A stretch of DNA of 64,000 nucleotides from a virus (Duplodnaviria; Caudoviricetes), in IMG/VR virus record IMGVR_UViG_3300032254_000001, positions 32,001-96,000 of that record. One strand, 5' to 3'. Positions 1 through 64,000 of the stretch are shown here, piece by piece. The position numbers and the translations under genes are program-made. Positions within the stretch are counted from its first letter, which is position 1. Every line of letters starts with the position of its first letter. The notes below the pieces were generated by a model. The model worked only from the letters and a program-made list of their open reading frames with translations. It was not told the origin of the DNA and made no database searches.

Positions 1-15
1 AGAGCCTGCTCATCG

Positions 16-291
16 CTAAGGATGATGCTGTTCTTTTGGAACCTTTGGATACACTTTGTATCTTAGGATAACTAAGATAATAACAATGTTGAATGCGTAG
101 TTAGCGACTAATGGATACAGAATGGTTGGTTGGGCGAGTACATATATTAATACGAGTACTTCGCCCCACAGCCACATTTGGAGGAATGGCATATTGACGC
201 CATGCGTGTGTCCTTCTTTGCAACTCTGCCAGGCCATTGGCACACCGCAAAATGTTAACAAGAAGCTACCTACCCATCCAATAATTTCCAT
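16..291 (-). CDS. PQ-loop/SemiSWEET-like small membrane protein
   Basis: Three TM helices; IGWVGSFLLTFCGVPMAW resembles the PQ-loop repeat. Confidence 0.7.
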   Translation of the reverse strand: MEIIGWVGSFLLTFCGVPMAWQSCKEGHTHGVNMPFLQMWLWGEVLVLIYVLAQPTILYPLVANYAFNIVIILVILRYKVYPKVPKEQHHP

Positions 292-318
292 CGTGTTTCC
301 TCACTACTAAATATCACT

Positions 319-618
319 ATGAATGATATAATCTCAAATTGGATACTTGAAACATTAAGTGTCAAACATCCTGCGTTTAATAACATGCCACCTTGTCCGT
401 ACGCAAAGAAAGCATTGTTAGACGGTAACGTCAAAGTCCTTGAAGTAACAGACTTTGAAGAACAATTCGATCAACATAAAGATGTTGAGAAAGGACACGT
501 CGTTGTATTTCTATTTAACCCAACAGACATCACCCCGGAAGAATTAACTGCCCTAGCTGGGACGTATGCTATTTGCCAGGCCAGTCATGGGGTAAGGTAC
601 AAGAATTTACTAAAATGA
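319..618 (+). CDS. DUF1415-like protein, probably 3'-truncated
   Basis: W-x-E...PPCPYAKKA motif; C-terminus runs into the amidinotransferase fragment. Confidence 0.5.
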   Translation: MNDIISNWILETLSVKHPAFNNMPPCPYAKKALLDGNVKVLEVTDFEEQFDQHKDVEKGHVVVFLFNPTDITPEELTALAGTYAICQASHGVRYKNLLK

Positions 619-965
619 AGCGCAAGGTTGGCGGCAAGTGGTGGGTTCCTGGGCAAGAGGATAATGACGAGTTTACTGACTTTGTTGAAACATGGTTACA
701 GGATTGGGTTGGATTCTGCGAGGAAACAGTATTTGATGTGAATAGCTTTGTGCTAGACGAACACCATGTATGTGTATCGCAAATGAATCCACAAGTTAAT
801 GAGTTTCTTGCAAAGCACGATATGACACCAATTCATATTCCATGGCGCCACAGGTACTTCTGGGATGGTGGGTTGCATTGCATTACACTTGATTTGGAAA
901 GAGAAGGCACACAGAAGGACTTATTCATTAACAGAACAGGTCCAGTCACATGTATGGGATATTAA
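552..965 (+). pseudogene. C-terminal fragment of an amidinotransferase-family protein
   Basis: EETVFDVN and RHRYFWDGGLHCITLDLEREG motifs; N-terminal part missing, in-frame stop at 516-518. Confidence 0.75.
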
Positions 966-996
966 TAATAAATACTGTTACATTAAGGAACCCATC

Positions 997-1467
997 ATGA
1001 GATTCACAGAGATAGCAAAGAAGAAGCCAGTTAAATCAAAACCTAAAACGAAAGCTGAAATAGAAGAGCTACGTTATTCCATCCAAGCTGGCACAGTTAC
1101 ACAGCGCCAGGCATTTAGTATAAAGAAATTACTTGTTGGTATTATTGGAAAATATGCTACAGGAGATGATTGGGCTGTTAAGCAGAACTTTTTAGATGCG
1201 GGATTATATTACGAAGGTGAAGACCTGAATGAGGCTAATCGTATTGGAAAGGAAATAGTTGGTGCGCTATATGGATTCTTCCAAGATGGAGCGCGTCGAA
1301 GTGTTACTAAGCTGAAGCGTGAAGAAGATAATCAAACAATGTCATTTACTGCTATACCTATGGATGACCAAGGTAATAAAGCACCTCCTCAGATATCATT
1401 TACATGGTATAAGAATGCACAAACAGGCGGCCCTGTTATTGCTATCAACATCAACGCTCCGCGTTAA
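997..1467 (+). CDS. hypothetical late protein
   Basis: AAGGA RBS, AATAAATA late-promoter-like motif at 967-974, MRFTEI leader. Confidence 0.7.
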   Translation: MRFTEIAKKKPVKSKPKTKAEIEELRYSIQAGTVTQRQAFSIKKLLVGIIGKYATGDDWAVKQNFLDAGLYYEGEDLNEANRIGKEIVGALYGFFQDGARRSVTKLKREEDNQTMSFTAIPMDDQGNKAPPQISFTWYKNAQTGGPVIAININAPR

Positions 1468-1468
1468 T

Positions 1469-1542
1469 TGGATCTCCGGGTAGGACTCGAACCTACATTC
1501 CGGCAGTCAAAGTGCCGTGTCCTGCCATTAGACGACCAGAGA
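1469..1542 (-). tRNA. tRNA-Gln(TTG)
   Basis: Cloverleaf, loop CT-TTG-AC, encoded CCA. Confidence 0.9.
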
Positions 1543-1548
1543 ATAAAT

Positions 1549-1622
1549 TGGATACCCCTACAGGACTTGAACCTATAACTACTGAGTCAGAGTCAGTCGT
1601 TTTACCATTAAACTAAAGGGCA
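1549..1622 (-). tRNA. tRNA-Gln(CTG)
   Basis: Cloverleaf, loop CT-CTG-AC, CCA. Confidence 0.9.
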
Positions 1623-1631
1623 TTAAATTAA

Positions 1632-1750
1632 ATTGTTTAGCAGGATTCGAACCTACGCTCTCCACTGCGGAATTTACGTTACCATATTCAAGGAGGAATC
1701 GAACCTCAACTACCCTCGGGCGGATGTACTAACCGCTATACTATAAACAA
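1632..1750 (-). ncRNA. tRNA-like RNA with a 54-nt anticodon loop containing a second T-arm
   Basis: Acceptor TTGTTTA/TAAACAA, D-arm, stem TCCGC/GTGGA, internal GAGG-TTCGATT-CCTC. Confidence 0.6.
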
Positions 1751-1754
1751 AGAC

Positions 1755-1937
1755 TTACGAGAAACGCTTAACAGCTTGGTCTCGCGCTTCACTATCATTT
1801 CTTGCAACAACCCAAAGACTTCGTTCAACCCATTGCTTCTTAACAATAGCTTTATAAAAGATCTCATAAATGCGTTCAGGCCCTGGACCTCCAGGGGACA
1901 ACCTAACGTCAGTTATTTCGAACTTTCTCATCTTCAT
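1755..1937 (-). CDS. hypothetical protein
   Basis: ORF in operon order. Confidence 0.6.
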   Translation of the reverse strand: MKMRKFEITDVRLSPGGPGPERIYEIFYKAIVKKQWVERSLWVVARNDSEARDQAVKRFS

Positions 1938-1939
1938 GA

Positions 1940-2452
1940 TTATTCCTTTGCGTTATTTTGTGCCCAATCTAAATCAAGCACTTCGCCGTATTCTTCCACC
2001 ATCTCAATAGGACCTTCGTAGTCTGGAAGTCCATCTATATCCATATCGTTTATGTCATATGAGAAAGTGATGTGTGTTTTGTATTCTGGAAAATCGAATG
2101 TAGCATTATGCTCATCCATTAAGTAATCATGTCTTTCGTTTAGCTCAGGACAATCAAATTCTAAAACTAAACATTGCGGGCAATGTCCGTCATCGTCTGC
2201 TTGTCCTTCCCAAACATGCCATTCACCTGGCGTACCATGTAGAGCAGGATTAAGTTCACCCTGCGGCTTGTAATTTGGACATCTTCGTCTGCTATACAAT
2301 AAAGTAGAATGTAACTTATCTACTGGTGTAGCATTCGGGATATTGTTATTCTTAATGTATTCAACAATAGCATTCTTTGTTTCTTCACTAAAATGCACAC
2401 CTGCGTATGTACCTTTGTGATGTGTCTTTCTTATAAATTCATTTGACTTCAT
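1940..2452 (-). CDS. acb1: anti-CBASS Acb1-like 2H phosphodiesterase (T4 57B family)
   Basis: Two HxT motifs (KLHSTLLYSR, YKTHITFSYD) and C-terminal LDLDWA as in T4 Acb1; ATGA overlap with the upstream gene. Confidence 0.85.
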   Translation of the reverse strand: MKSNEFIRKTHHKGTYAGVHFSEETKNAIVEYIKNNNIPNATPVDKLHSTLLYSRRRCPNYKPQGELNPALHGTPGEWHVWEGQADDDGHCPQCLVLEFDCPELNERHDYLMDEHNATFDFPEYKTHITFSYDINDMDIDGLPDYEGPIEMVEEYGEVLDLDWAQNNAKE

Positions 2453-3417
2453 TTGCATAAACGGTAGGAATTTTTTCCTGCCTCCTTAACTTCGTACATT
2501 GCAATATCAGCACCTTCGATTAACTCATTGGTGTTGATAATACATTTCTCTCCGCTACTAAAGCAGATGCCTACGCTTGCTGTTTGTATTATTTCATTGC
2601 CATCATGTACACATGGCTTATTAAACAGATGCACTAAGTCAGCACATTTTTTAAGTAGGTCTTCTTTTTTATTATCTAGGCACGATACAACAAATTCATC
2701 ACCGCCGTAACGGGCAACAACATCTGTTTTTCTTGAAAACACAGATCTAATCTTTTCAGCAAAGTCTACAATAATTGCGTCACCTGCTACGTGTCCGTAT
2801 GTGTTATTGACTACGCTAAAGTCGTCCATGTCTAATAGGATTAACCCAACTGACGTTTTTGTTCTGTTTGCATTGTGTATTGTTCCTTCCATTTGTTCTA
2901 AGAAGAAACGCCTGTTGTACAAATCAGTGCCTGGATCTCTAAATGCTAATGCTTTTAATTCTTCTTCGTAACGTTTACGCTCTGTAATATCAGTTATCAT
3001 TGCAATGATAACTGATTCGTTACCATTTACAAACTGTAGCCTGACTTCGATCTCGTAAGTTGAGCCGTCTTTTCTTAGATGCGTAGTCTGGAATCTTAGT
3101 ATGTCTAACTCAAAAGTACGTAACGGCTGAATCATTTCAATGAACTCTGCTCGCGTAAATTCTGGCTTAACATCAAGTGGAGTCATACCTTTCATTTCAT
3201 CTAACGTGTACCCAAGGTTTTTAAGTGCGCCTTGACTAACTTCTGAGAATAGTAAGGTTTCACAATCAAATACATAAATCTCCTCAAATGAGTGTTCGAG
3301 GATCCTTTTGTATCTTGCCCTTTTATCATTAACTTCGTCTGTGATATCACATGTGGTTCCATCACGTGAACAATCGATTTTAGGCAACGGGGGGAATTTG
3401 TTTTTCTTATCGTCCAT
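2449..3417 (-). CDS. PAS-domain diguanylate cyclase (GGDEF)
   Basis: PAS/PAC region, D-x-G-T-D-L-Y-N-R-R, LDMDDF..VN..YGH..GD, intact RYGGDEF. Confidence 0.9.
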   Translation of the reverse strand: MDDKKNKFPPLPKIDCSRDGTTCDITDEVNDKRARYKRILEHSFEEIYVFDCETLLFSEVSQGALKNLGYTLDEMKGMTPLDVKPEFTRAEFIEMIQPLRTFELDILRFQTTHLRKDGSTYEIEVRLQFVNGNESVIIAMITDITERKRYEEELKALAFRDPGTDLYNRRFFLEQMEGTIHNANRTKTSVGLILLDMDDFSVVNNTYGHVAGDAIIVDFAEKIRSVFSRKTDVVARYGGDEFVVSCLDNKKEDLLKKCADLVHLFNKPCVHDGNEIIQTASVGICFSSGEKCIINTNELIEGADIAMYEVKEAGKNSYRLCK

Positions 3418-3424
3418 AGCGGTA

Positions 3425-3432
3425 TTTATACG
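3425..3432 (-). promoter_or_regulatory. T4-type late promoter TATAAATA (approximate position)
   Basis: Exact motif just upstream of the GGDEF ATG. Confidence 0.65.
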
Positions 3433-3670
3433 TACATTATTACATTAACTTAATACCGTGCTCTATTTATTGTGGGGCAAATCCTACTTCTGTATTGCCG
3501 CAGCAAGGGCATATTGCTTTGGCATTTTGCTTAACGTACTTCTCGTACGACGAGCGCCTAAGCACTGCGGTCCAAGTTGTTTCACATGTAACACAGACCG
3601 CGGATAGTATTACATATTGTGGTGAAAAGGATATTACATTTGACATAATATTACTTATACACTTTAAATT

Positions 3671-3744
3671 TGGAGCTGGTGAGAGGTATCGATCCTCCGT
3701 CTGAAACTTACCAAGTTCCTATTCTACCATTGAAATACACCAGC
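3671..3744 (-). tRNA. tRNA-Thr(GGT)
   Basis: Cloverleaf; atypical T-loop ATCGATA. Confidence 0.85.
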
Positions 3745-3809
3745 TTAATAACATTAATATTGCACACTAACTAACATCCATTCTGTTAATGTGCAAGGTT
3801 TAATGTTAC

Positions 3810-4286
3810 TCAGTGAGTAAACTTACCACGAGCACCACGGTCACCTGCGTGTGATGCAGCCCAAGCGTCTGGCTTAGGAATACCGTCGATACCAGTCATA
3901 CCCTTAACATAACCTAACGCTTCGCGTAAAACAATGCTAGAGTTGAACTGTTCATCTGAGTTGATGTCAATGTGGATTTCTACAGGCAAGTCTTCCAAAA
4001 GCTCTGCGAATTCCATATATACGCCAACTGCTTTATACACTTCGTTCATTAAGCGCATACGTGGCTTTTCTTTCTTAGGGTCATAATCACGTTCTACTTC
4101 TGTAGTGTGGAAAATCTTACCACCGTGCTTTGACGCAATATGTATGATAAACGCAACATTATAACGAGCGTACCATACACCTTTCTTCTTGTACTTTACT
4201 GAGTCAGCACCGATATATACCGTGCTTCCTTCTGGCATATCGTTCAAGTACTGTGTGATTTCTGCTTTTTCTACTTCAGTGAACAT
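3810..4286 (-). CDS. RNase H-like YkuK family protein
   Basis: YIGADS, EIHIDIN, KPDAWAASHAGD motifs. Confidence 0.75.
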   Translation of the reverse strand: MFTEVEKAEITQYLNDMPEGSTVYIGADSVKYKKKGVWYARYNVAFIIHIASKHGGKIFHTTEVERDYDPKKEKPRMRLMNEVYKAVGVYMEFAELLEDLPVEIHIDINSDEQFNSSIVLREALGYVKGMTGIDGIPKPDAWAASHAGDRGARGKFTH

Positions 4287-4325
4287 GGTCCACCCCCTCT
4301 TGGTTATGTATTACTTATAGTAATT

Positions 4326-4398
4326 TGGTGGTTACCGAGGGGTTCGGACCCTACCTGGCCATCCTTATGAGGGACGGATGTCTCCGCTGACTGTAACC
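4326..4398 (-). tRNA. degenerate tRNA-Met-like (CAT)
   Basis: Loop CT-CAT-AA and CCA; weak D and T arms. Confidence 0.5.
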
Positions 4399-4437
4399 GT
4401 TATGCGGAGGAAGGTAGGTGTAAGTTGCTACCTTCCG

Positions 4438-4848
4438 TTATTCTATCCTGCTTGTGGTACCACTTCCAAACTTACCGTGGTTCCAATTGCCTGTTCCTAA
4501 TTCGTCTAAACTGTGTATATGGATTTCGCAATACGCTGTATCGTGGTCTGCACCATTCCATGCGTTCCAATCCCATTCACATTTATACCATGCTTTCTCA
4601 TCTGCACCTAAATCCTTGTACAGTGAAATTGCTCCGCTTACTGCATGACCCCATGGCGGAATATTGTGATGGCTAATTAAACCAGCATTTTCAGTTACCG
4701 CTGTATAGCGTTGTCCTTCGTGCCAGTAAATAGCTTCTACTTCACCGCCGGATGATCTCGGCTCGCTTGAGCAACCTGCAATAAATGCACCTGCAACAAA
4801 CATAACGACTAACGTGTTAAATGCAGTTGATATAGTTTCGAGTTTCAT
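4438..4848 (-). CDS. hypothetical lipoprotein
   Basis: Hydrophobic N-terminus with IAGC lipobox. Confidence 0.6.
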   Translation of the reverse strand: MKLETISTAFNTLVVMFVAGAFIAGCSSEPRSSGGEVEAIYWHEGQRYTAVTENAGLISHHNIPPWGHAVSGAISLYKDLGADEKAWYKCEWDWNAWNGADHDTAYCEIHIHSLDELGTGNWNHGKFGSGTTSRIE

Positions 4849-4862
4849 AGGATTCCTATTAG

Positions 4863-5105
4863 TTAGTTTACAATTTGTTCTTTCGATTCTGCTAACTGGC
4901 GGGCAATGTCTTCGGCTACTGCAATCTCTTTGCGTATCCAACGCATGAACAATATAGCCTTGTCCTCTGCGTTCATTGCTGCGGTACCTACATCACTAAC
5001 TGGAACTGGAAATTTAAATCCACATTCTGTAGTGTACCATAACTCACCTTCTTTGTAAAAGAGAAACGTCACTTTCTTATCTTTAATCATATCTTTAATG
5101 TTCAT
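4863..5105 (-). CDS. hypothetical protein
   Basis: ORF with AAGGAG RBS. Confidence 0.65.
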   Translation of the reverse strand: MNIKDMIKDKKVTFLFYKEGELWYTTECGFKFPVPVSDVGTAAMNAEDKAILFMRWIRKEIAVAEDIARQLAESKEQIVN

Positions 5106-5129
5106 GCAGTTTCTCCTTTATTGCATTGT

Positions 5130-5205
5130 TGCTAGCGATCAGGAGTCGAACCTGAGGTGTGACTATTAAGAGTCTAATGGTGTCCCCGTCCTCGGGGTCA
5201 CTAGC
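5130..5205 (-). ncRNA. tRNA-like RNA with 8-bp acceptor and 5-bp T-stem (selC-like fold), unclear anticodon
   Basis: GCTAGTGA/TCGCTAGC, D hairpin CCCCG-AGGA-CGGGG, TCAGG-TTCGACT-CCTGA. Confidence 0.5.
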
Positions 5206-5207
5206 GG

Positions 5208-5675
5208 TTATTTTAATACGTCTTTAACGATACCTGACGCAGACTTACCATCGTATAGACCATTGTGTCTGGCCTTAAGCAGTTTCATAACTTCGCCCAT
5301 CATACGTGGTGACTTTTCAGGAAGTTCAACGTCTACTATGTCAACAACTATAGCACGTAGTTCTTCATTAGTCATTAACTTAGGCATATACTTTTCAAGA
5401 ATATCAATCTCTAGTTGAAGCTCTAAAATCTTTGAAGCTTCGGGACTTTCAGCATGGGTACCTGTCTTTATTAAATGCCCCATAGTCTCATTTGCATTCT
5501 TGAGAAACTTCTTCATAACTGCTTGAACTTCAGCATCGGTAGATTCACGATTGCCGTCATTCTTACCAGGCATTGAAGCTTCGCCGATAAGGGTTGTTAA
5601 AATGCTAGCAGCCTCTTTATCTCTAATCTTGCGAGCCGTTAGCTGATCTGCTTTTACCGTTGCCATTAATGACAT
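5208..5675 (-). CDS. GatB/YqeY domain protein
   Basis: YqeY-like helical pattern (EIDILEKYMPK, MGEVMK). Confidence 0.8.
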   Translation of the reverse strand: MSLMATVKADQLTARKIRDKEAASILTTLIGEASMPGKNDGNRESTDAEVQAVMKKFLKNANETMGHLIKTGTHAESPEASKILELQLEIDILEKYMPKLMTNEELRAIVVDIVDVELPEKSPRMMGEVMKLLKARHNGLYDGKSASGIVKDVLK

Positions 5676-5697
5676 ATTGCTTCTCCTGGTTATTGTT

Positions 5698-5780
5698 TGG
5701 TACGTCTGGAGGGAGTCGAACCCTCAAGGGATCGGGGTTTAAACCCGTTAGCTGTGCCAATTTACATAATCCACAGACGC
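5698..5780 (-). tRNA. tRNA-Leu(TAA) without long variable arm, enlarged D-loop
   Basis: Loop TT-TAA-AC, A73, CCA. Confidence 0.75.
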
Positions 5781-5790
5781 ATTGTTAATA

Positions 5791-5907
5791 GGGTGATTAC
5801 CATAGGATTCGAACCTACAAGACGACAGTCTAACAGTGTGACCAAAACTAAGCTATACAAAGTTCCAGCCTAACCACCGAATGTGCTACCAATACACGTG
5901 ATAATCA
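5791..5907 (-). ncRNA. type-II tRNA-like RNA with a ~36-nt anticodon loop
   Basis: 8-bp acceptor, D-arm, stem CGGTG/CACTG, variable hairpin, T-arm. Confidence 0.55.
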
Positions 5908-5912
5908 TTGTT

Positions 5913-5989
5913 TGGCAGGGGAGGAGAGATTCGAACTCCCAACACGCGGATTTGGAGACCGCTGCTCTAGCCATTGGAGCTACACCCCT
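5913..5989 (-). tRNA. tRNA-Trp(CCA)
   Basis: Canonical cloverleaf, G73. Confidence 0.95.
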
Positions 5990-7120
5990 TTAAATCATAC
6001 TCCAGTAATTAGTACGTGGAGTTTCTACATTCTTTGCAATGAAAATAAACTTGTCTGTTTCGTAAACTAGCTTACCTTCTTTCTCGTAAGCTAAGTCTTC
6101 GTCCTGTACGTAAATTTCATCGTATAAATCATCTGGATCAAGCTCAGGAATATCAGCTCTACCCCTAACTTGGTCTGTCCTGGCTACTGCCTTGATCTTA
6201 ATGTAAGTATATCTGTTAGCACTACCTGGCTTAGAAACAAATGGCGTTTCAAATATTTCACGCTCTGTGTCTGTGCCACGTTCGATAATTTTAACAATTT
6301 CAAGCATTGCACCTGAGCTTTCACGTAAGTCAATGTTTAAATCTTCTGTAGTATCTGCAATAGCAGTACCGAAACGTAAATGCTCTTCAACAATTGATTG
6401 TAACATATCAAAGCTGAATATGTTCGAGCGTCTTGATACATCGGTAATATCTTTAACTATTTCTTTGCTTACTCCATTGTCTTGGCAGTAACCAACAATG
6501 CTACCTTCATCCAACTTCTTGTACTTGAAGTGGTAGTAAACACGACTTGGGCGATTCAGCATAAAGTCGTTAATATCAAGTTCGCTGTTCTCAGTCAATA
6601 TGAACATACGCTTTGTTTTATCAACACCGTCCATAAGTGACAACAGTGCCTTTTGTGGTATTTCACCTTCGTTGTTATGTCTATCTGACGATGCATACAT
6701 TTTACCAAATTCATCAAATACAACAGCGCATTCGCCAATTGTTTCAATAAAGTCTGTAAACTGTGAACCAGCATATGCATCTTTAATTAACAGAACTGGT
6801 AGCTCTAAATCAGTGACTACTTTGTTTGCAAGTAAAGACATTAGTAATGTTTTACCTGTACCTTTGTCTCCTGTCAGGAGAATGCCTGTTGAAGTATCGC
6901 GATCCTTGTAAGTGTTTAAACACTTTTCAACGCGACCTGGAGTTTTACCATAAATCTTTTCAGGAAGCTCCAGCTGGTCCTTTGTAATTGTAAGGTAAAA
7001 ACCTTGCAACTGACTATACTGAACAGTATAAATTCTTGGAGGCAAAGCGTCCAGCGTTGTTTCTTCATTCATATTGAATACGTGTACGGTTGAACCGCTT
7101 ACAAAGAACTTAGTTTTCAT
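5990..7120 (-). CDS. AAA+ ATPase
   Basis: Walker A GDKGTGKT, Walker B VVFDEFGK, RPSR arginine finger. Confidence 0.85.
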   Translation of the reverse strand: MKTKFFVSGSTVHVFNMNEETTLDALPPRIYTVQYSQLQGFYLTITKDQLELPEKIYGKTPGRVEKCLNTYKDRDTSTGILLTGDKGTGKTLLMSLLANKVVTDLELPVLLIKDAYAGSQFTDFIETIGECAVVFDEFGKMYASSDRHNNEGEIPQKALLSLMDGVDKTKRMFILTENSELDINDFMLNRPSRVYYHFKYKKLDEGSIVGYCQDNGVSKEIVKDITDVSRRSNIFSFDMLQSIVEEHLRFGTAIADTTEDLNIDLRESSGAMLEIVKIIERGTDTEREIFETPFVSKPGSANRYTYIKIKAVARTDQVRGRADIPELDPDDLYDEIYVQDEDLAYEKEGKLVYETDKFIFIAKNVETPRTNYWSMI

Positions 7121-7202
7121 GTATTAGCCTTAGGTATGTGTTTATTAACTTTTAAGTATTATATGACACTTTTGAGCATTGAGCAACTATTTTGGTAAAA
7201 AT

Positions 7203-7289
7203 TGGTATTCCGGACGGGAATCGAACCCGCTAATTGCTTTCGCAAAGCCTGAGTGAAAGTCAGGTGACCGACCGTTAGTCATCCGGAAT
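7203..7289 (-). tRNA. tRNA-Glu(TTC) with long variable arm
   Basis: Loop CT-TTC-AC; V-arm TTGC-GAAA-GCAA. Confidence 0.85.
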
Positions 7290-7295
7290 ATAATT

Positions 7296-7382
7296 TGGAG
7301 CCAAGAGTGAGATTCGAACTCACGACGGGGTTACCCCTCCGGCTTACAAAACCGGTGCAATCGTCCACTATGCGACCTTGGC
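7296..7382 (-). tRNA. tRNA-Thr(TGT) with long variable arm
   Basis: Loop TT-TGT-AA; V-arm GGGG-TAA-CCCC. Confidence 0.85.
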
Positions 7383-7398
7383 AAGATAAAATGTACTT

Positions 7399-7475
7399 TG
7401 GGGTGAAGGACGAGATTTGAACTCGCATCTGACTCATTCACAGTGAGGGGCTTTACCAATTAAGCTACCGACACC
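7399..7475 (-). tRNA. tRNA-His(GTG)
   Basis: Loop CT-GTG-AA, G-1/C73. Confidence 0.9.
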
Positions 7476-7489
7476 CCAAAATACACTCG

Positions 7490-7515
7490 TAAAAAAGCAG
7501 ACCGGAGTCTGCTTT
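7490..7515 (-). terminator. rho-independent terminator
   Basis: GCAGAC-TCCG-GTCTGC followed by T6. Confidence 0.85.
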
Positions 7516-7516
7516 A

Positions 7517-7700
7517 TGGTTGTGGGACGCGGACTTGAACCGCTGGTAGATTTCCTTCCCAACTAATTTAGCTATGGGCTTCAACTCCACAGCCCAAGAC
7601 AGTAACTCAAATACTTGCCCGAGGCGGTCGACTAGGTAGTCCCCAAGTTATGAGCAAGGGCGATTTATTGTGTAGTCGATACCACACCGAAGTGCCTAAC
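7517..7700 (-). ncRNA. structured RNA ending in a T-arm and CCA
   Basis: GCGG-TTCAAGT-CCGC, GGGAC/GTCCC, CCA, internal helices. Confidence 0.5.
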
Positions 7701-7713
7701 TAAAATTCTAAAA

Positions 7714-7831
7714 TGGTGCCTCCCGCGAGACTTGAACTCGCATGACTTTCGTCGGGGGATTTTATCGAACACCCTTATTTAAAGATGCTCTGTAAAAGTC
7801 CCCTGTGTATGCCTGATTCCACCAGAGAGGC
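7714..7831 (-). tRNA. tRNA-Leu-type gene with a 32-nt insertion in the anticodon loop
   Basis: Leu D-arm, V-arm and A73; stem GGGGA/TCCCC encloses 39 nt including a 10-bp hairpin. Confidence 0.8.
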
Positions 7832-7895
7832 TTTGTTTTTGTTTATTTATTATAACATCATGTGCTTCAAATAAATACCGTATAGGAGAAACACA

Positions 7896-8510
7896 ATGAA
7901 TAGAATACAAGAATACTTACCAAGCTACTGCTACAGTTCATCTAAGATGAAAAGCGTAGATGGTATTGTTATCCACTATTTCAGTGGTAAGTATCAATTT
8001 GCAGATGATCCGTTTAACACTGAAAAATGTTTAAATCTTTTTAAAGACTTAAACCGTCCCGCTAAAGAGCGAGAACACTTTAAGATGAACGATGTGCAAA
8101 AGCGTATGTACGCTTCAGCACACTTCATGATTGCACGAGACGGTACAATATATGATCTAGTTCCACTTCCACAACGTGCATGGCATGCTGGTAAATCCGA
8201 ATGGAACGGTAAGTCGCATTGCAATAACTGGATGGTTGGTATCGAAATGGTTGCTACTGGTAGCAGCGGATACACAGACGAACAGTATAAAGCACTTATT
8301 AATCTTACTGAAGAACTAATTAAAGAACACGATATCTCTTGGGATAACATCACAGGACACGAAAATGTCGCTCCTGGACGTAAAAGAGATCCAGGTTCAA
8401 AGTTTGATTGGGATCGTTATCGCGCAATGAAAGAACCAGCTAAGTTAGCATATGCTGCCGCTATGGCTGAATACATTCCGTGGGCTGACGACGAAGACGA
8501 CGATTTTTAA
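7896..8510 (+). CDS. N-acetylmuramoyl-L-alanine amidase (AmpD-like; candidate endolysin)
   Basis: IVIHY, SAHFMI, AWHAG, GIEM, GHENVAPGRKRDPG motifs. Confidence 0.9.
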   Translation: MNRIQEYLPSYCYSSSKMKSVDGIVIHYFSGKYQFADDPFNTEKCLNLFKDLNRPAKEREHFKMNDVQKRMYASAHFMIARDGTIYDLVPLPQRAWHAGKSEWNGKSHCNNWMVGIEMVATGSSGYTDEQYKALINLTEELIKEHDISWDNITGHENVAPGRKRDPGSKFDWDRYRAMKEPAKLAYAAAMAEYIPWADDEDDDF

Positions 8511-8512
8511 TT

Positions 8513-8598
8513 TGGTGCGCCGGGTGGGTTTCGAACCCACACGCTCTTTCGAGCACGAGGTTCTTAGCCTCGCATGTCTGCCATTCCATCACCAGCGC
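8513..8598 (-). tRNA. tRNA-Leu(AAG)
   Basis: Loop CT-AAG-AA, long V-arm. Confidence 0.85.
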
Positions 8599-8600
8599 AT

Positions 8601-8683
8601 TGGTACGTCCGGTGGGATTCGAACCCACAAAGGTCTGGTGTTTGAAACCAGTAGCTGTGCCAATTTACATTAACCACGGACGC
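8601..8683 (-). tRNA. tRNA-Leu(CAA) without long variable arm, enlarged D-loop
   Basis: Stem CTGGT/ACCAG, loop TT-CAA-AC. Confidence 0.8.
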
Positions 8684-8691
8684 ATTACATT

Positions 8692-8774
8692 TGGTACCTG
8701 GGGCGGGAGTCGAACCCGCAAGGGTCTGGAGTCTAAATCCAGTAGCTGTGCCAATTTACATTAACCACCCAGGC
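8692..8774 (-). tRNA. tRNA-Leu(TAG) without long variable arm, enlarged D-loop
   Basis: Stem CTGGA/TCCAG, loop TT-TAG-AC. Confidence 0.8.
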
Positions 8775-8780
8775 ATAATT

Positions 8781-8856
8781 TGGTAGGACGACAGGGCCTC
8801 GAACCCTGATCACAACGGTTAAAAGCCGCGTCTCTGCCCACTTGAGTTACCGTCCT
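8781..8856 (-). tRNA. tRNA-Lys(TTT)
   Basis: Loop CT-TTT-AA. Confidence 0.85.
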
Positions 8857-8862
8857 ATAATT

Positions 8863-8938
8863 TGGTGGACCGCCCCGGCAACGATCCGGGAACTTCTCGG
8901 GTAAGAGCCGAGTACTCTGCCAATTGAGTTAGCAGTCC
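8863..8938 (-). tRNA. tRNA-Lys(CTT)
   Basis: Loop CT-CTT-AC; T-loop ATCGTTG. Confidence 0.85.
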
Positions 8939-8944
8939 ATAATT

Positions 8945-9031
8945 TGGTGGGGCGACAGGGATTCGAACCCTGGATGTCCTTTCGGATCGTCTGATTAAAA
9001 GTCAGGTGCCATACCGCTTGGCGACCGCCCC
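8945..9031 (-). tRNA. tRNA-Lys(TTT) with long variable arm
   Basis: Loop CT-TTT-AA; V-arm TCC-GAAA-GGA. Confidence 0.85.
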
Positions 9032-9032
9032 G

Positions 9033-9060
9033 TAAAAAAACCTAGCAAGCTAGGTTTTTG
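9033..9060 (-). terminator. rho-independent terminator immediately 5' of tRNA-Lys
   Basis: AAAAACCTAG-CTTG-CTAGG-T7. Confidence 0.75.
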
Positions 9061-9165
9061 TTTGTATGTTAGTTTTATCCTTCTTCAAAAAGGACATCCA
9101 GGGTTCGAACCGATATCATAATCTATTGTTTACCAACATACGGTATAAATTGTGGTCGCGCTAGA

Positions 9166-9414
9166 TTATGCGGTTGCTACTGTGTCTGTTTCAGTTAACT
9201 TTGCAGTAACTTCGACGCCACGGCATTTTAGAACTGTTAGTGCTTTCTGATGAAACTTCTTCTGGCCTTTGTTGCTCAGAACTTCCATGAGTGCTTCTGT
9301 TGACATTGTGTGTGCTGATTTACCACCTTTACGTGTTCCGATTAAGAACTTATGTGCTGGTGCTGCAACAACTAGGCCGCTTTTAGTTTTCTTTGTTGAA
9401 CGATTCTTTGGCAT
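9166..9414 (-). CDS. small basic hypothetical protein
   Basis: AGAGG RBS before MPKNRST. Confidence 0.6.
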   Translation of the reverse strand: MPKNRSTKKTKSGLVVAAPAHKFLIGTRKGGKSAHTMSTEALMEVLSNKGQKKFHQKALTVLKCRGVEVTAKLTETDTVATA

Positions 9415-9491
9415 TACTATTTCCTCTGTTAAGGGTTTAAACAAAAACAGCGACAATATTGCCGCTGTTTTTAATTACATTTACGTTACTT

Positions 9492-10775
9492 TTAGAAACG
9501 TTGTGAATACGATGCTTGTAATTCGTACTGGTCCATTTTCAATGATACAGTTTGTGCATCAAAGCCTGTTGGTCCAGTAATAGTATTACTTGGCGCGTAC
9601 ATTGCAGCTAGTGAGAACTCTGAAGTGTCACTTAGCGGAGTTGTGAAACCAGCTGTGTAGTGGGTTTCTATTACTGCTGGAGCTAAAATGTTGAACATGT
9701 TCTGTCCATCTGTAATAGGCTGTTCAGCGTGTGAAACACCTAAGCGGTACTTAGTAGATGTACCAAACTCATAACCGAACTTGTAAATGGTCATATCTTC
9801 CCAACCAAATCCAGCACCGTTCTCACCGCCTAAGCGACCTGAACCGTCTTGGTAAGCCATTAAGTTTTGAACACTATTACCAATTGAGTCAACATCACCA
9901 TAAGCGATATGTTGTGCATCAAATACTAATGTAGTTGTTGGAGAAGTTTTAATAGCTACGCCTAATGTCGCTGTAGCTGGAATATTAAATTCACCACCGT
10001 TAGCAAATAAACCTGAGTAGTCTTCTAACAAGCTCATGTTAATTTGTGACTGGTAAGAAGCACCAAATGCTATAGGACCAGCGTCACCCTGCCAACCTAC
10101 TTTGATGCCAATACCTGTTGAAATATCAGCGTCATTGTTAGTTAGTTTAGATGCGTCTGTTGACATCTGACCAAACATTTGCAAGCCTTTAGCTTCGAAT
10201 GTCTGTATAGCTGTTACAGCACTAACGCCAATTGCGTGATGCTTATCGACTTGATGTGATAATGAAGCGTTAATGAATAACTGTTTCAAATCTACACCAG
10301 CAGTACCACCGCCAAATGTACCAGAAGCGCCTGGAACCGTCATTGCCATTGGAGAAGCAACACCTTTGTATTCTGTGTTCATGCCACCGCTTCCGTAAAC
10401 AGAAACACCAATTGCTGTTACGTCGCTAATCATTTTGTTATAACCAAAATGTGGAATTGCAAAGTAATCGTTGTCACTTTCGGCTGTACCTGGCATTAAT
10501 GGGAAAGTACCTGGTTGTCCGGTTGGATTGCCTTCTACCGTGTATTCACGACGTGGGCTAAAAATAGCTAAACCAACATCTAGTCGCGTACCTACTTTGA
10601 CCATGCCTGCTGGGTTAGTTGCTGATGCTAATGCATCCTGTGAGTATGCAACACCGGCGCCAGCCATACCTTTTTCTTTGGTACTGTATCCGTGTGCAAA
10701 ATATCCGTTTGTTGCAAATGCAACTGATGACGACATTAATGTAGCTGCCGCGATTGCCATTGTTAGTTTTTTCAT
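9492..10775 (-). CDS. OmpP1/FadL/TodX family outer-membrane transporter
   Basis: Signal peptide, ATNGYFAHGY..GMAGAGVA, NPAG hatch motif, terminal Phe. Confidence 0.9.
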   Translation of the reverse strand: MKKLTMAIAAATLMSSSVAFATNGYFAHGYSTKEKGMAGAGVAYSQDALASATNPAGMVKVGTRLDVGLAIFSPRREYTVEGNPTGQPGTFPLMPGTAESDNDYFAIPHFGYNKMISDVTAIGVSVYGSGGMNTEYKGVASPMAMTVPGASGTFGGGTAGVDLKQLFINASLSHQVDKHHAIGVSAVTAIQTFEAKGLQMFGQMSTDASKLTNNDADISTGIGIKVGWQGDAGPIAFGASYQSQINMSLLEDYSGLFANGGEFNIPATATLGVAIKTSPTTTLVFDAQHIAYGDVDSIGNSVQNLMAYQDGSGRLGGENGAGFGWEDMTIYKFGYEFGTSTKYRLGVSHAEQPITDGQNMFNILAPAVIETHYTAGFTTPLSDTSEFSLAAMYAPSNTITGPTGFDAQTVSLKMDQYELQASYSQRF

Positions 10776-10857
10776 TATAATTGTTTCCTCAATATTGATT
10801 GTTAACGTAAGTTAGTATACATATTGAGAACAAGTAAGTCTACTCGTTTGGCTAAAT

Positions 10858-10931
10858 TGGTACCCAGTGTTGGAATCGAACCAACGTCTCCGCCTTGTAA
10901 AAGCGGCGATAATCCCCTCAGCTAACCGGGT
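10858..10931 (-). tRNA. tRNA-Val(TAC)
   Basis: Loop TT-TAC-AA; weak D-stem. Confidence 0.75.
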
Positions 10932-10937
10932 GTAAAT

Positions 10938-11013
10938 TGGTATCTCCAGTAGGAACCGAGCCTACAACCTTCGCTATGTTAAAGCGATGCTCTACCAGTT
11001 GAGCTATGGAGAT
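10938..11013 (-). tRNA. tRNA-Val(AAC)
   Basis: Loop TT-AAC-AT; T-loop CTCGGTT. Confidence 0.75.
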
Positions 11014-11015
11014 AT

Positions 11016-11090
11016 TGGAGCTCTTACCCAGAACCGAGCTGGGATTTCAGCGTTACGAGTGCCGTGTTCTGCCTGTTGAACTATAAGAGC
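11016..11090 (-). tRNA. tRNA-Thr(CGT)
   Basis: Loop CT-CGT-AA; T-loop CTCGGTT. Confidence 0.8.
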
Positions 11091-11094
11091 AATT

Positions 11095-11170
11095 TGGTAT
11101 CCCTGACTGGATTCGAACCAGTATTCCAAGACTTAGGAGGTCCGGCGTTGTCCAGTTGACTTACAAGGAT
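11095..11170 (-). tRNA. tRNA-Arg(CCT)
   Basis: Loop CT-CCT-AA. Confidence 0.75.
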
Positions 11171-11176
11171 ATTGTT

Positions 11177-11252
11177 TGGCGTCCCCGGTAGGATTCGAAC
11201 CCACATTCTTCGGCTTAGAAGACCTAGCGTTCTCCAGTTGACTTACAGGGAC
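11177..11252 (-). tRNA. tRNA-Arg(TCT)
   Basis: Loop CT-TCT-AA. Confidence 0.8.
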
Positions 11253-11258
11253 ATAATT

Positions 11259-11339
11259 TGGCGCCCACGGTAGGGTTCGAACCTACATTTGCATCCAATT
11301 ACCTTACTCGACGTTCGTAGCGCCGGGGGTTACGTGGGC
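11259..11339 (-). tRNA. D-armless tRNA-Arg(ACG) with long variable region
   Basis: Acceptor, anticodon and T arms intact; D-arm replaced by TAACCCC. Confidence 0.7.
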
Positions 11340-11346
11340 AGTATTT

Positions 11347-11438
11347 TGGTACCTCTACCAGGATTCGAACCTGGACTACTCGCTAATCTGGCGATACGAC
11401 CGTATAAAAGTCGTGTGCTACCGTTACACTATAGAGGT
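11347..11438 (-). tRNA. tRNA-Ile(TAT) with long variable arm
   Basis: Loop TT-TAT-AC; V-arm TCGC..GCGA. Confidence 0.8.
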
Positions 11439-11445
11439 GCAGTGC

Positions 11446-11522
11446 TGGTGGGCCTTGTAGGATTTGAACCTACGACCAACGAATTATGAGTTCGCTGCTC
11501 TGACCAGCTGAGCTAAAGGCCC
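11446..11522 (-). tRNA. tRNA-Ile2(CAT)
   Basis: CAT anticodon; body resembles ileX-type tRNA. Confidence 0.75.
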
Positions 11523-11528
11523 GATGTT

Positions 11529-11614
11529 TGGTAGCGAGAGTAGGAGTCGAACCTACGAAACCTTTCGGTATAGGGTTATGAGCCCCATCACTTTATCCAC
11601 TTGTATATCTCGCG
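11529..11614 (-). tRNA. initiator-type tRNA-fMet(CAT) with long variable arm
   Basis: C1:T72 mismatch, three G-C pairs in the anticodon stem, V-arm ACC-GAAA-GGT. Confidence 0.75.
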
Positions 11615-11710
11615 TCAATAAGTTACATCACTTACTATGATTCGGCCGAACCACGGATAGTGATGCTTTCCCGGCAAGTATTGTAAGCGGCCGCTTAATT
11701 TCCTTGCCTT

Positions 11711-11786
11711 GCATACCAGGTGGGACTCGAACCCACATACACAGCCTTCAACGGCTGCCGCTGTTCCAATTCGCGTACTAGCGTAC
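11711..11786 (-). pseudogene. degenerate tRNA
   Basis: T-arm intact, 6-nt anticodon loop, weak acceptor, no CCA. Confidence 0.45.
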
Positions 11787-11797
11787 TTCTTTAAATT

Positions 11798-11873
11798 TGG
11801 TGCATCCTGTTGGTAACGCTCCAACTCCTATGGGGTTTCAATCCATTGCTTCTACTTAGTTAGCTTAGGATGC
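11798..11873 (-). tRNA. tRNA-Phe(GAA)
   Basis: Loop TT-GAA-AC; T-loop AGCGTTA. Confidence 0.8.
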
Positions 11874-11878
11874 ATGTT

Positions 11879-11952
11879 TGGTAGTTCCAGAAGGACTTGA
11901 ACCCTCATAGACCGGTAATCGGCCGGCAGCCTTACCATTAGACGATGGAACT
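11879..11952 (-). tRNA. tRNA-Ile(GAT)
   Basis: Loop CC-GAT-TA (lacks U33). Confidence 0.75.
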
Positions 11953-11958
11953 ATTGTT

Positions 11959-12046
11959 TGGTACTACCGGTTGGAGTCGAACCAACTGTAAGGAATTACC
12001 CTTGCACGGTTATCAGCCGTGTGCTTAACCGTTCAGCGTCGGTAGT
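11959..12046 (-). tRNA. tRNA-Ile(GAT) with long variable arm
   Basis: Loop CT-GAT-AA; V-arm AAGGG-TAAT-TCCTT. Confidence 0.85.
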
Positions 12047-12052
12047 ATAATA

Positions 12053-12149
12053 TGGCGGAAGAGGGCGGACTCGAACCCCCACAGCGCAGGATCGCTACGC
12101 TGACCGGTTTTCAAGACCGGGCCGATACCAAATTTCGGTTGACTCTTCC
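12053..12149 (-). tRNA. tRNA-Ser(TGA)
   Basis: Type II cloverleaf, G73. Confidence 0.9.
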
Positions 12150-12242
12150 ATTAATTCGTTCGCGACGTTCGATGCAATTGGCTCCGTCCACGACACTGAC
12201 ACTAACCGTTACCATTGCACACGGTTGACGTGTTTGTAAAAT

Positions 12243-12329
12243 TGGCGGAAGATGTGAGATTCGAACTCACACAGCCTTACGGCTGTACTCCTTAGCAGGG
12301 AGCTATGTTACCAGTTGCATCAATCTTCC
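12243..12329 (-). tRNA. tRNA-Ser(GCT)
   Basis: Type II cloverleaf, G73. Confidence 0.9.
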
Positions 12330-12397
12330 AGTAATAGTGTTGGGCCATATAGATTCAGATTCTACTGTAAATTGTTTGACAACACTACATTTTAAAA

Positions 12398-12530
12398 TGG
12401 GGCAATGTGTTGGAGTTGAACCAACTATAACTAACGACAAACTTTACGTATCATCGCTGCAGGCTAGTTACGCTCCGCTGTAGCTACTAAACCGTTAGTG
12501 CATTAACCAACAATTATGCTATACACCGCC
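12398..12530 (-). ncRNA. His-like tRNA body with a long (~55 nt) anticodon-loop insertion
   Basis: 8-bp acceptor GGCGGTGT/ACATTGCC plus CCA, stem CTAACG/CGTTAG, T-arm. Confidence 0.6.
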
Positions 12531-12541
12531 ATTGAATTTGA

Positions 12542-12679
12542 TTGAGGAAAGTGGAACCACTTTTTATGGCGGCTGTGCTACCGTTACACTACATGCCAGC
12601 ATTCCTGGTACATGGGAGGAGTCGAACCTCCACTTGCTGCTTGGCTTATTTTAGAAGGAAGTAAATCCCATAGCCTCAA
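12542..12679 (-). ncRNA. Y-RNA-like (YrlA-type) RNA with a circularly permuted tRNA module
   Basis: GAGG-CTA-stem-TCCTTCT scaffold enclosing a T-arm, loop-closed acceptor stem and D-arm. Confidence 0.65.
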
Positions 12680-12880
12680 ATTTTTGTTACTTTTTCGATT
12701 CATCTATTAGGTGCTTAATAGCCCTTAGTGAACGTAAGTCTACTTCCGCTTGCTTGCGAAAGATTGGATTTTTTTGTGTTTTTAAAACTTCAACCAGTAA
12801 GTTAATTTTCTGGTTTAAACGTTCTATTGTTATATTAATGTACTCATGTTAATACCCTCTATGGTAAGTGTATTTATGAT

Positions 12881-12966
12881 TGGTGCTGCCTGTAGGATTC
12901 GAACCTACTCATCCAGTGGAATCGGGTTTACAATCCGACGTGACTCTCCATCTTCACCGCGACAGC
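12881..12966 (-). tRNA. tRNA-Tyr(GTA)
   Basis: Loop TT-GTA-AA, V-arm. Confidence 0.85.
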
Positions 12967-12978
12967 GTAATTTTAATT

Positions 12979-13065
12979 TGGTGGATCTAGTTGGATTCGA
13001 ACCAACAATGCCAGAAGCGCCGAGTTTACAGTCCGGTGGTAGCAACCAGTTCTACCATTAGATCC
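12979..13065 (-). tRNA. tRNA-Tyr(GTA)
   Basis: Loop CT-GTA-AA, V-arm. Confidence 0.85.
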
Positions 13066-13071
13066 ATTGTT

Positions 13072-13157
13072 TGGAAGCGACGGTGAGGGTCGAACTCACA
13101 ATGCCCGAAAGCGCCAGATTCAAAGTCTGGTGGGGTTACCAATTTTCCTACATCGCT
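13072..13157 (-). tRNA. tRNA-Gln(TTG) with long variable arm
   Basis: Loop CT-TTG-AA; V-arm GCT-TTCG-GGC. Confidence 0.85.
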
Positions 13158-13167
13158 ATAATTTATT

Positions 13168-13242
13168 TGGAGACTCTACTCGGTTTCGAACCGAGGCTTG
13201 AAGATTTGCAATCAACCGCACTACCAATTATGCTACAGAGTC
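13168..13242 (-). tRNA. tRNA-Cys(GCA)
   Basis: Loop TT-GCA-AA, U73. Confidence 0.8.
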
Positions 13243-13250
13243 AAAGTGTT

Positions 13251-13322
13251 TGGCACCGCGACAAGGTGTTGATCCCTGCAAGCCGGGGGTTGGAATCCCA
13301 GCACCTCCCCGGAGGCCACGGC
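13251..13322 (-). tRNA. atypical selC-like tRNA, anticodon probably CCA (Trp)
   Basis: D hairpin GCCTC-CGGG-GAGGT, 8-nt anticodon loop ATTCCAAC, G73, CCA. Confidence 0.5.
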
Positions 13323-13335
13323 ATTAAAAAGGTAC

Positions 13336-13444
13336 CTTGTAAGCTCTCGTTAGACTGATTAACTACCGCGTGTAGTCGCGTTCTAACAATAGGCGTGTAC
13401 TGACGCCTCGTTTTACTTGTGATGCATTGCATCCTTCTTACAAG
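13336..13444 (-). ncRNA. multibranch structured RNA candidate
   Basis: Closing stem CTTGTAAG/CTTACAAG with three internal hairpins. Confidence 0.5.
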
Positions 13445-13518
13445 CAGCCCTGTACAGGATTCGAACCTGTGTTTCCAGCCTTCACGGGCCGGTGTCCTAA
13501 CCACTAGACGAACGGGGC
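13444..13518 (-). tRNA. Glu/Asp-body tRNA with 8-nt anticodon loop (CCGTGAAG)
   Basis: Intact D and T arms, no CCA. Confidence 0.5.
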
Positions 13519-13669
13519 ATAAAAATCGTGGAACTGATCATATTACAAAACAGTACCTAAACACTGTTACAATGCAATAAGGGTAGCGCAAAGTTCCGTA
13601 GCCTATATTCTACCATTTTCTGACTTCACTGCATATGCATAATTAGGTTGCACATACATCACATCAAAT

Positions 13670-13932
13670 TGGCTGTGACAGTTGGGTTCGAACCAACGTT
13701 ACCGGCTCAAATCGCTTATGCTGGGTGCCGGTGTTTTGCCGCCTACTTGCTTTCATTGTACACTTTCTTGATAAGTTTCTTTTAGCTTTTGCACGTCTGG
13801 CCTGCTCAATCCTTTCAAAAGAGTCTGGTAGTTTTTATAGCCTAAGCGATTGTTACCATTGGTGTTACTAACTAAGGTACTTCTCAACATTACTAATGCA
13901 GTCTTACTAACTTTCGTCTAAACTACATCACA
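13670..13932 (-). ncRNA. tRNA gene with a large D-loop insertion carrying a 45-codon ORF and a 20-nt anticodon loop
   Basis: Acceptor TGTGATG/TGTCACA-G-CCA, D-stem GTTT/AAAC, CCGGC/GCCGG, T-arm. Confidence 0.7.
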
Positions 13933-14007
13933 ATAAATTCTTGCAGTTTCTCCGACTCGATCCGTTAACTAGTATGGATGTCCGTACAATGCCTCGTAGA
14001 AGTAAAT

Positions 14008-14081
14008 TGGTGGACACGCGGAGAGTCGAACTCCATCTTCCTCATTGCAAAAGAGGTGCTTTCCCGTTAAGCTAACGGCCC
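14008..14081 (-). tRNA. tRNA-Ala(TGC)
   Basis: G3:U70, loop TT-TGC-AA; imperfect acceptor. Confidence 0.75.
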
Positions 14082-14161
14082 ATGATTTGGAGGAAAGGGT
14101 TGGCTTTTCACCAACTATAAACGGTAACAGAGAACGTTGTGTTACCTCACTCGCCATTGTT

Positions 14162-14235
14162 TGGTGGAGATTCGGAGAATCGAACTCCGATCAAAGCGTT
14201 GCAAACGCCCCGTAATCCCGTTATACTAAACCCCC
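14162..14235 (-). tRNA. tRNA-Ala(TGC)
   Basis: G3:U70, loop TT-TGC-AA. Confidence 0.9.
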
Positions 14236-14256
14236 AATTGTTTGGCTTTATAAATT

Positions 14257-14331
14257 TGGCTCCGGTAGCTGGAATCGAACCAACCTGCCACAGATTAACA
14301 GTCTGCTGCCACACCTTGCGGCCCTACCGGA
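14257..14331 (-). tRNA. tRNA-Asn(GTT)
   Basis: Loop CT-GTT-AA, G73. Confidence 0.9.
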
Positions 14332-14332
14332 A

Positions 14333-14776
14333 TTATCCGTATTGCGGTAATCCCCTAGCCTTGCGACCTTTACCTGTGTTTTTTGCGCCAAATGTTTCTT
14401 GTTGACTATCACAGTTTGGACATACCATTTGAAAATTGTCTGGATGATCGTTTGATGCATTGCCGTCAATGTGATCACACCATAGTGAAATAGGTTTATT
14501 GTTCCAGCTATCGATGCCACAGATATTACATTTATTGCCATCCCGCTTAATAACAAATTCTCTGATCAGCTTTCTCGGAGTTTTTAATCCTAAGTCACAT
14601 CCTGCTAACCAATCCTGATATCGTTTCTCAAATAACTTTTGCGATTTATCTTTTCTATAATTTATATTACACACTGTACTACAAAATTTATGATTATAAC
14701 TATAACCTTTGAACTTAAATTCTGTACTACAATGACCGCATATAAAAGTTTCGTCTTTTTTCCTTTTGATGTTCAT
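14333..14776 (-). CDS. HNH endonuclease
   Basis: CNICG, DHIDGNASND...VCPNC. Confidence 0.85.
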   Translation of the reverse strand: MNIKRKKDETFICGHCSTEFKFKGYSYNHKFCSTVCNINYRKDKSQKLFEKRYQDWLAGCDLGLKTPRKLIREFVIKRDGNKCNICGIDSWNNKPISLWCDHIDGNASNDHPDNFQMVCPNCDSQQETFGAKNTGKGRKARGLPQYG

Positions 14777-14954
14777 ATGGTAGAGCCTTTTAAAATAGTT
14801 ATATTTTATTTATCACTCTACCACCTGAACAGAAATTTTAAACTACTTTATCACGACATTGATCGCCACCACAGCAACCCTGTTTCGTTCAATTTCGTTA
14901 AGGTAGCATTACACAACTTCACCGGTTAAGATCCGCCTTCATGTAACCCTTAAT

Positions 14955-15040
14955 TGGCTCCGAGAGTAGGGATCGAACCTACGTTGTTTACACAAGCCTA
15001 TGGTTAACAGCCACGCGCATTACCACTCTGCCACCTCGGA
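14955..15040 (-). tRNA. tRNA-Asn(GTT) with long variable arm
   Basis: Loop CT-GTT-AA; V-arm TTGT-GTAA-ACAA. Confidence 0.85.
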
Positions 15041-15048
15041 ATTATAAA

Positions 15049-15189
15049 TGCTCTTACTGGGGCAGGCTGGGATTCTAACCCACAACGACTTGACTATTGT
15101 CGCGTTTGCATGTAACGCACCGAGGGTCAACTCGTCAAGTTCCACGCCTTTACATACCCGCGGTATGCTTCTCTGCCCCAGTAAGAACA
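15049..15189 (-). ncRNA. tRNA-like RNA with a 17-bp terminal helix
   Basis: Terminal inverted repeat, T-like arm TGGG-TTAGAAT-CCCA, CTTGAC/GTCAAG arm with two hairpins. Confidence 0.55.
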
Positions 15190-15199
15190 CTTTTAAAAT

Positions 15200-15273
15200 T
15201 GGAGCCTGGTAAGGGACTCGAACCCTCATCTGTACGTTGGCAACGTACGGTTCTACCGTTGAACTAACCAGGC
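15200..15273 (-). tRNA. tRNA-Gly(GCC)
   Basis: Canonical cloverleaf, U73. Confidence 0.95.
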
Positions 15274-15274
15274 G

Positions 15275-15952
15275 TTATTCTTGTTTTAATACTCTACCTT
15301 TTTTAAAACCTTCTGGTATAGTATCATTCTTTTTGATCTTTTTATTAATTGTTCCGTCTGTTATCCACATCGTTCCGTACTGTGAATTGCCACTGCCTTG
15401 CTGACACTTAGATGAATTTGCACCTATAGCATCTTTTGTTTCTTGTGTATGCTTCTTATTTTTAAATGTACCGTGACCGTAGCGTTCAAGTATAGTTGCT
15501 TTAATCTTTTGTCCTGCTTGCTTGAACGATTCAGGCGTTCTATTTTTACCTGACATTTTACCAATGATACTCTTGAAATCATCACCGTACTTTTCTAGTA
15601 ATATACTATCTGTTATTTCTCGTGCCCTGCGATTCTTTTGAATACGTGCCTCTTCGTTAGAGTTTATATAATCCCATCCACCAAAGCCACCAACCTTAAG
15701 ATTGTATGTATTTTCTTCTGCAATAAAGTCTTTATTAACTATTTCGGCTTCTTTATTAAACATATCTTCTGGATTGTCAAATACATGTAAAATTTCTTTG
15801 CTAAAATTTTCAACACCGTGTTTATTAATTGCATAGTTAAGGTACTTTCCTGAACCTAAATAACCATCGTTTAAGTTACTGGTCTTATGCGCGCCTATAT
15901 AGACCTTGCCTGTAACTTTATTTGACGTCTTATAAATTGTATAGTAAACCAT
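15275..15952 (-). CDS. GIY-YIG (Seg-like) homing endonuclease
   Basis: YTIYKTSNKVTGKVYIGAH..YLGSG, E and YNL motifs; NUMOD3-like tail. Confidence 0.9.
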   Translation of the reverse strand: MVYYTIYKTSNKVTGKVYIGAHKTSNLNDGYLGSGKYLNYAINKHGVENFSKEILHVFDNPEDMFNKEAEIVNKDFIAEENTYNLKVGGFGGWDYINSNEEARIQKNRRAREITDSILLEKYGDDFKSIIGKMSGKNRTPESFKQAGQKIKATILERYGHGTFKNKKHTQETKDAIGANSSKCQQGSGNSQYGTMWITDGTINKKIKKNDTIPEGFKKGRVLKQE

Positions 15953-15991
15953 ACTATTATTTATGACGTTCGAGTCCATATCGAACTCTAA

Positions 15992-16072
15992 TGAGCGGGT
16001 GACGAGAATCGAACTCGCCATGCTTTCGCGTCTGGTTGGAAACCAGGTTCCACACCTTGTGGACTCACCCGC
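15992..16072 (-). tRNA. tRNA-Gly(TCC) with extended variable arm, CCA not encoded
   Basis: Loop TT-TCC-AA; V-arm GC-GAAA-GC. Confidence 0.8.
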
Positions 16073-16082
16073 ATAAATTAAA

Positions 16083-16194
16083 TTTGTAGCCTTGCCCATT
16101 ACTCGCAAATGTCACACTGGTCCTCAGAATTGAACTGCCACGGGCGGGTATATTCTGCCCCGCCCTGCAAACCATTGCTAACCAGCACTACAAA
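16083..16194 (-). ncRNA. tRNA-like domain nested in an outer stem
   Basis: TTTGTAG/CTACAAA enclosing CTGGT/ACCAG, D-like, 7-bp and T-like arms. Confidence 0.45.
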
Positions 16195-16197
16195 ATT

Positions 16198-16278
16198 TGG
16201 CGTCCAGCGTCGGTATTGCACCGCACTCCTACTCCAGTAACGTTATCTCTGGAGCAACACGTCTCATGTTGACTGAAC
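16198..16278 (-). ncRNA. tRNA-like RNA with 6-bp D-stem and 11-nt anticodon loop
   Basis: Acceptor plus G-CCA, CAACAT/GTGTTG, CTCCAG/CTGGAG. Confidence 0.5.
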
Positions 16279-16287
16279 ATATAAAGT

Positions 16288-16360
16288 AGAGGAAAGTGAA
16301 AACACTATTCGGTTTGATTAAAAGTCAATTTTTAGAAGGAAGTGAACTTTCATAGCCTCT
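16288..16360 (-). ncRNA. Y-RNA-like RNA displaying a tRNA-Lys anticodon stem-loop
   Basis: Same scaffold as 12542-12679; insert TTGA-CTTTTAA-TCAA. Confidence 0.6.
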
Positions 16361-16365
16361 TTATT

Positions 16366-16384
16366 TGGTGCCCTGTTACAGGGC
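16366..16384 (-). ncRNA. tRNA acceptor microhelix with A-CCA end
   Basis: GCCCTG-TAA-CAGGGC-A-CCA. Confidence 0.4.
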
Positions 16385-16390
16385 GATATT

Positions 16391-16465
16391 TGGCGACGTA
16401 GAAGGGAATCGAACCCTCATTGTACTGATAGACAATCAGCTGCATTACCAATCTGCCACTACGCC
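16391..16465 (-). tRNA. tRNA-Asp(GTC)
   Basis: Loop TT-GTC-TA, G73. Confidence 0.85.
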
Positions 16466-16740
16466 GTAATTCTTTTCTTACATCCCCAAGTATCTGTTTG
16501 TCTATGACAGTTAGGGCAAAGCAATCTTAAGTTAGATGGAAATGCATTTTCTACATCTCCGTCTATATGATCTAAATCTAATACAATTGGCTTATTTTGC
16601 CATTCGTTTATTCCGCATATTGCACAGAACTCACCGTCTCTTTCCACGACATACTTTCCTGCTTCTATCAGTGGTACTTGTACAGTTTTCCATTGATAAG
16701 CTTGCTGACATGTGTTGTTGCAAGGCGCTTATTACTCCTT
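16459..16740 (-). pseudogene. HNH endonuclease remnant
   Basis: CAICG, DHIDGD..N..LLCPNCH; upstream CNNTCQ zinc motif follows in-frame stops and has no start codon. Confidence 0.7.
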
Positions 16741-16783
16741 TTGGAACCCTTCGCATTATATCGCAGTTGATACTATTTAAAAT

Positions 16784-16859
16784 TGGTCTCTCTGCGAGGA
16801 TTTGAACCTCGGACGCTCCGCCCCAAACGGACCATGTTACCAGACTACACTACAGAGAG
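16784..16859 (-). tRNA. tRNA-Pro(TGG)
   Basis: C1-G72, loop TT-TGG-GG. Confidence 0.9.
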
Positions 16860-16870
16860 ATTAAACTAAT

Positions 16871-16954
16871 GAGGAAATTGATATTACTAAACCAGTTGCC
16901 CTAAGGGCATCTTTGGAGTCGAACCAAAATAGAAGGAAGCAATATCATAGCCTC
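16871..16954 (-). ncRNA. Y-RNA-like RNA with a T-arm and acceptor-like hairpin
   Basis: Same scaffold; TTTGG-TTCGACT-CCAAA plus TGCCC-TTA-GGGCA. Confidence 0.6.
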
Positions 16955-16958
16955 GAAA

Positions 16959-17032
16959 TGGTCAGGGTGGCGAGAGTCGAACTCGCTTCTTGAGTGTCCA
17001 AGACACACGGATTGCCGTTTTCCCACACCCTG
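16959..17032 (-). tRNA. tRNA-Pro(TGG)
   Basis: Loop CT-TGG-AC. Confidence 0.85.
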
Positions 17033-17071
17033 TTAATCACACGTCTTACGGCTCTAATGCCTGCGCTATGT

Positions 17072-17145
17072 TGGTATCCCGAAGGGGTATCGATCCCCTG
17101 TTGCCAAGTTGAAAGCCTGGAGTTCTACCATTAAACTACCGGGAT
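17072..17145 (-). tRNA. tRNA-Glu(TTC), first gene of the array
   Basis: Loop CT-TTC-AA; T-loop ATCGATA. Confidence 0.85.
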
Positions 17146-17417
17146 ATAAATTAGTTGGGCCTATATTTTGTAACCGGGCCTTACGGTTACTTCTTTTTTC
17201 AAAAACAATTAAAAGGTTGAAGAAGCCAGTTATGTATTCACTGACTAACCTATTTCCTTTCCAGTGGATGCATACTGTGTATGCTTGTACCCACGTGCCT
17301 GGCCGCTTATCTAGTGTTTATATCTAGGCGGAGTTGCTATATACAGGGAGGGGGCTTTCACCACTTGCTCTTACTGTATACACCGTCTTTGAAAATCTTA
17401 AAACTTTTACTACTTCA

Positions 17418-17457
17418 TAAAAAAACCCGCTTAACTTTCGTTTTGCGGGTTCTTTTT
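17418..17457 (-). terminator. attenuator terminator upstream of the tRNA array
   Basis: AAGAACCCGC...GCGGGTT plus T-run. Confidence 0.85.
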
Positions 17458-17478
17458 AAACTGTTTGTATGTGCTGTT

Positions 17479-17640
17479 TTACATACAAGTTCTCCAAGAA
17501 CCCTTCGTATCATAACCTCGTTCTAAATTAATATTAAAACTTGGTGTCCACGACTGCATCGGTGCTGACGCCACAATACATCCGCGTATCCCTGAGGCTA
17601 CTAGTTGTTTAAGTTGTATTGTAGTATGTCTTGAAGTCAT
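17479..17640 (-). CDS. putative attenuator leader peptide (53 aa)
   Basis: MTSRHTTIQLKQLVASGIRGCIVASAPMQSWTPSFNINLERGYDTKGSWRTCM; purine-rich RBS; lies between promoter and terminator. Confidence 0.7.
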   Translation of the reverse strand: MTSRHTTIQLKQLVASGIRGCIVASAPMQSWTPSFNINLERGYDTKGSWRTCM

Positions 17641-17675
17641 TGTCTCTTCTCTTCTCTTTAATTAAGTATGTAGCT

Positions 17676-17704
17676 ATTATAATGTAGCTAACTTACTGTG
17701 TCAA
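17676..17704 (-). promoter_or_regulatory. sigma70 promoter P1 of the tRNA operon
   Basis: TTGACA-17-TATAAT. Confidence 0.9.
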
Positions 17705-17767
17705 CCTCTATTTTAAATTAATTTAAAAATAGTGGCTAACGCCGTGTTGTTTATTAAGTATGTAGCT

Positions 17768-17796
17768 ATTATATGACAGCTAATATACTGTGTCAA
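17768..17796 (-). promoter_or_regulatory. sigma70 promoter P2 (tandem duplicate)
   Basis: TTGACA-17-TATAAT with the same downstream AGCTACATACTTAAT. Confidence 0.9.
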
Positions 17797-18010
17797 CTAC
17801 TTTTTGCATTTTATTTGCCAAAATAGGCAATTTTCGCTAAGTTGTTGATTTGTAAAAGGTTACCATAAAACGTGGGTCTTTTACTGCTCTTCAGTGGTTA
17901 TATTACTAACATTTATTTCTATTGTCAACCTATTATTAAGCTGAAGTGCATTTATCTTTGTAACATTTTTATTTATGCAAGTATAACAGAAAGTAAAAAT
18001 AAGTCTAGTT

Positions 18011-18967
18011 TTATGGTATAATTCCTTGCTGTACCTGCATATAGAAGTATTTCGCTATTGCAGCATTAACGCGCTCGGACATATGATACCCATCCCTGTT
18101 ACATAATAATATTCTTTTTGCATAGCCTAAGAATATAGTTATTAGTCTGTGGTCACATGGCTGGAAGTGCTTGTAAACATTTTCGCCCATTACGCAAAGC
18201 TTACAGAATTCCATGTACGGCATCCAACTCTCGCCTGCGTTGTGATTGTACTTTTCTAATAAGAACTCTGACGATAAGAAAGAGTTTATATTAATGTCAC
18301 GGAAGTCAGTCTTTACTAACTTCATGTAATCATGTACATCCGGAAAGTGTTCGTATATACACTTTAGTTCATCTTCGCGGAAAGTCCACGGAGGTAAGAA
18401 CTGTGTATGTGCGCCATGTATCCAGTAATTTTTCTTAAAGCTAACTATAGTTCCGTCGATGCCTGCGTGTACGCCTGCACCGGTTTTAGTTAACTTAATT
18501 CTAGATTCTACGTTGTTGTCTTCGTATAAGTTCTGTAAAACAAAAACGTGTTGAACATCAAAGAACTCTTTTGCTTTTTCGAGTAGCTCTGGATAATACA
18601 CAAATGAAGTTCGACTAAGGCCAAAATTCAATGTTGGTATATCAAAGTACTTTCCTAGTTGGTAAGGCCAACTGTGTTCAACTGGACCACCTACGTTGGA
18701 AGTAAAGCTATCGCCTAAGCAAATGTTTATCTTCTGTCCGTACAGTGATTCAAAATCCCTATCCCTGGCACCCCATGAATTAAAACTGTAATCAAAATCG
18801 GTTAATGGATAATGATCCCAATATGATTTGCCTAGTATACATTCCTCGGGGTTGTCTCTACTGAACGGAGCTTGAAAAACTTTGTTTGCCCTACGTGCGG
18901 CCTTTATCCAGACTGAACGAGGCAAACCCCATTTCTTTATTATATCATTTGATATTGTTGATTTCAT
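18011..18967 (-). CDS. SGNH-hydrolase-like hypothetical protein
   Basis: ICLGDSFT, SWP, LNFGLS blocks. Confidence 0.5.
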   Translation of the reverse strand: MKSTISNDIIKKWGLPRSVWIKAARRANKVFQAPFSRDNPEECILGKSYWDHYPLTDFDYSFNSWGARDRDFESLYGQKINICLGDSFTSNVGGPVEHSWPYQLGKYFDIPTLNFGLSRTSFVYYPELLEKAKEFFDVQHVFVLQNLYEDNNVESRIKLTKTGAGVHAGIDGTIVSFKKNYWIHGAHTQFLPPWTFREDELKCIYEHFPDVHDYMKLVKTDFRDININSFLSSEFLLEKYNHNAGESWMPYMEFCKLCVMGENVYKHFQPCDHRLITIFLGYAKRILLCNRDGYHMSERVNAAIAKYFYMQVQQGIIP

Positions 18968-19560
18968 TATACCAAATGATTCAAGTACGTATGACGTGCT
19001 TTCTTTTCAGCATCGGTTAATTTCTTAATACCAAATTCAGCTTCGTAGATATCATCAATGTCAATGCCAAGTGTATCACAACCATCAAGGAAGTTATCCC
19101 AGCTTAAGCCATTATCAAATTCAACTTCAATCCACTGTCCTTCGGCTGCTACAGTATCTGCTCTAGGATGATCCATTATTTGCTTAATGTATCTACAGCT
19201 AGTATCGTCATCAACGGCAATAAACTTATCACCTTCTTTGCTGAATTGCTGCAACCACCAAACAATTTCACTACCTCTAGAGCTAGTCATTTTCTTTGGA
19301 GTAAGTATTTCATCGTGGTAATCAAACCCAAGACCGTTGTGTAACATGATTGCCTTTAGCTCATCAACTGAGTAATTATGTGCCCACGCTGTGCTAAACA
19401 CAATCTTAGCGTTGCCGTACTTTGCCCAAAGGTTAAACGCACGAATAGAGAACGCATCAAATTGAGGATGGTTCTCTTTACCTGTTTTACGATTCTGATG
19501 GAACATGTGCATCTTACGAGGTATCAGTGGTCCATCAATGTCTACAAAAATTATATTCAT
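18967..19560 (-). CDS. HAD-family (Swiss-Army-Knife RNA-repair-like) protein
   Basis: IFVDIDGPL, IVFSTAW, FIAVDDD. Confidence 0.7.
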   Translation of the reverse strand: MNIIFVDIDGPLIPRKMHMFHQNRKTGKENHPQFDAFSIRAFNLWAKYGNAKIVFSTAWAHNYSVDELKAIMLHNGLGFDYHDEILTPKKMTSSRGSEIVWWLQQFSKEGDKFIAVDDDTSCRYIKQIMDHPRADTVAAEGQWIEVEFDNGLSWDNFLDGCDTLGIDIDDIYEAEFGIKKLTDAEKKARHTYLNHLV

Positions 19561-20042
19561 TTTCTTTCAATCCATAGTCCAAGTTCGTTCTTCATAAAGG
19601 TTTTGCCATGTTCATGTTTAAACACCGAACTATGTGTTGGGCCACGATTGTCAAACCCTATGTTCATACAGTCCTGACACATATGATGACCGTTCCACCA
19701 TTGTGCGCCGAAATGAACTGAGCTTTCCAGTGTTTCGTCACGTGGGAACGACATAGTTGGTTTTGATTCTTTACACCAATCACATGTACAGTTATCTTCA
19801 GTAAATACAACATCAGCCTTTTCGTTCAATTCTTTCTTAGTACATTCTGGGCAAATGCCCTGAGTACTATTTTGGAATATTAGACGCTTGCCGTGTATCT
19901 CTGAGTCAAACTGAACAGTGTTGAAGTTAGACTTCGAGCCACATTTGGTACATGAAAACCCACCAGTGAGTTTAAACTGTGCAATCTTTGCCCAGCGTAT
20001 AAAGTCACGCTTTTCCGGAATTTCAATTTTAATCTGTCTCAT
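19557..20042 (-). CDS. Cys-rich hypothetical protein
   Basis: Four CxxC pairs. Confidence 0.6.
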   Translation of the reverse strand: MRQIKIEIPEKRDFIRWAKIAQFKLTGGFSCTKCGSKSNFNTVQFDSEIHGKRLIFQNSTQGICPECTKKELNEKADVVFTEDNCTCDWCKESKPTMSFPRDETLESSVHFGAQWWNGHHMCQDCMNIGFDNRGPTHSSVFKHEHGKTFMKNELGLWIERK

Positions 20043-20292
20043 CGTCTTTGCTACTCGTTGTGTTAGTATCTACTATTATACTAGATTTATTAAATTTGTC
20101 AAGTGAATTCAGATCACAAAGGAAGTTTTCTGGAGGATCTAAAAATTCTGGGTCATCACCCGTTAACACAGACATGGCAAATATCATTCCATTTGCCATG
20201 CCGTGCATGTACGGACTATGATCCCAATTACCGTCTTGGCATTGAACTTCTAGTAGGTCCTGGAGTACTGCTAAGTTTTTAATTTTGGACAT
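20029..20292 (-). CDS. hypothetical protein
   Basis: ORF in operon. Confidence 0.6.
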   Translation of the reverse strand: MSKIKNLAVLQDLLEVQCQDGNWDHSPYMHGMANGMIFAMSVLTGDDPEFLDPPENFLCDLNSLDKFNKSSIIVDTNTTSSKDDETD

Positions 20293-20440
20293 TTTTCCCT
20301 TTCGTGAAATCCTGTCGCACAATAACCATTACAAAAATAAAGGCGCGGGTTACCCTCACGCCAGTATTTAGTATCGATGCGTTGCCCGTGTGCGCCGAGC
20401 ACTACACCAATGTTCTTACCGCAAAATGCACACGTAACCA

Positions 20441-21067
20441 TTAGTCCGAAGTAGGTGTTAACTTATCAATAGCATCTGCAAAGGCACCATCTTCAGTTAA
20501 ACTAACCGCAGCTGATGCAACTAGACCGCCACTGCGATATGCTGTAGTAGTGCTGCTGAAGTTTGCATACGTATTCTCTGTACCGAATACTGTGTTAGAT
20601 ACATTTGCATTACGTGTGAAACCTAAGTTACCACCAATTGATTGTGCATTAAGGTCACCTGCTACGAAAATAAATTCCCATTTCTTTTTAAGTGAATCTA
20701 CCATTTCCTTAACGTGTGAAGCATTGTACTGTGTGCTTGAGTTTTCATCGCCGTCTGTATGAATTAATACAATAGCTTTTTCTTTGTCAAGCATCTTAGT
20801 AAGAGTCTTGCCTATTGCATCGTTCATTGCAGTACAGCCCTGGATCTTAAATGTGTCACGGTTAAGTGGCTTAATGTTTTCAAGCTTAACTCTATCGTAA
20901 ACCATTTCGTAACCGCTATCAAAAAGTACTAAGGTCATTTTAGCCTTGCCTTCAATTGATTGCTGCTCTTCTAAAAACTTGTTAAAGTTGCGGATAACCT
21001 CATCTTGTAGGCCGCCCATTGATGTTGATCTATCTAGTATACATATAATGTGTGTTGTTTTTGACAT
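20441..21067 (-). CDS. von Willebrand factor A domain protein
   Basis: MIDAS ILDRSTSM, TAMNDAIG, LIHTDG.ENSS. Confidence 0.85.
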   Translation of the reverse strand: MSKTTHIICILDRSTSMGGLQDEVIRNFNKFLEEQQSIEGKAKMTLVLFDSGYEMVYDRVKLENIKPLNRDTFKIQGCTAMNDAIGKTLTKMLDKEKAIVLIHTDGDENSSTQYNASHVKEMVDSLKKKWEFIFVAGDLNAQSIGGNLGFTRNANVSNTVFGTENTYANFSSTTTAYRSGGLVASAAVSLTEDGAFADAIDKLTPTSD

Positions 21068-21069
21068 GT

Positions 21070-21792
21070 TTAATCCTCGTCGTTGAATTTCATTTTACGG
21101 CCGAGTTGCCATCCTTCTGGAATTTCATCAGTTGATCTGATCTTTTTACTTTGTTTTTCTTCCAGCGAATGTATCCAGCGTGTACCGAATTGCGAATTTC
21201 CTTCGCCTGCTTGGTGTACTGAATTAGCCGCGCCTATCGCCAGTTTTGCTCTGTCAGACATTCCTGTGCATTGCGTATAGGCTCTAGTAACATCGGAAGG
21301 ATGGTATGCTGTTATGAGATCCGAATCATATAAAGAATTCACACTGTTAAATGTCGCTAGTACTTCTCCGGGTCCTGCTGCGGTAGTTGAAAAATTAATA
21401 GCAACTCCACCGTCTGGATAAGTATACTTTTTAAGTACAATGTTCCTTGGTCGCATATACGAGAATTGTGTTTTTAAACTCTCGTATATGCGACTTGACC
21501 TAATAGGATATCTTTTTGAATCGAGCATCATGTTTATTGCATATAGCATCTTTTCTAATGCGTTTCCTGTTAAGAACTTAGTAAGCAATACGTGGGCAAT
21601 ATAATGTTCTCTCAGTGTTAGTGAGGCAACATTAGTATTGGGTACAATTGAAGATGGAATATAATGGTGCAATTCGTATTCATCTAAATCTCTACTTTGG
21701 AATGAATTTTCAATAATCGCACAATAGATATCCAAATATCTATTTTCAATAATACCTGGTATTTGCTCAAGTAATTGTTTTTTAATGTTCAT
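21070..21792 (-). CDS. HNH-type (Mob-like) homing endonuclease
   Basis: ELHHYIP...LTLREHYIAHVLL; GNSQFGT.W tail. Confidence 0.8.
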   Translation of the reverse strand: MNIKKQLLEQIPGIIENRYLDIYCAIIENSFQSRDLDEYELHHYIPSSIVPNTNVASLTLREHYIAHVLLTKFLTGNALEKMLYAINMMLDSKRYPIRSSRIYESLKTQFSYMRPRNIVLKKYTYPDGGVAINFSTTAAGPGEVLATFNSVNSLYDSDLITAYHPSDVTRAYTQCTGMSDRAKLAIGAANSVHQAGEGNSQFGTRWIHSLEEKQSKKIRSTDEIPEGWQLGRKMKFNDED

Positions 21793-21865
21793 ACTTTTAT
21801 TTATCTACTATTGAACTAATCGAACTTTTTATCGTACCAAAGTCGAACCATTTCCTTATCCAAAA

Positions 21866-22111
21866 TCACTTTCTTGTTTTACGTATAATAACTCGCACAA
21901 CTGGTTCGAAAGTAACTGCGTCTGTGCTTGTAGAAATATCGGTTACTGTGTATTCAGCGTCTAGCTTGTCTTGTAAATCAGCAATTATTTCACGTACTTG
22001 ATCAGACTGACTTTCGGGTGTTGGAGCAGTTGAAATCTTTTCCCTAACGTAGTCCGAAAGTATTAATTCTTTCTTAGCTAGCTTCTTCCAAACTTTTTCT
22101 TCGGGCTTCAT
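21866..22111 (-). CDS. hypothetical protein
   Basis: ORF in operon. Confidence 0.55.
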   Translation of the reverse strand: MKPEEKVWKKLAKKELILSDYVREKISTAPTPESQSDQVREIIADLQDKLDAEYTVTDISTSTDAVTFEPVVRVIIRKTRK

Positions 22112-22425
22112 GGCTTTCTAGTTAACCTCCACCATGTAGGCATTGCGTCTCGCTTGTGGTAAGCTGCATCCCATGCTTCTGCTGCATAGTACGTGCTGTC
22201 GTTGCCTTCGATTACGGTAGGACGAATAGGACGTTCAATCCAACATTCGCATATTCCATGTTCACTCCATTCACTGTGATAACCTAGGAATGGCTCTGCG
22301 CATATATAACCGCGCGTGTTTGACATTGGTTTTCCATCTGTGCCTGGATGAGAGCGATCAACATAACGCCATTTACAGGAGCAACAACATTGGCCCCATT
22401 GTTCAATTTGGCATTCTTCGCCCAT
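22108..22425 (-). CDS. Cys-rich hypothetical protein
   Basis: ORF in operon. Confidence 0.55.
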   Translation of the reverse strand: MGEECQIEQWGQCCCSCKWRYVDRSHPGTDGKPMSNTRGYICAEPFLGYHSEWSEHGICECWIERPIRPTVIEGNDSTYYAAEAWDAAYHKRDAMPTWWRLTRKP

Positions 22426-22823
22426 TACTCATCAGCTCCAAATGTTTTGCGTCTTGCATCAAGCATGTCGCCTATGTCGCCGTCTAGCACAACCTTCTTA
22501 TAAGACTGTTTAAGTCCAGACGCTTTATCAAGCACTTCATTACGTACTCCGTGATAATTGCGTATTGTTTCGTTTGATATTTGCCTTTCGGTATTACCTT
22601 GTTCGTTGTACCATGCAATAACTAGCTTGGCAAGTTTACTGAATGCTGAACGTTGGTTCTCAACACGACTGCGGCTTTCAGTGCCGTTAACAGTAATGCC
22701 ACTTTCGATGTGTGTTATGCGGCAACAATTTTGATGTTTGTTCCTGTGCTGCCCGCCAGCACCTTGCCCGCTAAACCACTCCAGCTTAAAGTCTTTCTTA
22801 GTTAGATGTATTTCTTCGTTCAT
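22425..22823 (-). CDS. GGQ peptidyl-tRNA hydrolase domain protein (RF-1/ArfB/PrfH-like)
   Basis: SGQGAGGQHRNK...RITH..SGI. Confidence 0.85.
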   Translation of the reverse strand: MNEEIHLTKKDFKLEWFSGQGAGGQHRNKHQNCCRITHIESGITVNGTESRSRVENQRSAFSKLAKLVIAWYNEQGNTERQISNETIRNYHGVRNEVLDKASGLKQSYKKVVLDGDIGDMLDARRKTFGADE

Positions 22824-22998
22824 GTCGTTTATCCCAGTCGCTTTTCCAGCACCAGTGCTTTGTTAAATATACTTCTTGATTTTGAGTTTCGGGTTCTTCA
22901 CCGGCAGCTACATGTCTTACTTCAGCCCTACCAATTGGATGGGCTATGTAGTAATGTACTTTCTCTCTGCGTTCGGTCATGCTGTTAAGGCCTTCCAA
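22798..22998 (-). CDS. hypothetical protein
   Basis: ORF in operon. Confidence 0.45.
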   Translation of the reverse strand: MEGLNSMTERREKVHYYIAHPIGRAEVRHVAAGEEPETQNQEVYLTKHWCWKSDWDKRHERRNTSN

Positions 22999-23222
22999 AT
23001 TGCATCTCTTGCATTCTTCTTAACAAGCAAAAGAATACTAATGCCTACACTAAACGATACGAACGCAGAAGAGAAAGTCCACCATGTAGGGTTTAGAGAA
23101 GTGACGTATAACCATAAGTTAAAATAGCCTACAATTATATTAAGGCCCGCAGCATACATCATTGGTCTGAGGTTACTCGGTAACATCAGGCTTCCTACGA
23201 TCTTCAGGATCTTTTTGTGCAA
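22977..23222 (-). CDS. hypothetical membrane protein
   Basis: Two TM segments; start uncertain. Confidence 0.5.
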   Translation of the reverse strand: MHKKILKIVGSLMLPSNLRPMMYAAGLNIIVGYFNLWLYVTSLNPTWWTFSSAFVSFSVGISILLLVKKNARDAIWKALTA

Positions 23223-23436
23223 GTATTAGACATGCAGCTTGATTCTGTTCGCTAGGGTTATACAAGCATGATATCTCTAACGGGTCATAACCTTTCTCAA
23301 CTAATTCCTTAATGATCAGATCCTCTCGGTGTCCTGCGTGTGATATAGTGGTTATCAGTATTACAAATGCAGTACCGATGCCACTCCACATTATAATCCA
23401 AAATTGCTCTGTTGAAATATCTTTAAAGAGTTTCAT
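23173..23436 (-). CDS. hypothetical protein
   Basis: One TM segment. Confidence 0.55.
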   Translation of the reverse strand: MKLFKDISTEQFWIIMWSGIGTAFVILITTISHAGHREDLIIKELVEKGYDPLEISCLYNPSEQNQAACLILAQKDPEDRRKPDVTE

Positions 23437-23749
23437 TTCTGCCTTTCACTTCTAAGTAGTTGTTAAGTAGACCAGTAATGTTTCCTGCGCCTACAGGGTT
23501 CGCGCTATGCACGTGGTATTCAAAATCTTTAGGAATAAACGCACCTTTATCATTAAGGTCACGCTCAACAAGCCATTTAGCTATATCGAATCCTGTTAGT
23601 TCATGCGCATCACCTAAGTCGTGGTCAAACGAAATAACTGATGGGCAACCGTTTTTACGAATGTACCCAACTGCTTCTGAGTACGATCGAACAACAACAA
23701 AGTCAGTATCAACTGGGTCTCTGATGTCATCGATGAAAAGTTTGTTCAT
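23423..23749 (-). CDS. cyclic-phosphate-processing receiver-domain protein
   Basis: LFIDDIRDP, ISFDHDLG, TGFDIAKWL, VHSANPVG. Confidence 0.75.
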   Translation of the reverse strand: MNKLFIDDIRDPVDTDFVVVRSYSEAVGYIRKNGCPSVISFDHDLGDAHELTGFDIAKWLVERDLNDKGAFIPKDFEYHVHSANPVGAGNITGLLNNYLEVKGRNETL

Positions 23750-24237
23750 ATTAATTTCAGTAACTTTAGTTTCGCTAGAGTTGAAGCTGGATCTGTGTGT
23801 AGTATGCCTACGCCGCCGTGTTCTATCCATAGTTTAATGTTGCGGTCGTAATCATCTATTAACAAAGCTCCAGGATTCTTTTCAAGGAATTTGTATTTGT
23901 TCTTACCGCCTTCGATAGTGTTAACAACAATCGAATCATCCACGTATTCATGGAACCATCTACGTTTGTCATCACACGAAGTGGCAAGCTCCTTTGTTGG
24001 CAATGGTGCACCAGTAAGTACCTCAACAACTTCCGGACCGTGAATATCTAAAACTAGCTTAAACATTTCATAAGCATTTGGAAGTAGCTCCAGAGTATAA
24101 TAAAACTCTGGAACTGTGTCGATCAGGTGCCAAAACTTATCTGTGGTACGATCCCAATAATGCATACCGCATTGTTCAACAATACCTTTTTCAAAGTTTG
24201 CCATTACACCATCTAAATCAAAATATATCTTTTTCAT
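23746..24237 (-). CDS. 5'(3')-deoxyribonucleotidase (HAD/NT5C)
   Basis: IYFDLDGVMANF, LLIDD...WIEHGG. Confidence 0.8.
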   Translation of the reverse strand: MKKIYFDLDGVMANFEKGIVEQCGMHYWDRTTDKFWHLIDTVPEFYYTLELLPNAYEMFKLVLDIHGPEVVEVLTGAPLPTKELATSCDDKRRWFHEYVDDSIVVNTIEGGKNKYKFLEKNPGALLIDDYDRNIKLWIEHGGVGILHTDPASTLAKLKLLKLI

Positions 24238-25214
24238 TATACCACCGGGTTAATTAATACGTCAGTGTAAACACCAACTAACCATTCGTTCCAGCTGTTA
24301 ACATCTACCCTTGCAGGCAAGTCACTTACTAGTACCAACTCGTCAATTTCTTCAACAAGTGATTCAAGTACATCTGAAACTTCTGTTTTGTAATCACAGT
24401 CACCGTTCTTAACATTACGCAAGAACTCAGTTTCTGCAAGAGGGTACGCAAATGAGCCGTTCTTTAAGATCGAACGCAATTGGTAACCTGCACGTAACGC
24501 ATGACTAACTGCCTTCCAGTCAACGCCTTCATTCTTTTCTGCAAGTAACGCACGAGCACCGTAACCAGCTAATGCCTTCTGAACACGATCTAAAACATAT
24601 TCAGTAGTATTAGTATCTTGGTACTTCTTGCCGTTAACTTCGTAGAACCTGTTAACTACACCAGTCTTCTCTTGCGCCAGTTCGATCTTGTTAGCGTACT
24701 CGTTTTCAGGAAGCTTATCCCAAACGTCACTTAAAGGGTATTCGCCTTTAGGCATACCTTCTAAGAATTCAATTGAGTCACGCATTGCTGAAATACGAGA
24801 ACCTTTAAGGCCGTACTTTGCTGCCTGTCGCTTAACGTAACCCATGTACGCTTTCAAGTTCTTAGTGTAGAACAGTTCGCGAATGCTAACAAGGTGTTCC
24901 CAAATCCAACCGTACTCTGGATCAATTTCGACTGCAACCAAATCAGGGTTAACATGCAACATATCTAATGCAACCGTTTCACCTTTGGTAGCAAGCTTAA
25001 TGAACTCGGCCAGAGAGTACCAATCGTCATCAATGTCACCAGCACCGTTCTTGGAATTATCATCACCAGTTGAATGGCTGATGTTTTTCGCAGCGGTGCC
25101 CAAAAGCAACTCGTCCAATTCGGGCAAGTAGATACCTTTGTAGTCCATGTCTGAGTTTGGGGTGTTAAGGCCGTACATGTGAGAGCCAAAAACCATTCGT
25201 ACAATCTTTTTCAT
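24237..25214 (-). CDS. phage nucleotidyltransferase (T4 NrdC.11-like)
   Basis: FGSHMYGLNTPNSDMDYKGI, DWKAVSHALR. Confidence 0.8.
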   Translation of the reverse strand: MKKIVRMVFGSHMYGLNTPNSDMDYKGIYLPELDELLLGTAAKNISHSTGDDNSKNGAGDIDDDWYSLAEFIKLATKGETVALDMLHVNPDLVAVEIDPEYGWIWEHLVSIRELFYTKNLKAYMGYVKRQAAKYGLKGSRISAMRDSIEFLEGMPKGEYPLSDVWDKLPENEYANKIELAQEKTGVVNRFYEVNGKKYQDTNTTEYVLDRVQKALAGYGARALLAEKNEGVDWKAVSHALRAGYQLRSILKNGSFAYPLAETEFLRNVKNGDCDYKTEVSDVLESLVEEIDELVLVSDLPARVDVNSWNEWLVGVYTDVLINPVV

Positions 25215-25250
25215 TATGTGTTCCTATTGTTAATAATGCTAGTATAGCAT

Positions 25251-25694
25251 TTAGAATGGTGGGTTGTCAAGTACTTTAAATTTCTTATCTTTCAGCACGT
25301 TAAAGGTTTGTTCGTGCTCTAGTGCTAGTTGTGCTTCATTTGCTACTTTTATAAGGAAATCCCTGATATCTGTGCGGTAATTTAGGATAAAGTTCATGTA
25401 TGGCTTCCAGCCACCACATTCACAGTCTTCTGCAAAGTGCATGCCGTTTATCTCAATCATCCAAAGATCACTTTCCGTTTCATTTATGACTACATTATCA
25501 TCGGTTTCAGCACGTTCTCTGAAATCTGCTGCCATTAGCCTATCTTCGTCGTCATTGTCAAAGTAATAAGAATTGATGCATACATGCTCACGACCGCAGT
25601 TACATTCTATTACAGCACTACCAGAGCGTGTAAAACACTCTTGAAAAGCACGATCTAAGTCTAGGTCTAAGATGTTCATAAGTCTGTAATCCAT
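25251..25694 (-). CDS. hypothetical protein
   Basis: ORF in operon. Confidence 0.6.
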   Translation of the reverse strand: MDYRLMNILDLDLDRAFQECFTRSGSAVIECNCGREHVCINSYYFDNDDEDRLMAADFRERAETDDNVVINETESDLWMIEINGMHFAEDCECGGWKPYMNFILNYRTDIRDFLIKVANEAQLALEHEQTFNVLKDKKFKVLDNPPF

Positions 25695-25903
25695 TTCCCA
25701 CAGTGTGGGCAGTCGGGTGGAACTTCTCTATCAAGCTCGTCTCTTAGGTCTTCTAATTCGTCCTTGTACTGACAGTGGTGATCACGTCCGTCGTATTCGG
25801 TTGGCATATCTAGTACACGTTTACCAAGTTCAAGTAATGCTCCTTGGTCGCCTGCTATGCCCCAACTCTGTAATTCACTAAATGTAAAATGCTTGTAATC
25901 CAT
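25676..25903 (-). CDS. hypothetical protein
   Basis: C-terminal CPHC. Confidence 0.55.
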   Translation of the reverse strand: MDYKHFTFSELQSWGIAGDQGALLELGKRVLDMPTEYDGRDHHCQYKDELEDLRDELDREVPPDCPHCGKWITDL

Positions 25904-25921
25904 GGTGATCCTTTATCACCG

Positions 25922-25948
25922 AAAAAGCCCACACGAGGTGGGCTTTTT
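25922..25948. terminator. bidirectional terminator
   Basis: AAAAAGCCCAC-ACGAG-GTGGGCTTTTT. Confidence 0.85.
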
Positions 25949-25967
25949 CTATTGCTGGTAAGTTAAA

Positions 25968-27572
25968 TTACTTCTTAACTTTCATATCCAGTGCAAGGTC
26001 TTTAGCAGCCTTTACACCTAACATTTCGATAATGCTCATTGCTGCATTACCACCGTTAGTACCACTGGTACCCATTTGTACTTCAGCTACCCATTTCTGC
26101 TTACCAAATTCACGAGCGTAGTTCTCGTTAACTTTTACATAAGCATCAAGTTTCTGTTGTAACGCGCCATCAGCTTCGATAACTTGCTTCTTGTATGCTG
26201 CATCACCTTCACCACGTAAAGTTTGTTCCTTCTTGTAGTGAACCGCTGCTAGCTGCTTTTCAAGTGCTTCAAGTTTACCTTGTGCTGCAACATCAACTAA
26301 CTGCTCAGCTTTGATAACTGCAACTTCAGCAACTCGCTGTGCAACAACAACCGCTTTCTGCTTGATAACTTCTTCTTCGTACTGTGCCTTCTTAACGTTA
26401 GCAAGACCTTGCTGCTCTGCTGTAATCGCATCCTGCTTCGCACGTTCTGCGTTAGCTTTAGAAGTGATGATAGCCATAGTAGCTTCACGCTTGTCACTGA
26501 TCTGTTTCAAAGTTTTATCTTCGTAACCCCAGTCAACCATGTTAAAGCCAGACAGTGTGATACCGTACTGCTTCAGGTCGTTTGCAACATGTACTGGCAC
26601 GCCATCTTTTGTTGCGATGATTGGAATGATCTTTTTAGTTTTCTTAACATTGTGGCACTCTTTCTTAAGTTCCTTAGTTAAGTTTTCACCTAAACAAAAT
26701 TCCATACCAGCTTCAACAGTAGTGATTTCACTCTGTACAGTTGAGAACTTACCGTTGTTAAGCTGTGTCTTAGCACGTTGCGTATATGTACCACGATCCG
26801 TATAAGATTCTTCAGAGCTTACAAGACCAGCTGTGTGGTTCATAATTTCTTCAGTTGTATTCTTAACAATCTTGTGTGCTACACCAGCATTGCTTCGGAA
26901 TTCCTTATGGATCTTAGCCATATCAACTTCAGTTGATGGTAGGCGGAAACGTGCAATACCAAATACTGTACCAGTACCACCATCTTGGTAACGTACTGCG
27001 ATACCGTTCTGGTCAAGTGTTGCGCCTTCTGCGTTTTGTGACTTATCAAAGTCGAAAGTAATGATATCGTTGTAAACTTCTACGTTACCAAACCATTGCA
27101 TGTATAAACCTGGGTCAAACTTGTATGACAGTGTTCCGTTTGGAAACTGGATAACAGTTCTGTGACCTGCGTCATTAATGCCAATTAGTAATGGTGATAC
27201 CAATAGTGTAAGTACTAGGACTGCTATTGCTGTCACTGATTTCCAATTTAAGTTCATGTTATATCCTCTAGGTTGTGATGGTGGTTGAGTTGAGTCATTA
27301 TCGCCTGCGCCACCGCCGCCTGCATTAATGTTTTCTTTCTTTGAAAAAAGGTTATTAAAAGTAGCTCCGATAAATGCCGCTGCTTTTGCTATATGATCTG
27401 CAATAACATCTTCCCACTGTATATCGCCGAAGCGATCTTTGTATTGATCAAAGTAGGCTTTGTTTTTGTTGTCATTGTCGTCTATGTTAGAACCATAACG
27501 GTTCTGATAGTCGTTTGTTTCGTTACGAATTTTGCGTAGCAATTCTTCGTATTCATCTGTGCCGCGGCTCAT
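25968..27572 (-). CDS. SPFH/band-7 membrane protein with coiled coil
   Basis: TM helix, SPFH pattern, AERAKQDAITAEQQG coiled coil; possible internal start at ~27258. Confidence 0.75.
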   Translation of the reverse strand: MSRGTDEYEELLRKIRNETNDYQNRYGSNIDDNDNKNKAYFDQYKDRFGDIQWEDVIADHIAKAAAFIGATFNNLFSKKENINAGGGGAGDNDSTQPPSQPRGYNMNLNWKSVTAIAVLVLTLLVSPLLIGINDAGHRTVIQFPNGTLSYKFDPGLYMQWFGNVEVYNDIITFDFDKSQNAEGATLDQNGIAVRYQDGGTGTVFGIARFRLPSTEVDMAKIHKEFRSNAGVAHKIVKNTTEEIMNHTAGLVSSEESYTDRGTYTQRAKTQLNNGKFSTVQSEITTVEAGMEFCLGENLTKELKKECHNVKKTKKIIPIIATKDGVPVHVANDLKQYGITLSGFNMVDWGYEDKTLKQISDKREATMAIITSKANAERAKQDAITAEQQGLANVKKAQYEEEVIKQKAVVVAQRVAEVAVIKAEQLVDVAAQGKLEALEKQLAAVHYKKEQTLRGEGDAAYKKQVIEADGALQQKLDAYVKVNENYAREFGKQKWVAEVQMGTSGTNGGNAAMSIIEMLGVKAAKDLALDMKVKK

Positions 27573-27940
27573 TACTTATCCGCCGTTGGTGCCGCTTTCT
27601 TTTTAGCAGGCGCTTTCTTTTTTGGTGCTGCTTTCTTCTTAGGAGCTGCCTTTTTAACAGGTGCTTTCTTAGGTGCTGGTGTTACTGCTTCTGTGCTAAG
27701 TACTACCGCTTTATCAGCAATTTCAGCTCTACGAGCTTTTAACTTAACTTTAGCATCAACAACATCTTCTTCAACATCTGCTTTAAACAGGTCCTTGTTA
27801 ACTGCATTCAGTTCGTCGCGAAGCTCTTTACCTAGCTCTTCGCGTTCCTTATCTTTCTTGCTCTTTCCAAAAGCTTGCTGTATGATTACAACTATGCAAC
27901 CAACAATGATCAAGCCTATTAGTAATTTTGCTAATCCCAT
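27572..27940 (-). CDS. membrane-anchored protein with a Lys/Ala/Pro-rich tail
   Basis: KKAAPKKK repeats. Confidence 0.65.
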   Translation of the reverse strand: MGLAKLLIGLIIVGCIVVIIQQAFGKSKKDKEREELGKELRDELNAVNKDLFKADVEEDVVDAKVKLKARRAEIADKAVVLSTEAVTPAPKKAPVKKAAPKKKAAPKKKAPAKKKAAPTADK

Positions 27941-28042
27941 CTGTTTTGTCTCCGAAATGTTTTATTTCTTAGTGTGTATATTATACTAGTTTCTAGGCCT
28001 GCGGTCAATTTTAATCTTACCGAATTTGCCCAAAATGACCAT

Positions 28043-28072
28043 AAAAAAGCCACCTAAATGGGTGGCTTTTTA
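28043..28072. terminator. bidirectional terminator
   Basis: AAAAAAGCCACC-TAAATG-GGTGGCTTTTT. Confidence 0.85.
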
Positions 28073-28073
28073 T

Positions 28074-28175
28074 CTATCCTAGCTCTAGCTTACCACTTAA
28101 ATGATACGCCTGTGCTGTGAATGTCGTTACCGACATTGATGCGGCCAATGCGACCGCAAGTATTTTCTTATTCAA
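28074..28175 (-). pseudogene. porin-like signal peptide remnant (33 aa)
   Basis: TTG start; MNKKILAVALAASMSVTTFTAQA-YHLSGKLELG then TAG. Confidence 0.45.
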
Positions 28176-28268
28176 ATTAGTTCCTTTAGATTAGATTAGA
28201 GTTATAGTTCTTTAGTACAATGCGTATGTTATATTGTTTGGTAAGATTTGTCGACTATTCTGGCAACA

Positions 28269-28550
28269 TTAAGAAATGAATTCGTAAAGCTTAACATTCT
28301 TTCGCCAAACATTGAACTTGCTCATTGGTACTTTAAAAGCTGTAGTCTTGCCTTTAGTTGATTGATGCACTGGTTTTATTCTAGCGACAACGTGCATGGA
28401 ATCGTCACTGGAATCGTACTCAGCACTTACCAAACCATAAGCATATTTCGGTCCGAAGTACTTGGTAAAATGAAGTTGATGTTTGAGTGCTACATGATGA
28501 GCACTCAAACGATCATCAGAGTTAATAGGCATTGTGCTAGTGTCAGTCAT
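28269..28550 (-). CDS. hypothetical protein
   Basis: ORF in operon. Confidence 0.55.
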   Translation of the reverse strand: MTDTSTMPINSDDRLSAHHVALKHQLHFTKYFGPKYAYGLVSAEYDSSDDSMHVVARIKPVHQSTKGKTTAFKVPMSKFNVWRKNVKLYEFIS

Positions 28551-29329
28551 TAAGCTTCTACAGCTTCTAGTGACTGTTCAACGTAGCTACGATCGCCTGT
28601 AAAGATAGGTATTTCTCTATCGATTCTAATTTCACGATTTGGAGCAGTTTCCAATTCACGACGTGTTACACAAGTGCCGCGCTTCTTCCACGTTTCGATA
28701 TCGTTCCAATTAACACCGTGCGTAAGCATAAGCATATCTTGCACTTGACTAACATTTTTCCCATGTAGTTCTTTGTGGGAGAAGTAGTGCTGTGCCAACA
28801 TGTTAATGCTGTTACGGGTTGCGTCCTGCTGGCGCCATACGAAGTAGTTAGTAACTTCTTCTTTTGGCAAGTTCCAAACACGCGCATCAAATAGAGCAGG
28901 AGCTGCTTCTTTAGTTGCGTCAGTTCCAACAAGGTGCGCAAAGGTTTGGTTGAAGTAAGCCGTTGCCATACTTGCTGCAACAGATACAATCTTCTGTACG
29001 TTGTTACCAAACCACTGATCAGTTGTTAACGTAGACCAATCGTTTAATAGGATTGAAATCTCGTCAGACTGGGTGTAGCCAAGAACAGCATTCTGGATAT
29101 TCGCTACCAGTTTCTCAGTAGTAATGGCCATAGTTTGGTTCATTACATCGCTGAATGGATCCTGTTCCAGACTAGGATCAACATGCTTTAAGCATTTGGT
29201 CCAAGTGTGAAATGCCTTTCCATCAAGGCGGATTATTACTGGAGTTCGTTTCGTTAGGGTAGTTTTAGATACATGTTCGTATTCCTTCATTCGTGTTCCT
29301 AACGAATCTTTACTGTACTTTTGGCTCAT
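28550..29329 (-). CDS. thg1: tRNA-His guanylyltransferase (Thg1/TLP)
   Basis: RLDGKAFH, QSDEIS, FDAR, WRQQDATRNSI. Confidence 0.92.
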   Translation of the reverse strand: MSQKYSKDSLGTRMKEYEHVSKTTLTKRTPVIIRLDGKAFHTWTKCLKHVDPSLEQDPFSDVMNQTMAITTEKLVANIQNAVLGYTQSDEISILLNDWSTLTTDQWFGNNVQKIVSVAASMATAYFNQTFAHLVGTDATKEAAPALFDARVWNLPKEEVTNYFVWRQQDATRNSINMLAQHYFSHKELHGKNVSQVQDMLMLTHGVNWNDIETWKKRGTCVTRRELETAPNREIRIDREIPIFTGDRSYVEQSLEAVEA

Positions 29330-29999
29330 GGCTCCCCCAGTTTTGGTGTACGTTTCTGTGACACGGTCTACATAATGTAATACCGTTTTCTAAATTTTCA
29401 TCGATAATTTTGGGTTGTTTTAATAACCAATCTACCTTTTCTATTTTTGATAAATTATTTTTATCTATAAGTAGTTCTTTAATAATTGTTGCCAGTGGTA
29501 CAATATGATGCACATCTAAATTTTTTGTTGCTAGGCAATGCTGGCATGTTTTATTGTCACGTTCCATGACTCGGTGAAACCAATTATAAAGACGTTGCGT
29601 ACCAGACTTAACCATTTTGTTAACACCTGCTTTTCCGCCTTTCCAATTTGTTGCTTTTGGTCCGGTTCGGTTCTTCCAAATCTTCGCACGTTTAATTTTG
29701 GATGCAGTAGAAAAAGTTTTGCCGAACATGCCGTTATTGGAACCACTTGTATCCCTATTTTTGATTGCTTCGTAGTATGCTTCGCTCTTCATATTGTCTT
29801 GCCAAAATTCTTTGCTATTTTGTGGGCGTTTCGCGGCCCCAGCCTTTCTCGCACACTGCAAACATAAATCAATTTTACCTTCTTGCCGTCTTCTTGCAGT
29901 TTTAACATTCTTTAATTTCCGATCAAATATCGTCGGGCATTCATCGCATTGGACGGTTACTATATCGTTATTTGTTACTTTGTCTTTTGTAATAATCAT
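29310..29999 (-). CDS. HNH homing endonuclease
   Basis: CQHC...VHHI...NGITLCRPCH; NGMFGK and NWKGG NUMOD motifs. Confidence 0.85.
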   Translation of the reverse strand: MIITKDKVTNNDIVTVQCDECPTIFDRKLKNVKTARRRQEGKIDLCLQCARKAGAAKRPQNSKEFWQDNMKSEAYYEAIKNRDTSGSNNGMFGKTFSTASKIKRAKIWKNRTGPKATNWKGGKAGVNKMVKSGTQRLYNWFHRVMERDNKTCQHCLATKNLDVHHIVPLATIIKELLIDKNNLSKIEKVDWLLKQPKIIDENLENGITLCRPCHRNVHQNWGSHEPKVQ

Positions 30000-30045
30000 A
30001 ATATTATTTATGCTTATTTCATTCTATCACCTAGGCTATCTTTCT

Positions 30046-30876
30046 TCACGTGTGCCATCCCATTTTAAGTTTTAAATTGTTGAAAAAGTTCCAATCAATT
30101 GGCTGTACAAGGTTAATTGTACGCTTCTTGCAAGTAATTACAACCTTTCCTTCTCCAAAATCATCTAAGCGACGACCGTCTGCAAATATGTTGACTTTGC
30201 GATCCCAGCTAACAGTTATCTTATCCGAATCTGGAAAGATGATCGGACGCGATGTTAATGTATGTGGGAGCATTGGTACCACTTCCAAAACGCCGCTGTT
30301 TGGCGAAAGGATTGAACCACCTGCTGACAATGCAAGTCCTGTTGACCCAAACGGTGTAGAAATTACTATACCAGAACTTTTAGTTTCAAAGTACGAATCC
30401 TTGTCGCCGATTGATACCTTGAAGTCTGCTGCCGAACCATTTGCTGCTGGAACAAAATAGAAATCGTTTACAGCATCGTGACAGCCACGAAACTTTCTTC
30501 GAAAGTTAAGCAAAGGTAATTCGTAATTGGTTACCTTGTATTCTGCAATATCGTCTTCTGTAATTAAATCGTAAATTAGTCTATCTAACTTACCTGTTAA
30601 TTGCGCACCTGTCGTTGCTACGTCTGGTACTAAGTACCCAAGGTTGCCGTAGTTAAACCCTGTAACAAATGCACGACTTTCAGCGGCAAGATGTATAGCT
30701 GACAGCATAGTACCGTCACCACCTAATGCAAGTATTAACGTGCTGGCATCAATTTCATCAGTGTCGCGAATAATGTATAAGTCGCGCTTACGAATAATGT
30801 CGCCAACTTCAACTAATAGCGAATCGCTAATGCCATTATCACCCGGACGGGTGCGTATGTAAACATTCTTAATCAT
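30046..30876 (-). CDS. nadK: NAD kinase
   Basis: LGGDGTML, GNLGYL, STPFGSTGLALSAGG. Confidence 0.9.
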   Translation of the reverse strand: MIKNVYIRTRPGDNGISDSLLVEVGDIIRKRDLYIIRDTDEIDASTLILALGGDGTMLSAIHLAAESRAFVTGFNYGNLGYLVPDVATTGAQLTGKLDRLIYDLITEDDIAEYKVTNYELPLLNFRRKFRGCHDAVNDFYFVPAANGSAADFKVSIGDKDSYFETKSSGIVISTPFGSTGLALSAGGSILSPNSGVLEVVPMLPHTLTSRPIIFPDSDKITVSWDRKVNIFADGRRLDDFGEGKVVITCKKRTINLVQPIDWNFFNNLKLKMGWHT

Positions 30877-31100
30877 TACTTAATCCAAACCCCTGAAAGG
30901 TATAGTACTCGTGTGAAGCACACCAATAAAAGATATATCATGCCACCTATTGCTACTGCGATGTTCGGCGTTCCTGCTGCAATGATCCCAGGTATAACAA
31001 GTCCAAAGAATAAAAGGAAGCGTAGTGGTTCTTTCATACCATCGTACTTCTTGTTCCAACGGTACAGAAAATTGTGTTTAACTTTAGCTTCATTTGCCAT
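30876..31100 (-). CDS. hypothetical membrane protein
   Basis: Two TM segments. Confidence 0.55.
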   Translation of the reverse strand: MANEAKVKHNFLYRWNKKYDGMKEPLRFLLFFGLVIPGIIAAGTPNIAVAIGGMIYLLLVCFTRVLYLSGVWIK

Positions 31101-31572
31101 CGTCGTCTTCCTCTTCGCTACGTCTGTAAATTTCGTCTATCTGTCTGCCTAGTTCTTTTGCTACTGCATCAGTGCCGAACTGTGCGATACTGCTCTGCAA
31201 CCTTTTTGCTGCTTCTATAACATCCGGGTTAGCTTTGCCTTCTGTTATAATCTCGCCGTTAGCTTTAATAGTAATAGATGAAGCGTTTCCATCCTGGTCT
31301 GTCATACGAACGACAGCGTCTGGCTTTTCGAAGTTTTGTTCTTTAGCTTGATCGAACAAACGTTTAAACTCTTTCTGGCGTTCAGTTTGTTCGGGCTCAT
31401 CACTCTCCCGTTGAACAGCTGGTGTCTCACGTTTGAACATTCCAAACAAGTCCATAATCAGAAACGATACTGAAAATGCAAGTGGAATAGCACCGCCCGG
31501 AAAGGTGTCGGAGGTCCAGTGTATAATCCATAAAGCAATACACGATCCAAATATAACGTTATAGCTTTTCAT
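31090..31572 (-). CDS. hypothetical protein
   Basis: N-terminal TM segments. Confidence 0.55.
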   Translation of the reverse strand: MKSYNVIFGSCIALWIIHWTSDTFPGGAIPLAFSVSFLIMDLFGMFKRETPAVQRESDEPEQTERQKEFKRLFDQAKEQNFEKPDAVVRMTDQDGNASSITIKANGEIITEGKANPDVIEAAKRLQSSIAQFGTDAVAKELGRQIDEIYRRSEEEDDDGK

Positions 31573-31730
31573 ATTAATTCCTTATCTTTTTAATCGGGCT
31601 ACTGTGTTTTTCAATTGTTGAACTTCACTCTTTGCTTTACGCACATCGCGTTCAGCTTGATCAAGACGTTTACTCAACGGACGTACAGCATTATTAATTA
31701 ATGCTAAAATTCTTTGTTCTTCTTTTGTTA

Positions 31731-32162
31731 TCATTTTTGGGTTCCTGGGTTGTACCACATCATCTCCCAGTACGGATAACCGTTGCTGGCGTTACAATAA
31801 TCTGTTACTTTTAATAATACAATATCCGGACATTCAGTCCAATCACGCATGAATGCTTCAATTGCTTTTGGATCGCGATCAGTCCAGTACTGGCCTTCGT
31901 TGCCAAAGTGCTTTCGCATTAGGCTGTTACACCTGGTCCAACTGGTCATTATTTTATCTGTGTCAGTATAACATAGTTTATCGTTTGCAAGTTTAGCCCA
32001 AGCTAATGTTTTATCATCTGCTTGCCACTGTACATGCGGACTATAGCTATACGGATGTTCATGCTTAGATCGTTCAACCGCGTTACCGTAAGCGTCAGTA
32101 TTAATCTGGACGCCTTCACTATAACGATATACTGCACCTGCTATATTGTACATTGTCTGCAT
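31731..32162 (-). CDS. hypothetical protein
   Basis: ORF in operon. Confidence 0.6.
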   Translation of the reverse strand: MQTMYNIAGAVYRYSEGVQINTDAYGNAVERSKHEHPYSYSPHVQWQADDKTLAWAKLANDKLCYTDTDKIMTSWTRCNSLMRKHFGNEGQYWTDRDPKAIEAFMRDWTECPDIVLLKVTDYCNASNGYPYWEMMWYNPGTQK

Positions 32163-32169
32163 GATATTC

Positions 32170-32712
32170 CTATTGTGCTAATCTAAATTTGCCCAAACGC
32201 TGCATCAACTCAACTTCCCATTCATTGTATTGGACCTCTGCTGGAGAGCCCTCAAGAACAAGAATTCGTTCACGTTTAAACAGTTGAAATTCATCAGATC
32301 GCTTGTCGCGTCCAACCTTTCTCATTGCATTGCAACCTTCGTAAATCTTAGGTGGAAGGATGATACCAAAACAAGTAGCAGCACCACAAAGTGCTTCGTC
32401 ACTTTCATGGAAGATTCCAAATGGGTACGGTGAGTAACCATCATACACTTCGCTTAATCTTGTAACGCCTGGCGCGCCAAGTGTGCCTTCAAAGAAAGCT
32501 TCAAGCTCATGGATGTTTTCACCGTAGCCTGCATTAAGCAGTATCATCGTCTTGTGGTTATCGGCCCAATCGTATAACATGTCATACTGACCGCTAGAGT
32601 CATCGTTGAAACCTGGGCTGTACTTTACGAACATTTCAGATATAACGTGACCGGATTGTATGCCTTGCTGTATGCTTGACAGGTACATGTTACCGAAAAA
32701 ATATGCTCTCAT
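32170..32712 (-). CDS. phage Pth2-like peptidyl-tRNA hydrolase domain protein
   Basis: YLSSIQQGIQSGH...HKTMILLNAG...ATCFGIILP pattern. Confidence 0.6.
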   Translation of the reverse strand: MRAYFFGNMYLSSIQQGIQSGHVISEMFVKYSPGFNDDSSGQYDMLYDWADNHKTMILLNAGYGENIHELEAFFEGTLGAPGVTRLSEVYDGYSPYPFGIFHESDEALCGAATCFGIILPPKIYEGCNAMRKVGRDKRSDEFQLFKRERILVLEGSPAEVQYNEWEVELMQRLGKFRLAQ

Positions 32713-32829
32713 TCTATACTCCGAAATATGCCATTAGGCCAAAACCTAATGCGCCGATTGCTATTACTATTGTAAACCAACCTATCCAGTCTACTAACGT
32801 GTAGTTCTCAATGTCTGGTAGTAACTTCA

Positions 32830-33096
32830 TTACCATCTCATCTTAGCTTCGAATACTATACCACCGTCTTCTGTAGCACGTACATCGTATTCTATGTCGC
32901 TTTTAAATTCATATTGTATTGCTTTATCGTAAAAGTGGAAACCACTGTCTTTGATAAGCAATACAGAATTCTCTAATTCAAATGTTTCGCCATCGTATAC
33001 TTTAGCAACTCCATAAGCTCCTGTGTATCCTATTAGGAGTATAATTGCAAGACCAACCATTACTTTAAATAATCCGTCTATAAATCTGATACCCAT
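32830..33096 (-). CDS. hypothetical protein
   Basis: TM helix; RBS. Confidence 0.55.
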   Translation of the reverse strand: MGIRFIDGLFKVMVGLAIILLIGYTGAYGVAKVYDGETFELENSVLLIKDSGFHFYDKAIQYEFKSDIEYDVRATEDGGIVFEAKMRW

Positions 33097-33097
33097 G

Positions 33098-33460
33098 TTA
33101 TTTTCCTTGTAGTTCGCTATTGGCCCATTCTTTGAATGTCCAGGAGTTAATAAATTCATCGCCTACATCGAGGCTAACAAAGTCTTTACCTTGCATACCT
33201 TGTTCACTGTAACCAACGTCAACATCGTTAAGCTCGAGTACCTCGAGACATCCACGTAAATCATCCATAAACTGATCGTCTGTGTAAATTAGTCCGTCCT
33301 CATTGACGTCCCAAGTTGCGGTATCAAAGTACACGCGCAATTCACCATACTGCTCGTCCATTGACGAGATATCAAGTTTAATTTTAGTTGCCTGCACTTC
33401 TTTGCAAACGTCCGACCAGTATCCAGTACCGTCTGTGTTAAGAATAAAATTAAACTTCAT
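33098..33460 (-). CDS. hypothetical protein
   Basis: ORF in operon. Confidence 0.6.
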   Translation of the reverse strand: MKFNFILNTDGTGYWSDVCKEVQATKIKLDISSMDEQYGELRVYFDTATWDVNEDGLIYTDDQFMDDLRGCLEVLELNDVDVGYSEQGMQGKDFVSLDVGDEFINSWTFKEWANSELQGK

Positions 33461-33482
33461 TTCTCGTACGTCGTGATGCATG

Positions 33483-42827: not shown

Positions 42828-43298
42828 CTACTTTCTCCAAACGTTCATATTCTACTATTGAAAGAGTGTTGCGCACAAATTCGCGGAACTCCTCTGCGGT
42901 TATATTTTTATTGTCAACGTTTGCTTCTAACGTCCTCATAAAATGTTCTGCTGGTACTGGCCTGCTCATGATTTAATCCACCGTACTAACCTAATCATTC
43001 CGTACCCAACACAACCAGCACCGAGTACAGCTAACAAAAATACCGTAAATGCAATTGTAAGTTCAATCATAAAGCGACTCCATACATGCAATTTGACTTG
43101 TGAAAGTTTCACCACAGCGGTTACTACCATTTGGAAAGTATGCCCAACCACCCGGCACTTCTTTTATCTTGCCAACTACTGTGTTGTCCAGTTTGACTTT
43201 GATAATACTTTCATGCTCGAATTTTATATCACTCATTGTTTGTTTCCTTTAGTTTCTTAAAGACATAATCTTTAGGATCAGCTGTTGCATTAATTTCA

Positions 43299-43682
43299 TT
43301 AAGCTTCCTCCAACATTCTAAATGTTACTTCTTCGTCTGTTATGATGTATCCGGAATCCAAAAGGATTTTGTTTCTTTCATCGTTAGTTAATTGTAACCA
43401 ACTCTCAACATGTGTCCAAGTACCAAAGCTGTCAGCTGGCGCACACGCTACAAGCCATTTCATCATCTCTACTATTGATCTCCAATCATTGGCAGGATGT
43501 GTGTTTCGTGCTGCACCAGCCATATCATTAGCAAAACATGCAGAATGGAAGCTGCCCGGAGGGAAGCCGCAGATAACATAATTGTATAACTCTTGCATCC
43601 ACTCATCATTCACAGGCCAGGTATAAAACGTTTTGAAAAAGCCTGATGCTTTGAGTCTGTCTGATTTACTAATATTACCCAT
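43299..43682 (-). CDS. hypothetical protein
   Basis: ORF in operon. Confidence 0.6.
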   Translation of the reverse strand: MGNISKSDRLKASGFFKTFYTWPVNDEWMQELYNYVICGFPPGSFHSACFANDMAGAARNTHPANDWRSIVEMMKWLVACAPADSFGTWTHVESWLQLTNDERNKILLDSGYIITDEEVTFRMLEEA

Positions 43683-44031
43683 TATGTTGTCCTGACAGCA
43701 TTGTCATCATCTTCATGTATTCTTGATTCGCTTTGCTGAATATCGGTACCTCAAGCAATGCGTCCTGAGATTCTGCGTCTTCGGCTATTATCGCTAGTAT
43801 TCTCTTTTTATACATTGTTGATAAAATTGGTATCAACAATGTATACATGAATGGTATAAAAATTAAGAACATTAAAAACAAGAACCATTCTTTAAAAGTC
43901 TTGTAATCCAATTCAAAAGCCGGAGCAACTACTGTATATGTCAATCCAAGCCACATCTCTTTAAACGCGAAAGAATATGTAAGACCTTCGATAATTTGTG
44001 GCTTTACATTATAAAACATCTTAGGTCCCAT
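43675..44031 (-). CDS. hypothetical membrane protein
   Basis: Hydrophobic core. Confidence 0.55.
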   Translation of the reverse strand: MGPKMFYNVKPQIIEGLTYSFAFKEMWLGLTYTVVAPAFELDYKTFKEWFLFLMFLIFIPFMYTLLIPILSTMYKKRILAIIAEDAESQDALLEVPIFSKANQEYMKMMTMLSGQHNG

Positions 44032-44291
44032 TATTTAGATCCTTGTAAATGTTCGATGAGTTTCTCTTTAAATTTCTGGAAACCATCTGCAAATTTATAA
44101 TCTTCGCTAAGTGCTGCACCAAGTCCGTACAGTATATCGTCAATTAGCATTTCATCTGGATACTTCTCGTACCCGTGTTGGTTGTTATACGTGCCAACAT
44201 AATCCTGCAAGCTTGCAACAACTTCTTCCATTGTTGGTAACGGTGATTGACCGTTAAGCCTGCGCCATGTATTTTCTTTTGCCCTGTTCAT
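44031..44291 (-). CDS. hypothetical protein
   Basis: ORF in operon. Confidence 0.55.
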   Translation of the reverse strand: MNRAKENTWRRLNGQSPLPTMEEVVASLQDYVGTYNNQHGYEKYPDEMLIDDILYGLGAALSEDYKFADGFQKFKEKLIEHLQGSK

Positions 44292-44497
44292 TATTCTGCA
44301 TCCGGAATATGTATACGTGCAACTGTAAACTCTTCTTGACAGCGAGCACATTCACCAACTACTCTAGCATGGACACGACCAATACCATCAGTAGCACCAA
44401 TCTTAACTTTAGCATATTCTTCGCCAGGTGAGTACAAACCCTTAGCGGCGTATACTGGTGGCTTATGGCCAAATACTTTACACAGTATGTTCATCAC
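44291..44497 (-). CDS. hypothetical protein
   Basis: LCKVFGHK...CARC. Confidence 0.55.
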   Translation of the reverse strand: MMNILCKVFGHKPPVYAAKGLYSPGEEYAKVKIGATDGIGRVHARVVGECARCQEEFTVARIHIPDAE

Positions 44498-44625
44498 GTT
44501 CCTTTTTAAGTTTAGCTAAGTCTCTCTGCTCTTGCTCTTTAACCAACTTTATTGCATTCATAGTAGAACGAATTAATTTAGCTTTTGACTTATTGCCAGT
44601 TAATTCGTGATACGTTAATTGGTGC

Positions 44626-44871
44626 TCAAGCGTCATGTGCTTCTTCTCTCTGACGTGCAATGTAATGGAATGGACGTTCGAACCTGCCATCTGCATTACG
44701 GTAAACAGAAATGTACATATTCTGTCCAAAGCTATCTGTTGCATGATACGAAACAGTTTCACCATTTGGTATCTCACTGGATGTATTATCCCACGTACCA
44801 GTTAGACCTTCTGAAGCAAGTGCTTCGTCAAGTGCATCGAACCAATTTTGTTTAGAAACTATCATCGTCAT
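44626..44871 (-). CDS. hypothetical protein
   Basis: ORF in operon. Confidence 0.5.
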   Translation of the reverse strand: MTMIVSKQNWFDALDEALASEGLTGTWDNTSSEIPNGETVSYHATDSFGQNMYISVYRNADGRFERPFHYIARQREEAHDA

Positions 44872-45067
44872 CCTCGTCGTCTTCTATTAGTATTTCAGCT
44901 GAGCCTGTTTCAGTACAGAATTCAACATAAATGTTTTCATCGTCTGACTTCAGGAACTTGTTAATTAAACCACGCATAACATCACGTTGTTCGTCTGTTA
45001 TATGTTCTTCAAACAAATCGTTTGAATAAACTGCTTCGGGCTTTTTAAACGATGCAATAAATTTCAT
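44852..45067 (-). CDS. hypothetical protein
   Basis: ORF in operon. Confidence 0.5.
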   Translation of the reverse strand: MKFIASFKKPEAVYSNDLFEEHITDEQRDVMRGLINKFLKSDDENIYVEFCTETGSAEILIEDDEDDDDSF

Positions 45068-45270
45068 TGCGCCTCCGCTCTAGCTTTATGATCTAATAGA
45101 GCTTCGTTCTTTAATCTTTGCAGCACATTAGTTCGTCCTGCAATTGGTGCTCCGGTGCGGCTTAGTTTAACACCGTTTATAGAAAGTAGTCTTACTTCGT
45201 TGCCATCGCTAACGACATATTCTACTGTCTGTCGTCTGCTAGCCATTATAGTTTCAAATGTATTAAACAT
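45064..45270 (-). CDS. hypothetical protein
   Basis: ORF in operon. Confidence 0.5.
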   Translation of the reverse strand: MFNTFETIMASRRQTVEYVVSDGNEVRLLSINGVKLSRTGAPIAGRTNVLQRLKNEALLDHKARAEAQ

Positions 45271-45271
45271 A

Positions 45272-46120
45272 TTAGCCTACCTTCTTTTTACAGTTTTGGT
45301 AATAACCAGCTGCTGCATGACGATCACAATTCATAACATCAGCTAATACGGTAATCATCTCTTGACGAGTAATGTCTGACTTCAATTCTTTTGCTGCTTG
45401 GTACGCGGTAACAGCGGTAGCAATTTTAGTACCTGCTTTAGGAGCTGCCGCCTTTTTAGCTGGAACATGCACTTCAGTCTTCTTACCTGAATATGATGTT
45501 ACGGTTTTTGTATGACCTTTAGGAGCTGCCTTAGCTGGTGCAGCTTTAGGAGTCATAAACTCTGGAGTTTTATGGTCCATTGCTTCCGCAGTAGTCATCT
45601 TACCTAATGCTTCTTTGTGTACTAACTTAGCACCTTTGCACTTGTTATGTGAATAATTTGCGCGTCCACGTAACATCTTGTTATGGCGAACTGAGCTAAG
45701 AACAATCTCTTGACCACAACCTTCACATACATAAATGTGTTTCGCTTTTGGCATTGCTACCTTGCTCACATCCATTGCATGAGTGCGATCTGGGTTAACA
45801 CCAATCGCTTGCATAACCTTCTTCCAGTAGTAACCATGTGCTGAATTGCGACCTGGGCCACGACCGTAAATATGTTCTTTTAGTAAATGAGCAACTTCAT
45901 GTGGGATAACTTGGTTCATGTATTCGTCCCAGTTATCAACCATAAGACCTGCGTTGAAATTCAACTCCATTTGTGCGTACCATGCAGTGCCACCACATGT
46001 GCCACGCTTATCAAATTTAACATAAGGACCTTCAAGATCAGTACCAAGTACTTCATTACCTAGTGCAACAAAGTGATCAACTCTTTCGTATACTTCGCTT
46101 TTTTGTGCTAATGTCAACAT
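45272..46120 (-). CDS. SprT-like zinc metalloprotease with zinc ribbon and Lys/Ala-rich tail
   Basis: HEVAH, HG..WK.VM, YVCEGCG. Confidence 0.85.
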   Translation of the reverse strand: MLTLAQKSEVYERVDHFVALGNEVLGTDLEGPYVKFDKRGTCGGTAWYAQMELNFNAGLMVDNWDEYMNQVIPHEVAHLLKEHIYGRGPGRNSAHGYYWKKVMQAIGVNPDRTHAMDVSKVAMPKAKHIYVCEGCGQEIVLSSVRHNKMLRGRANYSHNKCKGAKLVHKEALGKMTTAEAMDHKTPEFMTPKAAPAKAAPKGHTKTVTSYSGKKTEVHVPAKKAAAPKAGTKIATAVTAYQAAKELKSDITRQEMITVLADVMNCDRHAAAGYYQNCKKKVG

Positions 46121-46157
46121 GTATTGTACCTTTGCTCGTTATCTAACTGTTATATAC

Positions 46158-46186
46158 ATTATATGATTTTATAGCCGAAAGGTCAA
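46158..46186 (-). promoter_or_regulatory. early sigma70-type promoter
   Basis: TTGACC-17-TATAAT. Confidence 0.85.
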
Positions 46187-46261
46187 CCTTTTTAGGAAAA
46201 TACATCCTTAAGGATTTCAAGAGGTTAGCAGTTTTTGTGAAAAAAGATTATCCTACTGTAA

Positions 46262-46300
46262 AATCAATGACTTAGCAGAATAGTGAAAATCAATGACTTA
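46262..46300 (+). promoter_or_regulatory. two IHF-consensus boxes
   Basis: AATCAATGACTTA at 46262 and 46288. Confidence 0.75.
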
Positions 46301-46315
46301 CGTCACCTTTGTAAG

Positions 46316-46657
46316 CTATTCGTTGATCAGTTCCAGATATCTGTCAAAACTAGGGTACATTCTGATCATTGTTGCTAGCTGTTCGCTATATATTGTGATT
46401 TGCGATGCTGAGTAATCAGCATAGAACGGAGTCCTTAGCTTAACCAAACGTTTAAGCCCTGCTCCTGTGTTGCTTAGTGTACAATCAAAGGTAAATGGTT
46501 TTAGCACTATCCCAACTGCCGCATTGCCTGCGCTGGTTAAACGTGCTGATTGATTGTTACCGTAGTCGCGCCACCACCATACTTTGAGAGCGTATTCAAA
46601 ACTAATGTTTACACCTAATTCTTCGAGTACGGCTGCGGTGATGGCCTTCTTGTCCAT
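46316..46657 (-). CDS. hypothetical protein
   Basis: ORF in operon. Confidence 0.65.
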   Translation of the reverse strand: MDKKAITAAVLEELGVNISFEYALKVWWWRDYGNNQSARLTSAGNAAVGIVLKPFTFDCTLSNTGAGLKRLVKLRTPFYADYSASQITIYSEQLATMIRMYPSFDRYLELINE

Positions 46658-46944
46658 TACGGATAGACAGTGTCGCCTGCGGTTAACTTAACAACACTGA
46701 AGTCTTCCGTTTGGAATTGCCTGTTAAGTTTCTTGGCAAGGTTGATTGCGTGTCCTGGGTTACTAAACGAAACCTTCTTGTACTTAGGACCAGGATATTG
46801 GATAAGCATGTTCTGCGTTTTTATATTAATTGGGCGGTCTTGAAAATACACAGCCCATATGCCATCGCTCGCTAATACTTGATCTGTCTTGTAAGTAGCC
46901 TTGTTAGTAAGTTCTGTTAAAATTGTTGGTCTTGGTCTTGCCAA
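46657..46944 (-). CDS. hypothetical protein
   Basis: PGPKYKKVSFSNPGHAINLAKKLN. Confidence 0.7.
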   Translation of the reverse strand: MARPRPTILTELTNKATYKTDQVLASDGIWAVYFQDRPINIKTQNMLIQYPGPKYKKVSFSNPGHAINLAKKLNRQFQTEDFSVVKLTAGDTVYP

Positions 46945-46999
46945 TTGTAAATCCTCATGCTTATACTTTATTTATCTTAAAAAGTACGTACATAACCAT

Positions 47000-47206
47000 T
47001 TACTTGAAATCACCGCCTGAAACTTCTATTTTCTGAATAGTATTATCATCGGATTTATTAGATTGTAATTCCTGCAAGACAAGAAGCAACTTAGTGATGT
47101 CGCCGTGCAAGTCCTTTGCTTCCTGAATAGATAACGACACTGCCTTCATTCTCTTAGACTCTGCCATCTTTATTTTATCAATGAATCTGTTTATATGAAT
47201 GCTCAT
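47000..47206 (-). CDS. hypothetical protein
   Basis: ORF in operon. Confidence 0.6.
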   Translation of the reverse strand: MSIHINRFIDKIKMAESKRMKAVSLSIQEAKDLHGDITKLLLVLQELQSNKSDDNTIQKIEVSGGDFK

Positions 47207-47679
47207 TCGAATATAGTGTTAAATTGGTTTAAGCCAGGATTCGTCTTGTACGGTCCTTTGTATTCATGACGCTGCAATGTAATAAGTTTAGGGCAGTACT
47301 GCACAATCCAAGTGCCATTGATACTAACTTTATAATAACCAGCAGCGAACCACGACTTACTATCATCAGTCTGTGTAAACAAAGGCAAAGCGTATTGCAC
47401 ATTCCATACAGCATTATAAGCTAGTCCATCTGTAGGAAATCCGTGTGCATCCTCTGAGATGGTTGCACGTGGCTTAGGTAATTCACTAAACTCAAACAGC
47501 CCAGACTCTTTTACATCAGTTAATGATTTAAAATCTCTTGCTGTGCTACCATGTATCTTAACTTCTATTTCATTGTTGGACTTTGTTTTTATCTGTCCAA
47601 TCTTTATATTATTTTGTTGTAAGATCCAGAACTCATCCTTTACGACTGATTTTGCTCTAATCTTCTGTAAGTCTTCCAT
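47203..47679 (-). CDS. hypothetical protein
   Basis: WFAAGYY..FCPKLITL-like motif; start uncertain. Confidence 0.6.
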   Translation of the reverse strand: MEDLQKIRAKSVVKDEFWILQQNNIKIGQIKTKSNNEIEVKIHGSTARDFKSLTDVKESGLFEFSELPKPRATISEDAHGFPTDGLAYNAVWNVQYALPLFTQTDDSKSWFAAGYYKVSINGTWIVQYCPKLITLQRHEYKGPYKTNPGLNQFNTIFE

Positions 47680-48713
47680 TCATCTACCCCTGTTAAATTT
47701 GTAATATGACCCTTGTACGGTTTCATCATCCACTTAATAATATCGCCTGGGTGTTCCGATAACTTAACTAAGTCATGTACACCGCAGAACTTCATAAACT
47801 GAAAGTTGATATCTGTTGCTGGGATATGCTTTACTGCACTAATCAATAATTCGTTAATAATAGTCTCGTCAACCATGTCTTTAATTTCATCTGGCTGTAG
47901 AGTTAAATCGATTAACCTACGATTGCGTTCGTAATCGTCAAGAACTTTGTGTTCAACATCGTTGTGGTCTGTCCAACGCTGTAGCATTAAGTTATTCCAA
48001 TTATAGCCTTTCTTATCTTTATCAGCGAATGCTTCTAGAAGGCCTGTTTTATTCTTTGTGCCCTTTTTACGTACACCTGGATATGCACTAAACACGTTGT
48101 CTGACTTATCACCACGGATACATTTTTCAAATAGTAACCATTGTGGGTCTCCAATAACTTTGTGCTCCTGTGTCTTCTTATCGATAACGTGTCTGCCGTT
48201 ATCGTCGAAGTTACCCTCAGGTGTAATCATTTCTTTTGTTATACCATTGTACATGTGTACCTTATCTGTGATAAGCTGGTAATAGTCTGTGTCGCTGCTT
48301 AGTATAACATGCTCATCGTCTGGGTGCAATGCAATGAATCTAGCAATAACATCATCAGCTTCAGCGCCAGGTGCTGAAATAACAGAACAGTTAGTCTTAT
48401 CATTTAAGTAAGTTACAAAGGCATTGTATACTTCAAAGTACAAATCATCTTCTTCAATTTCTGTTTCTGTGCGCTTCTGTCTTTCAGCTGCACGTTGTTT
48501 CTTGTAAGGTTCATAATAAGTCTTACGCCAGTTATTGCCACCTTCTAGTGCAAACAAAACGTGGTCAGTGCCATCGCGCTTTATTAGCTTGTTAGCTGCG
48601 GCTAGCATCATGTGCATACTAAGACCTAACTTATCCGATATATCAGCGCCACGGTGTACTGTGTGTCGTGCGCGGAAGAATAAGTTCATTGTGTCTACTA
48701 AAATATATTTCAT
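47640..48713 (-). CDS. rnh: T4-type RNase H / 5'-3' exonuclease
   Basis: ILVDTMNLFFRA, EADDVIA, SSDTDY.QL, GDKSDNV. Confidence 0.88.
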   Translation of the reverse strand: MKYILVDTMNLFFRARHTVHRGADISDKLGLSMHMMLAAANKLIKRDGTDHVLFALEGGNNWRKTYYEPYKKQRAAERQKRTETEIEEDDLYFEVYNAFVTYLNDKTNCSVISAPGAEADDVIARFIALHPDDEHVILSSDTDYYQLITDKVHMYNGITKEMITPEGNFDDNGRHVIDKKTQEHKVIGDPQWLLFEKCIRGDKSDNVFSAYPGVRKKGTKNKTGLLEAFADKDKKGYNWNNLMLQRWTDHNDVEHKVLDDYERNRRLIDLTLQPDEIKDMVDETIINELLISAVKHIPATDINFQFMKFCGVHDLVKLSEHPGDIIKWMMKPYKGHITNLTGVDEWKTYRRLEQNQS

Positions 48714-48715
48714 TG

Positions 48716-49315
48716 TTATACCATCTTGTTATCTGTTATGTGTTGTATTAAACGTCTTGCCCATGCTGCATGAGCTTCAGCGCCGTAGTGTTCGTTAGAT
48801 GTAATAACGGTACTGTAGCCATTTAATTGCAACCAGCCATCAAATGATTCTTCGGGGAGATATGGGTTGATGTAACACTCTCCAAAGTCATAGCGTTCAT
48901 CTTCTGGAATGTCTAAAAAGTTATCCTTGCCATTAAAGAAGATATGCTTAATGCCTAGCTTCTTCAAGTACAAATGAAATCCTTCTATTACCTCAAGTGT
49001 ATTGAATATATCTAGCCTCCAATCACACCACTGGATAATCATAAACATATCCGAGGCTGGAACGATATCAGCTTTCTCTTCGATCCATTCCTTTGTTGTT
49101 TTTATAATACGTGCATTGCTACTTTCGCTTTCTGCGTCGGTAACGAATGTCATCTTTAATAAGTTTGCAAGTACAGCTCCATATGATACTTTGATATTCT
49201 CAGGGTGCGGTGCATTTTTCAGATGAACATAGCGATGTTCATCACTAGCATATGAAAATGAATTAATTGCTTCTGCTGCCGCTGTATGACTACCACCGTT
49301 TACGTAGAGCATCAT
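48716..49315 (-). CDS. SGNH-like hypothetical protein
   Basis: LYVNGGSHT, ESSNARI, H..AEAHAAWA. Confidence 0.55.
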   Translation of the reverse strand: MMLYVNGGSHTAAAEAINSFSYASDEHRYVHLKNAPHPENIKVSYGAVLANLLKMTFVTDAESESSNARIIKTTKEWIEEKADIVPASDMFMIIQWCDWRLDIFNTLEVIEGFHLYLKKLGIKHIFFNGKDNFLDIPEDERYDFGECYINPYLPEESFDGWLQLNGYSTVITSNEHYGAEAHAAWARRLIQHITDNKMV

Positions 49316-49319
49316 TTGA

Positions 49320-49583
49320 CTAATCTCCGTACTTTTCCAAACGAGCAATTTCTGCTTCGATGTAGTACTTGATTTTCTTAGCGTCACGGATCTTTTCTGA
49401 ATGTGCTACTTGTCCGTATCTGTACCATGCGCGACCAATCTCGCCCATCTGCGCGTTCATGTTCTTGTAGCTAATTAAGTCTTGTAGTTCTTTAGCTTCT
49501 GCTGGTAATTCATAATAGCTTGCTGTGCTACCGTCACTTTTCACCTTTACGAGATTATCGTTTTCGTCTGTTGTATGTGCCAT
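49320..49583 (-). CDS. hypothetical protein
   Basis: SDGSTASYYELP. Confidence 0.6.
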   Translation of the reverse strand: MAHTTDENDNLVKVKSDGSTASYYELPAEAKELQDLISYKNMNAQMGEIGRAWYRYGQVAHSEKIRDAKKIKYYIEAEIARLEKYGD

Positions 49584-49590
49584 TTTATTC

Positions 49591-49779
49591 TCATTTGTAT
49601 ATATTCTTCAACGTATCTACATGATACGTAACTCCGCATTCTCTACAGAATGTGAAGCCCATTGCATTATATGCAAACCTATGATTGCCGCATACACGGC
49701 ATTTAAATCCTTTTTCTATAAGTAGATCAAGCTTTAACCCAACGGTTTCAAGATCCGGATTCGCTGCTTTCTTTGTCAT
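49591..49779 (-). CDS. zinc-ribbon hypothetical protein
   Basis: CRVCG..CRECG. Confidence 0.45.
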   Translation of the reverse strand: MTKKAANPDLETVGLKLDLLIEKGFKCRVCGNHRFAYNAMGFTFCRECGVTYHVDTLKNIYK

Positions 49780-50179
49780 TTTTTTCGTTTTCCTCGTCGA
49801 GGTATTCCTGAGCTGGATCAGGACAGTATGTTTCCATTACGTCCAACAATGCTTTAGCAATATCAAATTGTGCTGCCATTGTTGAGTACGTAACAAGCCG
49901 ACGAATCTCATCAGCTATACCAGTACGTGCTGCGCTATTTGCTAGATTCAGCTGAACAGTAATACCAGCTTCACGCAGGCTGCGAATGTGTTCAGTGTAT
50001 CTAGGTTCAAGAACAGTACTATGAACTTTTATAGTTTCTGCGTGTCCTGGAGTCACACGTTCAACAAGATCCTTAGCTTCTTTAAGGCCAAGTTGAGCAA
50101 GTCCGCGAACTGCTTTAATGCAGGCTATCTTGTTTTCCATATCCTTAACGGTTCTAACTGAAAGTACAACTGTTCTCAT
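49748..50179 (-). CDS. ribosomal protein L7/L12 C-terminal-domain protein
   Basis: KIACIKAVRGLAQLGLKEAKDLVE. Confidence 0.8.
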   Translation of the reverse strand: MRTVVLSVRTVKDMENKIACIKAVRGLAQLGLKEAKDLVERVTPGHAETIKVHSTVLEPRYTEHIRSLREAGITVQLNLANSAARTGIADEIRRLVTYSTMAAQFDIAKALLDVMETYCPDPAQEYLDEENEKNDKESSESGS

Positions 50180-50187
50180 AATGATAC

Positions 50188-50595
50188 CTATTTGTATTCG
50201 CGACGTCCGCCGCCTAAGTCTGTTCTGTTACCTGGATCTGCTTTATCTTGTTCGAATGTCTCAAGTACTACATTTCTGCATACATCAGTAAACCACTGGT
50301 CGACTAAGTCTGCATCTTCTTTACCTTGGTATCCAAATCGCATTAACTGTGCAATGAACTTTTCATTCCAGTCTAGCTCAAATGCGCCATCGGATAAGTT
50401 ATTATAATCTACGTCCATAGTGACAATAGCAACCCACGGTTCGCCACGTGTTGTTGCTGCTGCTTTTTCTTTTTCAAGTTGTGATAAATGATCTTCGATT
50501 TCTTTCTTTGAACGCTTTTTAACTTTAACTGGTTCTGGACTGTTAACATCCTTATTTCGCAATACCTTCCATGCGGCTTTAACTGTTTTAAACAT
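50188..50595 (-). CDS. hypothetical protein
   Basis: GAFELDWN.KFI..L...GY. Confidence 0.65.
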   Translation of the reverse strand: MFKTVKAAWKVLRNKDVNSPEPVKVKKRSKKEIEDHLSQLEKEKAAATTRGEPWVAIVTMDVDYNNLSDGAFELDWNEKFIAQLMRFGYQGKEDADLVDQWFTDVCRNVVLETFEQDKADPGNRTDLGGGRREYK

Positions 50596-53211
50596 TTATT
50601 CTACCTGACCTTGTAATTTTAAATATGTGTACTGGCGTGGAGTCAACCAGTAGGTATCAGTTGGCCACTGATACAGTTCTTCACCTGTTACCATTTTCTG
50701 GAATGGCCAAATGATTTGTTTTGAGTCTGTGCATCTTTTAATAGTAAGACCGTTGCGCACCATTTTCCAATGTGCATTATATTTGTATACGTTAATTGAC
50801 ATGTCTAGTCCAACATCTGCAGATTCTGTGCCCCAGTACTGTGTCATTATATTTCACCCTTTAAACGCGCAATGATAAATTCATCTTTATCGACCCAATG
50901 TTCACAAAAGTTATCTTTGTAAACATACGCTTCGGACATCATGTTTATTTGTTTACCCGATAATATACACTTCTTTGGCCATAGCGTTACTGTTAGCATC
51001 CATTTATTATACGCTTCTTGGCGTGGTTCGTCAACCGATCCCATCACGAGTTTACTCTATCCCAGCGCCTGCCACCTTCGAGCTTTGCAAATAAAAATTC
51101 TTCTTTTGAAACTTGACGTACTTCTGGCGGAGACCATTTAGATTTAAGTAACTTATGTGTTCGTGTACCTATGTACATTTGTGGAAAGAATCCAGTCCAA
51201 GTTAATGTTGCATAGCACACACGAGGTAAGATGAATCGTTTTAATTCCCACTCAAACTCACCTTCCATTTCTTTTATAAATGCATTTAGTTCGTCTAAGT
51301 CATGATGTGACATTGCCATTACAGATTACCTCTTACACCTTCAAACATAAACGTTTCTCGAGATACCCACTTCTCAATGAGTAGGTCTTCGTAAGGACCT
51401 CGTATAATCTGATAGCCCCTGTACGCCTCGGAGAACATTGGCAGGCGCTTGCCTGTAATGCAATCCTTACGTGGCCAAGCAGTCCAAGTCTTTTCCCACG
51501 TAAACTCTTTCGGTTCCCATTCTTTGCGGATTGCTTCGATGTCGAAGTCACACACTTATAAATTGCCTTTTAACTTTTCAAACATATACGATTCTGATGA
51601 TAACCAGCGTACAAGAAGTAAATCCTCACCCGGGCCAGAAATAATTCTATATCCTCTGTAAGCTACTGAGAACCATGGCATGCGTTTACGTGAAAGACGA
51701 CACCTGCGTGGCCAAGCAGTCCAAGTCTTTTTCCATGTGAAACGTGACATATTTCTAATAGCTTCTTGAGTAAAGCGGTCACCTTGTATTACAGAATCCA
51801 CTGGCATTATATATTACCTTTTAACTTTTGTATAATAAACTGGTCTTCGTTCAACCAAGCAATTGCATAGCTTCCAGCCGCCCTTTCCGTCCCGTATCCG
51901 TATGCTGGATCTGTGGTATGTCCGATTGCAACTACACCGTACCAGCACTTCTGCAAAGGCCAAATCCATTTGCCACTTGCATTGCATCTACGGAACCACG
52001 GGCTCTTCATTGTGCGCCACCGTTTGTGATCGCTGAACAGGATTGACATTAGCATCCCGTCAGACGCCGGTTCCATCTTAGGTATGTACTTCCAATCCTC
52101 AGGACATTTCCAACCCATTATATTCTATTAGTAAGAGTCCTGAAGGTGTATGCCTTTGCAGACAACCACTCAGTCTTACCATCGTCCGGTGAAGGTCGAG
52201 TATGCAGTTTTGTATAGGCTTTAGTTAAAGGCCATATAATTGCATTAGTGTCAACACATCGATGAAAGCCCAAAGCAAGTGTTTCGCTCCAAGACCATCT
52301 AGGTTTGTTTGTGTCTTCTTGGTCGCAACTGCAACCACCGATCCATTCTGTAATCATATCACCCTCTTCTCTTACAGGCATTATATCTGCCCCCTTAGTC
52401 GTCTTATTGTAAACTCTTCTTTTGTTAACCATATCACTTGTGGATAGATAACAAATTCTATTTGGTCTGCTGGCATCTCTGGACACAGTGATTTAACACC
52501 TTTGTATGCTTTCATGCCCGGGTAAATTGTTTTACCACATCCAAAACAGGTCTGCGGTGTAAACACACGCTTAAATGTCCATTCGAAATATTCTACTGGC
52601 TCATCATTACTAAATTTTTTCTGTAGCGTTTCTCTAGCTACGCGCTGTTTAATTATCTTCATCTTCTCTTGAAGAATAAGATTCATGCGCTCTATACGTT
52701 TATCGATATCGTTCCTGATCTTCTCAACTTTAATCTGGACCTCGTCACGACTGCTCACGCTTCACCTTTAAGCTTTAACAGCATATAGCCTTTGTTAGAC
52801 ACCCAACTAAAATCTGTTACTATGTTGCCTTGGTACTCGTAGTTCATCCACCTGCGATGTGCTTTAGTAAGGAAGCCAATACGTTCGCCTGTTACTTTGC
52901 ACTTAACTGGCCACAATGTAATACCTTTTGACCAAATAACAATTGGATGTAACTCAACTCTTGTCATAGTTGTATCCTTTAAGCTTCTGTATAACAAGTT
53001 CTTTTGGTGTTGTCCAGAAAGCAACATATTCCATGTACATTATGCTTGTTGGTCCGTAGCTAGAAATAGGACGACTCCTGCATACCTTTGTAAATGGCAT
53101 AAGCCACTTGCCAGTAAACAGGCACCTGTGCGGAAACAGCATTACTGGTTCATCCCACACACGATGCGCGAGAGAGATATCACCATAGTATGTAGAGACT
53201 ACGTTCCCCAT
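50596..53211 (-). repeat. tandem array of 10 paralogous small ORFs (starts 50847, 51047, 51319, 51555, 51807, 52118, 52486, 52758, 53027, 53211)
   Basis: Shared W-P-x-x-C-x-x-[ST]GK-x-I..AY and C-terminal W..E[FY]..[KR]L[KR]G motifs. Confidence 0.8.
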
Positions 53212-54074
53212 TCATTCTTCCAAAGATCAACTTGTAAACGTGGACTGTAACGGAAACCATATGACATTGCTAACTTAGCAACCTCTGGCGCATTTAAATT
53301 ATACATGTCAGGATCACCGCCGCATGGCATAAGATACACTTCACCATCCCATCCAGCTTTTCTGTACTCTTCAACAAAGTCAACAACGTCTGACATGTCA
53401 TCGCGCGTTGCAACTACAAATTTTAAATACACTGTGCCGAACTTCATGTAGCTTGCAACTACCTCTGGCTTCAGTGCATCGCTCGCGTCTTCACCAGACA
53501 TGTACAGCTTAGGACTAACACTAAACGTTAACGATGTGCTTGCTGTAGCATTTTTGATTTGACGTAGCAGTAGGTAGTCTGCAAACTTATCTGTGATCTT
53601 CTGTGTGCCGTTTGTTTCAAAGGTAATGTGTTTGTAACCTTTTTCATAAGCTGCATCAAGCAACTCAGGATATGCACGTTGCCATCCTAGCAGTGGTTCA
53701 CCACCTGTTATAACAAGATGTGTGTTGCCGATGATGCCTGATATATGACCACCGCCTCTACGTGCTTTTTCAATCTCGTCCATTACTACAGGAATATCCA
53801 TAACAGGACTTAATGATTTAAACGCTGGATGCCATGATGCATAACTATCACAACCTGTCTCTGCAAGTGGTAAGCTAGTGTAATCCCATTCCGGGTGTTG
53901 CTTAAGTTGTTCTGCAAACTTTTCTGGCTCGCCTGTGTATTCACCGTTCGGCATACCAAAGCCACGACATTGGAAATTACATCCAAATGTTCTTAGGAAT
54001 ACGCTTGGTACTCCTGTCCATAATCCCTCACCTTGGAGGGAATAAAATATTTCTGCTACTTTAAGTTTTGCCAT
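53199..54074 (-). CDS. queE: 7-carboxy-7-deazaguanine synthase (radical SAM)
   Basis: EIFYSLQGEG, FLRTFGCNFQC..GCDS, VITGGEPLL, ETNGT. Confidence 0.92.
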   Translation of the reverse strand: MAKLKVAEIFYSLQGEGLWTGVPSVFLRTFGCNFQCRGFGMPNGEYTGEPEKFAEQLKQHPEWDYTSLPLAETGCDSYASWHPAFKSLSPVMDIPVVMDEIEKARRGGGHISGIIGNTHLVITGGEPLLGWQRAYPELLDAAYEKGYKHITFETNGTQKITDKFADYLLLRQIKNATASTSLTFSVSPKLYMSGEDASDALKPEVVASYMKFGTVYLKFVVATRDDMSDVVDFVEEYRKAGWDGEVYLMPCGGDPDMYNLNAPEVAKLAMSYGFRYSPRLQVDLWKNEWGT

Positions 54075-54076
54075 TA

Positions 54077-54799
54077 TTAATCCATAAAAAGTAAATCATA
54101 TTCAGGCCACGGACTAACGTCACCATTGATTATACGTTGTTCTTCGTATTGTACATGATCTCGTACCTTGTTGTCAATCATTATATTAAGCTCTGGAGCT
54201 ATAAACTTTTCGAAATATTCGTATTGACAGTTTGGTGTTGGGTGCATGTCATTTGAATCAAAGCTGTGTTTGATCTTTCGTAACTGTTTTGTTCTTGTTT
54301 GGTATTCTAATAGACTTTCACGTTGCAAGAAGTTATTGCTTATGTCGTCTTTGTACTTGTTGTATATTGCTAACAGTTTGTCAACATCATTGCACTTGCC
54401 CATCTCTCCTTCAAACAAAGGAAAGGCGCTAAAATTATATACAGTGTATCCGTTTTGCTTGGCATGTAAGTTTACCAATCTTATGTAGTCCATTGTAGCT
54501 GTAAAACGTTCCACAGGTGAAAAGATGTTTGCAAAGTATTCCATGTTGGATACAACTGATCCGGTGTAATGCCATTTCTTATCGTAATGATTCCAGCGAT
54601 CAAAGCCAGTCCACATCACTACGACAATATCATTTTCCTTAGCTGTATCTATTACACCACGTGCAATAGTTGCGTTATCGGCTCCAACCCTTCCTGCACG
54701 ACTGAACTCTGTGTAGTGCTTGCTTGCGTAGTCAGCCCAAGTGGGCCAAATATAATTTGTAAAACTGCATCCACCTACAACTAATTTTAAGTCTACCAT
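54077..54799 (-). CDS. SGNH-like hypothetical protein
   Basis: VVGGCSFT, GADN..IAR, D.HPTP. Confidence 0.55.
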   Translation of the reverse strand: MVDLKLVVGGCSFTNYIWPTWADYASKHYTEFSRAGRVGADNATIARGVIDTAKENDIVVVMWTGFDRWNHYDKKWHYTGSVVSNMEYFANIFSPVERFTATMDYIRLVNLHAKQNGYTVYNFSAFPLFEGEMGKCNDVDKLLAIYNKYKDDISNNFLQRESLLEYQTRTKQLRKIKHSFDSNDMHPTPNCQYEYFEKFIAPELNIMIDNKVRDHVQYEEQRIINGDVSPWPEYDLLFMD

Positions 54800-54833
54800 G
54801 CTGTATTATAACACCTTAGGGCCGGAACGTCTA

Positions 54834-55373
54834 TTATTCAGGTTTAGCTGTCCACCAGTCTTCCCAAGGGAAAACAATCCAAACATCGTGCTCGTCTTTG
54901 TAAATGGTTGTTCCAGTGTATGAGATTTCTTTGAAGTTACTTGAATTGTTATTAACGATTGTTGCTATGCGTACATTATCGCCGAATACAGTATTCCATT
55001 CAGGACTTGCTGGGCGGTTAGTGCTTTTCCAATCATCAACAATCCAGTCTAGTGTTGCGCCTGAGTCATTAATATCATCTACAATAAGAATTCGTTTCTT
55101 ACCTAACGCATCTTCTGCCATCCAACAATTTGATTCTGGTCCCATTGTATCTTTGTTGTCACGTAAACTAACGTCTAATGAATACATTGGTACGCCAGTG
55201 TATTGACTGATTAATGTAGCTGGCAAAAGCCCGCCTCGAGTTAGGCCGACTATGTAATCTGGACGCCAGTGACTTTTCTCTAAATCATGCAGTATGCTTT
55301 GAACGTGTCCTTCAACATCTGCATAACTTAAATATACCTTTTCTGTCATTTTTATCTCCGTTGTGTGGTTCAC
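54834..55373 (-). CDS. purine phosphoribosyltransferase (Gpt-like)
   Basis: IVGLTRGGLLPA, LIVDDINDSGATL, WIVFPWE. Confidence 0.88.
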   Translation of the reverse strand: MNHTTEIKMTEKVYLSYADVEGHVQSILHDLEKSHWRPDYIVGLTRGGLLPATLISQYTGVPMYSLDVSLRDNKDTMGPESNCWMAEDALGKKRILIVDDINDSGATLDWIVDDWKSTNRPASPEWNTVFGDNVRIATIVNNNSSNFKEISYTGTTIYKDEHDVWIVFPWEDWWTAKPE

Positions 55374-55378
55374 ACTAT

Positions 55379-56695
55379 TTATTGTGGTAAAGCAACTCGA
55401 GCAGTATAAACATACGTGCCATTGTTACTGTTTACAACATCAACCATGCCGTCACCTTTAAGGTCGATTATTGTAATGTACTGCGACAGGTCTCCTAGTG
55501 TAGCAACCCTTGTAAACACTTGGTTCACGTTAAGGTATACGCCAACATCAGTATTGCCTGTGTTATCGTTCTTAGCAACAATCATATCCTTAAAGCCATC
55601 GTTGTTAATATCTCGCACAATGAATGATGGATTGTAATTGTGTGCCATTACAACTGGGCTAGGTAGGCGTGTTGCTGTTTCGTCTACGAATTGACCAGTG
55701 GTGTCATAATCATTAATTAACACTTGAACAACACGGTTATCAAAGCCTGCGCTAGTGTTGCCAATAATTAGATCTTCACGACCATCGCCATTAACATCAG
55801 CTACATGAGCTTCTTCAATCTTGCCATCAAGTTGCGAAACTGGCATTGCTATTGTACCTGCGGTGAAGTTACCCTCACCGTCGTTTAGCTCTATGGTACT
55901 TACTGAGTCGCCGTTACCTATGAACAAGTCAGGTGATGTATCGCTGTCTGCTTTAACAAACTGAACCCACATTTCTGCCTGCGGCATAGATGTTTTAACT
56001 GTAAATGAACCCATGCTGTTGTTTTCAAATACGGTTGCACCTGCCCAAGCGGTATTAATAACTAAATCAATATCACCATCGTTATCAATGTCTGCGCTGT
56101 CAATACCGTGCGTATACCAATTACGGGTTAATCCCACACCACTAACATTGATCTCAGGCATGTTGGTATCCATTGCATCGTTGTTAAATGTACCGTATGG
56201 ATTCGAAAGTAATAGTACATCTTTCTCGTACCACGTTGCGCCTGTTGCTACGCCAATTTCAAGTCCGTGGTTACCAAAGTAAATATCATCAGCACCATCA
56301 CCATTAAAGTCTGCAACTTCAATATGACGAGCAAGTGCTATGGCAGGAACGGTAGCTAACATTGTGCTAGTTTTATCTTCTAGCTCACCTGCTGCACTTT
56401 GTAGGTATATCTTAATTGGAACACCTAACCAGGGCTGAACTTGATCATCGCCTGGATCACTGCCTGCAAATGTAACAACTAAATCTTCAAGCCCATCACC
56501 GTTGAAATCGCCTGTTGCTGAGTTTGTATATGATGATGTATCAAGTTGCGTTGCATTATTAAAGTATGTATCTGTTATTTCCGATGGTACTAGTGGCTCA
56601 ACTGGTGCTGTAACTGAAGCTGGACCGCCGCTTCCACCACCACATGCTGTTAGGATCGAACACGTTGCTGCCACTACTAGTATTGATTTAACCAT
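55379..56695 (-). CDS. FG-GAP/VCBS-repeat beta-propeller lipoprotein
   Basis: LTAC lipobox; repeated D-F/I/V-N-G/N-D-G-x-x-D motifs. Confidence 0.8.
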   Translation of the reverse strand: MVKSILVVAATCSILTACGGGSGGPASVTAPVEPLVPSEITDTYFNNATQLDTSSYTNSATGDFNGDGLEDLVVTFAGSDPGDDQVQPWLGVPIKIYLQSAAGELEDKTSTMLATVPAIALARHIEVADFNGDGADDIYFGNHGLEIGVATGATWYEKDVLLLSNPYGTFNNDAMDTNMPEINVSGVGLTRNWYTHGIDSADIDNDGDIDLVINTAWAGATVFENNSMGSFTVKTSMPQAEMWVQFVKADSDTSPDLFIGNGDSVSTIELNDGEGNFTAGTIAMPVSQLDGKIEEAHVADVNGDGREDLIIGNTSAGFDNRVVQVLINDYDTTGQFVDETATRLPSPVVMAHNYNPSFIVRDINNDGFKDMIVAKNDNTGNTDVGVYLNVNQVFTRVATLGDLSQYITIIDLKGDGMVDVVNSNNGTYVYTARVALPQ

Positions 56696-56725
56696 AATAA
56701 TTACCTGTTTGTTTACTATGTACTA

Positions 56726-56754
56726 ATTATATGGCTATTTGGGCAAAAGGTCAA
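56726..56754 (-). promoter_or_regulatory. early sigma70-type promoter
   Basis: TTGACC-17-TATAAT. Confidence 0.85.
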
Positions 56755-56793
56755 CCTTTTTGTGCATTATTTTTGCATTATTTTGGGTAATAA

Positions 56794-56868
56794 AATCAAT
56801 AAGTTAGCACCCCGTAGGGGCTATGTTTTTGATTTTATAAGGTTTTCAAACCCAAAATCAATGACTTA
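56794..56868 (+). promoter_or_regulatory. two IHF-consensus boxes
   Basis: AATCAATAAGTTA at 56794, AATCAATGACTTA at 56856. Confidence 0.75.
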
Positions 56869-57264
56869 CAGTAGCTTCAAATCACCGGTGATTTTGTCAA
56901 TTTCTTCAGATACGCCAGGCCCTATTGCAACTGCTGTATAGGTAGGAACCCCGCCAAACTCAGTAAATCCAGCATCCTGTATCAAACTGCATGGCAAACC
57001 AGCGTCTATTGCTTCTTTGTGTACTGATCGCAACTTTTCTTCGCTGTCAACGGATACGCAGATTTTAGTAAAGCGGCCGGTTAGCCATTCCTTTATGTCT
57101 TCATTTAAGTAAATACTAAAATGTTCGCTATCAGACATCTCGCCGCGATTTAGCAGTACTGCCATAGATGCATGAGCACCTTGTGCAACCATCTTGCCTT
57201 TGCGCATGTTTAAATCTTTACGCAGGACAATAACTTGCTTAACTGCTTTAGGGTTCTTTGCCAT
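56866..57264 (-). CDS. pth2: peptidyl-tRNA hydrolase type 2
   Basis: KQVIVLRKDL.M.KGKMVAQGAHA, KICV, DAGFTE, TAVAIGP. Confidence 0.92.
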   Translation of the reverse strand: MAKNPKAVKQVIVLRKDLNMRKGKMVAQGAHASMAVLLNRGEMSDSEHFSIYLNEDIKEWLTGRFTKICVSVDSEEKLRSVHKEAIDAGLPCSLIQDAGFTEFGGVPTYTAVAIGPGVSEEIDKITGDLKLL

Positions 57265-57502
57265 CTTCTTGGTCCTTAGGGTTTGGGTCGTTCATAACTG
57301 CATTGTCGACCATTTCACATAGCATTTTCTTAACGAACTCTTTACTCATCATTTCGTTATCGCAGTAAATCGTATTGTCACCTTCCTTAGTATAAAAGTA
57401 AAACTCACCAAAGCCGCATCCCTTAGCAGTCCATTGAAAGGCAGTAGTACCATTTGGGTAGCATCTATCTTCTAGTTTTTCAAACATTTCGTGTAGTGAC
57501 AT
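57248..57502 (-). CDS. hypothetical protein
   Basis: ORF in operon. Confidence 0.55.
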   Translation of the reverse strand: MSLHEMFEKLEDRCYPNGTTAFQWTAKGCGFGEFYFYTKEGDNTIYCDNEMMSKEFVKKMLCEMVDNAVMNDPNPKDQEDGKEP

Positions 57503-57514
57503 ATCGTACCTTTG

Positions 57515-57796
57515 TTATTCAGTGTCTTCGGAATCGCCTAAGCAGTAACTCTTCCAATTCATTAATTCAAGTGTGTAAAGTCTAAGTTTTAGCTTTGACC
57601 TTGCACTACGTTCATCAGCTGGAATAGCTTCGTACTTTGCAACTAGACCACTGTAGCGTTCAATCTTAGCTTCACACCTTGCTGACATTTCGGGTGTTTC
57701 TTTTAACTTCTGCTGCACATCATCCAGTATTATAACCATATTTGAGAATGCAGGTGTAGTGAACATTAGCATTAATGTAATTATAATATATCTCAT
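57515..57796 (-). CDS. secreted hypothetical protein
   Basis: Signal peptide. Confidence 0.55.
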   Translation of the reverse strand: MRYIIITLMLMFTTPAFSNMVIILDDVQQKLKETPEMSARCEAKIERYSGLVAKYEAIPADERSARSKLKLRLYTLELMNWKSYCLGDSEDTE

Positions 57797-58149
57797 TGTC
57801 CTACTCCTTTAATCTTGTCAATCCTAGCATTTAGCTCTTTGATATCGTTTAATATTTTAGCAATAGCACCGTCGGTGTCTGCTTCTTCAAGCTCTTCAAC
57901 AAGCTCGCTCTTACGTATTAGCAACTCACCTATAATTGCATTTCTGGTTACAACTGCTTCTTTGTGTATCTGCGTTATAATCCTATTCTCAGACTCTTCT
58001 AGCTCTGAGTTAGTTACAATATACTTTCCTACTGTATCAATAGCTGTACCACCAAATGTAACAATAGTAATAAGACCTGTTACGATACCAATTAACATTG
58101 CTGCCGTTGCGAAAGGGCGGTTGTTAAACTGTGTCTTTAAATCTGTCAT
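57793..58149 (-). CDS. TM plus coiled-coil hypothetical protein
   Basis: AATAAATA late-like motif upstream. Confidence 0.55.
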   Translation of the reverse strand: MTDLKTQFNNRPFATAAMLIGIVTGLITIVTFGGTAIDTVGKYIVTNSELEESENRIITQIHKEAVVTRNAIIGELLIRKSELVEELEEADTDGAIAKILNDIKELNARIDKIKGVGQ

Positions 58150-58197
58150 TTCAATAACTCCGTATAATGTACGTATTTATTGAATTACTAACAAATT

Positions 58198-58758
58198 TTA
58201 CACCTCAACCTTGCAATGCGACTTAGGTGTTTCCCAGAACTCAACAGCTACTACCTTAACATCCATTGCAGCCATCTTCTTCTGCGCTATGTCAAGTAAC
58301 CATGCGCTAAGGTTCTCAGAGGTTGGAACAAAGTCTACAAATACCATACCTTCGTACTTTTCAAGTACTGCTGGTGTTACTGCAAGTTCGAGATCTTCTA
58401 AGTTTGGTGTCCAGTATACTTCATCGTGGAATACACAAGCTGCTATATTAAGTTCACCGTCTTCGCAAATCTCAGGTACTTCGTGTGTAATTAGTGGATC
58501 GTTAATGTCCATGATGAACTTGTGATCAAGTACATCATCAATGAAGTTCTTCATCCAACCTAAGTGTTTAAAGTCTGTAACCATGCCACGCTCTAGCTCA
58601 TCGCCTTCTAGCATAACTTTAAGTTTACCCTGGTGACCATGTAAATGCCTACATGCTAAACATGTGCCTTCGCTACCTGTAAAGTCTGCATTTAGTTCCT
58701 GCGACCATACGCGATGACCGTAACACCAGTCAAAGCTTTTATCAATTGTCCACTTCAT
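58198..58758 (-). CDS. queD: 6-carboxy-5,6,7,8-tetrahydropterin synthase
   Basis: CYGHRV, CRHLHGH, DFKHL, PTSENL, WETPKS. Confidence 0.92.
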   Translation of the reverse strand: MKWTIDKSFDWCYGHRVWSQELNADFTGSEGTCLACRHLHGHQGKLKVMLEGDELERGMVTDFKHLGWMKNFIDDVLDHKFIMDINDPLITHEVPEICEDGELNIAACVFHDEVYWTPNLEDLELAVTPAVLEKYEGMVFVDFVPTSENLSAWLLDIAQKKMAAMDVKVVAVEFWETPKSHCKVEV

Positions 58759-58994
58759 TTATTTTCCTCTGTTTGTCTTTTTAGTAGTAAGAATGTTATC
58801 TGTTCAGAGTTCTCTAACATAATCTTACGTATATTCTTTTGAGTTAAACCTGTTTTACGATGTATGTCCATTACAGATAAGTCAGCACCAAGTCCGTTTA
58901 CTACGTTGCCTATACGCGCTGCTTCGCGGAGCCTCTTTCGCTCACGCATTAATCGTACATGCTTATCAGTTCTTCTACGTTTTCTCATAGCCAT
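58755..58994 (-). CDS. small basic hypothetical protein
   Basis: ORF in operon. Confidence 0.45.
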   Translation of the reverse strand: MAMRKRRRTDKHVRLMRERKRLREAARIGNVVNGLGADLSVMDIHRKTGLTQKNIRKIMLENSEQITFLLLKRQTEENK

Positions 58995-59003
58995 ATTATA
59001 ACA

Positions 59004-59414
59004 TCATTTATATCTTAGTGCAAGGAGTAATGCATCGTTTTCATTGTTCGTTCCTGCGAATACAGCATCCTTATCACCGAACTCATTGTGTTCAAATATC
59101 TTTGCGTTGTTGGTGTAGCTACCGCGCATCATTGTGATTACGGTGTGGTCACCTAACTCTCTGTGCGGATAGAAAAACTCTTCCCTAAACGCGGCTGGAA
59201 CTAACCATCCATGCATGCCGTGATGTTCTGAGTACACTTTCAAATGATCAAGCTCAATGATGTATTTGAATCCGTGTAGCATATCCTTAATAGTGCTAGC
59301 ACCTTGGCTTATGTTCTGTTTGTTCCATTCTTTTTCTACTTGTTGGTCTTGGATACTTGTGTTCGCAAATGAACATTGCACCCATTTATCTTTAATTAGA
59401 CCTAGTAGGTTCAT
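59004..59414 (-). CDS. hypothetical protein
   Basis: ORF in operon. Confidence 0.6.
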   Translation of the reverse strand: MNLLGLIKDKWVQCSFANTSIQDQQVEKEWNKQNISQGASTIKDMLHGFKYIIELDHLKVYSEHHGMHGWLVPAAFREEFFYPHRELGDHTVITMMRGSYTNNAKIFEHNEFGDKDAVFAGTNNENDALLLALRYK

Positions 59415-60202
59415 TAGTCTCTGTATCTCTTGTTGAGTTCACGTACTAATTCTAAAAGATGTAACGGTGTTCCACTGTTAGCTGCATACTTAACGAACTC
59501 GCTTGTATCCTTTGGTAAACAATGTCCACCAAAGCCGTACTCACCATCTGGGCCTGGTACTTGCGTATGTGAAAATCCTACTCTTTTATCTAACGCTAGT
59601 GCTTCAACCATGCCATCGTAGTTTATACCAATGGTAGTACCGTACAGTCGTTTAAGCTCGTTAAAGAACATTACCTTAGTAGCAAGGAATGAGTTTTCAG
59701 CGTACTTCAAGAAGCCTGCACTTTCTAAGTCTAAGAAACGTACATCGTTAACTGTCATTATTTGACTAAACACTTCATGCCACCAACGTCCACCTGTGCC
59801 ACCGTAAATAGCAAAGTCACATTCACGGAACTCTTTAGAAGGGTCAGCACTTATGCTACCTCTAAGGAACTCAGGACTAAATGTAACACGACTTAAGTTA
59901 CGAAAGCCTTGCAATGTTGATACTGACGTTGTAGACTTAATTAGTACCTGAGCGTTTGAATGGTGACGACCAATCTCAAACACGTAGTCTGTTACTAAGC
60001 TATCATCGCAGCGACCATTGTCGGCTTGCGGAGTTGGCACACAAATAATAAAACCGTCTACGCCTTTTATATTTTTAATGTCATCCAGTCCTTGATACAG
60101 TATGCCAGTGTTTGGGTCAACTATCTCAACCGTGTGCTTATCGCCAAGCACTGCGGCAATTGCTTTACCTACAAATCCGTTTCCTATTACTGCAAATTTC
60201 AT
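59414..60202 (-). CDS. ugd: UDP-glucose/GDP-mannose dehydrogenase family (short form)
   Basis: IGNGFVG, IKST, PEFL, KYAEN, GFGGHCLPKD. Confidence 0.88.
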   Translation of the reverse strand: MKFAVIGNGFVGKAIAAVLGDKHTVEIVDPNTGILYQGLDDIKNIKGVDGFIICVPTPQADNGRCDDSLVTDYVFEIGRHHSNAQVLIKSTTSVSTLQGFRNLSRVTFSPEFLRGSISADPSKEFRECDFAIYGGTGGRWWHEVFSQIMTVNDVRFLDLESAGFLKYAENSFLATKVMFFNELKRLYGTTIGINYDGMVEALALDKRVGFSHTQVPGPDGEYGFGGHCLPKDTSEFVKYAANSGTPLHLLELVRELNKRYRD

Positions 60203-60936
60203 GCTACTGTTTCTGCCTCTTCTTCTACTGCTTCGGGCTCTTTAACTTTGTTGTATTCAGTGATGCCCCATACAATTGCATATAGTATCCAAATGTAATG
60301 GAATGTATATTCTGTGCAACTGTAGTCCCAGAAGTCACACATATCAAACTTTAATTCTTTATTGTCTGATTCCCATCTAAAAGACATAGCTGCATCGTAA
60401 GCTCGCATCTGTCCATCATGTGAACAATCAATAACTTCTTCTTGCAATGCTTCCTTAAGCTCTTCTAGCATCTGCTTGTATGTTTGTGTGTCTTCCGGGT
60501 ACGCTTCTGTAACACCTTCTTCGTCTTCATCTTCGTACTGTTCGGCAAAATTCTTGTAATCGTTCCAAACATTTTCTTCAAACGTTTCTTGTGAAAACTC
60601 CTCGTAACCATTACCGTCACCGCGAGCACCGTCCCTATCAACTGACTGCAACTTCTCAGCCCAGTAACTAGGATTAATTACATGCTTCTTGTTAAAGTCG
60701 TTGTCGTTCATAATAAAGAACTCAAACATATCTGATACACGACTAAACACATAGGTGCCCATGTCTTGACAAATACACAAGTAACCTGGCCACGTGTGTA
60801 TGTCAAAGCGATAGCACTGCGAACCATTGTTTGTAAACTTTAGGTGTCGGTACAGCCCATCATCCTTTATGATTTCCATGGAGTGGTTTTCTGTATCACC
60901 TAAGAATCTTTCTTTAACTCGTTTTTGGTCTAACAT
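60199..60936 (-). CDS. hypothetical protein
   Basis: ORF in operon. Confidence 0.7.
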   Translation of the reverse strand: MLDQKRVKERFLGDTENHSMEIIKDDGLYRHLKFTNNGSQCYRFDIHTWPGYLCICQDMGTYVFSRVSDMFEFFIMNDNDFNKKHVINPSYWAEKLQSVDRDGARGDGNGYEEFSQETFEENVWNDYKNFAEQYEDEDEEGVTEAYPEDTQTYKQMLEELKEALQEEVIDCSHDGQMRAYDAAMSFRWESDNKELKFDMCDFWDYSCTEYTFHYIWILYAIVWGITEYNKVKEPEAVEEEAETVA

Positions 60937-61262
60937 TATATTACCTCAAAATAATCTATCTTACATTCGTATACTACACCATCCCAGACCACACCCTTTG
61001 ACATTTCAATTGGTATAACTCCGTACAGCACTATGTTCTCTTCTGAGAAATCCAGTCTTTCAATTTTCTTACCAATTCTAAAGTCTACTTCGAAACCGTA
61101 TTTTAGTTTGTTCCAAACCTCGTCCTTGGGATTTTCGGTTGTGTAATAACAACCTATTTCGACATTACTCATAAACGATGGACCAGCTACATGGAAACTA
61201 TGCCCTTTAAGGCCCAGTGTTTGCGTTTGATTTATTGCAACTGGTTTCTTTAGTAATTTCAT
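60936..61262 (-). CDS. hypothetical protein
   Basis: ORF in operon. Confidence 0.55.
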   Translation of the reverse strand: MKLLKKPVAINQTQTLGLKGHSFHVAGPSFMSNVEIGCYYTTENPKDEVWNKLKYGFEVDFRIGKKIERLDFSEENIVLYGVIPIEMSKGVVWDGVVYECKIDYFEVI

Positions 61263-61266
61263 AATT

Positions 61267-61340
61267 TGGCGTCTGTGAAGGGGTTCGAACCCTTGTCCTG
61301 GGATTTAGAGTCCCGTGCTAAACCGCTCAGCTACACAGAC
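61267..61340 (-). tRNA. amber suppressor tRNA (CTA)
   Basis: Canonical cloverleaf, loop CT-CTA-AA, G73, CCA. Confidence 0.88.
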
Positions 61341-61554
61341 AGTATAAGTAATATTAACACAATAATGAAGCCAATACAACCCCAACATATCTTGCAAGGT
61401 GGCCGTTTTCCAAGCCCCAGCATACATTTTCTAATAACGGTTTATTAAAGAATGCTATAAACTTTTTCAAGCCAATAACGCTATTACTAGAACTACCGCG
61501 GTAAGCACCACTACGCTTACATAAGTTGGTACAGTTTTGGTTAATATGCTCATT

Positions 61555-62211
61555 TCATTTCTCATTTGGTTCGTTAAGTTTTTGATACACTTCATAGCGG
61601 GTATGAAATGCCCGTTGTAACTCCAACACATCATTCCACGGAACTTTTGATTTTACCATTTCGTCCGTTTCCATCATTGTGTTAGTTGCAAGATACGCTT
61701 GCGACTCGTCTAAATATACATGTGAATGATAACCTTCTTTAGTCAGGTAACCAGTCACTGTATCTCTAAAGCTTTTGCTTAGATTGTTCACTAAGCCTGT
61801 CATTTCGGTTCTGTAGTCTTCGTCTAAGTAAAAGAATGCATGTGCAAATTCGTGATCGATTGTATTGTCCTGGCAGTGTACGCCAATAACATAAAACGGT
61901 TCGTCATTGTATATCCACTCAGATAACAAGTCTCGTAACCTTTTTTCTTTGTCTAGCAGTTCATGTGGACACTCTGCAAAAAACTCACGCACTACATCAC
62001 CTGGAACATTAAAGCCATTCCAGTCTGAAAAATATGTAAAGTTACCAAACGCGCTAGCATACCAATCCATGTATTCTTCAAGGGTTGGAAACTCGCCGCA
62101 GAACTTAGGTGACTCGTAATACTCTTGCAACCGCATAAATGTTGAAGCTAGCTCGTACTGGTTCTCACCTTTAAGGAATATAATATTCTCTGTGCTGCTT
62201 TGTATTTTCAT
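61555..62211 (-). CDS. hypothetical protein with HExxH motif
   Basis: HEFAHA; RLQEYYESP. Confidence 0.6.
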   Translation of the reverse strand: MKIQSSTENIIFLKGENQYELASTFMRLQEYYESPKFCGEFPTLEEYMDWYASAFGNFTYFSDWNGFNVPGDVVREFFAECPHELLDKEKRLRDLLSEWIYNDEPFYVIGVHCQDNTIDHEFAHAFFYLDEDYRTEMTGLVNNLSKSFRDTVTGYLTKEGYHSHVYLDESQAYLATNTMMETDEMVKSKVPWNDVLELQRAFHTRYEVYQKLNEPNEK

Positions 62212-62390
62212 TTAGGTACGTGCACCTTGCCGCAATCTTTACAATACATTTTAGCATAATCCCAGAAACCATCTAAGCCACTGTTGAGCTGTTCTTGCGT
62301 TGCTAGAATGCCTTCATCGGCTGCACAGGTCCAGTTGTGTAAACCTAGTACCTTACAATTAAAGAATACTTTAATCTTTTTTAGTTCCAT
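62208..62390 (-). CDS. hypothetical protein
   Basis: CKVLGLHNW...CKDCG. Confidence 0.5.
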   Translation of the reverse strand: MELKKIKVFFNCKVLGLHNWTCAADEGILATQEQLNSGLDGFWDYAKMYCKDCGKVHVPK

Positions 62391-62763
62391 CTTGCATCAA
62401 CTTTTCTATCATTTTGTATTGATCGTATGCATCTTTAAGAGCAGGATACATTTCGTGTTTTTCAAAGTCCGCTTGCAATATACACATACGTTCTTGCATA
62501 GTTGCAATAAAGTCGCCAACGTTGACGTCATTAACTATTAAGTCACCGGTGATTTCCATTGCTGGGTCACTATCATCGACGCTCTCGCGTATAGTGAATG
62601 CTTCATTTTCAGGTACACCCACTGTATTCGAAACCCAACTAGCAGTGATCTGCTTAGCCATGTTAGCTGCGAAATCTTTAGAAGTTATTCCTAAGTTAGT
62701 ACGGTCGTAATAACTATCTAAAGATCCGAACTCGATGTCGAGGTAATCGTCATCATCATTCAT
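62371..62763 (-). CDS. hypothetical protein
   Basis: ORF in operon. Confidence 0.6.
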   Translation of the reverse strand: MNDDDDYLDIEFGSLDSYYDRTNLGITSKDFAANMAKQITASWVSNTVGVPENEAFTIRESVDDSDPAMEITGDLIVNDVNVGDFIATMQERMCILQADFEKHEMYPALKDAYDQYKMIEKLMQDGTKKD

Positions 62764-62772
62764 TTTAGTTCC

Positions 62773-64000: not shown

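Follow-up and report, generated by a model that had tools for sequence, protein, structure and literature searches.

Classical leader-peptide attenuators are represented by trpL, hisL, leuL, thrL and pheL and by the multivalent ilvGMEDA and ilvBN leaders. In these attenuators of amino-acid operons, the position of the ribosome selects the fold of the RNA, and a stall leads to read-through. The TnaC, SecM and Erm leaders encode nascent peptides that arrest the ribosome upon one ligand or condition. T-box riboswitches bind one tRNA directly and have no open reading frame (ORF). The leader toiL of E. coli reportedly acts through Rho. Why phages carry large tRNA sets, and how these are used, has been debated for decades, and to our knowledge the regulation of phage tRNA arrays is essentially undescribed. 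A full-text literature search found no publication describing leader-peptide attenuators before phage tRNA arrays. The accessible portions of recent work tie phage tRNAs to escape from tRNA-cleaving defences (PMC10264068, PMC11555353, PMC12409363).

The window, the whole stretch of 64,000 nucleotides analysed here, corresponds to positions 32001-96000 of a virus record that is 344 kb long and bears direct terminal repeats. Nearly all genes in the window were on the minus strand, and the closest protein matches among cultured phages were distant Vibrio phages. WIN denotes the window's own leader locus, and L-numbers denote homologous loci in metagenomic phage contigs. The following features were identified at WIN:

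17768..17796, minus strand: promoter P1, TTGACA-17-TATAAT, 12/12 consensus match
17676..17704, minus strand: promoter P2, TTGACA-17-TATAAT, 12/12 consensus match
17643..17656, minus strand: Shine-Dalgarno-like purine-rich tract GAGAAGAGAAGAGA before the ATG
17479..17640, minus strand: leader ORF of 53 codons, with 20 amino acids and 38 distinct codons
17496..17503, minus strand: strand A, GGGTTCTT, candidate 5' strand of the antiterminator and near copy of the terminator 3' arm
17458..17492, minus strand: hairpin B and its outer extension in MFE folds, with the TAA (17481-17479) at the 3' end of its 5' arm
17445..17454, minus strand: strand C, AAGAACCCGC, common partner of strand A (antiterminator) and strand D (terminator)
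17419..17457, minus strand: intrinsic terminator, consisting of an A-tract, a CCCGC/GCGGG stem, a small inner helix and a T7 run ending at 17419
17150..17395, minus strand: conserved structured RNA and its 3' hairpin (44 consensus pairs, 21 compensatory, 9 loci)
1469..17145, minus strand: tRNA region, with 37 tRNAs called by ARAGORN and extra Rfam matches

All of the elements named in an earlier note on this DNA were found in place on the minus strand. Both of the perfect promoters that it had claimed (17796-17768 and 17704-17676) were present, and the 53-codon ORF (17640-17479), encoding MTSRHTTIQLKQLVASGIRGCIVASAPMQSWTPSFNINLERGYDTKGSWRTCM, contained every codon family that it had listed. 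The 8-bp complement between GGGTTCTT (17503-17496) and AAGAACCC (17454-17447) was confirmed, as was the TTGTATGT/ACATACAA hairpin at 17488-17465, which has the TAA inside. A terminator does follow the stop codon, but at a spacing of about 25 nt and not the ~20 nt first given. The tRNA array, placed ~270 nt past the terminator, begins 273 nt further on with tRNA-Glu(UUC) at 17145-17072 (-). The observed layout is genuine and exceeds chance expectation.

Judged from its sequence, the locus has the hardware of a classical leader-peptide attenuator, in which the presence of all 20 amino acids would replace enrichment in the sensed amino acid and the targets would be tRNA genes. As in the amino-acid-operon attenuators, a short ORF lies close to the promoter, an intrinsic terminator competes with an exclusive antiterminator that uses the terminator 5' arm, and the stop codon stands ~60-70 nt ahead of the U-run. 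Unlike in those systems, every one of the 20 amino acids occurs in the leader and none of them forms a regulatory run, its targets would be tRNAs and a structured RNA instead of biosynthetic enzymes, and the ORF itself contains the antiterminator strand, ahead of the stop codon. No conserved anti-antiterminator (1:2-type) pairing was found upstream of strand A when the folds were inspected by eye; therefore, absent translation should give read-through and not super-attenuation, so that an untranslated leader should read through here, unlike trpL. The leader matched no Rfam family, the Trp_leader, Leu_leader and Thr_leader models scoring 15.9-18 bits against thresholds of 41-55 and covering only the generic terminator.

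The leader also resembles toiL of E. coli topAI-yjhQP (as far as the available part of PMC12121999 describes it) and macrolide-inducible mef/mel attenuation (PMC4335068), in which slowed translation of a short ORF relieves premature termination and the response is to translation quality and not to one metabolite. In the accessible portions of these sources, by contrast, the signals are antibiotics, the regulated genes encode a toxin-antitoxin pair or resistance, and amino-acid completeness of the leaders is not reported. On the same partial text, toiL is the closest concept for general sensing (PMC12121999). T-box riboswitches measure tRNA charging via a choice between terminator and antiterminator, as the proposed attenuator would. 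None of their features (Stem I, specifier, T-box sequence) was present here, and no Rfam match to them was obtained in 17140-17720 (E up to 10) or in 1-22000 (E up to 1).

Homologues of the leader were found by an exhaustive HMMER search with the peptide, extended by a profile search. L002, L021, L023 and L032 were reached via neighbouring features, independently of the ORF being called, by a search for the HAD_SAK_2 gene and two scans with the downstream-RNA motif. The motif scan of metagenome contigs returned mostly chance GC-rich matches, the genuine ones being L023, L031 and L032. The family comprises 16 distinct peptides (WIN and 15 others) of 52-56 residues from marine, sediment, microbial-mat and other metagenomes, with the ORF intact in 16/16 and leader indels in multiples of three. 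L021 groups with L002 by peptide similarity. The order of features is shared, namely HAD_SAK_2, one to three small genes (at most loci), promoter or promoters, leader, terminator, structured RNA, tRNA-Glu and more tRNAs. The HAD_SAK_2 RNA-repair gene lies upstream of the leader in every locus, and tRNA genes on the same strand lie downstream in all 10 loci that reach far enough.

Several other searches gave no relatives. No second copy of the leader was found in the phage's own genome, and blastn and tblastn searches with the region, the ORF and a 318-aa neighbour gene recovered no cultured-phage relatives; weak matches of the ORF to cultured phages (E ~3-4) were dismissed as noise. A word-indexed protein search with the single leader peptide found no homologues, a related-locus search with the 318-aa neighbour or the peptide profile gave no match, and neither did exact-pattern scans of viral contigs for the terminator or the N-terminal codons. 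Two long repetitive proteins matched by HMMER, P0003 and P0004, were rejected as repeat artefacts. Among sequencing runs recorded as RNA, none was found to contain the locus.

The codon content of the leader is unusual for this phage. At least 38 distinct codons occurred in 0.3-0.4% of 53-codon windows taken from genes of this phage, whose ORFs of 48-58 aa reached this number in 1.4% of cases, and all 20 amino acids occurred in ~3% of such control windows or ORFs, so that codon diversity is higher than in the controls, in line with the earlier note. No single amino acid is enriched; all 20 are present instead. Across the members, 34-42 distinct codons were counted, i.e. 0.64-0.75 per codon, and the codon-adaptation score of 0.56-0.62 falls in about the bottom 5-6% of gene windows. 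Under simple wobble rules, the codons of the WIN leader are readable by 27/28 phage tRNA species, compared with 20.3 ± 2.2 species exercised in gene windows, at least 26 being reached in 0.4% of these. By manual count, the L002 leader covers all 15 anticodons in the retrieved part of its array.

All 20 amino acids were found in every member of the family (16/16). When alignment columns were permuted, a mean of 7/13 sequences was complete, and 13/13 was reached in 0/5000 trials. Evolution was also simulated along a maximum-likelihood tree from the extant WIN sequence with IQ-TREE site rates. All 12 other sequences were complete in 0/2000 simulations under a BLOSUM-derived model with site rates and in 7/2000 under column-specific frequencies, a very conservative model that redraws the observed residues of each column; the tree is short and noisy (~55 residues) and the models are approximate. 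Completeness is thus kept beyond tree-aware null models, with P of 0.004 or less. The histidine of MHSW is lost from WIN, L014 and L002, which have His at position 5 instead. Phenylalanine shifts between SF and LF across the alignment, and in the clade of L009, L010 and L016 ERG is replaced by GRG and YD by YE, Asp being present elsewhere in the peptide.

The 5' UTR of the leader would measure ~29 nt from P2, as judged from the -10 position. The Shine-Dalgarno-like tract is weak in WIN; GAGA, AGGA or TAGGA motifs lie 5-10 nt ahead of the leader ATG in all homologues, and the phage's own genes carry AGGAG, GGAGA or TAGGA.

Strand A pairs with strand C over 8-12 bp in all homologues. The first G of strand A occupies codon position 3 in WIN, position 2 in most members and position 1 in L007 and L015, and depending on the frame it encodes K-G-S-W, R-V-L or V-G-F-L. 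Because it is kept in three reading frames, strand A is conserved at the nucleotide level. The A:C duplex has an energy of -13.0 kcal/mol in WIN and -13 to -17.6 kcal/mol across members, compared with about -4.2 to -4.3 ± 2.1 kcal/mol for random 45-nt genome windows (P = 0.002 for WIN, and 0.002 or less in each member). A compensatory change from C:G to T:A (GGGTTTTT:AAAAACCC) occurred in L003 and again in L021. L015 has a triple change, TCGGG:CCCGA (G:C to T:A), with the terminator 3' arm altered too, and L008 has a G.U pair where its terminator stem is CTCGC/GCGAG. In an alignment of 16 sequences that was fitted to the model and leans towards structure, 92% of the cells of helix A:C were paired, and the covariation score was 0.247 compared with 0.131 ± 0.018 for shuffled alignments, every slid control being lower. 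In the same structure-leaning alignment, 7/7 inner pairs of hairpin B showed changes on both sides. The shape of hairpin B is kept with at least six unrelated sequences (GTATG/CATAC, GTGATTTAA/TTAAATCAC, AGTATTT/AAATACT, GAGTTA/TAACTC, ATATTA/TAATAT and TGTAATTAA/TTAATTACA). The terminator stem covaries as well (CCCAC/GTGGG, CTCGC/GCGAG, CCCGG/CCGGG and CCCGAC/GTCGGG), and a GC stem with T6-7 was present in 12/13 members, L006 having T4. Codon diversity and covarying antiterminator pairing, which the earlier note had suggested looking for in relatives, were thus both found in a family of 16 distinct members, 15 of them new homologous leaders.

The predicted folds follow the same pattern. The MFE structure of the nascent RNA, before the terminator 3' arm, was the A:C rod enclosing hairpin B in 13/13 members, the full-length RNA preferred the terminator fold in 10/13, and the leader region folded better than shuffled sequence (z = -4.1). 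In every member and any frame, the stop codon lies 12-21 nt past strand A (14 nt in WIN), a spacing that fits masking of strand A by a terminating ribosome; with textbook footprint sizes, such a ribosome would sit on or against strand A. The attenuator layout proposed earlier is therefore supported by the kept ORF, the covarying strands, the placement of the stop codon and the nascent fold, and a general rather than single-amino-acid sensor gains comparative support from the retention of all 20 amino acids beyond the null models.

From these data, we consider it rather probable that the element is a ribosome-coupled transcription attenuator that heads the tRNA region and reports overall decoding capacity. 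Sequence and comparison establish that its predicted parts exist, are conserved and covary, that all 20 amino acids are present, and which fold the nascent RNA is predicted to prefer. That the ORF is translated, how and when a ribosome would mask strand A, in which direction the switch responds and what triggers it physiologically are what we infer. Host RNA polymerase would start at the tandem consensus promoters and transcribe the 53-codon leader. A lead ribosome that keeps pace to the stop codon would melt hairpin B and cover or strain strand A, and with strand A masked, strand C would pair with strand D and transcription would terminate before the structured RNA and the tRNAs. With a ribosome delayed in about the first 43 codons, or never loaded, strand A would still be available as strand C is transcribed, and the extended A:C rod enclosing hairpin B would be the first structure to form. 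Transcription would then read through the structured RNA and continue along the tRNA array. The tRNAs so made would bring leader translation back, closing the loop. Because the leader holds 20 amino acids and is read by 27/28 tRNA species, running short of nearly any charged tRNA would lead to more tRNA being made, and tRNA synthesis by the phage is probably confined to times of slow decoding. The switch would respond to amino-acid starvation as well, a condition that extra tRNA would not relieve.

Codons 1-44, which precede the point at which a stalled ribosome would cover strand A, already hold all 20 amino acids in 11/13 members, and complete windows of 43-44 residues make up <1% of those among the phage genes. 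The only Asp codon of WIN (Asp44) and the only Asp and Val codons of L002 are placed on or beyond the border of the zone where a stall should free strand A, which counts against the decoding-capacity reading. By manual count, L021 lacks only Tyr44 in this zone.

A sensor of ribosome availability or of transcription-translation coupling, responding to initiation, inhibition or host shut-off and indifferent to codon content, would use the same switch. The ribosome-free nascent RNA is predicted to fold as the antiterminator, and any loss of translation would thus give read-through; known uORF sensors such as toiL respond, according to the accessible part of the source, to many ribosome inhibitors (PMC12121999). 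However, such a sensor leaves the maintained 20 amino acids and the 27/28 tRNA species unexplained, and we regard it as unlikely.

Conservation within the peptide bears on a second alternative, in which the same attenuator serves a specific signal. Codons ~2-14 (17601-17637, -) read TCA AGA CAA ACN ACA ATA CAA NNN AAA CAA CTA and are near-invariant at synonymous sites (pS 0.22 compared with 0.40-0.66 elsewhere, 13 homologues). This invariance could be due to codon-specific sensing or to the need for an unstructured translation start. The peptide block ERGYD is conserved with synonymous variation at its Arg and Gly codons, and WTPS is conserved with synonymous variation at the Pro codon only. 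The conserved WTPS and ERGYD blocks and the invariant N-terminal codons count against a pure composition sensor, which requires neither. They could instead belong to a nascent peptide (HSWTPS...NLFERGYD) that arrests the ribosome for one ligand or condition, the set of 20 amino acids being a by-product. Against such an arrest peptide, the pairwise dN/dS of the leader is only ~0.5-0.6, completeness is held by compensating substitutions beyond the null models, and a stall at ERGYD would mask strand A and not release it. Moreover, the putative arrest motifs have changed greatly in L002 and L021, whereas the full amino-acid set and the switch are retained in both. We consider an arrest peptide quite improbable. 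As a separate observation, codons of the N-terminal block end in A and are read by phage-encoded U34 tRNAs, namely Ser-UGA, Arg-UCU, Gln-UUG, Thr-UGU, Ile-UAU and Lys-UUU.

Perfect TTGACA-N16-18-TATAAT sites numbered 8 in the 344-kb genome, every one on the minus strand, compared with a chance expectation of ~0.5 (a rough estimate from base composition). The -35 hexamer of the P2 equivalent was TTGACA in 13/13 printed homologues, the -10 being degenerate in several, and tandem promoter pairs were also present in L002, L007 and L021. An A/T-rich tract upstream of P2 looks like an UP element, judged by eye only. A scan across the 17-kb tRNA region found no minus-strand sigma-70 site above 9/12 in 1-17400, and for this reason the whole tRNA region would have no strong sigma-70 driver besides the tandem P1 and P2.

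The structured RNA is ~200 nt long, lies between the leader terminator and tRNA-Glu, and has the invariant motifs GGCCAGGCACG and GGAAAG. It was also found at the following positions:

L002:10328-10580, structured RNA
L007:2852-3110, structured RNA
L008:4238-4485, structured RNA
L009:3286-3540, structured RNA
L012:2299-2548, structured RNA
L015:464-724, structured RNA
L018:335-588, structured RNA
L021, structured RNA

No Rfam match to this RNA was obtained at E up to 10. The loop of its 3' hairpin (for example GGCC, GCCCC, GGGGC or TGGGC) is matched by a complementary segment ~8 nt downstream; on inspection by eye, loop and segment covary, and the hairpin is thus likely to form a pseudoknot. 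In 9/10 loci with this RNA behind the terminator, the RNA starts at most ~50 nt past the terminator with no promoter between. A promoterless RNA behind the terminator and the lack of another strong promoter at WIN support a need for regulated read-through.

The exception is L002, where three TTGACT-17-TATAAT promoters follow the leader terminator. The L002 array is for this reason not dependent on read-through alone; these predicted promoters show that the gate would be dispensable there, and the terminator may not be the only gate. At L002:9905-10330, the promoters belong to three near-identical repeats of ~70 nt, one in each. Between repeat copies 2 and 3 lies a tRNA-like sequence with an apparent insert (~10100-10215), for which ARAGORN made no call.

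The separate promoters of L002 would also suit another reading, that of a standard early gene encoding a small protein between a dedicated promoter and terminator. This layout is common among early genes, and strand A would have no switching role in it. However, strand A is kept in three frames with compensatory changes, the stop codon is fixed inside a covarying hairpin, and in most loci the promoterless conserved RNA and the tRNAs lie directly behind the terminator. The dN/dS of ~0.5-0.6 makes it unlikely that the leader peptide is a folded protein; the WIN peptide had no PHROGs family match, and no Pfam family is on record for any leader homologue. This explanation appears very improbable. 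A non-coding element (sRNA or riboswitch-like leader) with an incidental open frame would account for the high nucleotide conservation of codons 1-14 and for the folding z-score, but is hardly credible, as the frame of 52-56 codons is open in 16/16 members, including the four found without protein searches, indels come in multiples of three, amino-acid completeness is meaningless unless the ORF is translated, and no Rfam family matches.

A broader form of the attenuator reporting decoding capacity can be put forward tentatively. In this giant-phage family, a 'pangram' leader may run a closed-loop homeostat of the whole tRNA pool, in which loss of any tRNA or amino acid leads to antitermination. 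Its inputs could include host defences that cleave tRNAs, or a decay of host tRNAs brought about by the phage, and its output would be the phage tRNA array and the new structured RNA. An anticodon nuclease as the trigger is conjecture, made plausible only by the nearby RNA-repair genes HAD_SAK_2 and RlaP. If true, a conserved leader with all 20 amino acids gating the array would mean a demand-controlled supply of tRNAs and would broaden leader-peptide attenuation, from the sensing of single amino acids to that of the decoding apparatus as a whole. As a compact natural part, the leader could report translation capacity.

Upstream of P1, a third promoter-like site, TTGACA-17-TAATAT, was present at 17928-17900 (-), within 17810-17930. 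Its conservation extends well past the hexamers (GTTGACAATAGA...AACCACTG) in L002, L003, L006, L008 and L012, and a conserved TTGCC...GGCAA hairpin follows it just ahead of P1. The site and the hairpin may represent a separate small transcript.

The tRNA region, with roughly 40 tRNA genes, is interspersed with homing-endonuclease and other genes, and many tRNAs of the array are 84-97 nt long. Genome-wide, ARAGORN called a single tRNA-Leu and no tRNA-Phe; tRNA-like matches that Rfam alone gave, missed or unassigned by ARAGORN, were at 1632-1750, 11801-11873, 12884-12966, 14011-14081 and 15995-16072. A possible amber suppressor, called by ARAGORN as a Pyl tRNA with anticodon CTA, lies at 61267-61340 (-), well away from the main array. 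RNA-repair-type genes flank the tRNA region, namely HAD_SAK_2 at 18967-19560 (-) and an RlaP-family nucleotidyltransferase at 24237-25214 (-), and an RNA-ligase match was found downstream at L008:7580-8171. Inside the tRNA region, a PAS-GGDEF diguanylate cyclase gene was identified at 2449-3417 (-) with a Pfam E of 5e-38.
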